Shown: positions 1 to 64,000 of the stretch, in pieces
Position numbering within the stretch: the first letter of the stretch is position 1
Layout of the letters: the number at the start of each line of letters is the position of its first letter
Assembly: GCA_035573035.1 (NCBI GenBank)
Contig: DATNAC010000087.1
Span: 2,157 to 66,156 of the forward strand
From: Terriglobales bacterium
GTDB taxonomy: Bacteria > Acidobacteriota > Terriglobia > Terriglobales > SCQP01
Direction of reading: 5' to 3'
Length of the DNA: 64,000 bases
Notes under the pieces: model-generated
The model's database searches: none
What the model saw: the letters and a program-made list of their open reading frames with translations, nothing else
What the model was told of the DNA's origin: nothing
Program-made: the position numbers and the translations under genes

Positions 1-745
1 TGAGGGTGCAGATCCAGCGGCAAGCCGAAGGCGCGCGCCGCCGTTTTGACGATGCGGGCCACGGAGCGCGCGGTCAGGCGGCCGCCGCGGCGGTTCAGGA
101 ATAAGGCCGCGGCCGCATTCGGCGCGGGGCGCTTGGGCAGCGCGGCCAGCAACTGCTGGCGCAGCGGCAGGTAGCGGCGCAGGGCGGCGGCAGCCTTGCC
201 GCCAAAGGGCACCTGCCGTTGGAGGCGGCCCTTGCCGGTGACCCGCACCAGGGCGAGTTCGAAGCTCACATCGGGCAGGTTGAGGGCGGTGAGCTCGCCG
301 ACGCGCAGCCCCGAACCGTATAAGAGCTCGAGTAGGGCATAGTCGCGCTCCGGGAAACCAACGGCGGTGGTGGGGGACTGATCCAGCAATTCATTGACCT
401 GGCCGGTGGTGGGAATGGGGGGCAGTGGGCGTGGTAATTTGGGCGCGGCGATGCGCCGCGCGGGATTGTCCTGCAGCAGTTCCTGGCGGGTACAGAAGCG
501 GAACAAGGAACGAATCGAGGAGAGGCGGCGGGCCAGCGTGGCTTTGCCGCATCCGTGGGCGTGTAGATCGGCGAGAAAGCCGCGAACATGCCGCGCCTGC
601 ACCTCGGTCAGCGGGGTCGCGGGGCCCGCGAAGGTGGCAAACAGGCGCAGGTCGGTGGCGTAGTTGCGGAGCGTGTGTTCGCTGGCGTGGCGCTCGGCGC
701 GCAGGTATCCGTCGAGGTAGGCCGCGATGGCGGCGGCGAGGGTCA
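1..745 (-). CDS. xerC: Tyrosine recombinase, XerC/XerD family (3' end runs off the window)
   Basis: Absent from the ORF track because it leaves the window. My reverse-complement translation from the ATG at 745 reads MTLAAAIAAYLDGYLRAERHASEHTLRNYATDLRLFATFAGPATPLTEVQARHVRGFLADLHAHGCGKATLARRLSSIRSLFRFCTRQE, a typical integrase SAM-like N-domain. The ATG overlaps the trmFO stop, and the trmFO-xerC order is conserved in many bacteria. Confidence 0.85.
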
Positions 746-2095
746 TACCGGTGCCGTCCCCGCCGGGTGCGGGGAGCCGAGGGCGGCCGGCAGCCACGCC
801 CTGAGCGCGGTAAGGGCCGCCTCGCACTGGCGGCGGCGGCGCGTTTCACGGTCCCGCTCCGGTGGATCAAGCGCCGGGAGCAAATCGAAGGTAATGTTGG
901 CGGGCACATAGGCGCTGGGATCGGCGTGGACCATGTAGTGCAGCAGCGAGCCCAGGGCGGAAGTCCGCGGCGGCGGCGTGAGGCGCTCTCCGTGCGCGGC
1001 GGCCGCTGCAAAAGTGCCGGCCAGCCAGCCGGTGGCGATGGCTTCGACGTAACCCTCGGTGCCGCAGAGCTGGCCGGCGATCCACACCGAAGGGCGCGCC
1101 CGCAAGCGCAGGTCGGGGGTGAGAACCGAAGGTGCTTCCAGGTAACTATTGCGATGCACCTGGCCGAAGCGCAGGAAGCGGGCTTGGCCGAGTCCCGGGA
1201 TTAGACGCAGCACCGCGGCTTGCGCGGCGAACTTGAGATGATTTTGGAATCCGACCAGGTTGTAGGAATCCGAGCGCAGGTTCTCGCGCCGGAGTTGTAC
1301 GGCGGCGTAAGGCACGCGCCCGGTGCGCGGATCGGGCAGGCCCACCGGTTTCATGGGACCAAAGCGGAGCGTTTCCGGACCGCGGCGCGCCAGTTCCTCG
1401 AGCGGCAAGCAGGCTTCAAAAAAGCGGGCCTCCTCAAAGGAACGGAGGGGGTAGGACTCGGCGGCAAGCAGCGTCCGGCAAAAGCGCTCGTACTGGGCGC
1501 GATCGAGTGGGCAGTTGAGGTAGTCGTCCGTACCCTTGCCGTAGCGCGACCCGGCATAGACCTCGTCGCGCTGGATTGAGTCAGCCTCAACGATAGGGCT
1601 GATGGCGTCGTAAAAATACAGATGGCGGTGCCCGGTGAGCCGGGCGAGCTCTGCCGCGAGGGGCGGCGAGGTCAAGGGCCCGGTGGCGAGGACGATTCGA
1701 CGATCCTCGGGTAGAGTGCGAACTTCCTCGCGCCGTATCTGGAGATTCGGCAAGCGGAGGAGGGCTTGCTCCATCAGCGCGGAGAATCGCTGCCGGTCGA
1801 CGGTGAGGGACTGACCGCCGGGGACCGCGGCTTCGGCGGCGCACGCCAGAAGCAGCGAGCCGCCGGCGCGCAATTCCTGCTTGAGCAGCCAGGGGGCGGT
1901 ATGCGGCGCCTCGGATTTCAGCGAGTTGGAACAGACCAGCTCGCCGAGGGAACTGGTCTGGTGCGCCGGGGTGGATACGTGCGGGCGCATTTCCCACAGC
2001 TCCACGGCTATGCCCCGGCGGGCAAGCTGGTAGGCGGCCTCGGGGCCGGCAAGGCCGCCCCCGACGACCATGACGGGAATGGGTGCTGCGCTCAA
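743..2095 (-). CDS. trmFO: Methylenetetrahydrofolate--tRNA-(uracil54-C5)-methyltransferase TrmFO (Gid)
   Basis: 450 aa with N-terminal FAD fold VMVVGGGLAGPEAAYQLARRG, then ELVCSNSLKS and GQLCGTEGYVEAIATG motifs typical of TrmFO. The track start is TTG at 2095; an ATG at 2071 is an alternative. Confidence 0.92.
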   Translation of the reverse strand: MSAAPIPVMVVGGGLAGPEAAYQLARRGIAVELWEMRPHVSTPAHQTSSLGELVCSNSLKSEAPHTAPWLLKQELRAGGSLLLACAAEAAVPGGQSLTVDRQRFSALMEQALLRLPNLQIRREEVRTLPEDRRIVLATGPLTSPPLAAELARLTGHRHLYFYDAISPIVEADSIQRDEVYAGSRYGKGTDDYLNCPLDRAQYERFCRTLLAAESYPLRSFEEARFFEACLPLEELARRGPETLRFGPMKPVGLPDPRTGRVPYAAVQLRRENLRSDSYNLVGFQNHLKFAAQAAVLRLIPGLGQARFLRFGQVHRNSYLEAPSVLTPDLRLRARPSVWIAGQLCGTEGYVEAIATGWLAGTFAAAAAHGERLTPPPRTSALGSLLHYMVHADPSAYVPANITFDLLPALDPPERDRETRRRRQCEAALTALRAWLPAALGSPHPAGTAPV

Positions 2096-2874
2096 AGGCC
2101 GAGGATGTGGTAGCCGCTGTCTACAAAGATAACGTCGCCGGTAACGCCGCGGCCGATGTCGCTCAGCAGGAACAGGGAAGTGTCGCCGACCTCGGCGGGA
2201 TCGGTGGAGCGGCGCAGCGGCGCCCGCTGCGCGACGTGATCGAGCATGGACGAAAAATCCTTGATGCCGCGTGCGGAGGCGGTACGGACGGGTCCGGCGG
2301 AGATGGCGTTGACGCGGATACGGCGCGGTCCCAGCTCGCTGGCCAGGTAGCGGACGCAGGCCTCGAGCGCCGCCTTGGCCACGCCCATCACGTTGTAGTT
2401 GGTCACCACGCGGGTGGCGCCCAAATAGCTGAGGGTGACGATGCCGCCGCCCTCGGCCATGAGCGGGGCCGCGTGGTGGGCGACGGTGACCAGCGAGTAG
2501 GCGCTCACATCGAGCGCAAGGCTGAAGCCGGCACGGGAGGTCTGCTCGAAGGGGCGGTCCAGATCCTCCTTGTTGGCAAAGGCGATGCTGTGCACCACGC
2601 CGTCGAGGCGCCCGCCAGCGGCGGCGAGGTCGGTGGCGAGGCTTTGGAACAGGGCGGCCACGGACTCGTCCTGGCTGACATCGCAGGGATAGACCCGGGC
2701 GTTGCCCAGTTCGCGGCCGAGATCCTCCACCGCCTTCCGCACCCGCTCTCCCTGATACGTGAGGCAGAGCGCCGCGCCCTCGCGTACCAGCGCGTGGGCG
2801 ATAGCGTAGGCCAGGCTCCAGCGGTTGACGATCCCCATCACCAGCACGGTCTTGCCGCGCATCAGGTCAGCCAT
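2092..2874 (-). CDS. fabI: Enoyl-[acyl-carrier-protein] reductase (NADH) FabI
   Basis: 260 aa SDR. Motifs GKTVLVMGIVNRWSLAYAIA, HSIAFA and YNVMGVAKAALEACVRYLA (Tyr-x6-Lys FabI signature). GGAGGA RBS upstream. Confidence 0.93.
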   Translation of the reverse strand: MADLMRGKTVLVMGIVNRWSLAYAIAHALVREGAALCLTYQGERVRKAVEDLGRELGNARVYPCDVSQDESVAALFQSLATDLAAAGGRLDGVVHSIAFANKEDLDRPFEQTSRAGFSLALDVSAYSLVTVAHHAAPLMAEGGGIVTLSYLGATRVVTNYNVMGVAKAALEACVRYLASELGPRRIRVNAISAGPVRTASARGIKDFSSMLDHVAQRAPLRRSTDPAEVGDTSLFLLSDIGRGVTGDVIFVDSGYHILGL

Positions 2875-2913
2875 GTCGTTCCTCCGCGAAATCCGAGCTT
2901 AGCATTACTTAAT

Positions 2914-3085
2914 GCGCCGGGCCCCCGGCTTCGCCGCCCGGCTCGCGGACGGCGAGAGCGCTCGCGGGGCTGGCGCCCCGCTCCGCTTGCCGCGGACTTT
3001 GAGCACTGCGCCGGGCCCCCGGCTTCGCCGCCCGGCTCGCGGACGGCGAGGGCGCTCGCGGGCTGCCGTCCGCTCCGCTTGCCGC
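2914..3085. repeat. Tandem direct repeat, two copies of about 78-80 bp with a 94-bp period, intergenic
   Basis: 2914-2993 and 3008-3085 both start GCGCCGGGCCCCCGGCTTCGCCGCCCGGCTCGCGGACGGCGAG and end CGCTCCGCTTGCCGC. They differ by a few substitutions or indels in the middle. Confidence 0.85.
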
Positions 3086-3138
3086 CGGCCCGCGGCGCGA
3101 CTCGCGCTATAGTCGGAGAGGCGGCGCCACGCGCCGCG

Positions 3139-4077
3139 ATGTCTTTGCGAAACGGAGTCAGCCGGTCCATGCGTGTGTTCCGCGGTGTATTCGCCATCCT
3201 GTTTGCCCTGGCCAGCCTTGCCCTTCTCGCCGCCGCGGCGCCGTTGGCGCCCAACCTGCGCGGCCAGGTGATGATCCTGGTCTACCACAACTTCGGCAAG
3301 GACGCGCGCTGGGGACGGTCGTTCGATAGCTTCGATCGCGACTTGGCGCGGTTGGACGCGGCTGGCTACCGGCCGGTGACGCTGCGGCAATATATCACGG
3401 GGGACTTTATCCTGGCGGCCGGCACCACGCCGGTGGTGCTGACCTTCGACGATGGCTCGGCCTTCCAGGTGAAGTTCACGCCGGACGGGCAAGTGGCGCC
3501 GGATTGTGCGCTCGGACGCTGGATGGCGTTCGCCAAGACGCACCCGGAGTTCCCAGTGCATGGGACCTTCTTTGTCAATCCCGGCACCGGGGTGTTCGGG
3601 CAGCGCGCGTTCGTCAAGCAGAAGCTCGACCTGTTGGTGCAGCTGGGTTCGGAGATCGGCAACCACACCTATAGCCACCCCAAATTCAGCGAGATCAGCC
3701 CCGAGGCGACCGCCAGGGAAATCGGTGAGGGGCAGTACTACATCGAGAAGTGGCTGCCGCACTATCCCTTAACCTCGCTAGCGCTGCCCTACGGCATTCG
3801 CTCGCGGCCGGACCTTCTCGCCTCGCGAGGCGAGTGGACGGGGACGATCTGCAAACAACAGGTCACCGAAAGGTGGCATTACGCGGCGGTGGTGCTGGTG
3901 GGCTCGGGGCCGGCCCCGTCGCCCCTGGTGGGGGGGGAGGACGGCGCCCATCTGCCGCGGATTCAAGTATTCACGCCCGAATTCGACAAGTGGATGAGCT
4001 ATTTCGAGCAGCATCCGGGCCGCCGCTTCGTCAGCGACGGGCAACGCCATGCGGCGGCAAGTCTGCCGGCGCGCTAG
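3139..4077 (+). CDS. Secreted polysaccharide deacetylase (NodB homology domain) family protein
   Basis: Start moved to the in-frame ATG at 3139 (MSLRNGVSRSMRVFRGVFAILFALASLALLAAAAP signal peptide). Carries the TFDDG and GNHTYSHP motifs of the CE4 deacetylase family. The track ORF from 2083 runs antisense through fabI. Confidence 0.8.
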   Translation: MSLRNGVSRSMRVFRGVFAILFALASLALLAAAAPLAPNLRGQVMILVYHNFGKDARWGRSFDSFDRDLARLDAAGYRPVTLRQYITGDFILAAGTTPVVLTFDDGSAFQVKFTPDGQVAPDCALGRWMAFAKTHPEFPVHGTFFVNPGTGVFGQRAFVKQKLDLLVQLGSEIGNHTYSHPKFSEISPEATAREIGEGQYYIEKWLPHYPLTSLALPYGIRSRPDLLASRGEWTGTICKQQVTERWHYAAVVLVGSGPAPSPLVGGEDGAHLPRIQVFTPEFDKWMSYFEQHPGRRFVSDGQRHAAASLPAR

Positions 4078-4120
4078 GCCGCTTCACCCGGGGGCGCGGC
4101 TTCGCTATACTATTGCCTCT

Positions 4121-4381
4121 ATGGCCTACGTGATTGCCGAGCCCTGCATTGGAACCAAAGACAGCGCCTGTGTGGACGCCTGCCCGGTGGACTGTATCCA
4201 TCCCAAAAAGGACGAAGGGGAGTTTGGCTCGGCGGACCAACTGTTCATTGATCCGGTGGAGTGCATTGATTGCGGCGCGTGCGTGCCGGTATGCCCGGTG
4301 TCGGCCATCTTCGCGCTGGACGATCTACCGGAGCAGTGGAAGTCGTTCGCGGAGAAAAACGCCAGCCACTTCGGTCGCTAA
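4121..4381 (+). CDS. fdxA: Ferredoxin, 7Fe type (3Fe-4S plus 4Fe-4S)
   Basis: MAYVIAEPCIGTKDSACVDACPVDCIH...CIDCGACVPVCPVSAI shows the classic FdxA cysteine pattern. ATG at 4121 within track ORF 4049-4381. Confidence 0.9.
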   Translation: MAYVIAEPCIGTKDSACVDACPVDCIHPKKDEGEFGSADQLFIDPVECIDCGACVPVCPVSAIFALDDLPEQWKSFAEKNASHFGR

Positions 4382-5055
4382 CCGTTCGCGGCGAGCGCCT
4401 GCGCGCGCTGCAGCACCGCGTCCAGCATCGCGGGCGTAAGGCGCCCGGTGAAGGTGTTCTGCTGGCTGGGATGATAGCAGTCAAGGCCGCGCCAGCCGCC
4501 GACGGCGAACTCTGCTCCGTGGCCAAACCGCGCCGGCGCGCGCTGCCGAAGCGCCGCGAGCAACTGCCGGTGGGCCAGAGCGCCGAGGCAGACGATCACC
4601 CGCAAGCGGTGCAGCAGCGCCAACTCACGCAGCAAGAAGGGACGGCAGGCGGCGAACTCTTCCGGCGTGGGGCGGTTGCCGGGTGGGGCGCAGCGCGCCG
4701 AGGCGGTGATGAAGACATCGCGCAGGCGAAGGCCGTCGCCGCGGCCGCGGCTCAGCGGCGAGGAGGCCAGACCGGCGCGGTGGAGCGCGGCAAAGAGAAA
4801 ATCGCCGCTGCGATCGCCGGTGAACATCCGCCCGGTGCGGTGGGCGCCGTGCGCCGCCGGGGCCAGGCCGAGCAGCAAGATGCGCGCCCGCGGATCTCCA
4901 AACGAGGGTACCGGCCGCCCCCAGTAGACCTCGTCCGCAAACGCCTTGCGGCGCTGTTGCGCGACCTGGGCGCCATAGGCGGCGAGCCGTGGGCACTGGC
5001 GGCAGGAGGCGACTTCGCGGTGCAGGACGGTCCAGGCCGCTGGGGATGGGGACAT
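4378..5055 (-). CDS. Uracil-DNA glycosylase superfamily protein (family 4/5 type, Fe-S)
   Basis: N-terminal CRQCPRL, then GLAPAAHGAHRTGRMFTGDRSGDFLF (GLAPA-type motif A) and C-terminal HPSQQN motif B. Confidence 0.82.
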   Translation of the reverse strand: MSPSPAAWTVLHREVASCRQCPRLAAYGAQVAQQRRKAFADEVYWGRPVPSFGDPRARILLLGLAPAAHGAHRTGRMFTGDRSGDFLFAALHRAGLASSPLSRGRGDGLRLRDVFITASARCAPPGNRPTPEEFAACRPFLLRELALLHRLRVIVCLGALAHRQLLAALRQRAPARFGHGAEFAVGGWRGLDCYHPSQQNTFTGRLTPAMLDAVLQRAQALAANG

Positions 5056-5062
5056 ATTGGCG

Positions 5063-5668
5063 TCAGCTCCCCAACAGGAAGCGGGCCAGGGTATCGGCTT
5101 TCAAGGCCAGAGTTTGAGCGCGGACCAAGTCCCCTTGGGCCAAGGCTTCCTGGGCCTGGCGGACAAACTCGGCAATCTGGTTGCGAGTGGCCAGTGCCTC
5201 CACGGTGAGGTTGTGCCGCGCATTGAGGACGGTCAGCGCGCGCCGGGTGTGGTCCAGGCTGTTGGAAATGTTGCGGCGGTCAGCGGCCTCCTGGGCGGGG
5301 CTGAGACGGGGAGTGAGTTGCGGACCCGCGGGAAGGGGTTCGCGCGTATCCACCGGCGGGGGCGCGGGCCGGTCCGGCGCGCGCGATGCATTCTCGGCTG
5401 TGCGGCGCGGGGCGGAGTGCGGCGGCGGGCCGACGATCGTGCGGGCGCTCAGTTGGGGCGGCGGCGCGGTGGTGGGGGTGAGTACCGCCGGAGCCGGCAT
5501 CGGCGGCTCCTGCGCCGGGTTGGGCAGCAAGATCGGAGCTTGGAGCACGACGATCGGTGGCGGAGCCGGCGGCCGGCGTTGAAAGAAGCCGCAGCCGGTT
5601 GCGCAGCCGGCGAGGACCATCACCCCCACCCCGCGCCACGGCGGGGCGGAACGTCCGCACCGGCTCAT
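5063..5668 (-). CDS. Proline-rich lipoprotein of unknown function
   Basis: Lipobox VLAGCATGC, a long Pro/Ala-rich linker and a helical C-terminal part. The start overlaps the stop of the upstream kinase gene. No recognisable family. Confidence 0.55.
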   Translation of the reverse strand: MSRCGRSAPPWRGVGVMVLAGCATGCGFFQRRPPAPPPIVVLQAPILLPNPAQEPPMPAPAVLTPTTAPPPQLSARTIVGPPPHSAPRRTAENASRAPDRPAPPPVDTREPLPAGPQLTPRLSPAQEAADRRNISNSLDHTRRALTVLNARHNLTVEALATRNQIAEFVRQAQEALAQGDLVRAQTLALKADTLARFLLGS

Positions 5669-7527
5669 ACCGCATCCTCGCCGGTGCGCAAGGGGAAGCG
5701 CAGCACAAAACTGGCGCCGGGGGGGGCGCTGGGTTCGAGTTCGATGGCGCCGTGATGCAATTGCATGATGCGCGCGGCCAGGGCGAGGCCGATGCCGGTG
5801 CCCTCGGTGCGGGTGGTGAAGTAGAGATCGAAGATCTTTTCGCGGTCCTCGACCGGTACGCCTGGACCTTGGTCGCGCACGCGGATCAAGCCGTAGTGGT
5901 CTTGTTCGAACACCTCGAGTTGAAGGATGCCGGGGCCTGCGGCGGCTTCCATCGCTTGTAATCCATTATTGACCAAGTTGAGCAGCGCCTGCTCCACCAG
6001 ATCCCGGTCGAGCCAGACGTTGGGACCGGGCGCGGGCGCGCGCACCTCCACGTCGATGCCTTTGGCGGCGGCGCCGGCTTGTACGAGCTGGGCCACGCTC
6101 TGCACCATTTCGCTCAGGTCGCCCACCTGCAGGTTGAGCTCCACCGGGCGGCTAAAGTCGAGGAAGGTGCGGACGACGCGGTCCAGGCGATCAATCTCGC
6201 GCCGCATGATCTCGATGTGGGGCTGTAACCCGGTGGCTTCCGCGCCCGCCTTCTCCCGCAGCAGATCGAGGTGGATCGCCATCGCGTTGAGCGGGTTCTT
6301 GACCTCATGGGCCACGCCGCGGGTGAGGCGGCCCACGGCGGAGAGACGGCGGGCCACCTCCAATTCGTTTTCCAGGCGGTAGACGGGCTCGGCATCGCGC
6401 AGGGTGAGGAGCGAGCCAAACTGACCGGAGCGGTCGCGCACCAAGTCGAGCCGGGCCAGGATGGGCCGGCCGCCCGGCAGCCGGTCGGTTTCGCGCGAGG
6501 TGAGAGCCACCTTCTGCCGCACCGCCAGACGGACAGCGCGGTCCAGGCCGGAAGGGCCGGGGAACAGCGCTTCGACCGGGCGGCCGGCGATGTCACCGGC
6601 GGGTAGGCCGAGCAGCCGGGGGGTGGCGGCGCTGGCCATAACGCTTTGTCCAGAGGCGTCAAAGAGCAACAACCCCTCTTCCAGGCTCTCAAGCACATGG
6701 CTGACATTTTCCTGGAGGGTGCTGTAGACCTGGCGCACATCGGCCATTTCGCGGCCGAGGTACTGGATTTTCGACGAAACGATCCCAAACTCGTCACGCT
6801 GGCCTTCGCGCCGCACGAGGGAGGCGGTGGCGCTGGCCGCCTCCGGGGCCAAGGCGTCCAACTGGGCGCGAATCCGTCCCAGCGGGGCCAGGATGGACTC
6901 GGCCAGACTCCAGGCCAGGATGGTCGCGAACAGGACGACCAGGCCGCCATACAGGGCGAGCTGGCGGATTTCCCCAAGCATCGCCAAACGGAGCAATACG
7001 GTGTCCACACCGACCGAAATGGTACCCATGGGGTGGTTGTCAGCCTCGGTGGCGAGGCTGACGGAGTAGATGGCGTCGGCGCCGAAGACCGCCTTGCCCT
7101 GCTCCCAAAGGCCGCTGTGCATGACGTCGCTCAGCAGGCGGCGATTGGGCTGTATCGTGCCCACCAGTTCGGGGTTGGAATCGGCGGCGATGACCCCATC
7201 GGGCGCAACCAGCGCGACGTCCCGGATGGTGTTGTTGTACCCGATTGAGGAGCTGAACAGATTTGCGATGGCGGGGCTGGAATTCAGGCTTTGCAAGAAC
7301 TGTTGCAGTGTGGCCGGGTCGCGGCTCCGCAGTTGCCCCGAGGCATAGGAGGCGGAGAGCTCCTGTTTCATTTCGTTGTAGATCTCGTCGGCCAGGAAGT
7401 CGGCGTGGGTATACACCTCCTGTACGCGCTGCTGAACCACGCGGGCGAGGTAAATGAGGTTCACCGCGAGCACCACCAGCAGCACCAGAAGGGAAATGCC
7501 GAGAGTGAGTTTGGTCTTAAGCTTCAT
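5665..7527 (-). CDS. Membrane sensor histidine kinase (periplasmic sensor, PAS, HisKA, HATPase_c)
   Basis: N-terminal TM MKLKTKLTLGISLLVLLVVLAV. H-box GVAHEVKNPLNAM, N-box LLNLVNNGLQAM, G1 DQGPGV, G2 GTGIGLALA. Confidence 0.9.
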   Translation of the reverse strand: MKLKTKLTLGISLLVLLVVLAVNLIYLARVVQQRVQEVYTHADFLADEIYNEMKQELSASYASGQLRSRDPATLQQFLQSLNSSPAIANLFSSSIGYNNTIRDVALVAPDGVIAADSNPELVGTIQPNRRLLSDVMHSGLWEQGKAVFGADAIYSVSLATEADNHPMGTISVGVDTVLLRLAMLGEIRQLALYGGLVVLFATILAWSLAESILAPLGRIRAQLDALAPEAASATASLVRREGQRDEFGIVSSKIQYLGREMADVRQVYSTLQENVSHVLESLEEGLLLFDASGQSVMASAATPRLLGLPAGDIAGRPVEALFPGPSGLDRAVRLAVRQKVALTSRETDRLPGGRPILARLDLVRDRSGQFGSLLTLRDAEPVYRLENELEVARRLSAVGRLTRGVAHEVKNPLNAMAIHLDLLREKAGAEATGLQPHIEIMRREIDRLDRVVRTFLDFSRPVELNLQVGDLSEMVQSVAQLVQAGAAAKGIDVEVRAPAPGPNVWLDRDLVEQALLNLVNNGLQAMEAAAGPGILQLEVFEQDHYGLIRVRDQGPGVPVEDREKIFDLYFTTRTEGTGIGLALAARIMQLHHGAIELEPSAPPGASFVLRFPLRTGEDAV

Positions 7528-7645
7528 GCGGCGTGGTTGGGCGTGGGGCCCAGCGTGGCGGCGGCGCGCGTTCCGCTGAGGTTCACGCCGATTTGGGGCC
7601 TCGATTCGCTATGCCGGCGCTGCGCCCGGGACGCCGCGACGGCCA

Positions 7646-9013
<1,368 letters not shown>

Positions 9014-9238
9014 CCTTCCACTCTACCCGAGGTTGTGACGGAGACGGAATGCGCGAGGCGGGCTGCCGATTGCCGTTTGGCCGAGGACCGTCGGGCGGCT
9101 GGGCCTGCCCGGATCGGGCAATTTTGACCCTCGCGATGGGAGATTTTGCGTAGACGAGAACCGCAGGCGCGGCAATTTGCAGCCTAGGCGAGACGGGCAA
9201 ACGCTAGCGCAGCGCTGCCGTGGCGTGGTGGGCGAATT

Positions 9239-9254
9239 TGGCCACTGAGTTGCA
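9239..9254 (+). promoter_or_regulatory. Candidate sigma-54 (-24/-12) promoter facing the OmpA-family gene
   Basis: TGGCCA-CTGAG-TTGCA matches the TGGCAC-N5-TTGCW consensus with exact GG-N10-GC spacing. Lies in the divergent spacer next to a sigma-54 activator gene, about 225 nt from the ATG at 9481. Confidence 0.5.
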
Positions 9255-9480
9255 GATGAAGTTCTGAGACTCTGCAGGATTTTGGCGCCGGTAACCGAGT
9301 AGTTACTCCCGCGTGGGATCACCGAAGGAGCGCGCCCCGAGTTGTAATGTACAATCAAGGCAGCGACAAAAAAGTCATGCCGCGAGATAAGCGGACCGGG
9401 TACAACCCTCAGGGAGTGTGGTCGTTCACAGCAGACAGGGATGCCCGGGGAAGAGTCGAGGAGGAGGGTAAGCGAAGGCT

Positions 9481-11640
9481 ATGGCACGATTCAGCACGTG
9501 TTGGAAACAATGGCAAGTACTGACGGTAGCGGTGGCCGTGATGTGTGGCTCGCTAGCGGCAGCGCCCAAACCGGACAACGGCAAAAAGGCGAAGAAGGCG
9601 ACCGCCGCGGCTACGAGCACGACAAATAATCCGAAGACCGACAACGGCAAGAAGGACGCCAAGAAGGACAGTCCAAAGACGAAGAAAGCCGACACGCCGG
9701 CGCCCGCGGCGCAAGCGGCGGCGTCCAGCGGAGTCTTTAGCGACTCCTTCCAGGCAAGCGCCATGCAGGGCTCCTTGTTCGGCACCCCGGGCATCTGGAA
9801 CACCCAGTTCGCGGAGACGTTGCTGCCGGGCCAAGCCAGCGCGGGCGTCTACGTCCAGCGCTACTCCCGCGATCCCGGCGGGTTGGTGTTTACCGACGCC
9901 AACGCCGGCTGGGCGGTCGGCGTCACCAAGTGGTTGGAGTTGAGCTTCAGCTCGACCGGCTACCGACGTATCCGGGTCACCCATCCGGAAGAACTGACCT
10001 TCGGCAGCCAGGGCAGGCTGACCAGCTATAACCCGGTCGCCCCCTTCGCGCGCAATCCGCTGATTTATGGTCCGGTGGACTGGAGCTTGGGCGCGACGAT
10101 CGGCTTGCTGTCGCAAGACCGCGGCGATCCCATCGGGCTGGCCTACCAAATCACCTATCATGTGCCCTACAACCCCACCTTGGGGTTGGGCGTTAACTAT
10201 TACGGGGTAAGCACCACGGAGCCCACCCTCACCGAGACCGTGATGATTGACAAGTGGCTGGGTACGGCCGGCGAGATGGCCGCCAACCTGGGCTACCAGC
10301 ACAACGGCACGGTGGATGCGGGCGGCGTGATCAATCTGCCGCTTCGTGACCAGTTCACCTATGGCTTTGGGGAACTGTTCCCGCTGCACTCGCGCTTGCA
10401 AGGCGTGGTGGAGTTCGACGGCAATGTGCCCTTCGGCGCTGGAGCTCACACCGATCTGTTCGGAGTGCCTTCACCCTTCGACGTGAACTTCGGCATTCGC
10501 TTCAACCCGATCTCGTGGATGGGAATTAACGCTGGCTACCGGTTCGGAGCGCATTCCAGCAGCAAGATCGCGATCCCGACCAACGTCAGCGGCTTCGTCT
10601 TCGGCTTGAGCTTTGGGCCGCCGCCGGTGAAAGCGGCGCCCCCGCCGCCCCCGCCGACCCCGACCCTGGCTTGCAGCGTGGATACCAGTACGGTCCAGCC
10701 GGGGGCGACCGTCCACATCAGCTCGACAGTGACGCCGCAGGGACTGCCGTACACCTATTCCTGGACCACCACCGGCGGCAAACTGAGCCCGGCGGACAAC
10801 GCCGCCACCCTCGATACCACCGGCCTGGCGCCAGGAATGTACACCGTGACCGGGCGCGTGGATAATGGCTCGGGCGGCACCGCGGACTGCACCGCCAACG
10901 TGGAAGTGCGCGAGCCGGTGCGCAATCCGCCGACCGCCTCCTGCTCGGTGGAGCCCTCGTCGCCGGTGGCGGCGGGCGCGCCGCTGACCTTCAGCGCACA
11001 GGCTGCGAGCCCGGATAACCGGCCGCTGACCTACGCTTGGCAGGTGTCCGCCGGCCATCCGGATACAACCTCGCAAGCTACCCTCCACGACGACACAACC
11101 GGGGCCGCTCCGGGCACGGTTACCGCCAACCTCACCGTCACCGACGATCGGGGTCTGACGGCGACCTGCTCGGCACAGGGCACCATCCAGCAGCCGCCGC
11201 CGGCGCCGCAAGCGAGCTTGGCGACGACCCTGCAGTTCAAACCCAACAGCGCGCGCGTGGACAACGCCGCCAAGGCTGCATTGGACGACGTCGCGCTGCG
11301 GCTGCAGCAGGACGCCACCGCCAAGGCCGTCATTGTGGGCTCGGCCACCTCGGATGAAGTAGCCGGGCGCCGCCGCGGCCTGACACCCGCGGCCACCACC
11401 AAGCTGGCGGAGGAGCGCGCGGTCAACGCCAAAGCCTACTTGGTCACCGAGAAGGGGATTTCCGCCGACCGGATCGAGGTCCGGCAGTCCACGGACAATC
11501 CGCACCAGGCTGAAGTCTGGGTGGTGCCGCAAGGCGCCTCCTACACCGGCTCGGGGCAGACCTTCGACGAGAACGCGGTCAAGCCGGCGCCCACGCGGCG
11601 GCCGCGCCGGCCGCGCGCCAAGACCTCCGGCGGGAAGTAG
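9481..11640 (+). CDS. OmpA-family outer-membrane protein with Lys-rich N-terminal stretch, barrel-like region and two Cys-bracketed Ig/PKD-like repeats
   Basis: Signal peptide and GGAGGAGGG RBS. The C-terminus (LQFKPNSARVDNAAKAALDDVA...AVNAKAYLVTEKGISADRIEV) is OmpA_C-like. Two about 85-aa repeats of the form CSV...TY.W...G...C. Confidence 0.8.
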   Translation: MARFSTCWKQWQVLTVAVAVMCGSLAAAPKPDNGKKAKKATAAATSTTNNPKTDNGKKDAKKDSPKTKKADTPAPAAQAAASSGVFSDSFQASAMQGSLFGTPGIWNTQFAETLLPGQASAGVYVQRYSRDPGGLVFTDANAGWAVGVTKWLELSFSSTGYRRIRVTHPEELTFGSQGRLTSYNPVAPFARNPLIYGPVDWSLGATIGLLSQDRGDPIGLAYQITYHVPYNPTLGLGVNYYGVSTTEPTLTETVMIDKWLGTAGEMAANLGYQHNGTVDAGGVINLPLRDQFTYGFGELFPLHSRLQGVVEFDGNVPFGAGAHTDLFGVPSPFDVNFGIRFNPISWMGINAGYRFGAHSSSKIAIPTNVSGFVFGLSFGPPPVKAAPPPPPPTPTLACSVDTSTVQPGATVHISSTVTPQGLPYTYSWTTTGGKLSPADNAATLDTTGLAPGMYTVTGRVDNGSGGTADCTANVEVREPVRNPPTASCSVEPSSPVAAGAPLTFSAQAASPDNRPLTYAWQVSAGHPDTTSQATLHDDTTGAAPGTVTANLTVTDDRGLTATCSAQGTIQQPPPAPQASLATTLQFKPNSARVDNAAKAALDDVALRLQQDATAKAVIVGSATSDEVAGRRRGLTPAATTKLAEERAVNAKAYLVTEKGISADRIEVRQSTDNPHQAEVWVVPQGASYTGSGQTFDENAVKPAPTRRPRRPRAKTSGGK

Positions 11641-11665
11641 CCGTCACCCGATCGGCGCCTAACCC

Positions 11666-11703
11666 GGGGCGCGGCGAGCGCAGGCTCGCCGCGCCCCTTT
11701 TTT
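11666..11703 (+). terminator. Rho-independent terminator
   Basis: Perfect 14-bp stem GGGGCGCGGCGAGC / GCTCGCCGCGCCCC with a GCAG loop followed by TTTTTT, 26 nt after the stop codon. Confidence 0.85.
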
Positions 11704-11715
11704 GCGCCTATCAGT

Positions 11716-11756
11716 GCGGCCAACGGGAGCGACCCAGGCAAAAGTGGCCGTGCCAC
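11716..11756 (+). repeat. Dispersed intergenic repeat, copy A (41 nt)
   Basis: GCGGCCAACGGGAGCGACCCAGGCAAAAGTGGCCGTGCCAC is near-identical to 55351-55393. The first 22 nt and last 13 nt are identical, with a 2-nt indel between them. Confidence 0.85.
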
Positions 11757-11794
11757 CTCAGGTCGGACTGACGAGTGTGGAACAATGAACCTAT

Positions 11795-13753
11795 ATGTTC
11801 GGTCGTGACCTAGCCAGAACCGTGGTGGCGGCGTTGTGTCTGGGAGCGAGTGTGGCAGTAGCGTCGCCCCCCTCGGCCCAGGCAAAGTTCGTGGATTCGT
11901 CGCTCATGGCGGCGGGAGTAGCGGGGCTGCCGCCGGGCGGCACGGTCCGGTCCCTCGCGCTGGACCCATCAACGACGGGGCGGGTGTTGTTGGGGACCAC
12001 CACCGGGGTGATTTTTGTATCGCAGGACGGCGGCTCTACTTGGCAATTTTTCAGCCGCGTGGCTCCCCACGATGACTGGGTGGTCTCCAGCCTGGTGGCG
12101 GTACCGGGGGATTCCGGCCACTGGTTTGCTTCCCTGTGGAGCTGGGGCGCTCCCGGCGGCGGGGTCTACGAATCGCGCGATGGCGGCCGGAGCTGGCAGC
12201 CCCGGTTCGAGGGGCATGCCGTGCGCGCACTGGCGCTGGCGGCATCAGCACCGCGCATTTTGGTCGCGGCGACGCTGGACGGCGTCTACCGTAGCCAGGA
12301 TGCGGGCCAGACCTGGCAGTTGATCTCGCCGCTTCACGACCGGGAGCTTGCCAACATCGAATCGGTGGCCATCGATCCCGCCGATCCGCGGGAGATCTAC
12401 GTCGGTACCTGGCATCTGCCTTGGAAGACCGTCAATGGCGGGCACGACTGGTGGCAGATGCGGCAGGGCGTGATTGACGACAGCGACGTGTTCTCCATCG
12501 CGGTGGATCGGCAGCAGCCGGCGACGGTATACCTCAGCGCCTGTTCCGGGATCTACCGCAGCGACAACCGCGGCAACCTGTTTCGCAAGATTCAGGGCAT
12601 TCCCTATACGGCGCGGCGCACCCCGGCGTTGGTGCAGGACCCGCGCGACCCCGCCACCATTTACGCCGGCACGACCCAGGGACTGTGGGTGACGCACAAC
12701 GGCGGCGCCGCCTGGGAGCGGATCACCAGCCCGGAGCTGCGCATCAACGCGGTGTTGCTGCTGCCGGGCGCGGCTCAAAGCGAGCGCATTCTGTTGGGCA
12801 CCGACTTCGCCGGCGTGTACGCCAGCAACGATGGCGGCAAGACTTTCGCCGTTTCGAATGAAGGTTTCTCCAACCGGCGGGTGTCCGCCGTGGCCGAAAG
12901 TCCCGAAGGGCGGTACGTGGCGGTAACCGGGGATGAGGCTTGGGGCGGAATCTTTTTTGAACCCGCAAACGGAGGCGCCGCGCAGCAGATGCCGCCGCCG
13001 CTGGCGAACCGCGACGTCTATGGACTGCACTGGTCAGCGGCAGGCTTGCTGGCGGCTACCGCCGAGGGGGTATATTGGCGCCGGCCAGCGCTGCCTGCGA
13101 AGCGCGGTCCCCACCGCGAGCCTGTATGGACGCTGGTGAAGACTGCGCCGCACGATCACGTGTACGCCTTGGCGAGCCCGAGCCAGGGCTCCCCGACGGT
13201 ATACGCGGCGTCGCAGGGAGGGCTCTACAAGAGCGAGGACGGAGGCCAGAGCTGGTCGTTGATGCGGGAGGCCCCCGCGCCGCTCTACCAGGTGCTGGCC
13301 CTGCCTGCGGCGGCGGAGGCGGACGACGCCTGGATTTATGTCGCTGGAGACGGCTACGTGCTTCGGAGCCGGGACCAGGGGCGGCACTTCCTCCCCGGGC
13401 GCTTGGCGATCACTGGACGAATCAATCAACTCGCTTGGGCGGATCTGGGCGGCGGCCGGACCTTGGAGTTGGCGGCGACTTCGCGCGGCCTCTATCAATC
13501 CCGCGACCAAGGGGCGACGTGGACGCTGAGCGGTCACGGACTCCCGGCGATAGGTATCCGGACCGTGCACGTGCAAGCGAACGCGATCTTTGCGGCCGCC
13601 GAAACCGTGGGGGCCGTCTATCGTTCTGAAGATGGCGGCGTCCATTGGCAGACGGTGGAGCTGCCTCCCGCGGTGGAGTCGTTGGCGCGGGAAGCGCCGG
13701 CCCTGACCTTGGCTTGGCCCGCGGCGGAGATCGGGAGCCCCGGCGGCCGGTAA
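11795..13753 (+). CDS. Secreted BNR/Asp-box repeat protein (beta-propeller, Ycf48/sortilin-like)
   Basis: Signal peptide. At least 9 S-x-D-x-G-x-x-W type boxes (SQDGGSTWQ, SRDGGRSWQ, SQDAGQTWQ, NDGGKTFA, SEDGGQSWS, SRDQGATWT, SEDGGVHWQ and others). Confidence 0.8.
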   Translation: MFGRDLARTVVAALCLGASVAVASPPSAQAKFVDSSLMAAGVAGLPPGGTVRSLALDPSTTGRVLLGTTTGVIFVSQDGGSTWQFFSRVAPHDDWVVSSLVAVPGDSGHWFASLWSWGAPGGGVYESRDGGRSWQPRFEGHAVRALALAASAPRILVAATLDGVYRSQDAGQTWQLISPLHDRELANIESVAIDPADPREIYVGTWHLPWKTVNGGHDWWQMRQGVIDDSDVFSIAVDRQQPATVYLSACSGIYRSDNRGNLFRKIQGIPYTARRTPALVQDPRDPATIYAGTTQGLWVTHNGGAAWERITSPELRINAVLLLPGAAQSERILLGTDFAGVYASNDGGKTFAVSNEGFSNRRVSAVAESPEGRYVAVTGDEAWGGIFFEPANGGAAQQMPPPLANRDVYGLHWSAAGLLAATAEGVYWRRPALPAKRGPHREPVWTLVKTAPHDHVYALASPSQGSPTVYAASQGGLYKSEDGGQSWSLMREAPAPLYQVLALPAAAEADDAWIYVAGDGYVLRSRDQGRHFLPGRLAITGRINQLAWADLGGGRTLELAATSRGLYQSRDQGATWTLSGHGLPAIGIRTVHVQANAIFAAAETVGAVYRSEDGGVHWQTVELPPAVESLAREAPALTLAWPAAEIGSPGGR

Positions 13754-13923
13754 GGCAGGCTCCGTTCCGGTCACCGTTCCAATCGGGAATGACAATTCCG
13801 GAAATGGGCACGGTACGGGAAGCGACGGGGTGGCCCAAGCCGGATCGCGGTTGTCCCTTTTCGGCCGATAAATCCTGCACAGACAATAGGTTGGCGCACC
13901 CGCAGCGGGAGCCGGTGCCGGGT

Positions 13924-13939
13924 TGGCACATCGGGTGCA
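13924..13939 (+). promoter_or_regulatory. Candidate sigma-54 (-24/-12) promoter in front of the second activator gene
   Basis: TGGCAC-ATCGG-GTGCA with GG-N10-GC spacing, 33 nt before the ATG at 13973. GAAGG RBS in between. Confidence 0.5.
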
Positions 13940-13972
13940 AGTCCCTGGGGCGAAGGAAAGCCGAAGGCCCCT

Positions 13973-15352
13973 ATGACTGGACTACCACACATACTCATTG
14001 CCGATGATCAGGAAGCGGTGCGGGAGATTTGCGTCAGCCTGGCTACCAGTCTCGGATACCGCGCGAGCGGCGTTGCCAGCGGCAGGGAGGCGATGCGCGT
14101 CTGGGACCAGGAGCCGGCCCATGTGCTGGTGTGCGACGTGCGGCTGCCCGACATGAGCGGAGTCGAGCTCATGAAGCGCTGGCGGCAGCGTTGGCCCGCG
14201 GCCCCGGTGCTGTTGACGACCGCATACGGCACGGTGGGCATGGCGGTGGAGGCAATGAAGCTGGGCGCCAGCGATTACGTCACCAAACCCTTCGAACTCG
14301 AGGAAATGCGGCTGCTATTGCAGAATTGCGTGCGCCGCGCGCAGGTCGAAGGCGAAGGACGACGGCTGCATTTGGGGGCGCGCTCGCCGGCGGCGGGCGG
14401 CACGCTGATTGGAAGTTCGCCCTCCATGCAGCGCGTCTTCCGCTTGATCGGCAAGGTGGCGCAAAGCCGGTATTCGGTGCTCATTCTGGGCGAGAGTGGC
14501 ACCGGAAAGGAAGTGGTCGCGCGGGCATTGCACTATACCGGACCGGAGCGCGACCGCCCTTTCCTGCCGGTCGATTGCGGCGCCTTGGTGCCCTCCCTGG
14601 TGGAGAGCGAGTTGTTCGGATACGTGAAGGGGGCGTTTACCGGCGCGCACCACAACCATCAAGGCCTGTTGGAGGTCGCGAACGGCGGTACCGTCTTTTT
14701 GGATGAGATCGGCGAACTCCCGCTTGACCTCCAGGTCAAGCTGCTGCGTGCGATCCAAGAGAAAGAGGTGCGCCCGGTTGGGGCCACGCGGCGCATCCCG
14801 GTGGACGTGCGCATCGTAGCCGCCACCAACCGCGACTTGCAGACGGCGGTGGCGGAGGGGCGGTTCCGCAAGGATTTATTCTTCCGCTTGAACGTGGTCA
14901 GCATCAAGCTGCCGCCGCTACGCGAGCGCGTGATGGACATTCCGCTGCTGGTCGAGCACTTTCTCGACCGCTTCACGCCGCCGGGCATGCCGGTGCGCAC
15001 CTTCAGCGATGAGGCCATGGCGCGCATGCTGGCCTACGACTGGCCGGGCAATATCCGCGAACTGGAGAACTGCGTGGAACGCACGCTGGCGTTGGCGCCG
15101 GGTCCGCGGCTGGAGGCGGCGGATCTGCCCAGCGCGTTGCAGCAACTACAACCGCGGGCGCCGATCGCCCGCCACGATTCCAATACCGTACGAGCCATGG
15201 TTGAGGTGGAGCGCGAAGCGATTCTGGATGCCCTCTCCCAGGCCAAAGGCGACAAGCTCCTGGCAGCCAAGCTGCTGGGCATCGGCAAGACGACGATCTA
15301 CCGCAAACTCAAGGAGTACACCTTTGCGGCGCAAGCCGGAGGCGGCCAATGA
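13973..15352 (+). CDS. Sigma-54-dependent response regulator (REC, AAA+, Fis-type HTH; NtrC family)
   Basis: REC domain ILIADDQEAV...LVCDVRLPDMSG. GESGTGKEVVARALH, KGAFTGA, and HTH LLAAKLLGIGKTTIYRKLKEY. Confidence 0.93.
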   Translation: MTGLPHILIADDQEAVREICVSLATSLGYRASGVASGREAMRVWDQEPAHVLVCDVRLPDMSGVELMKRWRQRWPAAPVLLTTAYGTVGMAVEAMKLGASDYVTKPFELEEMRLLLQNCVRRAQVEGEGRRLHLGARSPAAGGTLIGSSPSMQRVFRLIGKVAQSRYSVLILGESGTGKEVVARALHYTGPERDRPFLPVDCGALVPSLVESELFGYVKGAFTGAHHNHQGLLEVANGGTVFLDEIGELPLDLQVKLLRAIQEKEVRPVGATRRIPVDVRIVAATNRDLQTAVAEGRFRKDLFFRLNVVSIKLPPLRERVMDIPLLVEHFLDRFTPPGMPVRTFSDEAMARMLAYDWPGNIRELENCVERTLALAPGPRLEAADLPSALQQLQPRAPIARHDSNTVRAMVEVEREAILDALSQAKGDKLLAAKLLGIGKTTIYRKLKEYTFAAQAGGGQ

Positions 15353-16014
15353 CCTGCCACGTCCTTCTTCTGAGCCGCGATGAACAGTTGGCCAAGCGGG
15401 TGGAGCGCAGCCTGCCGGCGGCTCCAGGTGTCGAATTTCACTGGGGCGCCTCCTACCGCGTGTGCGACGACCGAAGAGGCTGGTTGCTGCTTCTGGTGGA
15501 CGCGCGCATCGTGAATCCCAGCCTGGCGGTGGAGGCTCCGGTTCCGGAACCGGATGCCGCCGTCGCCGTCTTGGGTGGCGAGTTGGACCCGACCCCGGTG
15601 CTGTGGCTGGGAGAGCCACCGCTGATCTCCACCCAGTCGGGGATTTTGGCGAATCCGGAGCGCTCCCCCCTGGGGAGCCAGCCGGTGCGGGTGATCGATT
15701 ACCTGAACCGCGGTTTAGCCCCCTCCAAACTGGGCTTCATCCTCTATCAGCATCTCACCGCGGCATACTTGCACCGGGTTCGCACGCCGCCACAGTTGAG
15801 TCAACCTGATCTCGACGGTGGCGAGGTGCTGCGGCAAATCAATAACACCCTGGCCGGAATCCTGGGCAATGCGGAACTGGCCATGGATGGAGCCCGTAAG
15901 CTGCCGCCGCAAATCGTGCTCCGGCTGCGCCGCATCGCCGAGTTGGCCGCCGAAATGCGCGATCTGGTACGTGCCATGCCGGAGACCAGACACGACCGCC
16001 GATCGGCGGCATAA
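15349..16014 (+). CDS. REC-like / DHp-like protein with a degenerate H-box (no ATPase domain)
   Basis: ATGA overlap with the activator gene. The C-terminus GGEVLRQINNTLAGILGNAELAMDG aligns to the kinase H-box A-H-E-I-N-N-P-L, but His is replaced by Arg (codon 15832-15834). No N/G1/G2 boxes follow. The N-terminus (HVLLLSRDE...LLLLVDARI...VIDYLNRG) is receiver-like. Confidence 0.65.
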   Translation: MTCHVLLLSRDEQLAKRVERSLPAAPGVEFHWGASYRVCDDRRGWLLLLVDARIVNPSLAVEAPVPEPDAAVAVLGGELDPTPVLWLGEPPLISTQSGILANPERSPLGSQPVRVIDYLNRGLAPSKLGFILYQHLTAAYLHRVRTPPQLSQPDLDGGEVLRQINNTLAGILGNAELAMDGARKLPPQIVLRLRRIAELAAEMRDLVRAMPETRHDRRSAA

Positions 16015-16021
16015 TGTTCTG

Positions 16022-16330
16022 GTGACTCTCGAGGATACGCCCGCCGCCAGCGACTGGAAAGCGGCACTGGTAACCGTTCGCACCCAAATCGCCGACTATC
16101 AACGCGAAGGTACCTCGACGCCGGGCAAGCTCAAGCGCGCCGCGCGGCTGCGGGCCTGCCGCATGGCGCTGCGCGGCTTCGAGAGCGATCACGCCGCGGC
16201 CGTGGGCGCGCTGAAGCAGGCCGTCAGCGCCATCGAAGCCGCGGAAAAAGACGACAATTGGCGGCAGCAGGCGGAGATCATCGTGACGCTGCGCCAGGAC
16301 GTGGATCGTCTGATCGGGCTCGAAGCCTAG
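16022..16330 (+). CDS. Hypothetical helical protein (GTG start inferred)
   Basis: High GC3 in this frame through 16330, starting from the GTG just after the upstream stop. No recognisable family. The track ORF 15818-16330 overlaps the previous gene. Confidence 0.4.
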   Translation: MTLEDTPAASDWKAALVTVRTQIADYQREGTSTPGKLKRAARLRACRMALRGFESDHAAAVGALKQAVSAIEAAEKDDNWRQQAEIIVTLRQDVDRLIGLEA

Positions 16331-16357
16331 CCCTGCCTTCCCTATACAAAGCACCGC

Positions 16358-16627
16358 TTGTTTGGGATCGGTCATCACGCCTTCGAAGGCGAGTTTCTCG
16401 AGGTCAAGGCACCGGAACGGCTGGTATTCGCCGGACAAATTTCGCGGCTCCCGGAAAGCCGCGTGGTTACCGAAATTCAGTTTGAGGAGCACGGTCAGGG
16501 AACCAGAATCAAGCTGCGGCAAACCCACGCGCTCGCATCGGAGGCGACGGCGGGAGCGCGCGCCGGATGGACACAGTCGCTCGATAAACTGGAGGAGTGG
16601 CTGGCGGGCGAGGGGCGCAGATCGTGA
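16358..16627 (+). pseudogene. N-terminally truncated SRPBCC/AHSA1-family remnant
   Basis: 89 aa matching only the C-terminal half of Aha1/SRPBCC proteins (GEFLEVKAPERLVF...TEIQFEEHGQGTRIKLRQTH...AGWTQSLDKLEEWL). About 55-60 N-terminal residues are missing, and the only start is a TTG. Confidence 0.5.
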
Positions 16628-16687
16628 TCGATGCAACCACCTGGGGCACGGCAGCCCGGGCCAGTTGGACCGGTACCCGTTAGAAGG

Positions 16688-16776
16688 CTAGCGTAGTGCG
16701 TCACAAATTGCAGGCATTATGCCAATACCCCGAATGCGGCTTTTCCCCAAGAAAAGTGTGTGACGCACTACACTAG
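16688..16776. repeat. Nested inverted-repeat element (18-bp arms, 53-nt interior) including a gene stop codon
   Basis: Arms CTAGCGTAGTGCGTCACA (16688-16705) and TGTGACGCACTACACTAG (16759-16776): 13 bp perfect, 17/18 overall. Inner hairpin GGCAT-T-ATGCC. The right arm contains the TAG stop (16773-16775) of the receptor gene. Confidence 0.7.
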
Positions 16777-19604
16777 AAGCCCACTAGGCGGGCAGTGAAC
16801 TGCACCTGGCGGGGGCCGCCAAATCCGACGGTGGAGGGCGCGAACAGCGGCATCCCGGCACTGAAGACAGGGGATGCCGCGGTTCCGTAGGCGCTCCACT
16901 GCCCCGGACCAAAAGTGCGGTTGCCGGTGTTCAGGACGTTGAAGACATCCATAAACAGATCGAGGTGGTGACCGCGGCCGCGCAGGGTGATGTCCTTGAC
17001 GAAGCGGAGGTCGAGGTCGTACTGCGCCGGCTGGCGCAGCGAGTTGCGGGCGGCCACCTGACCGTTGTTCACGGCGCGGTCGTTAAAGTCGTTGCCGTCG
17101 TTCTGGGTGTCGAAGCCGACGATGGGCGTATAGGGCAGCCCCGAGAGTGCGACAAAAACGGGATTGACCTTGAAGCCAAGGGGCAGATTGTCAGTGGCGC
17201 TGAGGTTGAAGCTATGGCGGATGTCCTGGTTGGAGTCCGCCGCCTCGGCGGCGAGATTGAAGGGGTTGAGGGTCGAGACGATGTCGAAGGGGCCCTCGGT
17301 GGAGGCATCGTCCCGGGTGTGGGAGAGGGTATAGTTGGCGGTCAGCGTCAGGCGATAGGGACCCTTGACGTCGACGGTGGAGAGCCAGCCGTCGTAGGTG
17401 GAGTGGGCACTGGAGTCGTAGCGGAGCAGTTGTCCCACCGCGGGAAGGGGACGGGCGGCCGGGAAAATCGGCATCCCCGTGGCGTCGATCGTGGGCGGGT
17501 CGAGGTTGGCGTTGAGCGTACGCAGCAAGTTCCCGGTGCTGTCGTGGGTGTAACCCGAAGTGAGATCGAAACGCGCGTTCAACCGCTGTTGCACGCTGGC
17601 GCCGGCTTGCACGGAGCGCGGGTTGCGGAAGTTGGGAGCGATGGAAGCGGCCAGGGCCGCGGGGACGGTTAATCCGGCGGGAGCGGCGGTCAGACCCTGG
17701 CCGCCCGCCGCCAAGACCAGCACCTGCGGATCGTAAAGGCTGTCAGCCACCACCGTGTTTAGGCCATTGTCGGTGAAGACGCGGGCAAAGTACGTGGCCG
17801 GGGTGGGGGCATCGTACATCCCCGAAGAGAGGCGGACGGCCGTGCGGGAATTCGGGTTCCAGGCCAAACCGATACGCGGCTGCCACTCCCGCAGGTCATT
17901 GGGAATCGCGCTGGTGCCCGGGATGGCGGGGTTGGGCCGCGGCGGCTGCGGGTTCCATTGCCCTTCCCAGCGCAGGCCGGCGGTAAGGGTGAGTTTTTCG
18001 CCGAGCGGGAGGCGATCCACGACGTAGGCATCGCCGCGGTGCACCGTTCCGGAATAGAGCAGCGAACCGGCGGAGGCGGCGAAGGTCTGCTGATACCGGA
18101 GCGGGTCGTTGGCCAGGTAGTCGGCCAGCGAGGCGAAATCGTAACGACCGTTCAGATTCGCCTGTTGTTGTTCGCTGCCCGGGTCCTGGGCGAAGCCGCC
18201 GCCGAAATGCACGGTATGGCCGTGCCAAATGATGGCCAAGTCGTCGCTGGCGCCGCGCTGGCGGGAGATGAAGCGGTGCGGACCCTGGCTATCGCCGCCC
18301 AGGGTGCCGAAGCCATTGATGTATTGCTCGGGGGCGGTGCTTCGAGGCATGAGGTCGCGGCGATCGCCGGCCCACTGGGCGACAATTTGGTTCACCACCC
18401 CGGAGGCGGCGGCCGCGGTCCAGTTGGCGTGGATCCAATCGCTCTGGCCAGCGAGCGAATCGCCGTGCGCCGCCACCGCGGATACCTGGGTCGAGTCCGG
18501 GTTGACGTTGCGGTAGCTGATCCGGTTGTAGTTCCCCTCCAGGGTGAGGGTGTTGTGGTTGTCGATCACGAAGTCAAGGCGTAGCGACAGCGCGGTGGGG
18601 TCATTGCGCCCGACGGTCTGGCCCTGCAGGCTGGCCAGCGCGGCCGGCACGCTCACCCCGCTGGCCTGGGGCTGAAACTCGGTGTAATAGGGTACGTTCA
18701 CGAAGTCCTGTTCGCCGCCCACGTAGTAAAAGATCCGTCCGGGCTTGATGTCGCCGCCGATGGAGCCGCCAATCTCGTTCTGGGTGTCGCTCAGGGGGTG
18801 AGCGAAGGCGTCGCTGCCGGTGAGCGCGGCGGGACGGAAAATAAAGAATTGCTCGCCATGGATACGGTCGCTGCCGGCTTTGGTGGCGACGTTCATCAGA
18901 CCGCCGTTGGTGTCGCCGACATCGGCGGATGCGCCGGCATGCACCAGTTGAAACTCCTGCACCACGGTCTGCGGGAAAAAGAAGCCGCCGTCGGCTCCGC
19001 CGCGGCGACCGCCCTCCAGCGGGTCGTCGAAATCGGCGCCGTCCACCTCGGTCAGGGCGGCGTTGGCGCGCTGGCCATCCACCTCGACTCCGGTATCGGT
19101 CTCCTGCGCTCCCGCGGCCAGCGCGGCGAACTGGGTAAAGTCGCGATCGCGGTTGGGCAGATAGGTGACGGTCAGGCCGGCGATGGCGTTTGCGACCGTG
19201 GCTGCGTCCTTATCGACCGCGGGTGCGACGGTTTGCCCCTCCACGTTGGCCGGACCGGCGGTCACGGTGACCTCCTGCCCGCCCGAGGCGAGACTCAGGC
19301 GCAGCGTTACCTGAACACTCCCGCCCACCCCCAGCGTGACCGCCTGCGCCCGCCCGAGCTTGAGCCCGGGCGCGATGGCGGTCACCGAGTAGGCGCCGGG
19401 CGAAAGCTGTGCCAGCGTGAAATGCCCATTCCGGTCGGCGGCGATGGTGCGATGGCTGCCCAGCGCCGTATTGGTGGCGGTAACCTGGGCGCCGGGAACA
19501 ACTCGTTGCTGCGGGTCTTGTACCGTTCCGGTGATGGTGCCGACGGCGGCTTGGCTGAATGCCAATACGCCCAGGAGTAGGGTCGTCAACCCGATTTTCA
19601 GCAT
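16773..19604 (-). CDS. TonB-dependent outer-membrane receptor with N-terminal carboxypeptidase-regulatory-like domain (Oar-like)
   Basis: 943 aa. Signal peptide, then GTITGTVQDPQQRVVPGAQVTATN...DRNGHFTLAQLSPGAYSVTA (CarboxypepD_reg), and a long beta-barrel ending in the aromatic terminus FTARLVGF. Confidence 0.9.
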   Translation of the reverse strand: MLKIGLTTLLLGVLAFSQAAVGTITGTVQDPQQRVVPGAQVTATNTALGSHRTIAADRNGHFTLAQLSPGAYSVTAIAPGLKLGRAQAVTLGVGGSVQVTLRLSLASGGQEVTVTAGPANVEGQTVAPAVDKDAATVANAIAGLTVTYLPNRDRDFTQFAALAAGAQETDTGVEVDGQRANAALTEVDGADFDDPLEGGRRGGADGGFFFPQTVVQEFQLVHAGASADVGDTNGGLMNVATKAGSDRIHGEQFFIFRPAALTGSDAFAHPLSDTQNEIGGSIGGDIKPGRIFYYVGGEQDFVNVPYYTEFQPQASGVSVPAALASLQGQTVGRNDPTALSLRLDFVIDNHNTLTLEGNYNRISYRNVNPDSTQVSAVAAHGDSLAGQSDWIHANWTAAAASGVVNQIVAQWAGDRRDLMPRSTAPEQYINGFGTLGGDSQGPHRFISRQRGASDDLAIIWHGHTVHFGGGFAQDPGSEQQQANLNGRYDFASLADYLANDPLRYQQTFAASAGSLLYSGTVHRGDAYVVDRLPLGEKLTLTAGLRWEGQWNPQPPRPNPAIPGTSAIPNDLREWQPRIGLAWNPNSRTAVRLSSGMYDAPTPATYFARVFTDNGLNTVVADSLYDPQVLVLAAGGQGLTAAPAGLTVPAALAASIAPNFRNPRSVQAGASVQQRLNARFDLTSGYTHDSTGNLLRTLNANLDPPTIDATGMPIFPAARPLPAVGQLLRYDSSAHSTYDGWLSTVDVKGPYRLTLTANYTLSHTRDDASTEGPFDIVSTLNPFNLAAEAADSNQDIRHSFNLSATDNLPLGFKVNPVFVALSGLPYTPIVGFDTQNDGNDFNDRAVNNGQVAARNSLRQPAQYDLDLRFVKDITLRGRGHHLDLFMDVFNVLNTGNRTFGPGQWSAYGTAASPVFSAGMPLFAPSTVGFGGPRQVQFTARLVGF

Positions 19605-19689
19605 TGGTATAAAGTACGATCAATCCATTTACGAAGCGACTAGTAGTTGCGCCGTGGTGGCCGGCACCGCCTTTAAAATAGAGTGACGC

Positions 19690-19845
19690 ATGACGAAACG
19701 GCGCAAACCCGTGAAGTTGACCGCGGCCAAACTGGCGCGCACGGCGGCGCGCGCACGTATCGGCCCGGTGCCGCCCACGCGTCCGGTGCCGGATAAGCGG
19801 AAGCGCGAGAAGTACAAGCCGGACTTCGAGCGGAGCGAGTCCTGA
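19690..19845 (+). CDS. Small basic protein (51 aa), hypothetical
   Basis: Below the track's size cutoff. MTKRRKPVKLTAAKLARTAARARIGPVPPTRPVPDKRKREKYKPDFERSES has very high GC3 and ends 8 nt before the methyltransferase ATG. Confidence 0.4.
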   Translation: MTKRRKPVKLTAAKLARTAARARIGPVPPTRPVPDKRKREKYKPDFERSES

Positions 19846-19853
19846 CACCGTCC

Positions 19854-20621
19854 ATGCCGGAGTTTGAAGAACAGTACTTCGAGGATCCGCGGTATCCGCC
19901 CGGACTCAAAGGCGGCGACGAGGTGCGCGGGTACGGCTACTATCCGGACTACTTCGCCATTGTGGAAGCACAGCTCTCCAGCCTGGTGGAGCTTACCGCG
20001 GGCGAAACCCTTCTGGATGTGGGCTGCGGCAAGGGGGCGCTCGCGGCCTATGCGCGCGAGGACCTGGGGATGCGGGTGGTGGGCACGGACGCGAGCCGGC
20101 ACGCCATCCGTTTCGCGGCCCGAAGGGTTGGGGGCCAGCACAGTGTGCGCGCGGACTGCGCCCAATTGCCGTTCGCGGGCGCCAGCTTCGACTTGGTTTG
20201 GTGCAATGGGGTGTTGCAGTACCTGGAGGCCGGAGCGGCGCGGGCGGCCCTGGCCGGCATGGCGCGGGTGTGCCGCACCGCGGTGTTCGTCTCCAATATC
20301 GCCTGGGCGCAGCAGCACACCGAATGGGGCCGGCGCGACCGCCTTACCCGCCTCTACTTGCGGCCACGGCAGTGGGCGGCATTGGCGGCCGAGGCCGCCG
20401 CGGAGGCCATGGGGGAGGCGGTCTGGCATGCGGTGGCGCTGCCGTTTGAGGGCGAGGCGGCGATACTGCTGATCCGCGCCGGAGCCCTGCCCCCCTCCTT
20501 TCCCCTGCGTTTTGTGGAACTCTCCTTGGAACGAATGCGGCGGTTGGGGGCCTTGAGCCGCACGCCCCCCGGCCTGGATGCTTTCTACCGGGCCCAGTGG
20601 AAGTCCGGCGGCCTACGATAA
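19854..20621 (+). CDS. Class I SAM-dependent methyltransferase
   Basis: Motif I LLDVGCGKGALA and post-I/II VVGTDAS...FDLVWCNGVLQYL. The competing minus-strand ORF 19629-20429 is Arg/Pro-rich antisense shadow. Confidence 0.85.
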   Translation: MPEFEEQYFEDPRYPPGLKGGDEVRGYGYYPDYFAIVEAQLSSLVELTAGETLLDVGCGKGALAAYAREDLGMRVVGTDASRHAIRFAARRVGGQHSVRADCAQLPFAGASFDLVWCNGVLQYLEAGAARAALAGMARVCRTAVFVSNIAWAQQHTEWGRRDRLTRLYLRPRQWAALAAEAAAEAMGEAVWHAVALPFEGEAAILLIRAGALPPSFPLRFVELSLERMRRLGALSRTPPGLDAFYRAQWKSGGLR

Positions 20622-20627
20622 ACCACC

Positions 20628-20960
20628 ATGACCACGATCCTTCTGCTGGTCGTCTCCAATACGTTCATGACCTTTGCCTGGTACGGACACTTGAAGTACC
20701 GCAATGTGCCGCTGTGGAAAGTGGTGGCGGTGAGCTGGATGATTGCCTTTTTTGAGTACTGTTTCCAGGTGCCGGCCAACCGCATCGGTTACGGCGAGTT
20801 CACCGCCTACCAGCTCAAGATCATCCAGGAGATCATCACGCTTACCGTGTTCGCGGTGTTCGCCTGGCTGTACCTGGGCGAGGATCTGCGTTGGAACTAC
20901 GTCGGCAGCTTCGTCTGCATCTGCGGCGCGGTGATGTTCGCGTTCTGGGGCAAGTTGTAG
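20628..20960 (+). CDS. DMT-superfamily small membrane protein (DUF486 family)
   Basis: 110 aa with VSNTFMTFAWYGHLKYRNVPLW...FFEYCFQVPANRIGY, which I recognise as the DUF486 signature. Three to four TM helices. Confidence 0.78.
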   Translation: MTTILLLVVSNTFMTFAWYGHLKYRNVPLWKVVAVSWMIAFFEYCFQVPANRIGYGEFTAYQLKIIQEIITLTVFAVFAWLYLGEDLRWNYVGSFVCICGAVMFAFWGKL

Positions 20961-20966
20961 CGGGGT

Positions 20967-23048
20967 TCAAGACAGCCGGACAAGCATCAAGGTAATATCG
21001 TCCGCCTGTTCCTCGGCGCCGCTCCAATCGCGCACGCCGTTCAGGACGGTGCGCATGATCTCCTGGAGGGGACGCTCGCGGTTGGCCTCCAGCAGTTGCA
21101 GCAGGCGCTGCTCGCCGAACTCGACCCCATACTCGTTTTCGGGTTCGGTAATGCCGTCGCTCCAGGCCGCCAGGAGGTCCCCGGATTCCAACTGCACCAC
21201 ATCCTCATCGAAGGTCACGTTTTCGAACAAGCCGACCACCATGCCGCCGCGCTCGAGGCGGCGGCTGCCGTGCGCGCCCACGACGACCGGAGCCAAGTGA
21301 CCGGCGTTGGTGTAGCGCAGTTCGCGGCGATCGGCGTCGTAGACGGCATAGAAGAGGGTGGCGTACTTCTCCGGCGGGGTGCTGTGGAAGAGCTGATTGT
21401 TAAGGCGCTCCAACAGCCGGGCGGGCGCCGCATCGTCATCGTTGGCGGCCCGTGCCGAGCCGCCCCGGGGCGCCGCCGCGCTCAGGGTGAGATCGGCGAG
21501 GCTGGGTTGGTAGGCGCGCACCGCGGCCACAATGGTCGCCATCAGCAGTGCGGCCGAGATTCCCTTGCCGGAGATGTCGCCCAGCGCCAGGCTGATGCGG
21601 GTCGGGCTGAGCTGGAGAAAGTCGTAGTAGTCGCCGCTGACCATGCGCGCCGGCAGGCAGCGTCCCAGGATCTCGAGTCCGGGCACGCTGGGCGGGGTGC
21701 GGGGGAACAGTTGCGCCTGGACTTCGTGAGCGATGGTGAGCTCGCTCTCCAAGCGCTGCTTCTGGCGCTGCTCGGCCAGCAGGCGCTGGATCGAGCTGGT
21801 CATGGTGTTGAAGGAGATCTCAAGCGCGGCAAGTTGGTCGCGGGTGCGCACCGGCACGCGGTAACTGAAGTCGCCGCGGTTGACGTGCTCGGTGCCCACG
21901 TAAAGGTCGTTGACCGCCCCGGTGATGGTGCGGGTCAGGCGGATTCCGGCCAGCAGAGCGAATGCCTCGATGATCAGGAAGCCCACTCCCACCACCGCCA
22001 GCAGGAAGAGCGGCCAGCGCGCCGTCAGTGGCGAGTTGTTGCTGGGCAAGCTGGCAAAAAGGCGGGCGTTGAGCGTCGAGGGCCGGGTGTTGATGGTGGC
22101 GAGAATGGTGGACTGGGCGCCGGTCTTCCAGTCGGTCACGGGAACAAAGGCGAGGCTCGAGATCTGGATGTCAAACCAACCGGTACGCGGCGGAAGGGGC
22201 TGCGAGCTGGCGAGGCCGCCGGCCTGACTGGCCACCACCGGGTCGCCGGCGCTGGCGCTGAAGGTCACCAGCGAAACGTGGCCGAGCTGGAGGGCGAGGG
22301 AGTTGAGGCTGCGGGTGTCGAGCGAGTACAGCGTGAGCACGCGCTCGCCGCCGTTGCCGGTGGCGCCATAGCTGGCAATGGAGTAACCGGTGGGCGAGGC
22401 AATCACCCCCGAGAAGCCGGGCGCCAGCCAGGAGCTGGGCGATCCCAGCGCCTGCGCGGCCGCGGACTGGGGCTTGCCGTCGGCATCGTAGAAATAGGAA
22501 TGCACCCCGCCGAACCCGCGCGGGAAGTAGTAGCTGGCGTAGTAGTTGCTCAGGCCGGCGCCGTCGCTGCTGCGGTCGGGATGGCGCTCCAACTCGCGCA
22601 CGGTGAGGGTGTTGACGGCGGTAATGTTCTTGCTGCGCTGGGTGAGGTCGTTGAGCAGCAGAAAGGCGGCGTACTGGCCGTAGAACATGTAGGCGCCGAT
22701 AGCCAGCATGCCGGCAATCAGGACCACCGGGACCACGCCCATGAACACGTAGGCGAGAATGAGGCGATTCCGCAGCAGCCAGAGGGTCTCGCTGGTGAGC
22801 AGAAATGCCACCCGCACCAGCAGGACGAAAACCGCAACTGTAAAGGCGAAGCGGGCGACCCCGGTCCAGGCCAGCGGCGCGTGGCCGAGGAGCAGCGGCA
22901 GCAGGGTGAGCAGCCAGACCACACCGATGGCGCCGGTGATCTTAGCCAGCCAGGAATGCCGAAGCTGGGCGAAGAGGCGCGCGGTGCGGGCGCGGGCGTG
23001 GGCCGCGGTGGCCTGCGGAGGCCGCGTTTGGGGTTCGGCAGCAGGCAT
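20967..23048 (-). CDS. Membrane-bound PP2C/SpoIIE-family serine phosphatase with sensor region and HAMP
   Basis: N-terminal TM cluster, a second TM plus HAMP (RLTRTITGAVNDLYVGTEHVNRGDF). PP2C motifs SGDYYDF, GDISGKGISAAL, YTNAGH and SDGITE. Confidence 0.88.
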   Translation of the reverse strand: MPAAEPQTRPPQATAAHARARTARLFAQLRHSWLAKITGAIGVVWLLTLLPLLLGHAPLAWTGVARFAFTVAVFVLLVRVAFLLTSETLWLLRNRLILAYVFMGVVPVVLIAGMLAIGAYMFYGQYAAFLLLNDLTQRSKNITAVNTLTVRELERHPDRSSDGAGLSNYYASYYFPRGFGGVHSYFYDADGKPQSAAAQALGSPSSWLAPGFSGVIASPTGYSIASYGATGNGGERVLTLYSLDTRSLNSLALQLGHVSLVTFSASAGDPVVASQAGGLASSQPLPPRTGWFDIQISSLAFVPVTDWKTGAQSTILATINTRPSTLNARLFASLPSNNSPLTARWPLFLLAVVGVGFLIIEAFALLAGIRLTRTITGAVNDLYVGTEHVNRGDFSYRVPVRTRDQLAALEISFNTMTSSIQRLLAEQRQKQRLESELTIAHEVQAQLFPRTPPSVPGLEILGRCLPARMVSGDYYDFLQLSPTRISLALGDISGKGISAALLMATIVAAVRAYQPSLADLTLSAAAPRGGSARAANDDDAAPARLLERLNNQLFHSTPPEKYATLFYAVYDADRRELRYTNAGHLAPVVVGAHGSRRLERGGMVVGLFENVTFDEDVVQLESGDLLAAWSDGITEPENEYGVEFGEQRLLQLLEANRERPLQEIMRTVLNGVRDWSGAEEQADDITLMLVRLS

Positions 23049-23121
23049 GCTCCATCTAGCCTAGGGCACCGCGCGGACGATGTCCACCCGGGCAGCGGAC
23101 GCGCCGCGGGCGCCGCCGGCC

Positions 23122-24678
23122 TTAGCGGCGAACGCCGCCGGGGACCGCGGCCGAGGCTTTTTGCAGCGCCAACTGCACCCGGCTGTGCTTGCGCCCGTAG
23201 CTGAAGTACACCACCAGCCCGATGCACAGCCAGATCAGGAACACCTCCCAGGTGAGGTTATGCAGCGAGAGCATCAACGCCAAAGAGACCAGCATCCCCA
23301 GGATCGGCACCAGCGGCACCATCGGCGTCTTGAAGGGCCGGTGTAGGTTGGGATCGCGGTGACGCAGGATCCAGACGCCCGCGCAGACGATGGTGAAGGC
23401 GAACAGGGTGCCGATGCTGGTGAGCTCGTCCAGCGTGGTGATGGGCAACGAGGCGGCCAGAAGGGCGACCACCAAGCCGACCAGCAGGGTCGAGATGTAG
23501 GGGGTCTTGAACTTCGGGTGTACCTTGCCGGCCCACTTCCAGAGTAGACCATCACTGGACATGGTGAAGAAGATGCGCGACTGGCCCAGCAACATCACCA
23601 GCATGGTGGAGGATAACCCTCCGATCGCGCCGATCTTGACCAGAATACTGCCCCAGGTCACGCCGGTGACATCCACCGCCGCGGCGATGGGCTCGGCCAC
23701 GTTCAGGGCGGTGTAGTTCTTCAGACCGGTGGTGATGGCCGCAATGATGATGTACAGGACGGTGCAGATGACCAGGGAGCCGAGGATGCCCACGGGCATG
23801 TCCTTGCCGGGGTTCTTGGCTTCCTGGGCGGCGGTCGACACCGCATCGAAACCGATATACGCGAAGAAGATTACCCCAGCTCCCTGCAGGATGCCGGACC
23901 ATCCGAATTGGCCGAACTTTCCGGTGTTGGCCGGGATAAAGGGATGCCAGTTGGCGGTGGCCAGGGTCATATGGCTGCTAATAAAGCTGGCGCCCAAGCC
24001 GATAAAGACCAGCAGGACGGAGAGCTTGACCACCACAATCGCGGTATTGACGTTGGCCGATTCCTGAATCCCAATCACCAGGATGAGCGTCACCATGGCG
24101 ATGCCGATGAATGCCGCCAGATTAAAGTGGGCGGTCATGGTCTGGGTGGCGGCCGCGATCTGCGCCGTGGTCAGGCTGCCGGCTTGGGCCCAGTGCCCAT
24201 TGAACATGATCAGCTTGGTGCCGGGGGCGGCGGTCATCTGCGCCGGCAGGTAGATACCGAAGTTCGCCAGCAAGCTGCTCACGTACCCGGACCAGCCGAC
24301 CGCGACGGTCGCCGCTCCAAAGGCGTACTCCAGGATCAGCGCCCAGCCGATCACCCAGGCGACGATCTCGCCCAGGGTGGTGTAGCCGTAGCTGTAAGCG
24401 CTGCCGGCGATCGGGATGAGGGCGGAGAACTCGGCGTAGCAGAGGCCGGCAAAGGCGCTGGCGATGGCGGCGATGATGAAGGAGAAAACCACCGCCGGCC
24501 CGGCGTTCATGGCGGCCACGGTGCCGGTGAGAACGAAGATGCCGGTGCCGATGATGGCGCCGATGCCGAGGGTGACGAGGTTGAGCGGGCCCAGGGCGCG
24601 GCGCAAGCCGCCCTGCTCCCCTTCCGTCTCCGCCAGCATGGCGCGCAGGTCTTTGCGTGCAAAGAGATTCAGGCTCAT
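23122..24678 (-). CDS. APC-superfamily amino acid permease (cationic amino acid transporter type)
   Basis: 518 aa, 12-14 TM. N-terminal LRRALGPLNLVTLGIGAIIGTGIFVLTG signature. Confidence 0.9.
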   Translation of the reverse strand: MSLNLFARKDLRAMLAETEGEQGGLRRALGPLNLVTLGIGAIIGTGIFVLTGTVAAMNAGPAVVFSFIIAAIASAFAGLCYAEFSALIPIAGSAYSYGYTTLGEIVAWVIGWALILEYAFGAATVAVGWSGYVSSLLANFGIYLPAQMTAAPGTKLIMFNGHWAQAGSLTTAQIAAATQTMTAHFNLAAFIGIAMVTLILVIGIQESANVNTAIVVVKLSVLLVFIGLGASFISSHMTLATANWHPFIPANTGKFGQFGWSGILQGAGVIFFAYIGFDAVSTAAQEAKNPGKDMPVGILGSLVICTVLYIIIAAITTGLKNYTALNVAEPIAAAVDVTGVTWGSILVKIGAIGGLSSTMLVMLLGQSRIFFTMSSDGLLWKWAGKVHPKFKTPYISTLLVGLVVALLAASLPITTLDELTSIGTLFAFTIVCAGVWILRHRDPNLHRPFKTPMVPLVPILGMLVSLALMLSLHNLTWEVFLIWLCIGLVVYFSYGRKHSRVQLALQKASAAVPGGVRR

Positions 24679-24696
24679 ATGGTTCTTGCCGTAACC

Positions 24697-26196
24697 CTAA
24701 TTTAGGCGCGGCTGGGGCTTGGCCGCAAGCCCGCGCCATATATAAAAGACCGGAACACCGAGCAGCACCAGCAGCAGCCCGCTGCCGGAGTACTGCGGGA
24801 ATACCCACAACACCACCACATCGAAGAAGATCGCCAGCGCGATATACAGCGCCGGCAGCAGTGGGTAGGCCACCACCTTGTAGGGGCGTTCCATCTCCGG
24901 CCGTTTGGCCCGGAGAATAAAGAGCCCGGTGATGGTGAGGATGTAGAACAGGAACTCGGCGAACATCACATAGTTCAGCAGATCGGTATAGGTGCCCGAC
25001 AGGCAGAGCAGGCAGGCCCAAAGGCCTTGCATCCAGAGTCCGCGTCCCGGCACCTGGGACGGATTGAGCCGGGCCACGCCCTTGAAGAACAGCCCATCCT
25101 TGGCCATGGCGTAATAGACGCGCGCGCCCGCCAGAATCAATCCGTTCGTGCAGCCAAAGGTGGAGATAAGGATCGCGGCCGCGATGAGCACCGCGCCAGC
25201 GTGGCCGTACACCACCCCCAGCATGGCCGACGCCACCCGATCCTCGGGGGCGTTGGCGATCTGGTTGAACTGGAGCACACAGAGGTAGGCCAGGTTGGCG
25301 AGCAGGTAGATGGCGGTGACGGTGAGCGTGCCCAGCGCCAGCGAGAGCGGCAGATTGCGCTTCGGGTTCTCCACCTCGCCGGCGGTGAACGTGATGTTGT
25401 TCCAGGAGTCGGAGGAGAACAACGACCCCACCATGGCGGCGAATACCACCACGATGGTGGCGGTCTTGATACTGCCCCCGCCGACCGCGCCGCTCAGGTT
25501 GTAGCTGCCGCGCGTGAAGAAGCCGGCAAAAAAGTCATGCCAGAAATGGGCGAAGTTGGCGGCAATCGCGCTGGCGTTGCGCGCGAACAGCACGCCCAGC
25601 AGGATCAGCCCCACCAAGGCGACAATCTTGGCGAAGGTAAAGACGTTCTGCACCCAAGCTCCCGCCCGCACGCCGCGGGTATTGAGCCAGGTCAGGAAGA
25701 CGATCACCGCCACCGCCACCAACTCTTCGGTGTTCAGGCCGAATTGGACCGGTCCCCAGTGTCCCCAATGGAAGAGCCAGTGCTGCTCGGAGACCGCGTT
25801 GGGATAGATGACGCCCAGATACTTCGCGAAGGCCATGCAGACCGCGGCAATGGTGCCGGTCTGGATGACCACGAACGACGTCCAGCCGTAAAGAAAGCCG
25901 GAGAGCGGGCCGAGCGACTCGCGCAAGTAAACGTACTGCCCCCCGGCCTGCGGCATCGCGGCCGCCAGTTCGCCATAGCAAAGCGCCCCGGCCAGGGTCA
26001 TGAAGCCGGTGATCGCCCACACCAGCATCAGCAGAGCGGGCGAACCCACCTGCCGGGCGATCTGCGGCGATACCACGAAGATGCCCGAGCCGATCATGAT
26101 ACCCATCACGATCGTGGTCGAGCTGGTCAGGCCCAGGGCTTTGACGGGACGAGTCTCCGCGGACGAAGTCTTGGGGGATGCGCTATTGGTGGCCAT
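24697..26196 (-). CDS. APC-superfamily amino acid permease (LAT/APA-like)
   Basis: Start moved to the ATG at 26196 (MATNSASPKTS...). GIMIGSGIFVVSPQIA signature and 12 TM. The track start at 26364 would overlap thiE. Confidence 0.87.
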   Translation of the reverse strand: MATNSASPKTSSAETRPVKALGLTSSTTIVMGIMIGSGIFVVSPQIARQVGSPALLMLVWAITGFMTLAGALCYGELAAAMPQAGGQYVYLRESLGPLSGFLYGWTSFVVIQTGTIAAVCMAFAKYLGVIYPNAVSEQHWLFHWGHWGPVQFGLNTEELVAVAVIVFLTWLNTRGVRAGAWVQNVFTFAKIVALVGLILLGVLFARNASAIAANFAHFWHDFFAGFFTRGSYNLSGAVGGGSIKTATIVVVFAAMVGSLFSSDSWNNITFTAGEVENPKRNLPLSLALGTLTVTAIYLLANLAYLCVLQFNQIANAPEDRVASAMLGVVYGHAGAVLIAAAILISTFGCTNGLILAGARVYYAMAKDGLFFKGVARLNPSQVPGRGLWMQGLWACLLCLSGTYTDLLNYVMFAEFLFYILTITGLFILRAKRPEMERPYKVVAYPLLPALYIALAIFFDVVVLWVFPQYSGSGLLLVLLGVPVFYIWRGLAAKPQPRLN

Positions 26197-26203
26197 CTTC
26201 TCG

Positions 26204-26872
26204 CTAGTCTCCGGGACTATGGCAGGAAACACGTGCGAACGCAAGCAGGAACTCCTCCGCGGCGCGCACCGGATCGGGGGTGCACCAGAGTGCGGAAATG
26301 ACCGCGACCGCATTCGCGCCGGCACGCCACACCAAGGGAGCGTTCTCGCGGGTAATACCGCCAATCGCGACCAGGGTTCCCGGACATTTCCAGCGAATCT
26401 CTCCTAGGGCTTGGACGCCCACCACCGCGTCCGGTTTCATCTTGCTGGTAGTGGGAAAAACCGGACCCAAGGCAAAATAGTTCGGGGCAAGCGCCAGCGC
26501 GGCGCGGGCTTGATCCAAAGTATGGGTGGAGAGCCCAACCAGAAATCCTGGCGGGAGCAACGGCCGGGCGGCGCCGAGGGGCAGATCGTCCTGGCCCAGA
26601 TGCACGCCGGCCGCGCCCGCCAGCCGGGCGATGTCGAGCCGATCGTTGACGATGAGCGTGGGCACGACCTCGGCCAGACGCTGCGCCAACTTCAGGAAAT
26701 CGCGCGCGGGCAAAGTCTTGGCCCGGAGTTGTTGCAGCGGTATGCCCAATCGGGCAAAGGCGCGGGCACAGGCGACGAGATCGTGGCCGCGGGCCTCGGC
26801 CAGTTCGGCGTCCAGAATGGGATATAGGCCGTTGGCGGCCAAAGGGGAAGCGGCGGCAGGCGGTCGGGACAC
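26204..26872 (-). CDS. thiE: Thiamine-phosphate synthase
   Basis: LYPILD...LQQLRAK...LIVNDRLDIA...GVHLGQDD...LVGLSTH...YFALGPVFPTTSK...LVAIGGI are canonical ThiE motifs. Confidence 0.88.
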   Translation of the reverse strand: MSRPPAAASPLAANGLYPILDAELAEARGHDLVACARAFARLGIPLQQLRAKTLPARDFLKLAQRLAEVVPTLIVNDRLDIARLAGAAGVHLGQDDLPLGAARPLLPPGFLVGLSTHTLDQARAALALAPNYFALGPVFPTTSKMKPDAVVGVQALGEIRWKCPGTLVAIGGITRENAPLVWRAGANAVAVISALWCTPDPVRAAEEFLLAFARVSCHSPGD

Positions 26873-26876
26873 GGGC

Positions 26877-28253
26877 TCAGGCTTTCTTCTTGGTCTTGAC
26901 GGGCATAAACCGGTCCATGAAGGCGGTGCTGAGGCGGCCGGCCTGGAAGTCGGGATCGGCGAGGATGCGGCGGTGCAGCGGGATCGAAGTATCCACCCCT
27001 TGGACGATAAACATATCCAAGGCGCGATGCATCCGCTGAATGGCTTCGGTCCGGTCGTGGCCGTAGACGATCAGCTTGGCAATCAGGGAGTCGTAATACG
27101 GGGGGATGATGCCTTCGCTATAGACGGCCGAGTCCACGCGCACGCCGATGCCGCCGGGAAGGTTGAGTCCGGTGACCTTGCCCGCCGAGGGGGTAAAGGT
27201 CTCGGCGTTCTCCGCATTGATGCGGCACTCGATGGCGTGGCCGCGGGGCAGCAGGCCGGCGCCGTCGAGGGGCTCGGTCAGAATGGCGTCGAGGCGCTCG
27301 CCGGCGGCGATGCGGATCTGGGCCTTGACCAGATCGAGCCCGGTCACCATTTCGGTGACCGGGTGCTCCACCTGCAGCCGCGTGTTCATCTCGATGAAGA
27401 AAAGCTCGCCGCTCTCGTCCATCAGGAACTCGATCGTGCCGGCGTTGGTATAGCCCACCTTGGCCATGGCGGCGGTAACGATCTTGCCCATGGCCTTGCG
27501 GCGCTCGGGCGTGATCGGGGTGGCAGGCGATTCCTCGATCAGCTTTTGGTGGCGGCGCTGCACGCTGCACTCGCGCTCGCTGAGGTGGATCACGCGGCCG
27601 TGTTCGTCGCCCAGCACCTGGAACTCGATGTGGCGCGGGCGTTCGACGAGCTTTTCCAGGTACAGGTCGCCGCAACCAAACGCGTTGGCGGCTTCGGCCT
27701 GGGCGGCCGAGAAAAGCCCGGGCATCTCGGCGGAGGTGCGGACGATGCGCATGCCGCGTCCGCCCCCGCCGGCGGAAGCCTTGATCATGACCGGGTAGCC
27801 GACGCGCGCGGCGACCGCGATTGCGTCGGCTTCATCCTTCAGCATGCCGTCGGAGCCGGGGAGCACGGGGAGCCCGACCGACTTGGCCGCCTCGCGCGCG
27901 CGCTCTTTCTCGCCCATCAGGCGAATCACGTCGGGGCGGGGCCCGATAAACTTGATCCGGCTGCTTTCGCAGACCTCGGCGAAGTTGGCGTTCTCCGAGA
28001 GAAATCCATAGCCGGGGTGGATCGCGTCCACGTTGGTAATCTCGGCCGCGCTGACCACGGAGGGAATGTTGAGGTAGCTTTCGCCCGGGCGCGGCGGCCC
28101 GATGCAGATGGCTTCATCCGCGAAGCGTACATGCAAGGCATGGCGGTCCGCCTCGGAGTAAACCGCTACCGTCTTGATGCCCAGTTCCTTGCAGGCGCAG
28201 ATGACCCGGAGGGCGATCTCTCCCCGATTGGCAATGAGAATTTTCTTGAACAT
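26877..28253 (-). CDS. accC: Acetyl-CoA carboxylase, biotin carboxylase subunit
   Basis: [40 protein letters not shown]-grasp motifs, and [16 protein letters not shown]. Confidence 0.95.
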
Positions 28254-28264
28254 GGACGGGGCGC

Positions 28265-28740
<476 letters not shown>

Positions 28741-28741
<1 letters not shown>

Positions 28742-29817
28742 CAGAGGGTCAACATCGCTTTCGGCGTGGGGGTCAGTACCTCGGCCCCGTTTTCGGTGAT
28801 GAGGGCCACGTCCTCGATCCGGATACCGCCCCAGCCGGGCACATACACGCCGGGCTCGATGGTCACCACCTGGCCGGCCGCCAACAACTCGGTGGCCGTA
28901 GCCGCCAGGCGTGGGGCTTCGTGAATCTCCAAACCGACTCCGTGGCCGGTGGAGTGGGGAAAAAACTTGCCCAATCCGGCCCGCTGTAACGGACGGCGGG
29001 CGGCCTGATCCACGGCGGCGCAGGCGACACCCGGGCGCAGGGCGGCAAGGGCGGCCTGCTGGGCCTCGAGCACCCGGGCATAGAGATCGCGCGCGCGCCG
29101 ATCAGGCTTGCCCATGTGCACGGTGCGGGTCATATCGCTCACATAACCGCCGAGTATAACACCGTAGTCGAGAACGACGAACCCGCGGCGCGGCAAAGGG
29201 TAGGGCGCCGGGCGTCCGTGCACCAGGGCGCTGCGCGGGCCGGACGCGACGATGGTATCAAAGGCCAAGCCCTCGCCGCCGGCTTGCCGCAGCGCAAACT
29301 CCAGCCGGCCGGCCAACTCGGTTTCCAGCATGCCGGGGCGGGCGGCGGCGGCGGTGGCCGCGAATACCGAGGAGGCGAGTTCGACCGCGCGGCGGATGGC
29401 GGCAATCTCCTCCGGGTCTTTAATCGAGCGCAAGGCCTCAATGCCGTTCTGGGTGGGGCGAAGGCGATGGGCTTTGCCCGGCCAATGGTGCAAGAACCGG
29501 GCGCGCTGCGCCACCGTGACGTGCTCGGCCTCAAAGCCAATCGTGGGCGCCCGGGCGGCGCGTGCGGCCGCGGCCTTCCAGAGGTCGCCGCGGGGAGGGA
29601 TCACCACCCCCGCCGCTTGAACCTCGTTGGCGGCCTGCTCGCGGTAGCGACCGTCGGTGAAGAGCCAAGCGCGGGACGAAGTCAGCAGGAGCAGGGCGTT
29701 GGAACCGCTAAAGCCGGTCAGGTACCGGATATTGGGCAGGTGCGAAACCAGCCATGCATCCACCGCCAGGCTGGAGAAACGGTCACGGGCGCGGGCTTGG
29801 CGGCGTTGGTAGTCCAC
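28741..29817 (-). CDS. M24-family Xaa-Pro aminopeptidase/dipeptidase
   Basis: Creatinase-like N-domain ([13 protein letters not shown]) and pita-bread metal ligands (VLDYG...DMTRT...[13 protein letters not shown]...TIEPG...IRIED). Confidence 0.88.
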
Positions 29818-29875
29818 GGGATGACGATTCGATACTCATGGTAGCGCAACTCCGGGACACGGCCGCGGCCTCCTA

Positions 29876-30751
29876 GTGCTCATGCAGGGCGGTTGGGTGT
29901 GCCCGGAAGATGGCGCGGTGCTGGAGGAAAGAGTAGCGGCGCTGCACTGTTCCGTCTGCGGGCGGGGGTACGAGGTGGCGAACGGCGTCGCCTGCTTCAC
30001 CGAAACGGGTCGTCTGGACGAGCACCAGCGGTTTGAACAGGCGCGCCGGGAGCGGTTGGTGGAGTGGAACGGGGACCGGCGCCACCGCTACGAGCAGCGG
30101 GTGGAACGGGAGGCGGTGGTGCGGCGGATGCGGTTGGGCGCGGGCGACCGGCTGTTGGACGCCGGCTGCGGCGCCGGCCACATCACGTGCGCGCTGCTGG
30201 CGAGCGGAGCGGCGGTAGTCGCGCTCGATTTTTCGCGTGCGCGGCTCGAGGCCGTGCGAGCGCGGGCGCCCGCGGGCAGGCGCCTGGAGTTGGTCGCCGC
30301 CGATGTAACACGGCCGCCGCTGCCGCCGCAGAGCCTGACCGCGATCGTGTGCACGCAGGTGCTGGAGCATATCCCCGGCGCCGGGGCGCGGCGGAGCCTG
30401 TTGGCGAACTTTCGCCGTCTGCTGCGGCCCGGGGGCACGCTCCTGCTGACCGTCTACAACTACAGCGAAGCCTGGCGGCGCCGCGCTGCCGCGCGCGAGG
30501 GGATGCACAACACCGGAATCTTCTATCACTGCTACCGCTCCGGGGAATTGGCGGCCGAGATGGAAGGGTTCGAAATTCTGGAACTGTGCGGGCTGGTGCA
30601 CCTGTTTCCGCACACCTACCGGGCCCTTCCCTGGCTGGGTTGGCCGGGGCGCGCGCTGGACCATTGGGCCGAGCGCCGCCCCCGCCTTAGCCGGCGCTGG
30701 GGCCAGTTGTTGTTGGCCCATGCGCGCCGGCCCGTGCGCCCGCGCACGTGA
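29876..30751 (+). CDS. Class I SAM-dependent methyltransferase with N-terminal Trm112-like zinc ribbon
   Basis: CPEDG...CSVCGRGYEVANGVACF followed by LLDAGCGAGHIT and IVCTQVLEHIP. The minus-strand ORF 29873-30721 is antisense shadow. Confidence 0.8.
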   Translation: MLMQGGWVCPEDGAVLEERVAALHCSVCGRGYEVANGVACFTETGRLDEHQRFEQARRERLVEWNGDRRHRYEQRVEREAVVRRMRLGAGDRLLDAGCGAGHITCALLASGAAVVALDFSRARLEAVRARAPAGRRLELVAADVTRPPLPPQSLTAIVCTQVLEHIPGAGARRSLLANFRRLLRPGGTLLLTVYNYSEAWRRRAAAREGMHNTGIFYHCYRSGELAAEMEGFEILELCGLVHLFPHTYRALPWLGWPGRALDHWAERRPRLSRRWGQLLLAHARRPVRPRT

Positions 30752-30760
30752 GGCTAAAGA

Positions 30761-31690
30761 CTAATGTCCCCTGAGAAAGCGCTCCACCTCGATCGCCGCC
30801 ATGCAGCCGGTGCCGCTGGCGGTGATGGCTTGCCGATAGCGCCGGTCGGCCACGTCGCCACAGGCGAACACCCCGGGAATCCGGGTGAAGACGTAGTCGT
30901 GCGTGACCAGGTAACCGTCGGCGTCGGTCTCCAGTCCCTGGCTCCACTGCGTATTGGGCACGTGGCCGATGCCGAGGAACACGGCCGCGATGGGCATCTC
31001 CCACTGGCGCGTGGAACCGTCGGTGGCTTCGAGCCGGACCCCGGTGACTTCCTTGCGGGCGACGTCCATGACGTCGGTGATGACCGCGTTGAGGATCCAC
31101 CGGATTTTGGGATGCGCCTGGGCACGCTCGAGCATGATGCGCGAGGCGCGGAAGTCGCCGCGGCGGTGCACGATGGTGACGCTGGAGGCGAAGCGGGTCA
31201 GGAACAGCGCCTCCTCCATGGCGGAGTCGCCGCCGCCGACCACGATGATGTCCTTGTTTCGGAAGAAAAACCCATCGCAAGTGGCACAACTGGAAACGCC
31301 GTGGCCGATCAGCGCCTGCTCCGAGACCAGGTTGAGCCAGCGCGCGCGCGCGCCGGAGGCGATGATGAGGGCGCGGGTGGCGAGCGGCTCGGCCGCGTCC
31401 TCGACGCGAAGCTCGAATGGCGACCCCTGCAGATTGGCGGCCACCACCTCGCCCTCGGCGAACTCGGCCCCGAAGTTGGCGGCTTGTTCGCGCATGTTCT
31501 CGATCAACTGCGGCCCTTGGATGCCGTCGGGGAAGCCGGGAAAGTTCTCCACCAGGGTGGTGAGGCTGAGCTGGCCGCCGGCCTCGCGGCCCTCGATCAC
31601 CAGCGGTTTTAGGCCGGCGCGGGCGGTGTAAATGGCGGCGGTGAGGCCGGAGCAGCCGGAGCCGAGAATGACAACGTCGCGAGGGGTCAT
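30761..31690 (-). CDS. trxB: Thioredoxin-disulfide reductase
   Basis: Start moved to the ATG at 31690 (MTPRDVVILGSGCSGLTAAIY). Redox-active CATCDG, NADPH site VVGGGDSAMEEA, and GVFACGDV. Confidence 0.93.
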   Translation of the reverse strand: MTPRDVVILGSGCSGLTAAIYTARAGLKPLVIEGREAGGQLSLTTLVENFPGFPDGIQGPQLIENMREQAANFGAEFAEGEVVAANLQGSPFELRVEDAAEPLATRALIIASGARARWLNLVSEQALIGHGVSSCATCDGFFFRNKDIIVVGGGDSAMEEALFLTRFASSVTIVHRRGDFRASRIMLERAQAHPKIRWILNAVITDVMDVARKEVTGVRLEATDGSTRQWEMPIAAVFLGIGHVPNTQWSQGLETDADGYLVTHDYVFTRIPGVFACGDVADRRYRQAITASGTGCMAAIEVERFLRGH

Positions 31691-31729
31691 AACCTGTGCC
31701 GCCCGAGGGCAGAATGCTAGACTACCATC

Positions 31730-32263
31730 ATGCCAACTAGCTTGCCGCCGGGGCTGTATGCGCACTTTTCCACCTCGCAGGGGACCTTCACCGCCCGCTT
31801 GTTCGAAAAAGAGGCGCCCAAGACGGTGGCGAACTTCGTCGGCCTGGTGGAAGGCAGCAAAGAGTTCAACGACCCCAAGAGCGGCGTCAAAACCAAGCGG
31901 CCCTACTACAACGGCCTGAATTTTCACCGCGTCATTCCGGACTTCATGATTCAGGGGGGCTGCCCGCTGGGAACGGGAACCGGCGGTCCCGGGTACCAGT
32001 TCGCGGATGAGTTCGATCCCCAGTTGAAACACGCCCAGCCGGGCATGCTGTCCATGGCGAACGCCGGGCCGGGAACCAACGGATCGCAGTTTTTCGTGAC
32101 CGTGGCGCCCGCGCCCTGGTTGGACAACAAGCACTCGATCTTCGGCCAGGTGGTCGAGGGCTACGGCGTGGTCGAGAAAATCTCCCAGGTGGATCGCGAC
32201 CGCCAGGACCGCCCGCGCACTCCGGTGGTGATGAACCAGGTCAGCATCGAACGGGTGGGCTGA
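31730..32263 (+). CDS. Peptidyl-prolyl cis-trans isomerase, cyclophilin type
   Basis: FHRVIPDFMIQGGCP, GMLSMANAGPGTNGSQFFVT and LDNKHSIFGQV. Confidence 0.93.
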   Translation: MPTSLPPGLYAHFSTSQGTFTARLFEKEAPKTVANFVGLVEGSKEFNDPKSGVKTKRPYYNGLNFHRVIPDFMIQGGCPLGTGTGGPGYQFADEFDPQLKHAQPGMLSMANAGPGTNGSQFFVTVAPAPWLDNKHSIFGQVVEGYGVVEKISQVDRDRQDRPRTPVVMNQVSIERVG

Positions 32264-32272
32264 CCGCGGACG

Positions 32273-33190
32273 ATGCCGCTCTCGCCGAAACTGCGGTTCA
32301 AGCTGAACCGCCTGCAGAACCGCTGGGAAGCCTGGAAGGCGGGCGTGCGCAACACCGAGCAGGCGGTGACCGCGGAGCAGAAAATGTGCCCTTCCTGCCG
32401 CGCCCTGGTGCCGCGCGGCAAGGCCAACTGCCCTTACTGTGGGCAGCGGCTGGCGGTGTTTGCCGCCTCGCCGGTGGGCCGCATGGCGAGCCGCGCCATG
32501 CCCACCATTCCGGTTACCGGCTGGATTATCCTCGCCAACTTCGTGATGTTCGTGCTGGAGTACGCCGCTAGCGGAACATCCATTTTCTCCAACCTGATGG
32601 CCTCACCCAGCCCAGCCGCGACGCTGCGGCTGGGTGAGAGCCTGCCTATGCGGTATGTCTTCGGGAGCGGGCAGTATTGGCGCTGGGTGACCGCTTGCTT
32701 CCTGCACGGCGGCCTGCTGCACATTGGCTTCAACATGTGGGCGCTCTACGATATCGGCCCGCTGGTGGAGTCGTTTTACGGCGGCGCCAAATTCTGGTTC
32801 CTATACATGGCGACGGGCGTCGCCGGCTATATCGTGTCCAGCTACTTTGGCTACGCCAGCCTGGGCGCGTCCGGCGCGATCTTTGGGTTGCTGGGCGTGA
32901 TGATCGCTTACGGCACGCGCCGGAGCCACACCTCCGCCGGGCAACAATTGCGCAGCGTGGCGGTACGCTGGGCGATCTACGCGCTGGTTTTATGCTTCAT
33001 CCTTCCGGGCGTGGATAACTTCGCGCACATCGGCGGTTTGGCCACCGGCTTCCTTTTAGGCATGGTGGTGGGCGACGATCCGCCGCTCACCGACAGCCAG
33101 ATCCGGCTGTGGACGGCGGTGCAGTGGCTGGTGCTGATCGTGGTGGCGGGGTCGTTCGTGCTGATGCTGCGCGCTCCCCTCCCCGGTTAG
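32273..33190 (+). CDS. Rhomboid-family intramembrane serine protease with N-terminal zinc ribbon
   Basis: CPSCRALVPRGKANCPYCG, then WRWVTACFLHGGLLHIGFNM, the catalytic GASGAIFGLLG motif and AHIGG. Confidence 0.88.
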   Translation: MPLSPKLRFKLNRLQNRWEAWKAGVRNTEQAVTAEQKMCPSCRALVPRGKANCPYCGQRLAVFAASPVGRMASRAMPTIPVTGWIILANFVMFVLEYAASGTSIFSNLMASPSPAATLRLGESLPMRYVFGSGQYWRWVTACFLHGGLLHIGFNMWALYDIGPLVESFYGGAKFWFLYMATGVAGYIVSSYFGYASLGASGAIFGLLGVMIAYGTRRSHTSAGQQLRSVAVRWAIYALVLCFILPGVDNFAHIGGLATGFLLGMVVGDDPPLTDSQIRLWTAVQWLVLIVVAGSFVLMLRAPLPG

Positions 33191-35034
33191 CGGAGCGGGA
33201 TGTAGGTCATGGCCGAGACGGCCACGCCGTTGACGGTGACGTTGGTCGGATCCACCTGGTTCACGTCAACGCCGCCCGTGACGGCATTGGCGGTCTGCAA
33301 CAGCGCCAGATCCATCTTCAACAGCTCGCTGGAGTCCTGCCGCACGGCCAGGCCATACGATTTGCCGTCGGCGCCGAGATACACCGCCAGCGAGTGCGGA
33401 TGTCCGGTGGGAGTATTGGCCCAGGGCAGGCCGTCGGGACCGACCGGGACCTGCGCCCACCGGATCTGGCTGGGCGGCGTGGGAGAGCCGGTTCCGGGCG
33501 AGGCGGGCAGGTTGGCCACGCCCACGCAACTCCCCAAATTGGCGAACCAGCCGACGTGACTGGTGAATTCCAAATTGACGCCGTTCCAGGCGCCCACGCA
33601 CCCGGTCGTAATGGTGTAAGACGCCGCCTGGGTCGGGATCGCCCCGCCTGATGCCGAGGCGGTATTGAAGTTCAAACTCACATAATTATTGGCGTTGGCA
33701 TCGCCGACGTGCAGCAACGCGGTGGCGGGGTCGAAGGCGGCGGTATCCGGACTCGCGCCCAAGGCGGCGCTGCCGGTGGCGTGTACGGCACTGACCGTGC
33801 CCGCGATCAGGTCCAGCATGGTTACCCCCGCCCCGCCGGTGCCGTTAAAGGGCGCGTAAATCCGTTGCGTGTTCGGATCGTAAGAAAAATTGGCGGCCGC
33901 GGGCGCGGCCAGGGGCGCGGTTGTGGAGCCGTCGTCGAGATTGAGGGTGAGATAGCCGGCGGCGGTGTCGAGAACCGCCCGGTCGCGCGCGCTGTCCACA
34001 ATTAATCCGCAAATGGTGCAGGTTGCGCCATTCACCGTGGTCTGCGTTGAAACCGGCACAGGCAAGGACTCGAGCACCTGGTCGGAGTTCGCATCCACGA
34101 TCTGCACAAGGTTGCTGGCGTAGCTCGCCACGACCACCTGGTTCTTGGACGGATGCGCCGCCGCCATGGTGGCGATGTAGCCGTTGGGCATGACCACCGA
34201 GCCGATCTGCTTGTTCGCCTCGAGGTTCACCACCGCCAAGTGATCCGATTCCGGCACGTAAGCCTTGGTGGCGGTGACCGGGTTGCCGCTGGTGTCGGTT
34301 CCGGCATGGGCGACGAGCACCGCAACCGAGCCGGAGGCGGCGGGACTGGCGGGCTCGCTGCGGATATACACCGCGTTGGTGTCGCCGTTGGAATCGGGGT
34401 TGACGATGTTGAGCGAGAGCAGCCCGGGCGCGGTGATCTGGGCCGTCACCTTCATCTCTTGCGAGCCCAACTGTTGCACGCCGTTCACCTGGGCCCCGCT
34501 CAAATTGACGGTGGCGCCTTGGGCAAAGAAGTTGCCGACGATATCGAAGGTATAGCTCTTACCGGCGGTCACCACGCCCGGCGCCAGGCTGGTGGGGTTG
34601 GCGGGCTGGTTGAACAGCGTAATTGTAGTAGTGGCGCGCTGCGAGGTGTCGGCCGCGGCGACCGCTAGCACCGTGACCGTGTTGGGCGTAGGGACCGCCG
34701 GCGGGGCGGTGTAGAGGCCGGTGGAGCTGATGAAGCCGAATACATTGTTACCACCTTGAACGTAGTTTCCGTCCACGCCCACGGAATAAATGATGTTGGT
34801 GTTGGGGCTGTTGGAGACGGCGGCCTGCAGTTGCAGCGTGGCGGGGACAAGATTGCCCGCACTGTCGGTGGCGGTGATGACCAAGCCGGGTGTGAAGTTG
34901 TTAATAAAGATGGAAACGGGCGGGGGCGGAATGTAGTAGGTATCGCATCCGCTCGACGCCAGTGAAGCCATCGCCAACACAACCAGCGCCGCCAGGGGCG
35001 CCGTTCCGGTCCATTTCAAGCCGCGAATGTTCAT
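33187..35034 (-). CDS. Lipoprotein with Ig-like (IPT/BIG-type) and beta-propeller-like regions, unknown function
   Basis: Start moved to the ATG at 35034 (MNIRGLKWTGTAPLAALVVLAMASLASSGC lipobox). Ig-like stretches are followed by repeat-like beta-rich sequence. The 5' extension to 35541 in the track has no support. Confidence 0.62.
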   Translation of the reverse strand: MNIRGLKWTGTAPLAALVVLAMASLASSGCDTYYIPPPPVSIFINNFTPGLVITATDSAGNLVPATLQLQAAVSNSPNTNIIYSVGVDGNYVQGGNNVFGFISSTGLYTAPPAVPTPNTVTVLAVAAADTSQRATTTITLFNQPANPTSLAPGVVTAGKSYTFDIVGNFFAQGATVNLSGAQVNGVQQLGSQEMKVTAQITAPGLLSLNIVNPDSNGDTNAVYIRSEPASPAASGSVAVLVAHAGTDTSGNPVTATKAYVPESDHLAVVNLEANKQIGSVVMPNGYIATMAAAHPSKNQVVVASYASNLVQIVDANSDQVLESLPVPVSTQTTVNGATCTICGLIVDSARDRAVLDTAAGYLTLNLDDGSTTAPLAAPAAANFSYDPNTQRIYAPFNGTGGAGVTMLDLIAGTVSAVHATGSAALGASPDTAAFDPATALLHVGDANANNYVSLNFNTASASGGAIPTQAASYTITTGCVGAWNGVNLEFTSHVGWFANLGSCVGVANLPASPGTGSPTPPSQIRWAQVPVGPDGLPWANTPTGHPHSLAVYLGADGKSYGLAVRQDSSELLKMDLALLQTANAVTGGVDVNQVDPTNVTVNGVAVSAMTYIPLR

Positions 35035-35150
35035 GAGGGGATAAGGGTGGGGCGCGCCGGCCGGCGGCGTCGGCTCCCGAAGTGGCTCCAGTCTGCTCAT
35101 TATAGCCGGAGCTTGTGGGTAGATCTCGGCCAAGCCGGCGCGCGCAGTTT

Positions 35151-35166
35151 TGGCATTTGGCGTGCT
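35151..35166 (+). promoter_or_regulatory. Candidate sigma-54 (-24/-12) promoter
   Basis: TGGCAT-TTGGC-GTGCT with GG-N10-GC spacing, 20 nt before a small ORF and 185 nt before the M23 peptidase ATG. Confidence 0.35.
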
Positions 35167-35186
35167 AGACGAATGGCGGAGGTCGG

Positions 35187-35315
35187 ATGTTCGAAGGGTT
35201 GATGCAAATCGGAATTGTGCTGGCGGCTTTTGCGGCCACAACCGGCGCAGGGGGTCTGGCGATGCGTTGGGTGATTCAGGGATTGGCCCGAGGTCTGCGG
35301 CCGACGAAATCCTGA
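35187..35315 (+). CDS. Possible 42-aa single-TM small protein
   Basis: MFEGLMQIGIVLAAFAATTGAGGLAMRWVIQGLARGLRPTKS. GGAGG sits 4 nt before the ATG, but GC3 is only about 64 percent, below the local coding norm. Speculative. Confidence 0.25.
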   Translation: MFEGLMQIGIVLAAFAATTGAGGLAMRWVIQGLARGLRPTKS

Positions 35316-35350
35316 GACGCTTCTGCCCGTCCAACGTACAATCGGAAGCG

Positions 35351-36646
35351 ATGACGCGACGGGCAGGCGGAGGGGCGCTGGCGGGATTGGCGCTCATTTT
35401 GACCATGGCGGGCTGTGGCCGGGCGCGAGGCACGCCAGCACGAGCGAAAATCGCCCCGGCCGCCCCGACGGCCTCAACGCCGCCGGCGCCCGCGCAACCG
35501 GCGCCGGAAACGGTCAAGGTTCCCCCGCACAGCAACTTCACCGCGGCGGTCGCGCCCTTTCACCTCGACCGCCACGATTTTCAGCAGGTCATCGCGGCGG
35601 CCCGGCCCGTCTACAACCTGGCCCATATCCGCACCGGCAACGAGCTGACTCTCACGCGAGCCGGCGGCGGCGCGCCCGCCGAGTTGACCTATCAGATTGA
35701 CGACAATCACTGGCTGCACGTGCGCCGCGGTGAAGGCGCCGATGCCGCCTGGACGGCTGAGATCCAAACCATTCCGTATGAAACGCGGCTGGCGGGCGTC
35801 AGCGGTACGATTCAGAGCTCTCTGTTCGGCGCCGTCGAGGCGGCGGGCGAGCACGATGCGCTCGCGCTCCAGATCGCGGATATCTTTGGCTGGGATCTGG
35901 ACTTCTATACCGATCCCCGGCAGGGCGATGTGTTCCGCCTTCTGGTGGAGAAGCGGTACCTGAACGGGAAGTTTTCCGGCTATGGGCAGATCGTGGCCGC
36001 CGAATATGTCAATGGGGGCGAGCCGCCGCAGGGCCAAGTGTACGACGCGGTGCGGTTTCATGACGATCTGGGCATGCTGGCATACTACCGCCCGGATGGG
36101 CGCCCCATGAAGCGCGAGTTCCTGCGCTCACCGCTGAAATTTGCGGCGCGCATCAGCAGTGGGTTTAGCGAGAACCGGTACCACCCCATCTTGAAGATTT
36201 ACCGGCCCCACTTGGGTACCGATTTCGCTGCGCCCACCGGAACCCCGGTGCAAACCATCGGCGCCGGCATCGTGGTCAAGGCGGGACGCTATGGCGGGGA
36301 CGGCAACATGGTGCAGATCCGGCACGCCGGGGGCTACCAGACGCTGTACCTCCACCTATCGCGCATCCTGGTGAAGGTGGGGGAGCGCGTCGCGCAGGGT
36401 GAGCGCATTGGCCTGGTCGGGATGACCGGCCTTGCCACCGGGCCGCACCTTGATTTTCGCATCGAGCACGGCGGGTCGTTTGAGAACTTCGAGGTGCTGC
36501 GCAAGAAGCTGCCCCCGGCGGAGCCGGTGTCGCCGCGGATGATGGGGCAGTTCCGGGCGGTTCTGGATCGCACGATGCCGGAGCTGCGCCGGCTGCAGCC
36601 GGCGGGCGCGTCCGCGAGCGCGGATCCGCCCACAAGCTCCCATTAG
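35351..36646 (+). CDS. M23-family metallopeptidase lipoprotein
   Basis: Start at the ATG at 35351 (MTRRAGGGALAGLALILTMAGC lipobox). HLGTDFAAPTGTPV and GLATGPHLDFRI are the M23 zinc motifs. Confidence 0.88.
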   Translation: MTRRAGGGALAGLALILTMAGCGRARGTPARAKIAPAAPTASTPPAPAQPAPETVKVPPHSNFTAAVAPFHLDRHDFQQVIAAARPVYNLAHIRTGNELTLTRAGGGAPAELTYQIDDNHWLHVRRGEGADAAWTAEIQTIPYETRLAGVSGTIQSSLFGAVEAAGEHDALALQIADIFGWDLDFYTDPRQGDVFRLLVEKRYLNGKFSGYGQIVAAEYVNGGEPPQGQVYDAVRFHDDLGMLAYYRPDGRPMKREFLRSPLKFAARISSGFSENRYHPILKIYRPHLGTDFAAPTGTPVQTIGAGIVVKAGRYGGDGNMVQIRHAGGYQTLYLHLSRILVKVGERVAQGERIGLVGMTGLATGPHLDFRIEHGGSFENFEVLRKKLPPAEPVSPRMMGQFRAVLDRTMPELRRLQPAGASASADPPTSSH

Positions 36647-36687
36647 CAGCCCGTGGCGCAACGCCTCAAACCGGTGGCGGAGACGTG

Positions 36688-36714
36688 CGAGACCCGCGCC
36701 CGGAGCGGGTCTCG
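36688..36714 (+). terminator. Stem-loop after the M23 peptidase gene (possible terminator)
   Basis: 10-bp perfect stem CGAGACCCGC / GCGGGTCTCG with a 7-nt loop. Only a weak T tract follows. Confidence 0.4.
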
Positions 36715-36783
36715 TGTACTGCACCGGAGGTCAAAATTCATTGCACCACGGGCCGCTGGGCATAGTTCATTCATAATGAATCC

Positions 36784-37377
36784 GTGTCGTCGGTTGCACC
36801 CCTAAAATCGGTGAAGGCGGGACTACCCCCGTGGTTGTACCCGGCCAATGTGGTGACCGAGCTGCGGCTGGCGGCGATCCCGGTCATCGTGGTGCTGGTT
36901 GTGTGGGGGCATGTGGACTGGGGCCTGACGTTGTTTGTCGTCGCGGCGGTGAGCGACGGCTTTGACGGCTGGCTGGCGCGGCGCTTTCATCAGCACTCCT
37001 CCTTGGGCGGCTATCTCGATCCGGCCGCCGATAAAGGACTGCTGACGACGCTCTTTATCGTTCTCGCGATCATGGGGCCGATCCCCTGGGCGATTACAAT
37101 CCTGGTGCTGGTGCGGGACGGATGCATTCTGGTCTCCGCGCTGGTGCTGTTCACGGTTACCGATTTCCGTGATTTTCGGCCGACGTGGTGGGGCAAGGCG
37201 TCGACGACGGCGGAGCTGGCAACGGGGGCGGTCGCCTTGATGACCATGGTAACGTCCAATCGCGGGGTGATGGGGCTGGAGGAGTTTGGTTGGGTGGCGG
37301 TGACCTTCTTTAGTTTGGTCTCCGGTATCCACTACTCATTTACGGCGGCGCGGCGGTACCACACGCAACGGGGCTAG
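36784..37377 (+). CDS. pgsA: CDP-alcohol phosphatidyltransferase (PgsA-like)
   Basis: DGFDGWLARRFHQHSSLGGYLDPAADK matches the D-G-x2-A-R-x8-G-x3-D-x3-D signature. Multi-TM, GTG start. Confidence 0.83.
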   Translation: MSSVAPLKSVKAGLPPWLYPANVVTELRLAAIPVIVVLVVWGHVDWGLTLFVVAAVSDGFDGWLARRFHQHSSLGGYLDPAADKGLLTTLFIVLAIMGPIPWAITILVLVRDGCILVSALVLFTVTDFRDFRPTWWGKASTTAELATGAVALMTMVTSNRGVMGLEEFGWVAVTFFSLVSGIHYSFTAARRYHTQRG

Positions 37378-37412
37378 CGGACCGCGGCATCGGATAAGGC
37401 TGGCTGGCGCCA

Positions 37413-37697
37413 ATGGCCCAGGGAATGGAGATGCCCATGGACGATGCGACCCGGGAACCGATCCCGATGCCTTCCCCGCGCGGGGAGGAGCCGGGCTGGC
37501 GGCCGGCTGTGGAACACGTCAGCCGGATGCTGGGCCGCGGCGTGCGCCAAGTGCGGGCCGAGGCCGACCGCTTGCGGGAGTTGGTGCGGGCGGCGCGTAC
37601 CCACGAAGGACGGGAACGCAACTTGGCCCCGTTGCTGGTGCTGACGGCTTCCTGCGCCTTTCTGGTCGGTCTTGGGCTGGGTTGGCGGCGGCGTTAG
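37413..37697 (+). CDS. Small tail-anchored protein, hypothetical
   Basis: 94 aa, high GC3. Charged helical N-terminus and a single C-terminal TM (LAPLLVLTASCAFLVGLGLGW). Confidence 0.5.
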   Translation: MAQGMEMPMDDATREPIPMPSPRGEEPGWRPAVEHVSRMLGRGVRQVRAEADRLRELVRAARTHEGRERNLAPLLVLTASCAFLVGLGLGWRRR

Positions 37698-37709
37698 AGA
37701 GAGGACACG

Positions 37710-37943
37710 ATGGCATCGCGCGCGAACTCGCTTCCCGAATTGGAACGCCGGCTGCAGGAAAAACGGCGCGCCGTGGTTGTCAGTCTGGATGAGCTGCGCG
37801 GCCGGGTGCGGCACGACGTACATGAGTTGAGCCCGCGCCAGCAGGTCAAACACCACGCCGGCGCCGCGCTGGCGGCGGCCGCTCTGCTGGGCCTGCTCGC
37901 CGGCCGTGTGGCCGGTGGTCTCTTGCGGGCGCTGCTACGTTAG
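37710..37943 (+). CDS. Small tail-anchored protein, hypothetical
   Basis: 77 aa. Coiled-coil-like N-terminus (LPELERRLQEKRRAVVVSLDELRGRV) and a C-terminal TM (AALAAAALLGLLAGRVAGGLL). Confidence 0.5.
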   Translation: MASRANSLPELERRLQEKRRAVVVSLDELRGRVRHDVHELSPRQQVKHHAGAALAAAALLGLLAGRVAGGLLRALLR

Positions 37944-37946
37944 AGT

Positions 37947-38414
37947 GTGCACGCCTCGCCTCCGCTTTGCGCGCTGAAACTTGCCGATACGCGCGCCCTA
38001 TGGGAGCTCGATCAGCGCTGTTTTCCGCCGGGTATCGCCTATAGCCAGGCCGAGATCCGCTCCATGCTGCGCCAAGACGGGTTTCATCGCGGCATCGAGC
38101 GCGACGATGCTCCGGGTGAGTTTGCGGCGTTTGTGTTGAGCCAGCGGCACGGACATCGCGGACATATCATCACCCTGGACGTCGGCGCCGAATACCGCCG
38201 CCGCGGTCTGGGCGCGGCGCTGCTGGCGGCGGCCGAGCAGTACTTCCAGGCCCAGGGCACGATCGGCATGCGGCTCGAGGCCGCGGTCAACAACCGCCCC
38301 GCCTTGCAGTTCTACACCCGCTGCGGCTACCGCGTGGTGCGTCCGCTGCCGGGCTACTATGCCGAAGACCTCGACGGTCTACTGCTGCACAAAGACTGGA
38401 AGCCGGCGTCCTAA
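37947..38414 (+). CDS. GNAT-family N-acetyltransferase (RimI-like)
   Basis: Acetyl-CoA motif A YRRRGLGAALLAAAE within the typical GNAT fold length. GTG start. Confidence 0.8.
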   Translation: MHASPPLCALKLADTRALWELDQRCFPPGIAYSQAEIRSMLRQDGFHRGIERDDAPGEFAAFVLSQRHGHRGHIITLDVGAEYRRRGLGAALLAAAEQYFQAQGTIGMRLEAAVNNRPALQFYTRCGYRVVRPLPGYYAEDLDGLLLHKDWKPAS

Positions 38415-38415
38415 G

Positions 38416-40041
38416 CTATGAGGACGAGCCGTTGCCGGCCGCGCCCCAGCCGCCGCCGCCGGGGGACTCCAAGCGCAGTACGGCGCCGGCATCGACGAAG
38501 AGGTTGCACTTGCCCGGCAGTTCGCGCTCGCTCTCGCCCTGGGACGTGGTTTGGCGCAGCAAAGTGCGGCCCCGCGCGCCATTCTCGCCGCCGGCGAGAC
38601 CGTACGGGGCAAAACGCCGGCGTTCGCTTAATACGGTGACCTGCGAAGGCGCCAACAATTCAATCTCGCGGATCAGGCCGTCGCCGCCGCGGAACTGGCC
38701 GGCGCCCCCCGAGCCGCGGCGGTAGGCGTAGCGCCGCACCCGGAAGGGGTAGGCGTACTCCAGCGCTTCCACCGGCGTATTCAGGGTGTTGCTCATGTGG
38801 GTGTGCACGCCGGAGAGGCCGTGCGCGCCCGCGATCGCGCCCATGCCCCCGCCGCAGGTTTCGTAATAGGCATAAGGAAGGCCGGAACGGGGATCGAGGC
38901 CGCCGATGGTGAGGTTGTTCATGGTGCCGCTGCTGGCGGCGGGAATGCGGTCGGGCAGCGCCTGGGCGAAGGCGCGCAGCAGCACGTCCACAATGCGCTG
39001 CGAGCACTCCACATTGCCCCCGGCGACGGCGGCGGGCGCGCTGGCATTGACAACCGTTCCGGGCGGGATGATCATGCTGACCGGGCGCATCAGCCCCGCG
39101 GTGGGCGCGGCCTCCTCGGGCAGCAAACAGCGGAATACGTAAAAGGTGGCCGAGTAGGTGATGGCGAAGACGGCGTTGATGCTGCCGATGACCTGGGGAT
39201 CGCTGCCGGTGAAGTCCACGACGGCGCGGGCGCGCTTGGGGTCGAGACGAATCTCGACGCGGAGCTTGACCGGCGTCTCCGCCAACCCGTCGTCATCGAG
39301 GAAGTCCTCGGCGGCGAAGGCGCCGGCCGGCATTTGCCGCAGCTCGGCACGCATCAGGCGCTCGGAGTGATCGAGCATGGCCTGCATGTTGCGCTCGACG
39401 CGGGGCTGGCCATACTTGGCGACCATCTCCCGCAGGCGTTGGGCGCCGATGCGGCAGGCGCCGATCTGGGCGGTGAGGTCGCCCTCGCGTTCGCGCGGGG
39501 TGCGGACGTTGTTGAGGATTAGCGCCAGCAGGGCGCGGTCCATCTCCCCCCGGCGCACGATCTTGAGCGGCGGGATGCGGATGCCCTCCTGGTAAATCTC
39601 ACGGCACAGGCCCATGGAGCCGGGAAAGGTGCCGCCCACATCGGCATGGTGAGCGCGGTTGGCCACATAAAACGCCGGCTGGCCGGATTGCTTGCCGGGA
39701 AACACCGGCACCACCAAGGTGATATCGGGCAGGTGGGTGCCGCCGTCGTAGGGATCGTTGAGGATGGCGATGTCGCCGGGCTCGAGCGGCAGGGCCTTGA
39801 GCGCGGCCTGCACCGACATGGGCATCGAGCCCAGGTGCACCGGCATGTCGTCGCCCATGGCGATCACCTGGCCGCTGCCGTCGAAGAGCGCGCTGGAGTA
39901 GTCGCGCCGTTCCTTGATGTTGGGGGAGTAGGCGCTGCGGCGCAGGGTGGCGCCCATCTCCTCGGCGATGGCGTGGAAGGCGTTCTTGAAAATGGCGAGC
40001 TCGATGGGATCGGGCGCGGCGGCTGGGGTTCGGCTGGGCAT
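38416..40041 (-). CDS. hyuB: Hydantoinase B / oxoprolinase family protein
   Basis: DPIELAIFKNAFHAIAEEMGATLRRSAYSPNIKERRDYSSALFD is the canonical HyuB N-terminus. The ATG at 40041 overlaps the hyuA stop (ATGA). Confidence 0.9.
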   Translation of the reverse strand: MPSRTPAAAPDPIELAIFKNAFHAIAEEMGATLRRSAYSPNIKERRDYSSALFDGSGQVIAMGDDMPVHLGSMPMSVQAALKALPLEPGDIAILNDPYDGGTHLPDITLVVPVFPGKQSGQPAFYVANRAHHADVGGTFPGSMGLCREIYQEGIRIPPLKIVRRGEMDRALLALILNNVRTPREREGDLTAQIGACRIGAQRLREMVAKYGQPRVERNMQAMLDHSERLMRAELRQMPAGAFAAEDFLDDDGLAETPVKLRVEIRLDPKRARAVVDFTGSDPQVIGSINAVFAITYSATFYVFRCLLPEEAAPTAGLMRPVSMIIPPGTVVNASAPAAVAGGNVECSQRIVDVLLRAFAQALPDRIPAASSGTMNNLTIGGLDPRSGLPYAYYETCGGGMGAIAGAHGLSGVHTHMSNTLNTPVEALEYAYPFRVRRYAYRRGSGGAGQFRGGDGLIREIELLAPSQVTVLSERRRFAPYGLAGGENGARGRTLLRQTTSQGESERELPGKCNLFVDAGAVLRLESPGGGGWGAAGNGSSS

Positions 40042-42140
40042 CAGCGGCGCTCCAGGATGAGGTTGAGCCCGGCGTCCAGACGGGCGTGCCAACCGGGAGG
40101 GACTACGGTGGTGGCGCTGTACTCGGTGACGATGGCGGGACCGGCGAAGCGGTCGCCGGCGCGCAGCCGTTCGCGCCGGTAAAACGGGGTGGGCCGGGCG
40201 CGGCCGTCAAAAATCACCGGGCGGCGCCGCTCCAGCGCCTGGGCGCCGCTGCCCCGCCCCAGGCGTTCGCGGTTGAACTGCAACGGCTCCGAGGGGGCGA
40301 GCATGCGCACCCTGGCGTTGACGATCTCCAAGGCACGGCTGGGGTCGGCATAGCCGTAGCGCTGCCGGTGCAGCCGGTGGAAGCGTTCCAGGATGTCCGC
40401 GCCTCCGTTCCACTCCAAGTTGAGTTCGAACCCCTGGCCGGCGTAGCGCAGATCAAGCGAGCGCTGCGCCAGGGGACGCAGCCCCTCGGCCTTCATCTCC
40501 TGACGGCCACGGGTTTCGAGCGCGGCGAAGGGCGCCGCCAGGGCCCGGAATTGGGTGGCAATCTGGCGCGGCGTGCCGGGATCGAGGCGGAGCATGACGG
40601 TGCGGGAATAGTCCTTGACGATATCCGACATCAAAATGCCGAGCGCCGAGAGCGCGCCGGGAAGGCGGGGCACCAGCACCCGGGGGATCTCCAGGCCCTG
40701 GGCGAGGGCGCAGGCATGCAGCGGGCCGGCGCCGCCGAAGCTGACCAGCGTGAACTCGCGCGGATCAAAGCCGCGCTCGACCGAGATCATGCGCAGCGCC
40801 TTCTCCATGGTGGCTTCGGCCAAGCGGACGATCCCATCGGCGAAGAGCTCCACCGACTTGAGCTTGCCCTTGCCGGCCGCCAAGGCGCGCCGGGCGCGCT
40901 CCACATCAAGCCGCAGGCCGCCGCCCAAAAAGCCGGCGGGGTCGAGCCGTCCGAGCACCAGGTTGGCATCGGTGACCGTAGGTAGCTCGCCGCGCCCGTA
41001 ACAGGCGGGGCCGGGATCGGCGCCGGCCGAGGCGGGGCCGACGCGCAGCGCGCCGCCGCGATCGAAGCTGGCGAGCGAGCCGCCGCCCGCGCCCACGGTG
41101 TGAATGTCGAGCATGGGCACGCCCACCGGCAGGCCCATGACCTGGGACTCATTGGTGGTGCGCAGGCCGCTGGCGCCGCCCGGATCATTGGCTACCAGGG
41201 CCACATCGGTCGAGGTGCCGCCCATGTCGAAGCTGAGGATGCGGTCGAAGCCGGCGAGGGCGGCCACACGGAAGGCCCCAACCACCCCTCCTGCCGGGCC
41301 GGAGAGAATCGTGCGCACCGGCTCGCGCGCCGCCTGCGGCGCCGAAACAATGCCCCCCGAGGACTGCATCACATGCAAGCGGGCGCCGGGATAACGCTGG
41401 GTCAGTGTGTTCTGGAGCCGGTTGAGATAGCTGCCCATTTTGGGGGCGAGGTAAGCGTTGATCAGCACGGTAGCGCCGCGTTCGTACTCCCGGAATTCAG
41501 GCAGAATTTGATGGGAGGCCGAGACCGGCACTCCCAATTCCTCCAGCGCGCGCACCACCGCGCGCTCGTTGCGCGGGTTGGCGAAGGAGAACAAGAGCGA
41601 CACCGCCACCGCCTCCGGATTTTGGGCGCGCACCGCCTGGAACAGCGCGGCGAGCGAGGCCGCGGTCACCGGGCGCAAGATGCTGGCGTCGGGCAGCGTA
41701 CGCTCGTCAATGCCGAAGCGCAGAGCGGGCGGCGCCAGCGGCGGCGCCGGGGTGTTGCGCCAGCGGTAGAGATGCGGCCGCGCCTGACGGCCGATGGCGA
41801 TGGTGTCCTCAAATCCGGCGGTGGTGACATAGGCGACCCGGGCGCCGGTGCGCTCCAGCAGGGCGTTGGTGCCGACCGTGGTGCCGTGGCGGATTTCGGC
41901 CCCTCCTGCCGGGCCAATCTCTTCCAGCGCGGCCCGGATGGCACTGCCCGCGTCGTGCGGGGTGGAGAGCACCTTGAGCACCCGCGGCTCGCCGTTCTCT
42001 ATCCACACGCAGTCGGTGAAGGTTCCGCCGGTGTCCACCGCGATCCGCTCCGGGGCTGGACGCGCGGAGGCGTCGCGCTTCGAGGCGTGGCGTGCGGGCG
42101 GCCGAGATCGGGAGCGTTGCGGGGCAACGGCTGCGGTCAA
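40041..42140 (-). CDS. hyuA: Hydantoinase A / oxoprolinase family protein
   Basis: RIAVDTGGTFTDCV, SFDMGGTSTDVA and the other HyuA motifs. The TTG start in the track overlaps the GntR stop, so the true start is uncertain by about 30 codons. Confidence 0.9.
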   Translation of the reverse strand: MTAAVAPQRSRSRPPARHASKRDASARPAPERIAVDTGGTFTDCVWIENGEPRVLKVLSTPHDAGSAIRAALEEIGPAGGAEIRHGTTVGTNALLERTGARVAYVTTAGFEDTIAIGRQARPHLYRWRNTPAPPLAPPALRFGIDERTLPDASILRPVTAASLAALFQAVRAQNPEAVAVSLLFSFANPRNERAVVRALEELGVPVSASHQILPEFREYERGATVLINAYLAPKMGSYLNRLQNTLTQRYPGARLHVMQSSGGIVSAPQAAREPVRTILSGPAGGVVGAFRVAALAGFDRILSFDMGGTSTDVALVANDPGGASGLRTTNESQVMGLPVGVPMLDIHTVGAGGGSLASFDRGGALRVGPASAGADPGPACYGRGELPTVTDANLVLGRLDPAGFLGGGLRLDVERARRALAAGKGKLKSVELFADGIVRLAEATMEKALRMISVERGFDPREFTLVSFGGAGPLHACALAQGLEIPRVLVPRLPGALSALGILMSDIVKDYSRTVMLRLDPGTPRQIATQFRALAAPFAALETRGRQEMKAEGLRPLAQRSLDLRYAGQGFELNLEWNGGADILERFHRLHRQRYGYADPSRALEIVNARVRMLAPSEPLQFNRERLGRGSGAQALERRRPVIFDGRARPTPFYRRERLRAGDRFAGPAIVTEYSATTVVPPGWHARLDAGLNLILERR

Positions 42141-42958
42141 CGCGATTTCCTCCTGGAGGACTCCTTGCGCGCGGTGAGCGAGGGATCCACTGCAATGCTA
42201 GCGCGAGCGTCATGAAACTGGGCCGCGTCGCCGCGTTCGGGAATGCCGCCCGGAACCAGTCCCTCCGGCGGGAAACTCGCCATCAGCCCGGGGTCGGTGA
42301 TCAACTCGCCCAAGCGGGTCTCGGTCGAGGTCATGAACAGGCCGGCGGAGCGCCGGATCGTGTTGGTCACGTGATCGGCGGCGCGCTGCCGGGCTTCTTC
42401 CGGACGGCGTGCGCGGATGGCGCGCACGATCTCCTCGTGCTCGTTCACGAGTTGGGGGCCATAAGCGTCCATGGCGATGATCAGGTAAAAGAAGCGCATC
42501 AGCCGGGTCTGAACCGAGGTCACGATCTCCACCAGGTGCTGGTTGTGCGAGGCCTGGGCGATGCCCACATGCAGGTTGAAGTTGCGCTGCAAGAAGGTGA
42601 AGTAGCTGGAGCGGACGCCGACGCGGTAAGCGTACTCGGCCCAGCCCTCCATGGCTTTCAGCTGGTGCGGCTGGGCGCGGAGCGCGGCCAGGCCCGCGGC
42701 GGCCGGGTCGACGATGAGCTGGATCTCGTGCAGGTTGTGGAATTCGGCCAGCGTGAGCGGGGCCACGAAGTAGCCGCGGAAGGGGACGATGTTGATCAGC
42801 CCTTCACGCTCGAGGTGGCGGCAGGCTTCGCGCACCGGTGTACGGCTGCCTTTGTAGCGGCGGCAGATTTCGGATTCGGAAAAAGGCGCGCCCGGACGCA
42901 GCACACAGGTGGTGATGTCTTGCTTGAGGCTGCGGTAGAGGCGTTCGGAAGTGGTCAT
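42137..42958 (-). CDS. GntR-family transcriptional regulator (FadR/FCD subfamily)
   Basis: Start moved to the ATG at 42958. Winged HTH LYRSLKQDITTCVLRPGAPFSESEICRRYKGSRTPVREACRHLEREGLI plus a helical FCD-like C-domain. Confidence 0.87.
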   Translation of the reverse strand: MTTSERLYRSLKQDITTCVLRPGAPFSESEICRRYKGSRTPVREACRHLEREGLINIVPFRGYFVAPLTLAEFHNLHEIQLIVDPAAAGLAALRAQPHQLKAMEGWAEYAYRVGVRSSYFTFLQRNFNLHVGIAQASHNQHLVEIVTSVQTRLMRFFYLIIAMDAYGPQLVNEHEEIVRAIRARRPEEARQRAADHVTNTIRRSAGLFMTSTETRLGELITDPGLMASFPPEGLVPGGIPERGDAAQFHDARASIAVDPSLTARKESSRRKSR

Positions 42959-42993
42959 AGGCCCCCGGGTTCCGGGCCGCAAAATATGCAAAC

Positions 42994-43000
42994 GGTATAC
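42994..43000. promoter_or_regulatory. Possible GntR/FadR-type operator core
   Basis: GGTATAC (palindromic GTATAC core) lies 36 nt upstream of the gntR start in the divergent spacer. Fits the generic GT-Nx-AC rule only. Confidence 0.3.
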
Positions 43001-43119
43001 AAGCGGTAAGCCTACGGTGTTTGCGGGAGGCCTGTCAAGCACGGGGCGCCCTCTGACTGGTGGAAAATTCAGCCGCGCAGTGCCACTCTCCGCCATTAGG
43101 CCCAATCACTAAAAAAACT

Positions 43120-43148
43120 ATTGACTGAGACTGCGGCGTATTGTATAA
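43120..43148 (+). promoter_or_regulatory. Candidate sigma-70-type promoter for the receptor operon
   Basis: TTGACT, a 17-nt spacer, then TATAAA, in an AT-richer patch 54 nt before the ATG at 43202. Confidence 0.45.
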
Positions 43149-43201
43149 ACCCGTGAGCGCGGGAACCGCGCGGGGCGGCCCACGCCGCCGGGAGGGCTCT
43201 T

Positions 43202-46165
43202 ATGGGTGCATGTTGGATTCGCCGCGCCGGCAATGCCGCCGGCGCCGCCGGATTGGCCTTGGCGCTGGTGCTGTTCGCCGGCGCTCCGCTGCGAGCGCAA
43301 GATACCGCCCAGATTCAGGGCACGGTCACCGATACCAGCGGCGCCGCCCTGCCGGGGGTCACGGTGACCGCCACCAATGTGGCCACCGGGGCCAGCCGGG
43401 TGGTGGAAGCCGGCGCCGACGGCCGCTTCCTGCTTCCGGCGCTGCCGCTCGGCACCTACAAGATTCAGTACGTCAAAACCGGCTTCTCCACCACCGAGGT
43501 CAACGGCGTCTTGCTGCAAATTGGCACCGTGATTGATCGGCACGACCAGCTCAAGGTGGCGGCCCAGGCGGCCACGGTCGAGGTCTCCGGGACCGCTCCC
43601 GCCATCGATACCTCCAAGAGCAACGTGGCCGGAGTCATTACCGACAAGCAAATCGATCAGCTGCCGATTCAAAACCGGCAGTACCTCAACCTCTCGCTGC
43701 TGATGCCGGGCACCACCCAGGACGCCTCGCGCTCGTTCTACAGCAACGTCCAATTGGGGGGCGGGGACCACTACTACTCCAACGGCTTTACGGTGGACGG
43801 GGTCAACAACACTTGGGCCGAAATGGGCGAGCCGCGCGAGAACTTTCCCGAGGGGGCGGTGGCCGAGTTCAAGGTCTACAGCTCGCAGTTCAAGGCGGAT
43901 GAGGGCGGCATGGCGTCCGGCGGCGCGGTCTCGGTGGTTACCAAGAGCGGCACCAACCAGTTCCACGGCGACGCCTTCGAGTACTGGCGCAACCAGGACC
44001 TGAACCGCGACAACAGCTTCCAGAAGTCCGCCGAGGTGTCGCAACACACCGGCAAGGCGCCGCTCGACCGCAACCAGTTCGGCGGCTCGCTGGGCGGGCC
44101 CATCCTGAAAAACAAGCTGCACTTCTTTGGCGCCTGGGAGTCCACCCTGACCCAGGGTTCGTATACGGTCTTTAGCAACAGCCCGATTTTTGCCGCCTAC
44201 GACGGGGTCTACAAGCAGCCCAGCCACGACGATCTGCTGACCGTGCGCGGCGACTACCAGATCAACAACGACCAAAGCCTATTCGTGCGTTTCGGCGACG
44301 AATGGAACCTGCTCACCTGCCAGGGCTGCGGCGGCGCCAACTCCCCCAACGGCGGCTATGACGGTCTGCTGCCGCGCCACTCGCTGGTGGTGGGCCACAC
44401 CTGGGCGTTGGGCTCGACCATGGTCAACGACGCCCGCTTCCAGTACGCCAAGGCCAGTTACCTGCTGGCGCCTAGCCAGTGTCCGCAGGCCTGCGGACAG
44501 AACATCTGGACGCAGATCGGACAGTATCCGGCCTCACGGTTTGCGCCGTACGTGACCACGCTCAGCTTCCCGGACTTTTCCATTGGGAGCGACTACGGGG
44601 ACGACGGCATCGAGAGCCACTGGGAGGTGTCCGACAGCTTCAGCATCTTCCACGGCGCGCACAACCTGAAGTTTGGCTTTGACGACAGCTATATTCCATT
44701 TGCCGACGATGCGCCGGTGGGGATTAAAGGTGCGTTCAGCTTTACCGCCGATCCGACCACCGCGATCAATCCCGCCGACCCGGTGGGCCAGGGCACGCTG
44801 TCGGCCGCGAACTTGTACACCGCGTCGTATGGGCCGACCTCGTTTTCTCAAACCGTCCCGCCGGTGTTGACTTCGGTGCCGACCGCGGAGACCAGCTACT
44901 ACGTCACCGACGACTACAACGGCATCCACAACCTGACCTTAAGCGCCGGGCTGCGCTACGACCGGGAGTTTGGATCCTTCGATGAGCATATCAACCCGGC
45001 CGCCTTCGCTCAGCCGGTGCCCTTCCTGGGCGATCCCAGCCAACGCGGCGACAAGAACAACTTCGGGCCGCGCCTGGGATTGTCGTGGAACATTCACGGC
45101 GACGGCAAGGATATCGTGCGAGCCGGCTACGGCATTTACTACAACAACCTCCAGACCCTGCAGAACTTTTCCGAAGACCGCAATTTTGCCCAGAGTGTGG
45201 TGAGCATCACCTGTTCCAAACCGGGCCAGGCGGGCTGCCCGTCCTATCCCAGCGCCTTCGCCAACGGCCAGACCGCGGCCACGGTGCTGCCCACGGTGAC
45301 GGTGCTGGCGCCCAACTATCAGAACCCGTATTCGCAGCAGTACAACCTGGGCTACTCGCGCGAGATCAGTCCCAACTTCTCCATTCACGCCGACGGCGTG
45401 TATGAGTTGACGCTGCGCGATTACAAGGTGCTGGATCTCAACTACCCGACCAGCGGCACTACCCGGCCGCTGCCGCAGTACGCGCGCATTCTCCAGCACG
45501 ACCCCATTTCGCATTCCCAGTACAAGGCGCTGTATGTACGCGCCGACAAGCGCTTTGCCCGCCGCTACCAGTTCCTGGTGTCCTACTCCCTCACGAGCTG
45601 CTACGATGACAACCCGCAGGGTACGATCACCAACCTCGCCAATTGGGGCCAGGATTGGGGACCCTGCTCGATCGACCGGCGCAATGCGCTGGTGGCCAGC
45701 AGTTCCTACCAGGCACCGTGGGGCATTACCTTGGGGGCGGTCTACAACATCCGTTCCTCGGAACCCTTCAGCGAGACCTCAACCACCCGCAACGTCGACG
45801 GTTCCAGCCAGTATGTGACCGGCACCAGCCGCAATCAGGGCCGCCGCGACTTGGACTACACCCAGATCAACGCGTACCGCACCACGCTGACCTACAAGGA
45901 CAACCAGGGGGTCACCCATTTTTTCCCCACGGTCGACCCATCCATGCTCGCCAGCGGGCGCTACAACGAACTCGACATCCGCGCCGCGCGGGGCTTCAAC
46001 CTGGGCGAAAGCCGCCACCTCGATGTGATTGCCCAGGTGTTCAACGTCATGGGCACCTACAACTACACCGGCATCACCACCAGTCTCAGCTCGCTCAGTT
46101 GGGGACAGCCCACCGGGGCGGGACCCTTGCAGCAGGCGGAGTTGGCGTTACACTTCACTTTCTAG
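43202..46165 (+). CDS. TonB-dependent outer-membrane receptor with carboxypeptidase-regulatory-like domain (Oar-like)
   Basis: 987 aa. Signal peptide, then IQGTVTDTSGAALPGVTVTATNVATG...DGRFLLPALPLGTYKIQYVKTGF, and a long barrel ending in LALHFTF. Confidence 0.9.
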   Translation: MGACWIRRAGNAAGAAGLALALVLFAGAPLRAQDTAQIQGTVTDTSGAALPGVTVTATNVATGASRVVEAGADGRFLLPALPLGTYKIQYVKTGFSTTEVNGVLLQIGTVIDRHDQLKVAAQAATVEVSGTAPAIDTSKSNVAGVITDKQIDQLPIQNRQYLNLSLLMPGTTQDASRSFYSNVQLGGGDHYYSNGFTVDGVNNTWAEMGEPRENFPEGAVAEFKVYSSQFKADEGGMASGGAVSVVTKSGTNQFHGDAFEYWRNQDLNRDNSFQKSAEVSQHTGKAPLDRNQFGGSLGGPILKNKLHFFGAWESTLTQGSYTVFSNSPIFAAYDGVYKQPSHDDLLTVRGDYQINNDQSLFVRFGDEWNLLTCQGCGGANSPNGGYDGLLPRHSLVVGHTWALGSTMVNDARFQYAKASYLLAPSQCPQACGQNIWTQIGQYPASRFAPYVTTLSFPDFSIGSDYGDDGIESHWEVSDSFSIFHGAHNLKFGFDDSYIPFADDAPVGIKGAFSFTADPTTAINPADPVGQGTLSAANLYTASYGPTSFSQTVPPVLTSVPTAETSYYVTDDYNGIHNLTLSAGLRYDREFGSFDEHINPAAFAQPVPFLGDPSQRGDKNNFGPRLGLSWNIHGDGKDIVRAGYGIYYNNLQTLQNFSEDRNFAQSVVSITCSKPGQAGCPSYPSAFANGQTAATVLPTVTVLAPNYQNPYSQQYNLGYSREISPNFSIHADGVYELTLRDYKVLDLNYPTSGTTRPLPQYARILQHDPISHSQYKALYVRADKRFARRYQFLVSYSLTSCYDDNPQGTITNLANWGQDWGPCSIDRRNALVASSSYQAPWGITLGAVYNIRSSEPFSETSTTRNVDGSSQYVTGTSRNQGRRDLDYTQINAYRTTLTYKDNQGVTHFFPTVDPSMLASGRYNELDIRAARGFNLGESRHLDVIAQVFNVMGTYNYTGITTSLSSLSWGQPTGAGPLQQAELALHFTF

Positions 46166-46212
46166 TGTGACCGGCGGCGGGCGACCGCGGTAGCAGCCGG
46201 AGAGGAAATGTC

Positions 46213-49200
46213 ATGCGCCGTTATGGAATCGTCGTAGGTCTCAGCGCGGTGGCCGCACTCGCCGCCTGGGCCCAAACCCGTCCCACGCAGGGAGTCCGCG
46301 GGCAGGGGCGCGCCGCCGCGGCCGCCCCGCGCTCGGCGCTGAGCCGGGCCTTCTCCCCCGGCTGGATGCTGACCGACACCAACGGCGACGGCCTGGCGGA
46401 CGCCATTGACGGCCATATCGTGGTTCCGGCTACGCCCAGCGCCGCCGAAAACGCGGCCGCGGCCAACCTGGCGGCGCGCCTGGCCTACGGTTCGAGCGGG
46501 TTGACGCCGCCGCTGGTGGTGGCGGCCGCGGCGGCGCCGGCTTCGGGCCCGCATATCTATGTGGGCGCGGGGGCGGTGCCGGCCCCGCAGGCGGCGGCGC
46601 TGCGTTCCTGGACCTTCCGCTTGGCCAAGGGCGAGGGACGGGTGGCGGTCCTTGATCCGGGACATGGCGGCGACTTGGTGCTGGTCGGCGGCGATGACGC
46701 CGGCTTGACCGCGGCGGCGGAAGCCTTCTCGGCGCGCGCGCCGTTTCAGTGGAAGGTGGCCAACGGCGCCGACTCGCTGGATGCGATCAGCAGCGTGGTG
46801 AAGGACGCCGCCCCGAACTCCGGCGTCGAGCTGGTCGGTGTGGCCTATCAGGCGGGCACGCCCGGTATCAGCAAGGCCTACCTGACCGCCACCGGTGCGA
46901 TCACGGCGGCCGATCTGCAAAAAGCGTTGGCCTCCTCGCAGTTGGCCGCGGTGCATGAGCTCTTCGTGCTGGGAGGAGCGGCGGTGAGCGCCACCAATCC
47001 CAAGGCGTTTCATCCCCAGACCTTCGCCGCACCGGAGACGCCGGCCGGCGGCGACAACGGCGCTGACGATACCGCGGCGGCGGGAGCGCCCGCCCCGGCC
47101 GCGGCGGGCGGACGTGGCGCGGCGGGCGGCCGCGGCGGCGCCGGAGGGGGTGCCGCCGCCGGGGGTACCGTCAGCGGCCTCGATCTCGGGCTCCTCTATT
47201 CCAACCACGGCTTGTTCGGTTCCAGCGGACGGATTCCGGTACCGGCCACGCTGACTTCGCATCTCTACGTGCCTGCCGGCGCGGCCGGCGTGGCCATGGC
47301 CAACCTGGCGGCGCGCATGGGCATGGAGACCACCGGGATGACCTTCCCGGTCGCGAGCCCGGCCGCCAGTGCCGATCTGCACCAAATCACCGAACAGCCG
47401 GTGGTCGCCGGTGACGGCGCCCTCGCCCAGGCGGTTCAGAAAAAACTCGAGGCGAACGATACCTCCGCGGCCGCCGCCGCTCCGCCGCTAAAACCCGGCG
47501 AAGGTCAGCTTCGCATTGTGGACCGGAGCTTCGGCAGCCATGCCGCGCTGCTGGTCCGCGGCGACGATGCCGGCGCGGCCGCGGCCTTGAACCTGGCCGC
47601 CGATCATTTGCCTAGCCTCTGGGAGCCAGGCAAGCAGTACGCCGGCATTGAGGACGTCCGCTACGACCTGCACCAATTCTTCTCGTTGCACTCCGGCGTG
47701 GGCCAAGCCGCCGCGGGCATGTTCTTCCTCCAGCGCTGGCTCAAGGACCTCGGTCCCAATCCCACCAACGTCAAGGCCGAACTGTACACCGATCTCGCCG
47801 ATCCCCAGCTCTCCAGCTTCGTGGCCAAGCAGATTCAGGATCAGGTCCACGTCCAGGCCGAGGTGGATACCGCCAGCCTGCGCGCCGGCACCCAGTGCTG
47901 CGACGATAACCCCGACTTGCATTACACCAACCCCGAGTTCCCCTTCCACCAAGGCAAGCCGATTTTCACCGAAGACATCCACATTCCCTGGGAGGGTACC
48001 AAGCTGCTCGACGACGTGCGCGGCGCCGCGGCACATCTCGAAGCCGGCCAGCCGGTGAATATCGAGGCGCGGGTGAGCGAGGGTCCGGCGGAGCGCAAAA
48101 AGCTCACCGCGCAAATCGATTCGATTCTCGATCAGGCGGGCGTGCCCGCCGCCCAGCGCCAGGTGGTGGTGCTCGACGCCTACAAGCAAGGATTCAGTTG
48201 GCTGGTGGACGAGATCGAGCCCGAGCTGCAAGGCAAGGGCGTCGCCAGCCTCAGCCTCGATTTCGCCAAGGATGTGGACGAGACCGGTGTGCGCGACATG
48301 TACTCCCCGGCGCGCTGGGCGCAGGAACTCTACCCGGTGGACGAGGTCCTGGCGAAGGATCTGAACATCCCCCTGGCCAAAATCAGCCTGCACGAGATCA
48401 ACACCGCGCCTCCGGTGGCGACGCCCACCGCGATCGCCATGGCGGATCCGCCCAACGACCCGCCCAGTCCGACGTACCGGGTGCATGCCTACGATGCCGC
48501 GGGCAAGGAGATCCTCGGCCGCGACTTCACCGTTACCACGGTGATGCAGCCCTACAGCGGCGTCATCAAGGCCTACGAGAATGTCCAGGTGGACACCGGC
48601 TGGGTGAAGCTCGAGCAGGGAGGCAAGGCGGTCCTCGATGAGCGTATCCCCACCGACATCGAGACCTTCTGGGATCACTATCAGAACGTCACCCTGCCCC
48701 GCGTCTTCCGCTTCGTGATGGCGCAGTCGAAGGGCTACCTGCACACCGAGTACGCCCCGCCCTTCGACACGCTCAAGATGGACTTTCATCTGAGCGAGCC
48801 CGACTACAACCTTGGCATTGATAAGGAACGCATCTCCTCCATCGAGGCGCTGCAAGAAGACGTCTTCTACTCGACGGAAACCTTTATTGACGCGCTGGCC
48901 GACCTCGAGAGCGGCCGTGCGGAGAACTACGTCGGCCGCGTCATTCCGGTGATGCACCCCGCCGAGGACGGCAAGGACGGCCTGGTGCACGTCGAGTTCT
49001 ACGGCAAGGCGGCCGCCAACCCGGTGGTGCGCCTGAGCTGGACCGATGCTCACGGCCAGGTGCGGGAGCGCGAGCGCAACCTGCCGGTGCTCACCGGCGG
49101 CTTCCAGCCGCGCCTGATCGGCGCCCGGGTGCAGGCGGGGGCGAACGGTCTCCAGCCCGAGATCGAGAACCTGACCTGGCTGCTCCCGGCCGACTTCAAA

Positions 49201-50673
49201 AAGTACGACATGCAGGACTGGGAGAAGGTGCAGGGCCGCGAGCAGTTGGAGCGCTCGATGTTCACCGTCGAAGAGGCCGAAGGGCAATTGCACTGGCTCG
49301 ACGCCATGCATGCCGCCGGGCTCTATCCCGATGAACTGGCCTATACACATCTGCGGCACATGGCGATCGAGCTGCAGCTACCGCGCCCGCTGGGGGTGGA
49401 GTTCAGCAAGCCCGAGGAGCGGGTGCTGTTGGGTTGGAACGTCGCTCCGCCGCTGCATCCGCGGCCGATGATTACCGACATCACGCCCATGCCGATCAAC
49501 CCGGCTACGCACTCCTTCGTGCAGTGGTCGGAGCCGATCGGCCCGGCCGAGAGCGCCTCCATCCAGGCGCGCCTGTCCACCTACCCTGGCGTCACCACAT
49601 ATTGGATGGGGCGCAGCTACTTGGGCCAGAACATCTGGGTCAGCGATATCATGCTGCCCTCGCCCTCGACCCTGCGTTCCTCCGCCAAAGAGACCACGCT
49701 CAAGGCCTCCATCGTGTACTCCGCGCGCCAGCACGCCAACGAGGTCTCCAGCACCAGCCACGTCGAAAAGCTGGCCGAGATGCTGGTCACCGATCCCGCC
49801 GAGCGCGCTTACCTGAAGCAAGTCAACGTGGTCCTGCACCCGATTGACAACCCTGACGGCGCCCAGCTCTCGGTGATGGAGGCCAAAATCGAGCCGGACA
49901 ACCTGCTGCACTTGGGTTATCACGGCGCCCTCGCCGCCGACGTGTCGAGCGGTCAGGCCGACATCGATCCGGTCTATCCCGAGTCCCGCACCCGGCGGCA
50001 ATTGCTGCAGGAGTGGAACCCGGACGCCTTCCTCAACCCCCACGGTTATCCCTCGCACGAGTGGGTGCAGCCCTTCAGCGAGTACACCGCCTGGGTGCAG
50101 AGCCGCGACGGCGCCAACAACGGCCGCACTTGGTGGATTCCGCGCGGCTGGTTCACCAGCTTGAGTTTTGCCCGCGACACCACCACCAACACATATTCCG
50201 AGGCCGTAACCTTCGCGCTGCGCGACCGCATCGTGGACGCCGAACGCAAGGTGCCCGGACTGCTGCCGCTGGAGACGCGCATGAACGACCGCTACCAGCG
50301 CTGGGGACAGGCCTTCCAGCCCGACAACATGCAGCAGCCGGTGGTAAACGGCATCCGCATTTACATGTCGCTCAAAGGGACCTCCGCCACCGGCGGCGGC
50401 CAGGCCGGCCCGGGTGCGAGCTCCGCCATCACCTGGGACCAGGGCTACACCGAGGCGCCGGACGAGACCGCGCATGGCGACTACATGAAGCTGGTGGCGT
50501 CGGCGGGCTTGGCCTACGACCAGGTGCACTTGAAATACCTGGCTTTGGGTAAGCTCCGCATCACCCGCGGCGAAAAGGAAAGCGCCCAGGGTGTGACCTG
50601 GTCGGTCACGCGCGCGCGCCCCATTCTGCCGAGCTCGGAGCCGCCCGTGCCGCTGCCGCCCGATGGCAAATAG
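46213..50673 (+). CDS. Secreted 1486-aa protein with a C-terminal M14 (zinc carboxypeptidase)-like domain
   Basis: Signal peptide MRRYGIVVGLSAVAALAAWAQ. M14-like motifs QHANEVSSTSH (H-x-x-E, codons from 49732), HPIDNPDG and LNPHGYPSHEW. About 1100 N-terminal residues have no family I can recognise. Confidence 0.78.
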   Translation: MRRYGIVVGLSAVAALAAWAQTRPTQGVRGQGRAAAAAPRSALSRAFSPGWMLTDTNGDGLADAIDGHIVVPATPSAAENAAAANLAARLAYGSSGLTPPLVVAAAAAPASGPHIYVGAGAVPAPQAAALRSWTFRLAKGEGRVAVLDPGHGGDLVLVGGDDAGLTAAAEAFSARAPFQWKVANGADSLDAISSVVKDAAPNSGVELVGVAYQAGTPGISKAYLTATGAITAADLQKALASSQLAAVHELFVLGGAAVSATNPKAFHPQTFAAPETPAGGDNGADDTAAAGAPAPAAAGGRGAAGGRGGAGGGAAAGGTVSGLDLGLLYSNHGLFGSSGRIPVPATLTSHLYVPAGAAGVAMANLAARMGMETTGMTFPVASPAASADLHQITEQPVVAGDGALAQAVQKKLEANDTSAAAAAPPLKPGEGQLRIVDRSFGSHAALLVRGDDAGAAAALNLAADHLPSLWEPGKQYAGIEDVRYDLHQFFSLHSGVGQAAAGMFFLQRWLKDLGPNPTNVKAELYTDLADPQLSSFVAKQIQDQVHVQAEVDTASLRAGTQCCDDNPDLHYTNPEFPFHQGKPIFTEDIHIPWEGTKLLDDVRGAAAHLEAGQPVNIEARVSEGPAERKKLTAQIDSILDQAGVPAAQRQVVVLDAYKQGFSWLVDEIEPELQGKGVASLSLDFAKDVDETGVRDMYSPARWAQELYPVDEVLAKDLNIPLAKISLHEINTAPPVATPTAIAMADPPNDPPSPTYRVHAYDAAGKEILGRDFTVTTVMQPYSGVIKAYENVQVDTGWVKLEQGGKAVLDERIPTDIETFWDHYQNVTLPRVFRFVMAQSKGYLHTEYAPPFDTLKMDFHLSEPDYNLGIDKERISSIEALQEDVFYSTETFIDALADLESGRAENYVGRVIPVMHPAEDGKDGLVHVEFYGKAAANPVVRLSWTDAHGQVRERERNLPVLTGGFQPRLIGARVQAGANGLQPEIENLTWLLPADFKKYDMQDWEKVQGREQLERSMFTVEEAEGQLHWLDAMHAAGLYPDELAYTHLRHMAIELQLPRPLGVEFSKPEERVLLGWNVAPPLHPRPMITDITPMPINPATHSFVQWSEPIGPAESASIQARLSTYPGVTTYWMGRSYLGQNIWVSDIMLPSPSTLRSSAKETTLKASIVYSARQHANEVSSTSHVEKLAEMLVTDPAERAYLKQVNVVLHPIDNPDGAQLSVMEAKIEPDNLLHLGYHGALAADVSSGQADIDPVYPESRTRRQLLQEWNPDAFLNPHGYPSHEWVQPFSEYTAWVQSRDGANNGRTWWIPRGWFTSLSFARDTTTNTYSEAVTFALRDRIVDAERKVPGLLPLETRMNDRYQRWGQAFQPDNMQQPVVNGIRIYMSLKGTSATGGGQAGPGASSAITWDQGYTEAPDETAHGDYMKLVASAGLAYDQVHLKYLALGKLRITRGEKESAQGVTWSVTRARPILPSSEPPVPLPPDGK

Positions 50674-51939
50674 ATGCCCAATAGCGTCCCAGCCGTGGTG
50701 AGCAGTTCTCCCGCCGCGCCACCGTTCCGCTGGAAGAGCACGAGCCGTGCGCAGCGCCGCACCCTGGTGGCCGCCGGCCTGGGGTGGATGCTGGACGCCT
50801 TCGACGTCATGCTCTACTCGTTGGTGCTGACCCACCTCATGGCGGCCTTCGCCATGAGCAAGTCCACCGCGGGATTGCTCAACAGCCTGACCCTGATCGC
50901 CAGCGCCATCGGCAGCTTGATCTTCGGCCTTCTGGCCGACCGCTTCGGACGCCGGCGCATGCTCAGCGCCAGCATCCTGACGTACTCGTTGTTTACTTTT
51001 GCCTGCGGCTTCTCGACCAGCATCACCATCCTGGCCACGCTGCGGTTTTTTCTTGGCTTGGGCATGGGCGGGGAATGGAACGCGGGCGCGACCCTGGTTG
51101 CCGAGACCTGGCCCTCGGCCTGGCGCGGACGTGCGCTGGGCATCGTGCAAAGCAGTTGGGCCGTCGGCTATGCCCTGGCGGCGCTGGTGGCCGGCCTGGT
51201 GCTGGCCCACGCCAGTTGGCGCTGGGTGTTTTTCGTGGGTGTGCTGCCGGCGCTCGCGACGCTGTGGATTCAGCACGATGTTCCCGAGCCGGAGCTGTGG
51301 CAGCGGCAGCGGGACGTCACGCCGGCCGCCGGGGCGACTCGCCGGTTGTGGCGGCAGGCCACACCGCGCCTGCTCGCCCTGCTTGCCATGAACACCTTCG
51401 GGATGTTCGCCTGGTGGGGCATGTTCACCTGGCTGCCGGCCTATTTGATGCTGCCGGTGTCGCAGGGCGGGCGCGGGTTTGCCATGTTCGGCAGCTCCGC
51501 CTTCCTGATTATCTTGAACCTGTGCGGCATGCTGCCGGGCTATCTGCTCTTCGGCGTGTTCGCCGATCGCTACGGGCGCAAACGCACCGTGGTCGTCTAC
51601 CTGGCGGCCGCGGCGCTGCTGGTCCCCTGGTTTGCGAGCGCGCGCCAGCCCGGCATGATTCTGCTGGCGGCCTCGCTGGTGGCGTTTTTTGGGACAGGGT
51701 TCTTTACCGGTTCCGGCATCTTGGGCAGCGAGTTGTTTCCCACGCCGATTCGGGCCACGGCGCTCGGACTGTCCTATAACGTGGCGCGCGGGCTGAGCGC
51801 CTTTGCGCCGTTCGTCATCGGCGGCGTGGGCGAGACCAAAGGCCTGGCCTGGGCCTTTGGCTTGTGCGGCATTGCTTTTGCCCTGGCGGCGGCGAGCGCG
51901 TTGGGGGTTCCGGAAACACGAGGATTGGAGTTGATATGA
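50674..51939 (+). CDS. MFS transporter (organic acid/anion symporter-like)
   Basis: GLLADRFGRRRML and RFFLGLGMGGEWNAG motifs, 12 TM. The ATG immediately follows the upstream stop. Confidence 0.9.
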   Translation: MPNSVPAVVSSSPAAPPFRWKSTSRAQRRTLVAAGLGWMLDAFDVMLYSLVLTHLMAAFAMSKSTAGLLNSLTLIASAIGSLIFGLLADRFGRRRMLSASILTYSLFTFACGFSTSITILATLRFFLGLGMGGEWNAGATLVAETWPSAWRGRALGIVQSSWAVGYALAALVAGLVLAHASWRWVFFVGVLPALATLWIQHDVPEPELWQRQRDVTPAAGATRRLWRQATPRLLALLAMNTFGMFAWWGMFTWLPAYLMLPVSQGGRGFAMFGSSAFLIILNLCGMLPGYLLFGVFADRYGRKRTVVVYLAAAALLVPWFASARQPGMILLAASLVAFFGTGFFTGSGILGSELFPTPIRATALGLSYNVARGLSAFAPFVIGGVGETKGLAWAFGLCGIAFALAAASALGVPETRGLELI

Positions 51940-53384
51940 AACTCACGGGGAAAACGTCGTTGCTGGGGGCCGGTCTAGGGCTGGCCGCCGTGCTGTGCGT
52001 CGGTTGCGGACAGGGAGCGAGCAGCGCTCCGGCGGCGGCCGCGCCGCCCCCGGCGCCCATGCCCGCGGCCCAGGTACACGACGTGGCCGCCTTTCTGCAG
52101 ACGCTTCCCGTCGCTCAGACGCCGCCGATGAATGAGTTGGAGGCCATGACACTGGCCTCGTATCCGCTGTCTTGTCTCGATCATCTGCAAGCTCAGTCCG
52201 GCGGGGGCGGGGGTGGCGCGGCCGCCGCGGATGCCGGCGCGGCCGGTGGAGGGCGGAGCGGGCGCGGTGGGCGCGCCAACGCTTCGGCGGACGGTGCCAC
52301 GCCTGGCGGCGGCGGCGCCGGAGCCAGCGCCAGTGGCGCAAACGCTGGCGCGGCGGCTCCGGCGGTTCCGGCCGCCCCTGCCGGGCGCGGCGCCTACCTC
52401 TGGCAGTCGGCCGGCCCCACCCGTCTGATGGCCGGCTACGACCGGCAGCGCTCCTTCTACGGCTGCTACGACTGGCACTCGGCGGTGAACTCCACCTGGA
52501 CGCTGGTCACCGTGCTCAAAAAGTACCCCAACATACCGATCGCGCAGCTCATCCGCGAGAAACTCAACGACCACCTCGGCAAACGCAATTTGGCGGGAGA
52601 ACTCACCTTCTTCGAGGGCTCCAAGAGCTTTGAGCGTCCTTACGGCCAGGCCTGGCTGCTGAAGCTGTACGGCGACCTGCTCACGTGGAACGACCCCGAT
52701 GCCAAGAAATGGGCCGCCAACATGCAGCCGCTCGCGGACTTCTTCTCCAAGAACCTCGCTGGCTACCTGACCAAGCTGCCCACGCCAGTGCGGCAAGGCG
52801 TCCATCCCAACACCGCTTTCGATATGGACCTGATGTTGCCGTACACCGAGGAAGCGCACGACACCGCGCTCCACGACGCCATCCTGGCGACCTCGCACCG
52901 CTTCTACGACGGCGACCAGGATTGCCCCACCGGTTATGAGCCCGAGGGCGTGTCCTTCCTTTCGCCCTGTTTGGTCGAGGGAGCGCTCATGTCGCACGTG
53001 ATGGACGGGAACCACTTCCTGGCCTGGTTTAACGACTTCATGCCGGCTGTGTACTCGCGCTCTTTCCGTCCCCTGGTCTCGCCCTTCGACGCCAGCAAAA
53101 TCACCCCCGACCAGATGGCGGGCCAGTCCCACCTGATCGGACTCGCCTTCTCGCGCGCGGCGGCCATGCTTACCATCGCCCAAGCGCTCCCCGCCAACGA
53201 CCCCCGCGTCCCGGTCCTGCGCCGCCTCGCGGCCATCCATGCGGTGCAGGGTTACAAGACCCTCGACAAGGCCGGCTATTTGGAGACCCACTGGATCGCC
53301 ACCTACGCCCTGATGTACGAGTTACACTCCGGATCGGGCATGACCTCCAACCTCAAGGTGGCCTCCCTCGCCGGCCAGCAGTAG
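51936..53384 (+). CDS. DUF2891-like lipoprotein with a Gly/Ala-rich insertion
   Basis: The ATG at 51936 overlaps the MFS stop. Lipobox LAAVLCVGCG. The core (FYGCYDWHSAVNSTWTLV...) resembles DUF2891 as I recall it. About 70 aa of low-complexity insert at 52188-52395. Confidence 0.7.
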   Translation: MKLTGKTSLLGAGLGLAAVLCVGCGQGASSAPAAAAPPPAPMPAAQVHDVAAFLQTLPVAQTPPMNELEAMTLASYPLSCLDHLQAQSGGGGGGAAAADAGAAGGGRSGRGGRANASADGATPGGGGAGASASGANAGAAAPAVPAAPAGRGAYLWQSAGPTRLMAGYDRQRSFYGCYDWHSAVNSTWTLVTVLKKYPNIPIAQLIREKLNDHLGKRNLAGELTFFEGSKSFERPYGQAWLLKLYGDLLTWNDPDAKKWAANMQPLADFFSKNLAGYLTKLPTPVRQGVHPNTAFDMDLMLPYTEEAHDTALHDAILATSHRFYDGDQDCPTGYEPEGVSFLSPCLVEGALMSHVMDGNHFLAWFNDFMPAVYSRSFRPLVSPFDASKITPDQMAGQSHLIGLAFSRAAAMLTIAQALPANDPRVPVLRRLAAIHAVQGYKTLDKAGYLETHWIATYALMYELHSGSGMTSNLKVASLAGQQ

Positions 53385-53413
53385 CGGCGGAACGCGGGCG
53401 CATGGCGGGCGCA

Positions 53414-53450
53414 GCACCGGCATGGGGCTCCGGGGTTCGCATGCCGGTGC
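53414..53450 (+). terminator. Stem-loop after the receptor operon (possible terminator)
   Basis: 11-bp perfect stem GCACCGGCATG / CATGCCGGTGC with a 15-nt loop, 30 nt after the stop. No U tract. Confidence 0.35.
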
Positions 53451-53634
53451 GAGCAAAAGCCGAAGGCGCCCGGAATCGCCGGGCGCGGCGCAGCCGCGCT
53501 GGGGCCCGCCAATCAAAGAGCCAGGTTGCGCGCTCTCGCCCAAGCCTGTGTGATTTGACGCGCCACCTCGCAGGAACGCGCCGTTTGCCGGGTGAACAAA
53601 GTTGGCGCCAAGGTCCGGGGGCTGCGTCTTGCCA

Positions 53635-53650
53635 TGGCATTCAAACTGCG
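53635..53650 (+). promoter_or_regulatory. Candidate sigma-54 (-24/-12) promoter
   Basis: TGGCAT-TCAAA-CTGCG with GG-N10-GC spacing, 39 nt before the ATG at 53690. Confidence 0.45.
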
Positions 53651-53689
53651 ATGAGGTGAATAGACTGCAAGTATGAATTGAGGTTCCTC

Positions 53690-53902
53690 ATGCTCCAGCC
53701 CGAGATGTCGGTTGGGCCCACTCCCGCCCGGCTGGTTTGGAAACGCTGCTTCGGCTGCGAAGGCTATTTCCAGGGACCGCTCGACGGCGGCTACCGCTGC
53801 CCGGGTTGCGTCCATAGGGTTGATGAACTGCGCCCGCGTCGCTACGGGCTTCTCACCAAGCCGGCCCACAAGCAACGGAACGCCAGAGCGCATGCGGCCT
53901 GA
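53690..53902 (+). CDS. Small zinc-ribbon protein (70 aa), hypothetical
   Basis: CFGC-N17-CPGC (RCFGCEGYFQGPLDGGYRCPGC). GAGG RBS 6 nt upstream, GC3 about 78 percent, basic C-terminus. Confidence 0.45.
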   Translation: MLQPEMSVGPTPARLVWKRCFGCEGYFQGPLDGGYRCPGCVHRVDELRPRRYGLLTKPAHKQRNARAHAA

Positions 53903-54140
53903 TCGGTACCCAGGCCTCGCGGGATACGCTTGGCCAAACCCGGCAACCCAATCTCATGCCGATCAACGCCTGGGCTAGAACCCTCAGCCCTGCGTCATTT
54001 CACACACGCTGCTGGCGCGAAACTCGCAGTGCGAGTGTTGCGCCCCCGGCAAGCAATGCAGGCGCGGTCCCCGCGCCCATCAAACGCCCCGGGTCGCTGG
54101 GCGGCCTTGGAAGTTGCGCTGGGGCCGCGGCTATCAATAT

Positions 54141-54156
54141 TGGCCGTCCAACTGCT
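54141..54156 (+). promoter_or_regulatory. Candidate sigma-54 (-24/-12) promoter
   Basis: TGGCCG-TCCAA-CTGCT with GG-N10-GC spacing, 24 nt before the ATG at 54181. GGAGG RBS in between. Confidence 0.5.
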
Positions 54157-54180
54157 TTCTCACCCTTGTCGGAGGTTTTT

Positions 54181-55116
54181 ATGTCGCAGCCCCAGGCCCT
54201 CTCCATCCCGGCTGACCCTCATTCGCACACCGCGCGCTACCGCTTGCAACGCGTGCTCGTTGCCACCGATTTTTCCGCGCCCGCCGAACGGGCCCTCCAA
54301 ATCGCGATTCGCTGGGCGCGCCAATACGATGCGGAGTTGATGCTGGTGTCGGTGGTCACTCCCGTCATGTCCGCCCCTCTGCCCGACGTCACCGAATCGG
54401 CCTGGGCCGCGGTTCAGGTTGAGGCCGAGTTGCTCAACTCCACCCAGAGCCGCCTTGCCGGGCTCGCCCATGACCGTCCCGAAATGCAAGGCCTGCGGCA
54501 CCGCGAGTATGCGTGCCAGGGTATGGTCGCTGGAACCATCGTGGCCGCCGCCGCCGAGCTCAAGGCTGATCTGGTCGTCGTCGGTACGAGCGCTGCCGGA
54601 CCGGTCCGCAATCTGCTGCTCGGCTCGACCGCGCAGGCCGTCATCCGCCATTGCGGCTGTCCGGTTCTGTTGGTCGGGCCCGAGGCCGAGAGCGGGCCAT
54701 CCCGCGGCAGCGTTCTCCTGGCCACCGACTTGGGCGCCGAGTCGCTGCGTCCGGCAGAATTCGCCGCCGCCATCGCCGCGGACACCAAGGCTCGCTTGAA
54801 CTTGCTGCACGTGGTGCACGATCCGGTCCCCGGCCTCGAACCCGAGATGCGCGCGGAGATCGAACGCGCGATCGAGGGCCAGTTACGCCGCCTTAGCCCC
54901 GCTGGAACCGACACGCAAACCCGTGTGGCATATGGCCACGCCGCATCCGCGATTGTGGCGGCCGCGGGCGAGTCTCGGGCCGGTTTGATCGTGATGGGAG
55001 TCAAACACGAAACTTGGTTCGGTGATCACGCGGGCCGAAGCACGCTCGCGCAGGTCGCCCAATTGGCACCGTGCCCCATATTGGCGGTACGCCATCATTC
55101 CGCTGAGACTGCGTAA
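54181..55116 (+). CDS. Universal stress protein, tandem Usp domains
   Basis: Start at the ATG at 54181. Two repeats of the pattern VLVATDFS...LVVVGTSAAGPVRNLLLGSTAQAVIRHCGCPVLLV and VLLATDLG...LIVMGVKH...STLAQVAQLAPCPILAV. Confidence 0.9.
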   Translation: MSQPQALSIPADPHSHTARYRLQRVLVATDFSAPAERALQIAIRWARQYDAELMLVSVVTPVMSAPLPDVTESAWAAVQVEAELLNSTQSRLAGLAHDRPEMQGLRHREYACQGMVAGTIVAAAAELKADLVVVGTSAAGPVRNLLLGSTAQAVIRHCGCPVLLVGPEAESGPSRGSVLLATDLGAESLRPAEFAAAIAADTKARLNLLHVVHDPVPGLEPEMRAEIERAIEGQLRRLSPAGTDTQTRVAYGHAASAIVAAAGESRAGLIVMGVKHETWFGDHAGRSTLAQVAQLAPCPILAVRHHSAETA

Positions 55117-55350
55117 TATGGTTTCGACTTCGAAGGGGCGAAACTCGCGTGTTGAGTTGCGCGCCCCGGCAAAAGCAATGCGTCAGTGTAAGGCGCACAA
55201 GAAGAGTGCCGGGCGCGTGGCCTTCCGCGCTGATCGGCGCGAAAGGCTGCGGAATATCAACGCCATCCGCGCTGGGGGCCGCGCCCATGCCTCGCGGATG
55301 CCCCGAGCGGTGCGGGCATCCGCTGCCGGTAATCGAAGCCCGGCCTCCGA

Positions 55351-55393
55351 GCGGCCAACGGGAGCGACCCAGCGCAAAAAGTGGCCGTGCCAC
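55351..55393 (+). repeat. Dispersed intergenic repeat, copy B (43 nt)
   Basis: GCGGCCAACGGGAGCGACCCAGCGCAAAAAGTGGCCGTGCCAC. See copy A at 11716-11756. Confidence 0.85.
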
Positions 55394-55401
55394 GCCGCCC
55401 G

Positions 55402-56076
55402 TCAAGGCGCAACGCTGATTCGATTATCGACCACGCTCACCCCCGGAGCCGACCAGGCCACGCCCATCGCTTGCTGCCATTCCGCCCACGAACGTACGCT
55501 GCCCCGGAGGATTACTTCGGATCCATTCACCTCGACTTTGACCCGGTGAGCATCGTGCAAGGCTCCTCGTAACAAGGCCGCTTCAATCTTGGTTTCCAAT
55601 CCGGAAGCGGCTACGGCCGGCCGGATCGTGATCCGGTTGTCCACCCCCCGGACGCCCATGAGGCGCCACACGGCATCCTCCGCCGCCCGCCTCTGGTATT
55701 GCCACTCCACTTCGCCGGTCAACGTGAGCAGTCCTTGCGCGACTGTGATCCGAATCTTCTCCCGCGGCACCGACGCGTCCCACTCCAAAGCCTGGACCGC
55801 CGCTCGCGCGATATCCGAATCACTGCGCTCGGCGAAGCTCGGCAGATGCACCTCGATCTCATTCGCGACCGCGTACACCCCGCGCACGCGCTGTACCGCC
55901 TCCTCCGCCGTCCACTTTTTCGTGAGCGAGTCGACCCGGCCGGTCAGCGTAGCCACGCCGCCGGCCACCGTCACCCCGATCTCGTTGGGCTGCAACCGCG
56001 CGTCCCAGCGCAATTCCGCCTCCACATCGCGCTGAACCATCTCATCAGCTTTGATCACCGAAAGTACTCTGGCCAT
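55402..56076 (-). CDS. BON-domain protein (three BON repeats, OsmY-like)
   Basis: Start moved to the ATG at 56076 with a GGGGGA RBS. Three units of the type V.V.V..G.VTLTG.V...........A......GV..V.N.I.V. Confidence 0.88.
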   Translation of the reverse strand: MARVLSVIKADEMVQRDVEAELRWDARLQPNEIGVTVAGGVATLTGRVDSLTKKWTAEEAVQRVRGVYAVANEIEVHLPSFAERSDSDIARAAVQALEWDASVPREKIRITVAQGLLTLTGEVEWQYQRRAAEDAVWRLMGVRGVDNRITIRPAVAASGLETKIEAALLRGALHDAHRVKVEVNGSEVILRGSVRSWAEWQQAMGVAWSAPGVSVVDNRISVAP

Positions 56077-56176
56077 GGTTCCCCCTTGGGCGTTTGCATC
56101 CTGCTTGCGATACCGAGGCTGCCGGAATCGCCCGACCGGCGCCTCGGTACGGGCCCTTGCCCGCGTCCCCGCGCCT

Positions 56177-56680
56177 CTAGGCGGCGAGAGCCTGAATTCC
56201 ATGCTTCTCCGGAGCCGCTTTCGCGGCTTCGATATGGAGCCGGCCGTGATCGAGGCTCGCCGCCGTTTTGTCAATGTTGATCGCCTGCGGCAGGTCCACG
56301 CGCCGGTAGACCTCGTCGGCCCCGAACTCGGACCAGAGGACGCGCCGGCCCTGAAACTTCGATTCCTTTTTGCTTTTGGCGTGCACGATGAGCCCGGCGG
56401 GTGTCGCCGAGACCTCTACCTCGTTTGCGGTGAATCCGGGCAACGCCAAATCGAGATGGTAGCCACCGTCGTCCTCCGACAGTTCGCCAGCCGACCACCC
56501 CAACGTTTCCCGCTCGGCTTTGAGCCAGTTCTCCAGAGCATGCCCGTCGGCGCACCGCTGCCCGTCGAAGATTTCGAAGGCCCGGCGCTGGATCGCCTGG
56601 AAGCGCTTTTCGATCTCCGCCAATGCCGGAATCGGATTGTGTTGCATGTCTTGGCTTTTTTCAACTGCGACCGCTGCCAT
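56177..56680 (-). CDS. Hsp20/alpha-crystallin small heat-shock protein with DUF2934-like N-terminal segment
   Basis: Start at the ATG at 56680 (GGGGGAGG RBS). N-terminus QRRAFEIFDGQRCADGHALENWLKAERE. ACD region GYHLDLALPGFTANEVEV...RRVDLPQAINIDKTAASLDHGRLHIEA. Confidence 0.9.
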   Translation of the reverse strand: MAAVAVEKSQDMQHNPIPALAEIEKRFQAIQRRAFEIFDGQRCADGHALENWLKAERETLGWSAGELSEDDGGYHLDLALPGFTANEVEVSATPAGLIVHAKSKKESKFQGRRVLWSEFGADEVYRRVDLPQAINIDKTAASLDHGRLHIEAAKAAPEKHGIQALAA

Positions 56681-56707
56681 AAAGTATTCCTCCCCCGCAT
56701 ATACCAC

Positions 56708-56723
56708 AGCAAGCCGGATGCCA
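56708..56723 (-). promoter_or_regulatory. Candidate sigma-54 (-24/-12) promoter (best match in the window)
   Basis: The minus strand reads TGGCAT-CCGGC-TTGCT, 27 nt before the Hsp20 ATG at 56680, inside a 54-nt spacer. Confidence 0.6.
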
Positions 56724-56734
56724 CATGCGCACCG

Positions 56735-57610
56735 TTACCCCCGCAGCGTCAGTACCGGGCAGGGCGCATCGCACACGATCCTGTGGGTGAGCGTCGACAG
56801 ATGATCGGTCATTCCGGCGGAGCCCCGGGCCCCCATGACGATCAGGTCCGCTTTGAGTTCTCCGGCGGCGGTGAGGATGCAATCAGCCGGTGGTCCCACG
56901 TCAAGGCGGATCTCCGGAGGGGTCCAGAAGCAGACGCCGCCGGGCTTGAGCGCCCCCAGCCTCCGCTCCGCGGCTTCATAGCGCGAAGTGTCCCCGGCAT
57001 GCTGCGGTGGTATCGCGTGCATCAAGGTCAATTGCGCGCGATACTCCTGCGCCAGCCGGCCGGCATACTCGGCGACCCGCTCCGATGCGTCTCCCAAGCC
57101 GCAGGCGGCGAGGATGCTGTAAAACTCGCTGCCGTGGCGAGTGTGCCAGGCATTCGGACCGACCGTCAGCACCGGGCAGGGCAGCGACCGCAGGATGTTT
57201 TCCGAGGTGGATCCCAGGATGAGGCGGCCGACGCCGTTACGTCCACTGGCTCCCACCACCGCCAGATCGATTTTCTCCTCGGCTACGAACTCCGGTAACA
57301 CCAGTTCCGGCCGGCCCTGCAGCAAATGCGCCTGATGGGCGAGACCGGCCAGCAAGGCGGAGTGGTCAACCGCGTCGAGCTGCTCCTGGCCCACCCGCAG
57401 CATCCAGCATAGGGTCGGGGAACTGACGTCGGGCGTGGCGTCATAGGGCCGCATCCAGACCACATGCGCGAGATGCAGTCGAGCGTTGTGCTTGCCCGCC
57501 AACTCCGCGGCGAAACGAACGGCGGCGTTGGCCGCCGGCGAAAAGTCTGTTGTCACCAGTATCTCTTTGAGCCCGAGCGCGGCCGCCGGGGATGCCATCG
57601 CGTTTGACAT
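56735..57610 (-). CDS. Universal stress protein, tandem Usp domains
   Basis: Start set to the ATG at 57610, which has a GGAGG 5 nt upstream (the track uses GTG at 57622). ILVTTDFSPAANAAV..., LAVVGASGRNGVGRLILGSTSENILRSLPCPVLTV, and a second domain ending MGARGSAGMTDHLSTLTHRIVCDAPCPVLTL. Confidence 0.9.
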   Translation of the reverse strand: MSNAMASPAAALGLKEILVTTDFSPAANAAVRFAAELAGKHNARLHLAHVVWMRPYDATPDVSSPTLCWMLRVGQEQLDAVDHSALLAGLAHQAHLLQGRPELVLPEFVAEEKIDLAVVGASGRNGVGRLILGSTSENILRSLPCPVLTVGPNAWHTRHGSEFYSILAACGLGDASERVAEYAGRLAQEYRAQLTLMHAIPPQHAGDTSRYEAAERRLGALKPGGVCFWTPPEIRLDVGPPADCILTAAGELKADLIVMGARGSAGMTDHLSTLTHRIVCDAPCPVLTLRG

Positions 57611-57634
57611 AACAGCCTCCACAAATGGAGGTGG

Positions 57635-57650
57635 TGCAACCGGCCCGCCA
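57635..57650 (-). promoter_or_regulatory. Candidate sigma-54 (-24/-12) promoter
   Basis: The minus strand reads TGGCGG-GCCGG-TTGCA with GG-N10-GC spacing, 24 nt before the ATG at 57610. Confidence 0.5.
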
Positions 57651-57804
57651 TATCGCGCGATCCGCCTCGTACTGATTCCATGGCGGATACCGCCAGCGCG
57701 CGATCCGCCGTGGTACTCCTGGTTCGAGCGATGCGGCCTGGCTTGGAGGCCCCTGCCCCGACTCGGGTGAAATGCCCCATGTCAGCCATTTGTGAGAACC
57801 GCGG

Positions 57805-57932
57805 GCTCGAAGTGGTCTCATAATGCCGCAGCAGGCCGCCTGGGGCGAGCTGGATGCGGCTTTTTCTGGGGAAAAAGCCGCACACGATCCATTCGCGTAG
57901 AGTTTGGCACCAATTATGAGACCACTTCTAGC
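57805..57932. repeat. Nested inverted-repeat element (20-bp arms, 88-nt interior) including a gene stop codon
   Basis: Arms GCTCGAAGTGGTCTCATAAT (57805-57824) and ATTATGAGACCACTTCTAGC (57913-57932): 16 bp perfect, 19/20 overall. Inner perfect 10-bp hairpin GCGGCTTTTT-CTGGGG-AAAAAGCCGC (57856-57881). The right arm contains the TAG stop (57928-57930) of the acyl-CoA synthetase gene. Confidence 0.75.
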
Positions 57933-60084
57933 GCTGCACCCGAATGCGGGCGTCGACAATCGCGGCTCCGGCAGGATGTACCACGATAGGGTTGCAGTCG
58001 AGTTCGACGATCTCCGGCATCTGGCTGGCCAACCAGCTCAGGTTCACCAACGCCTCGACTAGCGCGGAGATATTGCACGGCGCCGTACCCCGGTAGCCGC
58101 TGAGCAGAGGCGCGCATCGCAGCCGCCGGATCATCGCCTCGGCCTCCCGCGCGTCGAGAGGCGCGAGCCCCACGGCGATATCGTGAATCAATTCCACCAT
58201 GAAACCGCCTAAACCACAGGCGACGACCGGCCCGAAGATGGGGTCGCGGATCACGCCGAGGATCATCTCCACGCCCGGCGGCGCCATTTCCTGAACCAGC
58301 CAACCGGCTGGCTCGAGTCCGCCCCGCTCCAGTGTCGCTTGCATGGCGGCGGCCGCCTTCTGTACCGTCTCGGTGCCCAGCAGGCCGAGCCGTACCGCCC
58401 CAATATCGCTCTTGTGTTGTATGCCCGGCAGGATCGCTTTGAGCGCGGCAGGCGCCGATTCCGAGAATACCGTGAGGCTCTCATCAACCCCGAATGCGCG
58501 CTGCCGCACGAAAGGCAAACCGTAGCCGCTGAGGAGTTCGGCCGTGTCGTGCCCGCTTAGCCAACCGCCGGCGTCGGGGCGGGCCCCCGCCAGCGCCTGC
58601 TGGGCGCGTGCCCGCCGGCTTTCTTCGGGAGCCACGAGTTGGGGCGGCGGCAGTTCGCGCCAAGCGGCATAGCGCGCCGCGTGACCGAGCGCGCGCGCGG
58701 CCATCTCGGGAAACGAATAAGAGGGCAGCGCCCCGGTAGCGGTGCGGAGTTCCGGCAGCGGACCCGGCTTCGACATGAGGACGGTGAGCAGCGGCAGGCC
58801 CCCGTCAAGCGTTTGCGCCCCCGATCGGATGGCCGCGGCCGCGTCCGCCGGAGATGTCACCATGGGCGGAACGAAAATCGCGATCAGTGCGTCGACCTCC
58901 CCGCTGTTGCCCGCGATCTCGATGGCGCGGGTGAAGTGTCCGGCAGGAGCCGAGGCCACCAAATCCACGGGATTGGCTCGGCTCGCATCCGCCAGCAGAC
59001 AAGTGGCCAATTGGGCCTGGGTGGATGCCGAGAAAACCGGCACCGTCAATCCCTCCGCTTCGCACGCGTCCGCGCAAAGAATGCCCGGCCCGCCGGCATT
59101 GGTGACAATGCCCACCCGGCGCCCCGCCGGCAAGGGTTGATGAGCCAGCAGCGCCGCCGCACCGAACATCTCCTCCAGGGTATCCGTCCGCACCACGCCG
59201 GCTCGCTCGAACAAGGCGGCTACGGTCGAATCGTTGGCGGCCAGCAGCGCACCGGTGTGAGAGCCGCAAGCGCGCGCGCCGGCGCGCGTACGCCCGCTCT
59301 TGATGGCAAGAATGGGCTTCCGGCGCGATACCTGGCGCGCGATCGAGGCAAACCGCTGAGAATTCCCAAAAGATTCCAGGTACAGAAGCACGACCCCTAC
59401 GGCGGGGTCGTCCCTCCATAACTCGAGCAGGTCGTTGCTGGAGATATCGGCGTTGTTTCCGATCGAAGCGAAGCGCGCCAGCCCAAGCCCGAACTCCTGG
59501 GCCTGCTCCAGCACGGCCAGCCCCAGCGCTCCGCTCTGCGAGATGAAGCCGATGTTTCCAGGTATGGGCGCGTGCGGCGCGAAGGTGGCGTTCAGCTTCA
59601 CCCGCTCGTCGGTATTGATAAGTCCGAGACAGTTGGGCCCGATCAGGGGCACGCCCGCGACGCGGCAGAGATCGCGGAGCGAATCCTGCCGGCTGCTTCC
59701 GGCGGCGCCGCATTCGGCAAAGCCGGCCGAAATCACCACCAGGGCCCGCACCCCTTGGGCGATGCAGGCGCCCGCCACTTCCAACACCGACGCCGCGGGA
59801 GTGGCGATGATGGCCAGGTCCACTATCGCCGGGACGGCGGTGATGTCAGGATACGCTTGCACACTGTGGACGACAGGAGAGCGGGCATTCACCGGGTACA
59901 CAACGCCCTGGAAATCGCCCGCAAGCAGGTTGAGGAAAATCGCGCCTCCGACGTGATCCGCCCGGCGCGATGCTCCGATCACCGCAATGGACCGCGGAGT
60001 GAACAGCGCATCCAGTGCACCGAGCAGAGCGGGCAGCCCGCTGTGGAAAACGGCTTCTTGCCGGGGCGGAAGAATTGACGGCAT
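57928..60084 (-). CDS. ADP-forming acetyl-CoA (acyl-CoA) synthetase, fused alpha/beta type
   Basis: Start moved to the ATG at 60084. LFTPRSIAVIGASRRADHVGGAIFLNLL...GVVYPVNARSPVVHSVQAY...DLAIIATPA...ALVVISAGFAE (CoA-binding/ligase-CoA domains) plus a C-terminal ATP-grasp. Confidence 0.87.
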   Translation of the reverse strand: MPSILPPRQEAVFHSGLPALLGALDALFTPRSIAVIGASRRADHVGGAIFLNLLAGDFQGVVYPVNARSPVVHSVQAYPDITAVPAIVDLAIIATPAASVLEVAGACIAQGVRALVVISAGFAECGAAGSSRQDSLRDLCRVAGVPLIGPNCLGLINTDERVKLNATFAPHAPIPGNIGFISQSGALGLAVLEQAQEFGLGLARFASIGNNADISSNDLLELWRDDPAVGVVLLYLESFGNSQRFASIARQVSRRKPILAIKSGRTRAGARACGSHTGALLAANDSTVAALFERAGVVRTDTLEEMFGAAALLAHQPLPAGRRVGIVTNAGGPGILCADACEAEGLTVPVFSASTQAQLATCLLADASRANPVDLVASAPAGHFTRAIEIAGNSGEVDALIAIFVPPMVTSPADAAAAIRSGAQTLDGGLPLLTVLMSKPGPLPELRTATGALPSYSFPEMAARALGHAARYAAWRELPPPQLVAPEESRRARAQQALAGARPDAGGWLSGHDTAELLSGYGLPFVRQRAFGVDESLTVFSESAPAALKAILPGIQHKSDIGAVRLGLLGTETVQKAAAAMQATLERGGLEPAGWLVQEMAPPGVEMILGVIRDPIFGPVVACGLGGFMVELIHDIAVGLAPLDAREAEAMIRRLRCAPLLSGYRGTAPCNISALVEALVNLSWLASQMPEIVELDCNPIVVHPAGAAIVDARIRVQR

Positions 60085-60086
60085 GG

Positions 60087-60704
60087 TCACCGGCTCCTGA
60101 CGGGCGGCTGCGCTCGCGAGCCGGCAACGACGCCCGGCCGCAAAAGGTACCATCCCATTACGACCGACATCAATCCCATGCCGACCGGAAACAGCACGTA
60201 CTGCTCCCTGCGCACAAAGCTCTGCACAATCAAAAGCGTCAGGGCGGCGGCGATGGCAAGCTCGCCGGCGATCCGCGCCGACCATTCGCCGGTGACAATG
60301 CCGAGCGCGACGTAGACCAATACCACGGTAAAAACCGCGCCCAGAGTAAATCCGGACAATAAGGCGGCGTTCAGGCCGGCATGGAACAGATCCTTGGCCG
60401 CCACCAGGCCCAGCCAAAAACCGCCCGTTGCCCAGGGCAAACTGAACACCAGCAGCGCGGTCGCCAGGGATCCGCGAAACCAGGTCGGATGGATCTCCGG
60501 CCAACGCAACCGGGCTCCCAGCAACATCGCCAGAATCGGCCCAACCGGGAGAAAGGCGCCGATGCACCACAGCCAGCCGTTTTCGTAAGGTACAGCGTTG
60601 GCGGCCACGCCCGCGGCTGCGCCCAATACCAGAAACACCGACAAGCGGCCGGCAACGGCGGCCAGCGATCGCGGAGTTAAGGCGGATAGGGGTTCAGCGG
60701 GCAT
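60087..60704 (-). CDS. Integral membrane protein, unknown function (about 6 TM)
   Basis: Start set to the ATG at 60704 (MPAEPLS...). Strongly hydrophobic, no family recognised. The stop lies 2 nt before the synthetase ATG, and the start overlaps the upstream Hsp20 stop by 11 nt. Confidence 0.6.
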   Translation of the reverse strand: MPAEPLSALTPRSLAAVAGRLSVFLVLGAAAGVAANAVPYENGWLWCIGAFLPVGPILAMLLGARLRWPEIHPTWFRGSLATALLVFSLPWATGGFWLGLVAAKDLFHAGLNAALLSGFTLGAVFTVVLVYVALGIVTGEWSARIAGELAIAAALTLLIVQSFVRREQYVLFPVGMGLMSVVMGWYLLRPGVVAGSRAQPPVRSR

Positions 60705-61182
60705 GGCGGGTGCCCTTCTTGCCTTGCCGGCCCTCCGGCGCAGGTAATACACGAATGTCCAATACGCCGCGGTTCAGATGAGCTTTGACTTCACCCGTCT
60801 CACGGTCGCAGGGCAGGGGGATGCGCCTACAAATAACGCGCCCGCCGAATTCATCCAAAAAGATGCGGCCGCGGCCGTCGCGTTCGTGGCAGGTGCCGTA
60901 GAGCACGGCGCAGTCCGTTCCCACGTCCAGTTCAAGATCGCGGAGCCCGAATCCGGGCACCTCGGCCCGCAGCAGGAGGGTGCCGTCGTCGTTTTCCATC
61001 AGCTGTGTCGGGACCGGCCGCGTCAACTCGCGCTCAGCCTCCAACCAGTGCTCCAGGGCGCGGCCGGGAATGGACCCCTCCGCTTCATACAATTCGTATG
61101 CGCGGCGTTCCAACCGGCTCTGGAACTGCTCGACGCGGGCCTGCGCACGTTCCTCGCTTTTGGTGATCAATATTCCGGGCAT
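60694..61182 (-). CDS. Hsp20/alpha-crystallin small heat-shock protein with DUF2934-like N-terminal segment
   Basis: Start moved to the ATG at 61182 (GAAGGAAG RBS). N-terminus LERRAYELYEAEGSIPGRALEHWLEAEREL. ACD region LLLRAEVPGFGLRDLELDV...RRIPLPCDRETGEVKAHLNRGVLDIRV. Confidence 0.85.
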   Translation of the reverse strand: MPGILITKSEERAQARVEQFQSRLERRAYELYEAEGSIPGRALEHWLEAERELTRPVPTQLMENDDGTLLLRAEVPGFGLRDLELDVGTDCAVLYGTCHERDGRGRIFLDEFGGRVICRRIPLPCDRETGEVKAHLNRGVLDIRVLPAPEGRQGKKGTRHAR

Positions 61183-61366
61183 AAGCTTCCTTCGTCGCGT
61201 GGTGGCCGGCGGCTTTGGCGCCGCTCGCCCTCTACCGTTGCACGCCGGTCCCCACTGAAGGCAAGGCATCGGGAACGGCCAAACGGGGTTGCTCGGCTTC
61301 CGACTGAGGGTGGGCCTGAGGCAGATGCCGCAAGGTGCGGAGGTTGACCCCATTTGCGGGATCCAC

Positions 61367-62197
61367 TCACATCAGCGCCGCCACGCCGAGCATGATCTCC
61401 TCGATTTCCTCGGTCGTGGCTTCCTGTACGGCGGCGTTCAAGCGAAAGCCCACCTGCTCCACGCGGCGGTCGACTTCGCGCACGGCCCCCTCGAGATGCC
61501 GGGCGCGCTGCCGGTTTTCGGCCATCACCGAGGTCAGGTAGATGGCGCTCATCAGTCCCGCAAGGTATTCGTCTGCCAGTTCCAGGAGGAACGTGTCCGG
61601 CCGCTCATGCAACCGTGGCGGGTAGGGATAGAGACGGGGTTCGCGGCGTTGCAAGCGCGAGAAGGGCCGCACCACGCGGGTGGTCAAGCCGCTTTCGGTG
61701 TCGTCGTTATAAATCACGGTGAAATCCGCGGGCATGGCGCCTTGGTCGCGCAGCAGCGGATAGAGTCTCTTCAGCACGCCGGTCATTTCATTTGAGCGCG
61801 CGGGCATCGGGATGGTCAAGGCAACCCGCGGGTCGCTGCCGTACCGCAGCGCCATGCGCGTGCCCGCCAGCGCGATTCGGATGGCCCGGCGATCGCCGGC
61901 GCACCGGGCAAGGAGAGCTGCCCAAAGGCTCTGGTTGAAGGCGCCACAAAAGCCACGCTCGGATCCCATCAGGAAAAAGACCTGGGGAGCGCCCAAATCG
62001 CATCGCGGTGCGCGGCCGTAGTGGCCGAGATAGTCGCTCACCGCCCGTTCCAGTACATGCATGCTTGCCTGCTGTGCCTCCGCCGCCGGCCGCAGTTTCA
62101 GCGCCTCGGCAAGCGACAGATTCTTCATCGCCGCCAGGACCTCGCGCACTTGTGTCAACGCATGCTGGCGGGCGCGCAACTCCGACCGCCGTCCCAT
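61367..62197 (-). CDS. atpG: F-type ATPase gamma subunit (alternate/N-type-like)
   Basis: The ATG at 62197 overlaps the alpha stop (ATGA). LTQVREVLAAMKNLSLAE, GSERGFCGAFN and the C-terminal TTEEIEEIMLGVAAL match gamma signatures. Divergent overall. Confidence 0.85.
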   Translation of the reverse strand: MGRRSELRARQHALTQVREVLAAMKNLSLAEALKLRPAAEAQQASMHVLERAVSDYLGHYGRAPRCDLGAPQVFFLMGSERGFCGAFNQSLWAALLARCAGDRRAIRIALAGTRMALRYGSDPRVALTIPMPARSNEMTGVLKRLYPLLRDQGAMPADFTVIYNDDTESGLTTRVVRPFSRLQRREPRLYPYPPRLHERPDTFLLELADEYLAGLMSAIYLTSVMAENRQRARHLEGAVREVDRRVEQVGFRLNAAVQEATTEEIEEIMLGVAALM

Positions 62198-63696
62198 CAG
62201 GATGCCGCCTCCGCCGCCGGCGGGCGTCGTTCCTCCCATCGCTGTGTCAATGCGGTCATAGCCGCCGCCCACCGCGAGCGGCCGGATCCGAGCTGTAAGT
62301 CCAGAGCCGGCACTTCCGCGGTCAAGAAGTGCAAATAATCGGCCATGTCAGCGGGTTGCCGCGAATCGAGCCGGTGCTCGTTGAAAGCGACCAACCAGGC
62401 CAGGTGCAGTTCGGGCGCCTGGGGCATGCGCGGAGCCTGTTTCAAAATTTCGCGCAGCAGCCGGCCGCGGTGAATTTGCAGCGCAATTGAGGCTTCGAGT
62501 TTGGCCCCAAAACGGGTGAACACCTCCAATTCCAGAAAACGCAGGTAGTCGAGCTTCATGCGCCCCGCTTCAGTGCGGATGGCCGGCGGCTGGGCCGCGC
62601 CGCCGATGCGGGATACCGAGCGCGTCACATCGATCGCGGGCAGGATGCCCGCGGAGAACAGCGGGGCGGCAAAGTAAACTTGCCCGTCGGTGATCGAAAT
62701 CAGATTGGTGGGGATATAGGTGGCCAGCTCGCCCTCGTGCGTTTCCGCCAGGGCCAGCGCGGTCATCGTCCCGCCCCCACGCGCCCGCGAGAGGCTCGCG
62801 GCGCGCTCCAGCAGGCGGGCATGGAGATAAAAGATATCTGCCGGAAAGGCCTCGCGGCCCGGCGGCCGCCGCAGCAGCAGCGACAGTTCGCGGTAGCAGT
62901 CGGCATGGGTGGTGAGATCGTCGTAGACGACCAGGGTGTCTTGACCGCGGCGCATCCAGTATTCCGCGACGGCGGCGCCCGCGAACGGCGCCAGGTACTG
63001 CAACCCCGGCAGCGAGGCCGCATCGGCGGCCACCAGGCAGGTGTAGTCCAGGGCGCCGCCGCGGCGTAGCGCTTCCAGCACGCCGGCCACGCTCGCGCGC
63101 CGTTGTCCGATCGCGACGTAAACGCAACGCACGCCTTGGTCGCGCTGGCGCAACACCACGTCGAGGGCGAGCGTGGTCTTGCCCAGGCCGTTATCGCCGA
63201 TGAAGAGCTGCCGCTGGCCGCGCCCGATCGGAATCATGGTGTCGACGATCCGGTTGCCGGTGAACAGGGGCCGGCTCACAAAATCGCGATCGACGATGGG
63301 GGGTGAAAGAATGTCGAGCGGCCCGCGTTCCACACAGTCCGGCGCCTCGCGCTCGTCCAGCGCCCCGCCCAGCGGGTCCAGAACGCGCCCGAGTACGGCT
63401 TCGCCCACCGGCAGGGTGAGTTGCCACCCGGCCGATCGTACCTGCATGCCGGTAGCCAGACCCCCGCTGGAGCGCAACAGAATCCCTCCCAGCGAATCCT
63501 CCGCCAATTGGCAAACCAGTGCCTGGCTGCCGTCCTCAAACTCGAGCACGTCATCGATGGCCGCCGAGGGCAGTCCGGCAACCCAAACAATGCCGTCGCC
63601 GACGGCGGTGACGCGCCCGGACTCGGCAACGCGCAGGCCAGGCGTATAGGTTGCCAGCCAGGCGCGCTGCTGCTCGAGCGGTGCCCAGCGCGCCAT
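62197..63696 (-). CDS. atpA: F-type ATPase alpha subunit (alternate/N-type-like)
   Basis: REAFPADIFYLHARLLERAA and IPTNLISITDGQVYF are alpha signatures. The P-loop reads GDNGLGKT instead of the usual GDRQTGKT. Confidence 0.9.
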   Translation of the reverse strand: MARWAPLEQQRAWLATYTPGLRVAESGRVTAVGDGIVWVAGLPSAAIDDVLEFEDGSQALVCQLAEDSLGGILLRSSGGLATGMQVRSAGWQLTLPVGEAVLGRVLDPLGGALDEREAPDCVERGPLDILSPPIVDRDFVSRPLFTGNRIVDTMIPIGRGQRQLFIGDNGLGKTTLALDVVLRQRDQGVRCVYVAIGQRRASVAGVLEALRRGGALDYTCLVAADAASLPGLQYLAPFAGAAVAEYWMRRGQDTLVVYDDLTTHADCYRELSLLLRRPPGREAFPADIFYLHARLLERAASLSRARGGGTMTALALAETHEGELATYIPTNLISITDGQVYFAAPLFSAGILPAIDVTRSVSRIGGAAQPPAIRTEAGRMKLDYLRFLELEVFTRFGAKLEASIALQIHRGRLLREILKQAPRMPQAPELHLAWLVAFNEHRLDSRQPADMADYLHFLTAEVPALDLQLGSGRSRWAAAMTALTQRWEERRPPAAEAAS

Positions 63697-63697
63697 C

Positions 63698-64000
63698 TTA
63701 CGCGCTCCCCTCTCCCGCCTGACAGAAAGCCGCGAGTTCGTCCGCCAGATTGGCGCTCAGCGTATGCGATCCCGCCTGGATTCGCACTCCGGCGAGCAAC
63801 GTCGCATCCACCGTGCAGTGCAAGGCGGCGGGAGCGGCGCCAAGGCTGGCCAGACCGCCGCTCAGAGCCGCCTCCTGGGCGCCATGCAGCGGATAGGCGC
63901 TGGCCAACTCCACCACGGTCGCGGGCGCATGGCGCAGGGCGTCGCCCTGTGGCGGCGGCAACCGCGCCAAGTCCTCAAGCAGCATGCCGATCAGCCGGTC
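63698..64000 (-). CDS. F-type ATPase delta (OSCP)-like C-terminus, possibly a b/delta fusion (5' part outside the window)
   Basis: The reading frame stays open to the window edge. The C-terminus VVELASAYPLHGAQEAALSGGLASLG...VDATLLAGVRIQAGSHTLSANLADELAAF resembles the OSCP C-terminal pattern (vD.sLiGG..i..g....D.S....L). Confidence 0.55.
   Translation of the reverse strand, partial: DRLIGMLLEDLARLPPPQGDALRHAPATVVELASAYPLHGAQEAALSGGLASLGAAPAALHCTVDATLLAGVRIQAGSHTLSANLADELAAFCQAGEGSA

Follow-up and report, generated by a model that had tools for sequence, protein, structure and literature searches.

Promoters of the sigma-54 (RpoN) type likely precede at least two or three transcription units of a stress-gene island in an uncultured soil bacterium of the Terriglobales (Acidobacteriota). 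Judging from sequence, we put at roughly 70% the reading that such promoters serve, at a minimum, the Hsp20-BON unit (box 3) and the universal stress protein gene USP2 (box 4), with a putative zinc-ribbon ORF (box 1) as a probable and USP1 (box 2) as a possible addition. The island lies in a 64-kb window, by which we mean the whole stretch of 64,000 nucleotides that was analysed. The initial annotation had described four -24/-12 boxes here, and a check of the sequence reproduced their positions, strands, spacing and distances to the ATG codons (39, 24, 27 and 24 nt). The genes behind them are also as described, with Pfam matches for all but the CxxC ORF. Boxes, genes and other elements of the island are as follows:

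53635 to 53650, plus strand: box 1 (TGGCATTCAAACTGCG), TGGCAT-TCAAA-CTGCG, 39 nt from the ATG at 53690 (70-aa ORF)
53690 to 53902, plus strand: 70-aa CxxC...CxxC ORF, putative zinc ribbon, effectively an orphan (gene call in L001)
54141 to 54156, plus strand: box 2 (TGGCCGTCCAACTGCT), TGGCCG-TCCAA-CTGCT, 24 nt from the ATG at 54181 (USP1)
54181 to 55116, plus strand: USP1, tandem universal stress protein, 311 aa (Pfam Usp twice, E 6e-47)
55381 to 55393, minus strand: terminator-like hairpin with a T-run, directly past the BON stop codon
55402 to 56076, minus strand: triple-BON (OsmY-like) protein, 224 aa, following Hsp20 as second gene of the Hsp20-BON unit (Pfam BON three times)
56177 to 56680, minus strand: Hsp20/alpha-crystallin protein with a DUF2934-like N-terminus, 167 aa (Pfam HSP20)
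56708 to 56723, minus strand: box 3 (TGGCATCCGGCTTGCT), TGGCAT-CCGGC-TTGCT, 27 nt from the ATG at 56680 (Hsp20)
56735 to 57610, minus strand: USP2, tandem universal stress protein, 291 aa (Pfam Usp twice, E 3e-47)
57635 to 57650, minus strand: box 4 (TGGCGGGCCGGTTGCA), TGGCGG-GCCGG-TTGCA, 24 nt from the ATG at 57610 (USP2)
57800 to 57935, no strand assigned: highly structured element (dG about -68 kcal/mol, z -6 to -7) that overlaps the stop codon of ACD, with a 20-nt inverted repeat closing it

All four boxes are sense-oriented and, together with a fifth box ahead of an activator gene described below, have the exact GG-N10-GC spacing (GG at -24, GC at -12; 5/5). Transcription is predicted to start at about 53661, 54167, 56697 and 57624 for boxes 1 to 4, giving leaders of 29, 14, 17 and 14 nt with GAGG, GGAGG, GGGAGG and GGAGG, respectively; the 24-39 nt between box and ATG leaves room for the predicted start and the Shine-Dalgarno sequence (SD). 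The near-fixed short distance emphasized by the initial annotation is real and not special, since many proven E. coli sigma-54 promoters have their box 19-38 nt ahead of the start codon. Box 3 begins 11 nt after the USP2 stop codon.

The boxes were scored with two matrices, one approximating the published sigma-54 consensus and the other derived independently from 18 proven E. coli sigma-54 promoters, which themselves range from 10.2 to 19.0 bits. The extended consensus is TGGCAC-N5-TTGCW. Box 3 is the strongest, with 16.4 bits on the approximate matrix (rank 1 in the window, 128 kb of strand scanned) and 12.6 bits on the E. coli-derived one, and box 4 reaches 11.6 (rank 14) and 12.4 bits; both lie inside the proven range on the second matrix. 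Box 1 (11.2 bits, rank 16; 8.4 bits on the E. coli-derived matrix) and box 2, the weakest (8.0 and 6.1 bits), fall under it. Two boxes are convincing (3 and 4), one is moderate (1) and one weak (2). The sigma-54 reading of the initial annotation stands as the best explanation, with good boxes 3 and 4, a sub-par box 1, and a box 2 that by itself is indistinguishable from background.

In a genome of this composition, GG-N10-GC matches may arise by chance and be non-functional, whether this concerns all four boxes or boxes 1 and 2 only. By itself the pattern is frequent, with 103 matches to TGG-N9-TGC and 20 to TGGC-N7-YTGCD in the window, so that significance rests on position and score. A scan of the 64-kb window at canonical spacing, with at least 11 bits and at most 80 nt upstream of a start codon, found only the genes at 13973, 53690, 56680 and 57610, that is, three island genes and the activator gene EBP2. 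The six shifted spacings gave 0-1 genes each and the antisense strand none (canonical versus shifted, Poisson p 4e-4). With the threshold lowered to at least 7.9 bits, the level of box 2, matches were also found upstream of two non-island genes. In composition-matched shuffles, the probability of a box this good ending 15-45 nt from the ATG was 0.0084 for box 1, 0.0236 for box 2, below 0.0002 for box 3 and 0.0022 for box 4, with a combined p of 2e-7. The four boxes as a set are not due to chance. Chance is a very unlikely explanation. The low scores of boxes 1 and 2 on the E. coli-derived matrix speak for it; against it stand the window-topping score of box 3 and the fact that matches keep to canonical spacing, lie on the sense strand and fall 24-39 nt from the ATG.

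A possibility to be taken more seriously, although we would give it less than even odds, is that boxes 3 and 4, perhaps joined by box 1, are the only real sigma-54 promoters, box 2 being decayed or fortuitous. USP1 would then rely on an unrecognised promoter or on read-through of transcripts begun at box 1. Box 2 has C and G at -22/-21, CTGC at -12 and a background-level score, and the hairpin in the spacer between the zinc-ribbon ORF and USP1 (54014-54046) lacks the T-run of a terminator. On the other hand, box 2 keeps every near-invariant position (T-GGC...TGC) and has the 24-nt geometry of box 4. The USP1 and USP2 proteins are 35% identical, and their promoter-leader regions align gap-free through TGGC, TGC, SD and ATG. 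TGGCCG-type -24 elements are also found ahead of USP genes elsewhere, for example at L078. We retain box 2 as a possible sigma-54 promoter.

The boxes precede four units, comprising five genes, of the island. The proposal that the whole island is an RpoN regulon was an overreach: no sigma-54 box was found at the remaining island genes (Hsp20b, a membrane protein, ADP-forming acetyl-CoA synthetase and the N-ATPase genes). Nor was one found in the BON gene's own 100-nt spacer, and the hairpin past the BON stop codon is the probable end of the Hsp20-BON unit. The structured element at 57800-57935 stands between the ACD unit and the USP2 promoter region. The 70-aa ORF has no Pfam match, and its relatives are one close match, a 99%-identical copy, and otherwise a few weak partial matches. 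The Hsp20 protein carries an Hsp20 annotation in a Terriglobales MAG. With a GC3 of about 0.76, the island lies below the rest of the window (0.82-0.86); the genome has 66% GC.

Close orthologues were not found (USP2 at most 41% identity, Hsp20 at most 50%), and recurrence was read from diverged homologues, in a comparison set of 181 diverged USP-family genes from about 160 other, unrelated loci. A sense-strand box precedes 34 of the 181 USP-family genes (19%) compared with 4.8% of other genes (odds ratio 4.6, p 6e-10), where many of the matches are phylogenetically related and the counts are not to be read as independent events. The same genes gave 3 matches on the antisense strand, 3 when the matrix was reversed and 2-9 when the spacing was shifted. 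This return of the arrangement ahead of diverged USP genes also argues against chance. The short box-to-start geometry is seen again at L142 (25 nt), L068 (27 nt), L050 (33 nt) and Nitrospira USP genes (37 nt). Genes for enhancer-binding proteins (EBPs) are linked to 13 of the 34 box-bearing USP genes and to 22 of the 147 box-less ones (p 0.004), and a full module of histidine kinase (HK), EBP, box and USP was found in L012-type loci. As read from these predicted boxes, the box-USP association is present in Acidobacteriota and Nitrospirota, including such modules. Of two Hsp20 relatives, the one in L005 (50% identical) has TGGCATGCCGAATGCT 47 nt before its start and the one in L006 has no box. 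Hsp20-BON pairs also occur in L168 and L169, and most BON relatives (L168-L170) are without a box.

The boxes might instead be sites of another regulator or sigma factor, of the FNR/FixK or ECF type, with the genes read by the sigma-70 holoenzyme. The Lxa locus of Burkholderia cenocepacia, which has the same gene content, has been proposed to be under FixK control via TGAT-N6-ATCA. We found no sigma-70 consensus in the four spacers using the E. coli pattern, from which acidobacterial sigma-70 promoters may differ. An FNR/FixK box is expected to be centred about 41 bp upstream of start sites. A search of the four spacers for TTGAT-N4-ATCAA or TGAT-N6-ATCA with at most 2 mismatches gave a sole match at 53953, 215 nt from the USP1 ATG, and none of the four promoters has an FNR-type box in place. 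Moreover, the boxes share no common palindrome and keep a fixed orientation to their genes, as expected for a sigma-factor element and unlike the site of a dimeric regulator; the enrichment is tied to exact sigma-54 spacing; and EBP genes are associated with box-bearing USP genes. We consider control by another factor very unlikely. The sigma-54 reading survives the controls of strand, spacer length, reversed matrix, shuffles, E. coli-derived matrix and recurrence at diverged homologues.

No EBP gene was found in the island, and the two in the window lie more than 38 kb from it, as the initial annotation had noted. The candidate activators and the fifth box, which the initial annotation does not mention, are:

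7646 to 9013, minus strand: EBP1, REC, AAA+ and HTH domains, GAFTGA at residue 211, alternative candidate activator
13924 to 13939, plus strand: fifth box (TGGCACATCGGGTGCA), same geometry, 33 nt before the EBP2 ATG at 13973
13973 to 15352, plus strand: EBP2, REC, sigma-54-interaction AAA+ and Fis-type HTH domains, GAFTGA at residue 220, candidate trans-acting activator

The presence of two GAFTGA-bearing EBPs suggests that this organism has sigma-54; rpoN was not found within the 64-kb window. The fifth box scores 14.8 bits (window rank 3) and 15.9 bits on the E. coli-derived matrix, inside the proven range (shuffle p 0.0002). It suggests that EBP2 is autoregulated, and we regard EBP2 as the leading candidate activator of the island promoters. 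A gene for a PAS histidine kinase (5665-7527, minus strand) adjoins EBP1. Upstream activating sequences (UAS) bound by the cognate EBP typically lie 70-200 bp upstream of sigma-54 promoters. No UAS motif common to the five upstream regions (the four island boxes and the EBP2 box) was found. A local direct repeat, GGCGGATCGCGCG twice, adjoins box 4, and the upstream region of box 3 falls within the USP2 coding sequence.

In the proposed mechanism, inferred from the established workings of sigma-54 promoters, sigma-54 holoenzyme would bind the -24 GG and -12 GC elements to form a closed complex, and a phosphorylated REC-AAA+-HTH EBP with GAFTGA, encoded elsewhere in the genome and with EBP2 as the leading candidate, would open it by ATP hydrolysis. 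Until a sensor kinase signalled stress, the genes would thus stay completely silent. Transcription would begin about 12 nt past the GC element, with the SD still inside the very short leaders. A plausible signal would be limitation of oxygen or energy, by analogy with Acidobacterium capsulatum, in which usp genes are up 7-56-fold at 0.1 uM O2.

We speculate further that Acidobacteriota, Nitrospirota and certain further soil phyla share a conserved, dedicated two-component/sigma-54 circuit, in which a kinase acts through a REC-type EBP and a -24/-12 promoter on tandem USP genes. It would serve as master switch for a regulon of dormancy or low-oxygen survival. Here, the circuit would have turned trans-acting, with EBP2 (13973-15352) as an autoregulated orphan activator of an unlinked island of USP, Hsp20-BON and orphan zinc-ribbon genes that may, given its lower GC3, have been acquired horizontally. 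We consider this extended scheme rather unlikely in full; in function it would be a sigma-54-based counterpart of mycobacterial DosR or Burkholderia Lxa/FixK.

The boxes share the TGGC-N7-(T/C)TGC core and GG-N10-GC spacing of classical sigma-54 promoters (E. coli glnA, zraP, hycA and rtcB, with NtrC-family EBPs), and, as in classical NtrC-type systems, the genome also encodes REC-AAA+-HTH activators with GAFTGA. Unlike in those systems, no linked EBP or recognisable UAS was found at the island, and predicted leaders are at the short end of the range (14-17 nt). A small heat-shock gene behind a sigma-54 box has a counterpart in E. coli ibpB, an Hsp20-family gene and proven sigma-54 target (box TGGTAAATGGTTTGCT, the ChIP positive control there). 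However, ibpAB is under heat-shock control as well, and about 170-185 nt separate the ibpB box from its start codon, whereas here the distance is 27 nt and the operon partner encodes a BON protein. The Lxa locus, a hypoxia-induced cluster of several USPs, hsp20, BON/phospholipid-binding and acetate/PHB-related metabolism genes, resembles the island in its clustered USP, Hsp20 and BON genes (Pfam), but the island has sigma-54-type boxes instead of FNR-type ones. A 2025 cross-phylum PSSM survey predicted sigma-54 control of UspA-family proteins (COG0589) in Planctomycetia and of IbpA-type chaperones in some classes (PMC12316311), a computational association like ours. Its text does not mention Acidobacteriota or Nitrospirota (PMC12316311), the phyla in which we find the association, with HK-EBP-box-USP modules.

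In the literature searched, we found no mapped sigma-54 promoter in Terriglobales. Acidobacteriota are among the most abundant soil bacteria, and to our knowledge there has been almost no experimental exploration of their gene regulation. The regulation proposed here is of an ordinary kind, in a lineage from which it is not known to have been reported, and leaves knowledge of sigma-54 itself unchanged. The family-level result (strand- and spacing-specific boxes at 19% of diverged USP genes, often beside HK-EBP pairs, in Acidobacteriota and Nitrospirota) is a lead for regulon reconstruction. If the boxes work as predicted, they provide concrete promoters for USP and Hsp20-BON stress genes, together with candidate activators; a gene set proposed to be under FNR-type regulators in Burkholderia would be wired to sigma-54 here, which would offer a view of how Acidobacteriota switch a tight off/on stress or dormancy programme.

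The four -24/-12 elements of the island, the stress-gene cluster of the window, were confirmed by direct reading, with sequences, coordinates, strands and distances to the ATG exactly as in the initial annotation. The source is an uncultured member of the Terriglobales (Acidobacteriota) from soil metagenomes. The window also encodes two NtrC-type enhancer-binding proteins (EBPs), each with REC, sigma-54-interaction AAA+ and Fis HTH domains, and a fifth box of similar geometry that was missing from the earlier list.

Box 1: 53635-53650, plus strand, TGGCAT-TCAAA-CTGCG, 39 nt from the ATG at 53690 of a 70-aa CxxC...CxxC (putative zinc-ribbon) ORF without a Pfam match
Box 2: 54141-54156, plus strand, TGGCCG-TCCAA-CTGCT, 24 nt from the ATG at 54181 of USP1, a tandem USP of 311 aa
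Box 3: 56723-56708, minus strand, TGGCAT-CCGGC-TTGCT, 27 nt from the ATG at 56680 of Hsp20 (167 aa), followed by a 3xBON protein (224 aa)
Box 4: 57650-57635, minus strand, TGGCGG-GCCGG-TTGCA, 24 nt from the ATG at 57610 of USP2, the second tandem USP (291 aa)
EBP2 box: 13924-13939, plus strand, TGGCACATCGGGTGCA, 33 nt before the EBP2 ATG
EBP1: 7646-9013, minus strand, GAFTGA present, adjoining a PAS histidine kinase
EBP2: 13973-15352, plus strand, GAFTGA present, orphan

Homologues of the zinc-ribbon ORF were essentially absent in our searches, and the case for a real gene is built on the gene call, a third-codon-position GC (GC3) close to that of the adjacent genes and the RBS. From USP2 onward, the same strand carries an ADP-forming acetyl-CoA synthetase (ACD), a membrane protein, a second DUF2934-Hsp20 (Hsp20b) and an N-ATPase-type operon.

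The bare pattern is uninformative, since the window holds 103 matches to TGG-N9-TGC and 20 to the stricter TGGC-N7-YTGCD, and every position was therefore scored with a sigma-54 weight matrix, an approximation of the consensus TGGCACG-N4-TTGCW and not the published Barrios 1999 frequency table. Box 3 is the top match in the whole window (16.4 bits), the EBP2 box ranks third (14.8 bits), box 4 fourteenth (11.6 bits) and box 1 sixteenth (11.2 bits), with box 2 reaching only 8.0 bits. When each 150-nt upstream region was shuffled with dinucleotides preserved, a box of the same or a higher score, with its end 15-45 nt from the ATG, arose with p = 0.0084 for box 1, 0.0236 for box 2, <0.0002 for box 3, 0.0022 for box 4 (2e-7 for these four combined) and 0.0002 for the EBP2 box. 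The sharpest control against chance is a change of the spacer. With canonical spacing, a sense match of at least 11 bits within 80 nt upstream was found at only four of the 41 window genes (those starting at 13973, 53690, 56680 and 57610), as against 0-1 genes for each gap altered by -3 to +3 nt (Poisson p = 4e-4) and none in antisense. At the score of box 2, matches also occur upstream of two non-island genes, and box 2 alone is thus indistinguishable from background.

A second matrix was derived from 18 experimentally established E. coli sigma-54 promoters (PMC2831329, Table 1) with a flat background. These promoters score 10.2-19.0 bits, and box 3 (12.6 bits), box 4 (12.4 bits) and the EBP2 box (15.9 bits) lie inside this proven range, box 1 (8.4 bits) and box 2 (6.1 bits) outside it. 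Chance is a realistic explanation for box 2, less so for box 1, and for no other. The near-fixed short distance between box and ATG, which the initial annotation had emphasized, is real but not special, because many promoters in E. coli lie about 19-38 nt from the ATG (ygjG, hypA, zraS, zraP, hycA, hydN and rtcB; PMC2831329, Table 1).

The four spacers contain no sigma-70 consensus, and the two matches in 8 kb, against 1.1 expected, are intragenic. Control of the FNR/FixK type is suggested by the system closest in gene content, the hypoxia-induced Lxa locus of B. cenocepacia, which like the island combines USPs, hsp20 and BON/phospholipid-binding proteins and for which FixK control via TGAT-N6-ATCA has been proposed. 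However, no FNR-type box is present at the four island promoters, which have sigma-54-type boxes instead; these have no palindrome in common, and each points the same way with respect to its gene, as expected of a sigma-factor element.

Sigma-54 control is further favoured by a comparison within the island. The promoter-leaders of USP1 and USP2 align without gaps from TGGC via TGC and TTGT-GGAGG to the ATG. Since the two proteins are only 35% identical, neutral non-coding similarity would have vanished long ago, which argues that the box-leader geometry is maintained by selection and lends box 2 some support beyond its score.

Close orthologues of USP2 were not found above ~41% identity in 185,579 species-representative genomes and JGI metagenomes, Hsp20 has only two relatives (~50% identity), and the contigs encoding the same proteins (L001-L004), with an identity of at least 99.8% to the window, are uninformative for footprinting. 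Strict footprinting is therefore impossible, and the USP family was tested in its place. Among 151 USP-family loci, the best box within 250 nt upstream reached at least 10 bits in 28 cases in sense, 3 in antisense and 2 in gene interiors. With all ORFs of 162 loci (2.0 Mb) included, a sense box scoring 11 bits or more precedes 34 of 181 USP genes (controls: antisense 3, reversed matrix 3, shifted spacings 2-9), whereas other genes (69/1434) stay near their controls (odds ratio 4.6, p = 6e-10). The enrichment at USP genes recurs with the E. coli-derived matrix (canonical 25, shifted 1-10, antisense 2).

The boxes upstream of USP genes are spread over many sequence groups and lineages. They include TGGTAC-N5-GTGCA and TGG(A/C)AC-N5-TTGCT in Acidobacteriota (~75-95 nt from the ATG) and TGGCACCGGCCTTGCT in Nitrospira (37 nt), and occur also in Syntrophobacteraceae, Schlesneria, Vicinamibacterales and others; short distances like those of the window were seen at L142 (25 nt), L068 (27 nt) and L050 (33 nt). 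An EBP gene lies within 4 kb of 13 of the 34 box-bearing USP genes, compared with 22 of the 147 box-less ones (odds ratio 3.5, p = 0.004), and loci of the L012 type show the full module in order: HAMP histidine kinase, REC-AAA+-HTH EBP, box and tandem USP. For Hsp20, one relative (L005) has TGGCATGCCGAATGCT 47 nt before its start, and no canonical box was found upstream of the other (L006). Among five distinct contexts of BON relatives, a box is present only at L167 (12.4 bits, 50 nt upstream), and sigma-54 control as a trait of the whole BON family was rejected. Control by sigma-54 is thus confined to particular lineages and does not characterize these protein families as such.

Other conserved sequences were observed at these loci. 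The 'MPQ...' USP genes of Acidobacteriota (L008-L014, L017, L092-L096), with ~85 nt from box to ATG, share the leader blocks TTGGGA(T)AT... and AGCGCGTGGA...TTGCAG and a GCAA-N-TCTTTGTTTCGAA block 30-45 nt upstream of the -24 element, which could represent a structured 5' UTR and an IHF or upstream activator sequence (UAS) site. TGGCTTT(T/C)GT(C/T)TTGAA recurs upstream of another Acidobacteriaceae USP group (L036, L058, L149, L157, L164); it resembles a -24 element, lacks the -12 GC and may be a different type of promoter or operator.

Of the activators in the window, EBP2 is the most obvious candidate because it is itself preceded by a box of island geometry, which suggests an autoregulated gene with the short-leader design of the island promoters. 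The USP-adjacent EBPs of relatives are ~38% identical to both EBP1 and EBP2, so neither can be assigned as their orthologue. No rpoN gene is present in the 64 kb of the window, and a search for a UAS common to the five upstream regions (9-mers with at most one mismatch) returned GC-rich noise only. Upstream of box 4, two direct copies of GGCGGATCGCGCG (57653-57708, minus strand), 43 nt apart, surround the palindrome GGCGGTATCCGCC, the proximal copy ending 3 nt ahead of the -24 element; this repeat could be a regulator site.

The boxes precede only four units (five genes) of the island. Upstream of Hsp20b, the membrane protein and ACD no box reaches 7 bits, there is no credible box in the spacer of BON itself, and an 11.8-bit match at 62330 falls inside atpA. 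The proposal of an island-wide RpoN regulon thus holds only in part. The case is convincing for boxes 3 and 4, moderate for box 1 and weak for box 2, and for sigma-54 dependence of, at the least, the units behind boxes 3 and 4 we estimate a probability of about 0.7.

The adjoining F-type ATPase operon (61367-64000; positions 1-4710 of L001) has the order epsilon, ATPase_gene1 (AtpQ/I-like), a, c, b, alpha, gamma, as in N-ATPases (alternative Na+/H+ F-type ATPases). It runs directly into the co-oriented genes for Hsp20b, the membrane protein and ACD, without a sigma-54 box. GC3 of the island genes (53690-62000) is 0.75-0.79 versus 0.80-0.88 in the rest of the window, and the BON protein shares 60-66% identity with proteins whose annotation names Chloroflexota, Myxococcaceae and Binatus; each of these observations would fit an island acquired horizontally.

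Two strongly structured intergenic elements, at 16690-16790 (minus strand; dG -42.6 kcal/mol, z -4.2) and 57800-57935 (dG about -68 kcal/mol, z -6 to -7), are closed by inverted repeats of 16-20 nt and have a hairpin in common inside, TTCT(T)GGGGAAAA(A)GCCGC. The former holds the second-best sigma-54-type match of the window, TGGCATAATGCCTGCA, in its loop, and the latter overlaps the ACD stop codon. An Rfam scan of the window found no family; the two may be members of a small family of intergenic repeats or sRNA-like elements. A hairpin-forming direct repeat, GG(C/G)GCGAAACTCGC...GTTGCGC(G)CCCC then GGCAA(A)AGCAATGC, lies upstream (54014-54046) and downstream (55135-55167) of USP1, and GCGCTGGGGCC occurs three times in island spacers (53496, 54116, 55268).

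Sigma-54 promoters with NtrC-type activation are textbook biology. At the island, sigma-54 holoenzyme would sit on the -24/-12 element as a closed complex, to be remodelled with ATP by a phosphorylated REC-type EBP, for which EBP2, EBP1 together with its PAS kinase, or an EBP encoded in another part of the genome are candidates. Starts are predicted near 53661, 54167, 56697 and 57624, and would give leaders of 29, 14, 17 and 14 nt in which the SD is kept. Box 3 starts 11 nt past the USP2 stop codon, so that transcripts reading through from box 4 could include Hsp20-BON in addition to those begun at box 3, and a terminator-like hairpin lies 3' of BON. SD-sequestering leader hairpins were rejected as a general feature (folding no better than shuffles, z -0.3 to -1.5). 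The CCTCC-ATTTGT-GGAGG hairpin at 57616-57631 (minus strand; z -1.5, not significantly better than shuffles), whose 5' arm lies upstream of the predicted start, could sequester the USP2 SD in read-through transcripts. The inducing signal is plausibly a shortage of oxygen or energy, by analogy with the hypoxia-induced Lxa gene set and with the usp genes of A. capsulatum, which rise 7-56-fold at 0.1 µM O2 (PMC11636273); a histidine kinase is induced 84-fold in that nanoxia data set (Table S2).

The small Hsp gene ibpB of E. coli is a proven sigma-54 target, and a cross-phylum PSSM survey from 2025 (PMC12316311), in whose text neither Acidobacteriota nor Nitrospirota is mentioned, predicted that sigma-54 controls UspA-family genes in Planctomycetia and, in some classes, IbpA-type chaperones. 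As a prediction, our finding is well supported; it concerns a phylum that has received little study, and adds a modest comparative extension, the link between USPs, sigma-54 and EBPs in Acidobacteriota and Nitrospirota.

Follow-up and report, generated by a model that had tools for sequence, protein, structure and literature searches.

We show that the atp locus at the end of a 64,000-nucleotide stretch of Terriglobales bacterium DNA (the window) encodes a real F-type rotary ATPase, probably an accessory one, of an atpR-less "N-ATPase-like" lineage, which is not new. The operon is a member of the atpR-less group of the Methylacidiphilum and Nitrospiraceae type already noted in the literature: its gene order lacks atpR, its c subunit has no E32 and carries Leu in place of Thr, and its alpha and beta subunits fall in the same clade as those of the group. 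The best overall explanation of its role, and one that we consider likely, is an accessory H+-coupled ATPase without AtpR, set in a stress island, that would spend ATP to hold the proton-motive force.

An eight-gene operon that runs beyond the window

Only the final two and a half operon genes fall within the window. A metagenome contig (L001) that matches the window at 100% identity across 11,804 nt and extends past its end carries the full operon, eight intact genes in the order atpD-atpC-atpQ-atpB-atpE-atpF (a b-delta fusion)-atpA-atpG, with beta and epsilon (atpD-atpC) at the head and atpF-atpA-atpG at the tail. The 3' part of atpF, atpA, atpG, and then a DUF2934-Hsp20 gene all lie on the minus strand of the window. 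An earlier reading of the window from its sequence only (the sequence-only reading) had proposed the tail of an ATPase operon with delta-like, alpha, and gamma genes and no beta or epsilon gene downstream. Pfam and NCBIfam profiles matched all three genes, E-values (down to 1e-194) exclude chance matches, and no beta or epsilon gene lies downstream of atpG in the 64-kb window. A search of the window plus its 9.7-kb extension found no further atp genes, and no canonical atp operon was found elsewhere within the 64-kb window. The reading had predicted atpD, atpC, atpQ, atpR, atpB, and atpE upstream, and all of these were found there except atpR. The upstream order is not atpIBEFH, which the reading had named, along with the lack of a second atp operon, as the mark of a split housekeeping operon, and such a split is ruled out because beta and epsilon lie upstream in the same operon. 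Comparison of the contig with the E. coli and actinobacterial loci showed that it does not have the canonical atp(I)BEFHAGDC order with a separate atpH.

The b-delta fusion, alpha, and gamma subunits

The C-terminal 100 codons of atpF (positions 63698 to 64000, minus strand) matched Pfam OSCP with 30.8 bits (gathering threshold, 22.3) over profile positions 103 to 167 of 172. The entire gene, which occupies positions 9259 to 9999 of the contig and runs beyond the window end, encodes 246 aa, with PF00430 at residues 7 to 137 and OSCP (PF00213) at residues 174 to 237. The full protein aligned end to end with TIGR03321 (alt_F1F0_F0_B; 1 to 237 versus 1 to 240 of 246), with 94.5 bits against a cut-off of 224.7. 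AtpF is a long N-type b subunit with a delta/OSCP C-terminal domain and without the delta N-terminal domain, and the OSCP-like ORF upstream of alpha that had been taken for a b/delta stalk protein is the C-terminal part of this fusion. Gene calls and profile searches on the contig found no separate delta gene (atpH) in the operon.

The alpha gene, atpA (62197 to 63696, minus strand), encodes 499 aa identical to NCBI HXE31096.1 from a Terriglobales bacterium MAG and matched PF00006 with 230 bits and NF009884 with 647 bits (cut-off, 554). The comparison of alternate and canonical models that the sequence-only reading had proposed favored the alternate one for alpha, with 520 bits for TIGR03324 (cut-off, 750.5) versus 491 bits for TIGR00962 (cut-off, 484). 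The alpha Walker A motif is GDNGLGKT, versus the canonical GDRQTGKT, and the Arg finger (SVSRIGG) is intact. This atypical P-loop, which the reading had pointed out, is a clade-wide property: no member keeps GDRQTGKT, the clade pattern is GD[ENSD]G[LT]G[KR][ST], and 29 of the 59 members have Arg for the Lys. The closest solved structures to this alpha are ordinary F1 alphas.

The start codon of atpG (61367 to 62197, minus strand; gamma, 276 aa) overlaps the atpA stop codon (ATGA). The gamma subunit is as divergent as had been supposed, since its full-length match to PF00231 reached 73 bits, whereas TIGR01146 and TIGR03323 tied at just ∼26 bits.

The remaining subunits and the absence of atpR

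The beta subunit has a normal catalytic P-loop (GGAGVGKT), the short a subunit retains its essential Arg, and epsilon is full length (133 aa). AtpQ, which is present in place of AtpI (PF03899), matched PF09527 with 37.8 bits (gathering threshold, 26.6) and TIGR02230 with 38.7 bits, below the 46.7 cut-off. The atpQ and atpB genes overlap by 4 nt, so there is no room for atpR between them, and neither the Pfam AtpR profile nor phmmer searches with five AtpR references gave a match. The distance from the atpQ stop to the atpB stop is 650 to 840 nt in nearly all related loci versus 950 to 2,400 nt in the comparison set of five N-ATPase operons with AtpR. Four loci with a longer atpQ-atpB spacer (L053, L059, L047, and L044) were examined for a hidden AtpR; their spacers contained only a frameshift or spurious ORFs without hydrophobic character.

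Where the c subunit of Ilyobacter tartaricus has Q32, that of the operon carries Met; its helix 2 reads ESLxxY, and it has a single carboxylate. Aligning it to the Spirulina c15 ring, whose structure is solved, gave the same picture. The same Met and ESLxxY were present in 54 of the 54 family loci with a readable c subunit, among them those of Methylacidiphilaceae and Nitrospira, whereas classical N-ATPases have E or Q and EST/ETMxxY. Helix 1 of the family reads V/L-x-A-x-A/G-M-G/A, with bulkier residues where the glycine packing motif stood. From the replacement of the helix-1 Glu/Gln by Met and of ESTxxY by ESLxxY, we infer that the ATPase is coupled to H+ and not to Na+. AtpR would be dispensable in such an enzyme, as the c subunit lacks the second buried Glu that would partner AtpR's arginines.

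Relationship to the N-ATPases

In the definition of Dibrova, Galperin, and Mulkidjanian (2010), N-ATPases have the order atpDCQRBEFAG, with atpR (urf2, PF12966) between atpQ and atpB as the "tell-tale sign"; both helices of the c subunit carry a Glu, with ES(T)xxY as the Na+ ligand set, and the enzyme is always a second copy alongside a canonical F- or A-type ATPase (PMC2881411). The Terriglobales operon has atpD-atpC first, atpF-atpA-atpG last, an AtpQ, and a long b with a delta-like end, and it has neither atpR nor a two-Glu c subunit with ES(T)xxY. Of the earlier assignment to the N type, the gene order and the b/delta-type stalk protein stand, and strict N-ATPase membership does not, as atpR is missing and the c subunit lacks a second Glu and the ESTxxY Thr.

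The TIGR "alternate F1F0" models (TIGR03305, 03166, 03306, 03322, 03321, 03324, and 03323) gave scores below their curated cut-offs for every subunit (bits/cut-off: alpha, 520/750.5; beta, 553/752; epsilon, 51.5/100; a, 173/302; c, 85.5/131; b, 94.5/225; gamma, 26/282), and they also outscored the canonical models for a, c, b, and epsilon. The alphas of AtpR-containing proteobacterial N-ATPases likewise failed TIGR03324 (594 to 601 bits), so the cut-offs delimit a narrower set of enzymes. Seven of the eight subunits scored higher against classical N-ATPase than against canonical subunits (for a, 163 versus 67 bits; for c, 82 versus 39 bits), and matches to AtpQ were found in N-type operons only.

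Exactly the same architecture was present in 56 loci from at least eight phyla, as well as in plasmid copies in Legionella and Sulfuricella. In neighbor-joining trees, the family was monophyletic with bootstrap support of 99% (alpha) and 86% (beta), and the backbone joining the family, the classical N type, and the canonical enzymes had short internal branches and no clear order. The canonical sample in the alpha/beta paralogue-rooted tree was mostly Actinobacteria plus E. coli. A beta deletion seemingly common to the family and the N type proved in an indel comparison to be an actinobacterial insertion. The Terriglobales alpha is 51 to 63% identical to those of related loci and 77% identical to its closest protein-database match (P0002). 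Loci of Methylacidiphilaceae and Nitrospira (L005, L020, L022, L030, and L050) are among the best matches (59 to 63%), and identity to classical N-ATPase is only ∼49%. The family cuts across phyla at ∼60% identity, a pattern typical of lateral transfer. In Methylacidiphilum, the operon "atpDCQBEF:HAG," which lacks atpR and ESTxxY, was described in 2019 as a second one beside a standard F-ATPase (PMC6688271), and the same variant was described in the Nitrospiraceae in 2025 (PMC12342949).

A stress island adjoins the operon

The DUF2934-Hsp20 gene (60694 to 61182, minus strand; 162 aa; PF11154, 43.7 bits; PF00011, 29.5 bits) begins exactly 184 nt after the atpG stop, the spacing that the sequence-only reading had given, and it also follows atpG in the closest relatives (L090 and L091). 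Neither a terminator-like site nor a sigma70 promoter was found in this gap. Its stop is overlapped by a gene for a 205-aa hydrophobic protein (60087 to 60704, minus strand) with no Pfam or NCBIfam match, which is kept only in the same two relatives, where a 207-aa counterpart has the same place. An ADP-forming acetyl-CoA synthetase (acetate--CoA ligase; 57928 to 60084, minus strand; 718 aa; TIGR02717, 462 bits) follows, with alpha and beta domains fused (Pfam CoA_binding, Succ_CoA_lig, and ATP-grasp_5). This enzyme adjoins family operons in L008, L017, L022, and L090 too, and it or acetate kinase adjoins 7 of the 59 family loci.

Beyond it lie a tandem-domain universal stress protein (USP) gene (56735 to 57610, minus strand; PF00582), with a sigma54-type site, TGGC-N7-TTGC, directly upstream at 57636 to 57650, and a second Hsp20 gene (56177 to 56680, minus strand; PF00011), with the best sigma54-type site, TGGCATCCGGCTTGC, directly upstream at 56709 to 56723. 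A BON-domain (OsmY-like) protein gene (55402 to 56076, minus strand; PF04972; NF007858 OsmY, 64.8 bits, below the cut-off) comes next, and a second USP gene on the opposite strand (54181 to 55116, plus strand; PF00582), a paralogue of the other, forms the edge of the island. The island also contains GlgX (a glycogen debranching enzyme; 732 bits), an alcohol dehydrogenase, and a sigma54 activator of the response-regulator type.

The island is kept in the closest relatives (alpha, 77% identical), and this context is specific to the lineage. Across the 59 loci, there was no family-wide conserved neighborhood and the flanks varied. Signaling proteins and RND pumps recurred most often, together with sigma54 activators and with acetate kinase or acetyl-CoA synthetase, each at only 3 to 6 loci. 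As a family feature, a sigma54 promoter ahead of atpD was not supported (3 of 45 loci, about the chance level). Such a promoter, and sigma54 control of the island, may still apply to this Terriglobales lineage.

The role of the enzyme

The presence of GlgX, alcohol dehydrogenase, acetyl-CoA synthetase, USPs, Hsp20s, and the BON-domain protein in the island suggests an accessory role under oxygen or energy limitation. The operon would probably be expressed under these conditions as part of the stress and fermentation island; ATP from substrate-level phosphorylation would be spent to uphold the proton-motive force and cytoplasmic pH, and routine ATP synthesis would be left to a canonical F-ATPase. 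For the atpR-less group, we infer the ion specificity and the working direction from sequence and gene neighbors. Since the flanking genes vary across the family, the stress and fermentation role may be lineage specific. There are precedents in N-type enzymes: the classical N-ATPase of Nitrospira marina goes up at low O2 along with USPs (PMC8115632), and the N-ATPase of Burkholderia pseudomallei is H+ coupled, with a proposed pump role (PMC5376962).

The same enzyme could instead be adapted to a low proton-motive force, such as in hypoxia, and serve chiefly for ATP synthesis, a reading that we regard as unlikely. The degenerate, non-catalytic P-loop of alpha, with Lys changed to Arg in about half of the members, could favor ATP synthesis over sustained hydrolysis and so counts against a pump role. 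In F1 mutants without nucleotide binding at the non-catalytic sites, MgADP inhibition sets in during hydrolysis, and the loss of this binding hurts sustained hydrolysis more than synthesis. The full-length epsilon also fits a synthase, as do the bulkier residues at the c helix-1 glycine motif, since a large c ring, predicted here, would favor synthesis at low proton-motive force. In B. pseudomallei, the motif AxGxAxAxG goes with a c17 ring and a ratio of 5.7 H+ per ATP (PMC5376962). However, the ring size in Terriglobales is itself a prediction, the linkage to substrate-level phosphorylation and glycogen breakdown fits ATP use better, and published proposals for N-type enzymes favor pumping (PMC2881411, PMC5376962).

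It is much less probable that the operon is a rearranged housekeeping one, which would encode the sole ATP synthase of the organism rather than an additional enzyme. The 64-kb window has no other atp genes, alpha scores above the generic TIGR00962 cut-off (491 versus 484 bits), and the housekeeping locus of Bacteroides fragilis is also beta-epsilon first and without atpR (PMC4154653). However, the family is carried on Legionella and Sulfuricella plasmids, Methylacidiphilum has its second operon beside a standard F-ATPase (PMC6688271), the distribution across phyla at ∼60% identity is typical of lateral transfer, and the setting in this genome is a stress island and not a housekeeping context. 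We reject as highly improbable a classical Na+-translocating N-ATPase as in Dibrova et al., which the gene order, the PF09527 AtpQ, and the lack of a delta gene beside a long b with a delta-like end would fit, on the absence of atpR and the c-subunit ligands (no helix-1 Glu/Gln and no Thr of ESTxxY), with every TIGR alternate model below its cut-off and the alphas in a clade apart from AtpR-containing operons.

An accessory, proton-pumping ATPase is the reading that we prefer. A bolder extension of it, which we offer as speculative and rather doubtful, is that the atpR-less clade would be a third F-type class, H+ coupled and AtpR independent, with nucleotide-free alpha non-catalytic sites, which here would belong to a sigma54-controlled glycogen, fermentation, and stress module that energizes the membrane in hypoxic dormancy.

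Soil Acidobacteria are abundant and slow growing, and their survival of starvation and anoxia is poorly understood. If the proposed role is true, an accessory proton ATPase would be a concrete, testable way to energize the membrane without respiration, with glycogen mobilization, acetate-forming ATP production, and stress proteins as partners. The atpR-less branch is widespread (at least eight phyla and Legionella plasmids) yet little studied, and databases label its enzymes simply "F0F1 ATP synthase." The Terriglobales operon itself is a confirmatory, unsurprising addition to a known variant.

Comparison with known systems

All core subunits are homologous to those of E. coli atpIBEFHAGDC, and the catalytic residues of canonical F1Fo are kept (beta GGAGVGKT, the alpha Arg finger, the a Arg, and the c Glu). 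The operon differs from the canonical one in gene order, in having no separate delta, in having AtpQ for AtpI, in its divergent gamma, and in its altered non-catalytic P-loop.

With the classical N-ATPases, examples of which are found on Acaryochloris pREB4 and in Picosynechococcus and Burkholderia (PMC2881411), the operon shares the beta-epsilon-first and alpha-gamma-last order, AtpQ, a short a, a b of ∼250 aa with a delta-like C terminus, the lack of atpH, lateral mobility and plasmid occurrence, and NF009884 as the best alpha model. Unlike them, it has no AtpR, one c carboxylate instead of two, and an incomplete Na+ ligand set, and the alpha Walker A motif of the classical enzymes is GDR[QA]TGKT, in contrast to the pattern of the atpR-less clade. 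The N-type enzyme of B. pseudomallei is alike in its H+ coupling (predicted for the Terriglobales operon), in larger residues for the c helix-1 glycine motif, and in being accessory to a canonical F-ATPase (probable for the Terriglobales operon). However, it has AtpR, a two-carboxylate site (Glu30 and Glu61), and ETMxxY, none of which are present here, and its c17 ring and H+ specificity were measured, whereas ours are predicted.

The closest systems are those of Methylacidiphilum (PMC6688271) and the Nitrospiraceae (PMC12342949), with the same gene order without atpR, a fused b-delta, an AtpQ of PF09527, and the same c subunit, with no Glu at 32 and with Leu for the Thr in ESTxxY. In contrast to these, the host here is a soil acidobacterium (Terriglobales), identity is only 77% to the nearest relative and ∼60% to the others, and the context of GlgX, alcohol dehydrogenase, acetyl-CoA synthetase, USPs, Hsp20s, BON-domain protein, and sigma54 activator is peculiar to the Terriglobales lineage.

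A complete rotary ATPase operon extends past the end of the window

Profile searches of the minus strand of the window identified genes for an ATPase alpha subunit (atpA, 499 amino acids [aa], positions 62197 to 63696), a gamma subunit (atpG, 276 aa, down to 61367, with its ATG overlapping the stop codon of alpha), and a b/delta-like open reading frame (ORF) that is cut by the window end (63698 to 64000). These matches confirmed the ATPase tail (delta-like, alpha, gamma) that a sequence-only reading had placed at 61367 to 64000. The alpha subunit matched PF00006 (230 bits), NF009884 (647 bits, cutoff of 554), TIGR03324 ("alternate alpha," 520 bits, cutoff of 750.5), and TIGR00962 (491 bits), and the identical protein at NCBI is HXE31096.1 from a Terriglobales MAG. 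Against PF00231, the gamma subunit gave a full-length match of 73 bits, but both TIGR gamma models gave it only ∼26 bits, which shows that it is indeed as divergent as had been supposed. The b/delta-like ORF aligned to the C-terminal part of the Pfam OSCP profile (positions 103 to 167 of 172; 30.8 bits versus a gathering score of 22.3). A DUF2934-HSP20 gene begins exactly 184 nt past the gamma stop, the spacing previously noted for an Hsp20 gene, and there are no further atp genes in the other 61 kb of the window, in agreement with the claim that beta and epsilon are missing downstream. Elsewhere in the window, ORFs of 784 aa (33187 to 35541, minus strand) and 580 aa (26526 to 28268, plus strand) have no Pfam match, and the sole domain of a 1486-aa ORF (46213 to 50673, plus strand) is a short M14 peptidase at residues 1117 to 1220; in such GC-rich DNA, each may be a genuine uncharacterized protein or simply an over-long ORF.

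The same alpha protein, without a single difference, is encoded on an ENA metagenome contig (L001). L001 overlaps the window by 11,804 nt with complete identity and reaches 9.7 kb past the window end. The operon order on L001 is atpD-atpC-atpQ-atpB-atpE-atpF-atpA-atpG, with most genes overlapping or nearly abutting, and the products are beta (470 aa), epsilon (133 aa), a PF09527 protein (AtpQ, 112 aa), a (228 aa), c (88 aa), b (246 aa), alpha (499 aa), and gamma (276 aa). The b subunit contains an ATP-synt_B region (residues 7 to 137) and an OSCP C-terminal domain (residues 174 to 237) and aligned end to end with TIGR03321, the model for N-type b subunits. The ORF upstream of alpha, earlier taken for a b/delta-type stalk protein, is thus the C-terminal end of a fused b-delta subunit; delta has no gene of its own in the operon. 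The beta motifs GGAGVGKT and GER, the alpha Arg finger (SVSRIGG), the a-subunit Arg (in LAIRLFGN), and the c-subunit Glu are present. These results show that the residues for catalysis and rotation are all there and that the rotary ATPase gene set is complete and intact.

The enzyme belongs to an atpR-less, probably proton-type branch

Dibrova et al. defined N-ATPases by the order atpDCQRBEFAG, AtpQ, the lack of delta with a long b subunit, a c subunit with Glu in both helices and ES(T)xxY, presence as a second copy, and separate clustering in trees (PMC2881411). Of these, the operon shows the gene order, AtpQ, and the fused b-delta subunit. The N-type order proposed from the tail held for the beta-epsilon head, AtpQ, and the F-A-G end seen on L001 and failed for atpR; nothing resembling AtpR is encoded in the locus, where atpQ runs 4 nt into atpB. 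Inspection of the c-subunit ion-binding residues showed Met at the position that is Gln in Na+-binding rings and Glu in N-ATPases, ESLxxY in place of ESTxxY, and a single-carboxylate site. The Met was located with what we take to be the Ilyobacter tartaricus c sequence, used solely as a position marker, and the same assignment follows from an alignment to the Spirulina c15 ring structure. Given the missing AtpR and the c-subunit ligand changes, we reject a classical Na+ N-ATPase.

The suggested comparison with alternate F1F0 models was divided: alpha scored higher on TIGR03324 than on TIGR00962, but none of the seven TIGR models reached its cutoff. The TIGR03324 cutoff is likewise missed by the alphas of proteobacterial N-ATPases that contain AtpR, and NF009884 is their best match, as it is for the Terriglobales alpha. 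In pairwise comparisons, seven of eight subunits scored higher against classical N-ATPases than against canonical enzymes, with the widest margins for a, c, and AtpQ. The enzyme belongs to an atpR-less, predicted proton-type branch of N-ATPase-like enzymes rather than to the classical Na+ N-ATPases, and with this refinement the earlier reading, which had picked out a real feature, was essentially correct.

By the rule that Na+ specificity does not survive the loss of even one Na+ ligand (PMC2881411), we infer from the missing ligands that the enzyme is proton coupled. Dibrova et al. proposed that buried arginines of AtpR pair with the two-Glu c subunit (PMC2881411). AtpR and the helix-1 Glu are jointly missing family-wide, which fits this pairing idea, and AtpR would be dispensable in this branch, with no helix-1 Glu to pair with its arginines. 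In c helix 1, bulkier residues take the place of the glycine packing motif, a hint, from comparison with the c17 ring of B. pseudomallei (PMC5376962), that the ring may be large.

The atpR-less operons form a coherent and widespread family

One genome per species was scanned with an alignment of alpha homologues, which yielded 56 loci with alpha 51 to 63% identical to the Terriglobales alpha. The hosts are Verrucomicrobiota (Methylacidimicrobium and Methylacidiphilaceae), Gamma- and Betaproteobacteria (Legionella, Vibrio, methanotrophs, Nitrosomonas, Gallionella, Sulfuricella, and Massilia), Nitrospirota, Geobacter, Desulfuromusa, Chloroflexota, Terriglobia, and Eremiobacterota. An ORF and phmmer survey found the order beta-epsilon-Q-a-c-b (∼249 aa)-alpha-gamma to be common to all 56 loci. 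In an Eremiobacterota MAG (L049), beta and epsilon lie divergently, on the opposite strand upstream of Q-a-c-b-alpha-gamma, and in L059 the a and c reading frames are merged by an ambiguous base or frameshift. The distance from the atpQ stop to the atpB stop is 650 to 840 nt in nearly all family loci versus 950 to 2400 nt in five AtpR-containing operons, and no hydrophobic ORF lies within the few longer atpQ-atpB spacers. In 54 of 54 loci, the c subunit carries the M/ESLxxY motif. A paralogue-rooted neighbor-joining tree recovered the clade as monophyletic (99% for alpha and 86% for beta) and did not settle its place relative to classical N-ATPases and canonical enzymes.

Plasmid-borne copies occur on Sulfuricella denitrificans pSCD (L002) and on conjugative Legionella plasmids, and this carriage in L002 and in Legionella fallonii plasmid II (L003) is direct evidence for lateral mobility. 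The operon on pSCD (86.6 kb) adjoins sulfur-transport-related genes; that on the MOBF/MPF_F conjugative plasmid II is directly upstream of a TolC/periplasmic adaptor/CzcA heavy-metal RND efflux set.

The alpha Walker A motif, GDNGLGKT (window 63166 to 63189), had been called atypical and reads exactly so. Classical N-ATPases and canonical enzymes retain GDR[QA]TGKT, whereas GDRQTGKT is kept in none of 59 family alphas (L002 to L060 and L072), making the atypical P-loop a clade signature. The Walker Lys is replaced by Arg in 29 of the 59 (GDEGLGRS type). This degeneration, which is not mentioned in the two papers describing the variant (PMC6688271 and PMC12342949), suggests that nucleotide binding at the noncatalytic sites may be altered or lost.

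The operon lies in an island of probable fermentation and stress genes kept in close relatives

Upstream of the operon (L001 1 to 5891) are genes for a PAS histidine kinase, a response-regulator sigma54 activator, a Zn-dependent alcohol dehydrogenase, and GlgX (TIGR02100, 732 bits). Downstream (window 54181 to 61182) are genes for the DUF2934-Hsp20 protein, a 205-aa membrane protein, an ADP-forming acetyl-CoA synthetase, a USP, a second Hsp20, a BON/OsmY-like protein, and another USP. The gene for the 205-aa multipass protein (60087 to 60704, minus strand) overlaps the Hsp20 gene stop, and its product matches no Pfam or NCBIfam family; a 207-aa counterpart holds the same position in the closest relatives (L090 and L091) and is absent from other family loci. 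The island is kept in both relatives (alpha 77% identical), which also carry GAPDH, GntR, and GH57 genes, and it looks like a glycogen-fermentation and stress-survival module.

Sigma54-type TGGC-N7-TTGC sites lie upstream of the starts of atpD (L001 6099 to 6113, plus strand), usp (window 57636 to 57650, minus strand), and hsp20 (window 56709 to 56723, minus strand). These putative −24/−12 elements are 26 to 50 nt 5′ of the start codons, all correctly oriented, with the sigma54 activator gene encoded nearby, and the closest relative has a similar element, TGGTTTCAGGCTTGCAT, upstream of atpD. The count in L001 is just modestly above chance (5 versus 1.9 expected), and the site is not family-wide, being a minor, lineage-specific feature.

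An acetyl-CoA synthetase or acetate kinase gene adjoins 7 of 59 family loci; acetate kinase adjoins three atpR-less operons (L009, L050, and L057), and ADP-forming acetyl-CoA synthetase adjoins four others. On Sphingobium amiense plasmid pSAMIE_3 (L088), a classical N-ATPase adjoins pta-ack (acetate kinase and phosphate acetyltransferase). N-type ATPases are thus recurrently linked to acetate-forming substrate-level phosphorylation. In Nitrospira marina, a classical N-ATPase rises at low O2 along with USPs (PMC8115632). From gene context, the simplest interpretation is an accessory enzyme produced when oxygen or energy is limiting, which would turn ATP from glycogen fermentation into proton-motive force and pH homeostasis. 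A less likely alternative is an ATP synthase adapted to low proton-motive force, to which the degenerate noncatalytic site lends some support.

Comparison with known systems

The atpR-less variant is already known, in passing. Methylacidiphilum kamchatkense has a second, N-ATPase-like operon, "atpDCQBEF:HAG," without atpR and ESTxxY (PMC6688271); a 2025 Nitrospirales comparison described Nitrospiraceae N-type operons without E32 and atpR and with Thr changed to Leu (PMC12342949); and Koumandou and Kossida listed Nitrosococcus halophilus N-ATPase loci without atpR (PMC4154653). We found no biochemical study of the subgroup in the searchable literature, and in RefSeq its subunits are annotated simply as those of an F0F1 ATP synthase. 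Useful but unsurprising additions to these accounts are the family-wide survey, the degenerate noncatalytic P-loop, and the conserved island of stress and fermentation genes. The Terriglobales operon is a new acidobacterial member of an already noted kind, and its novelty is low.
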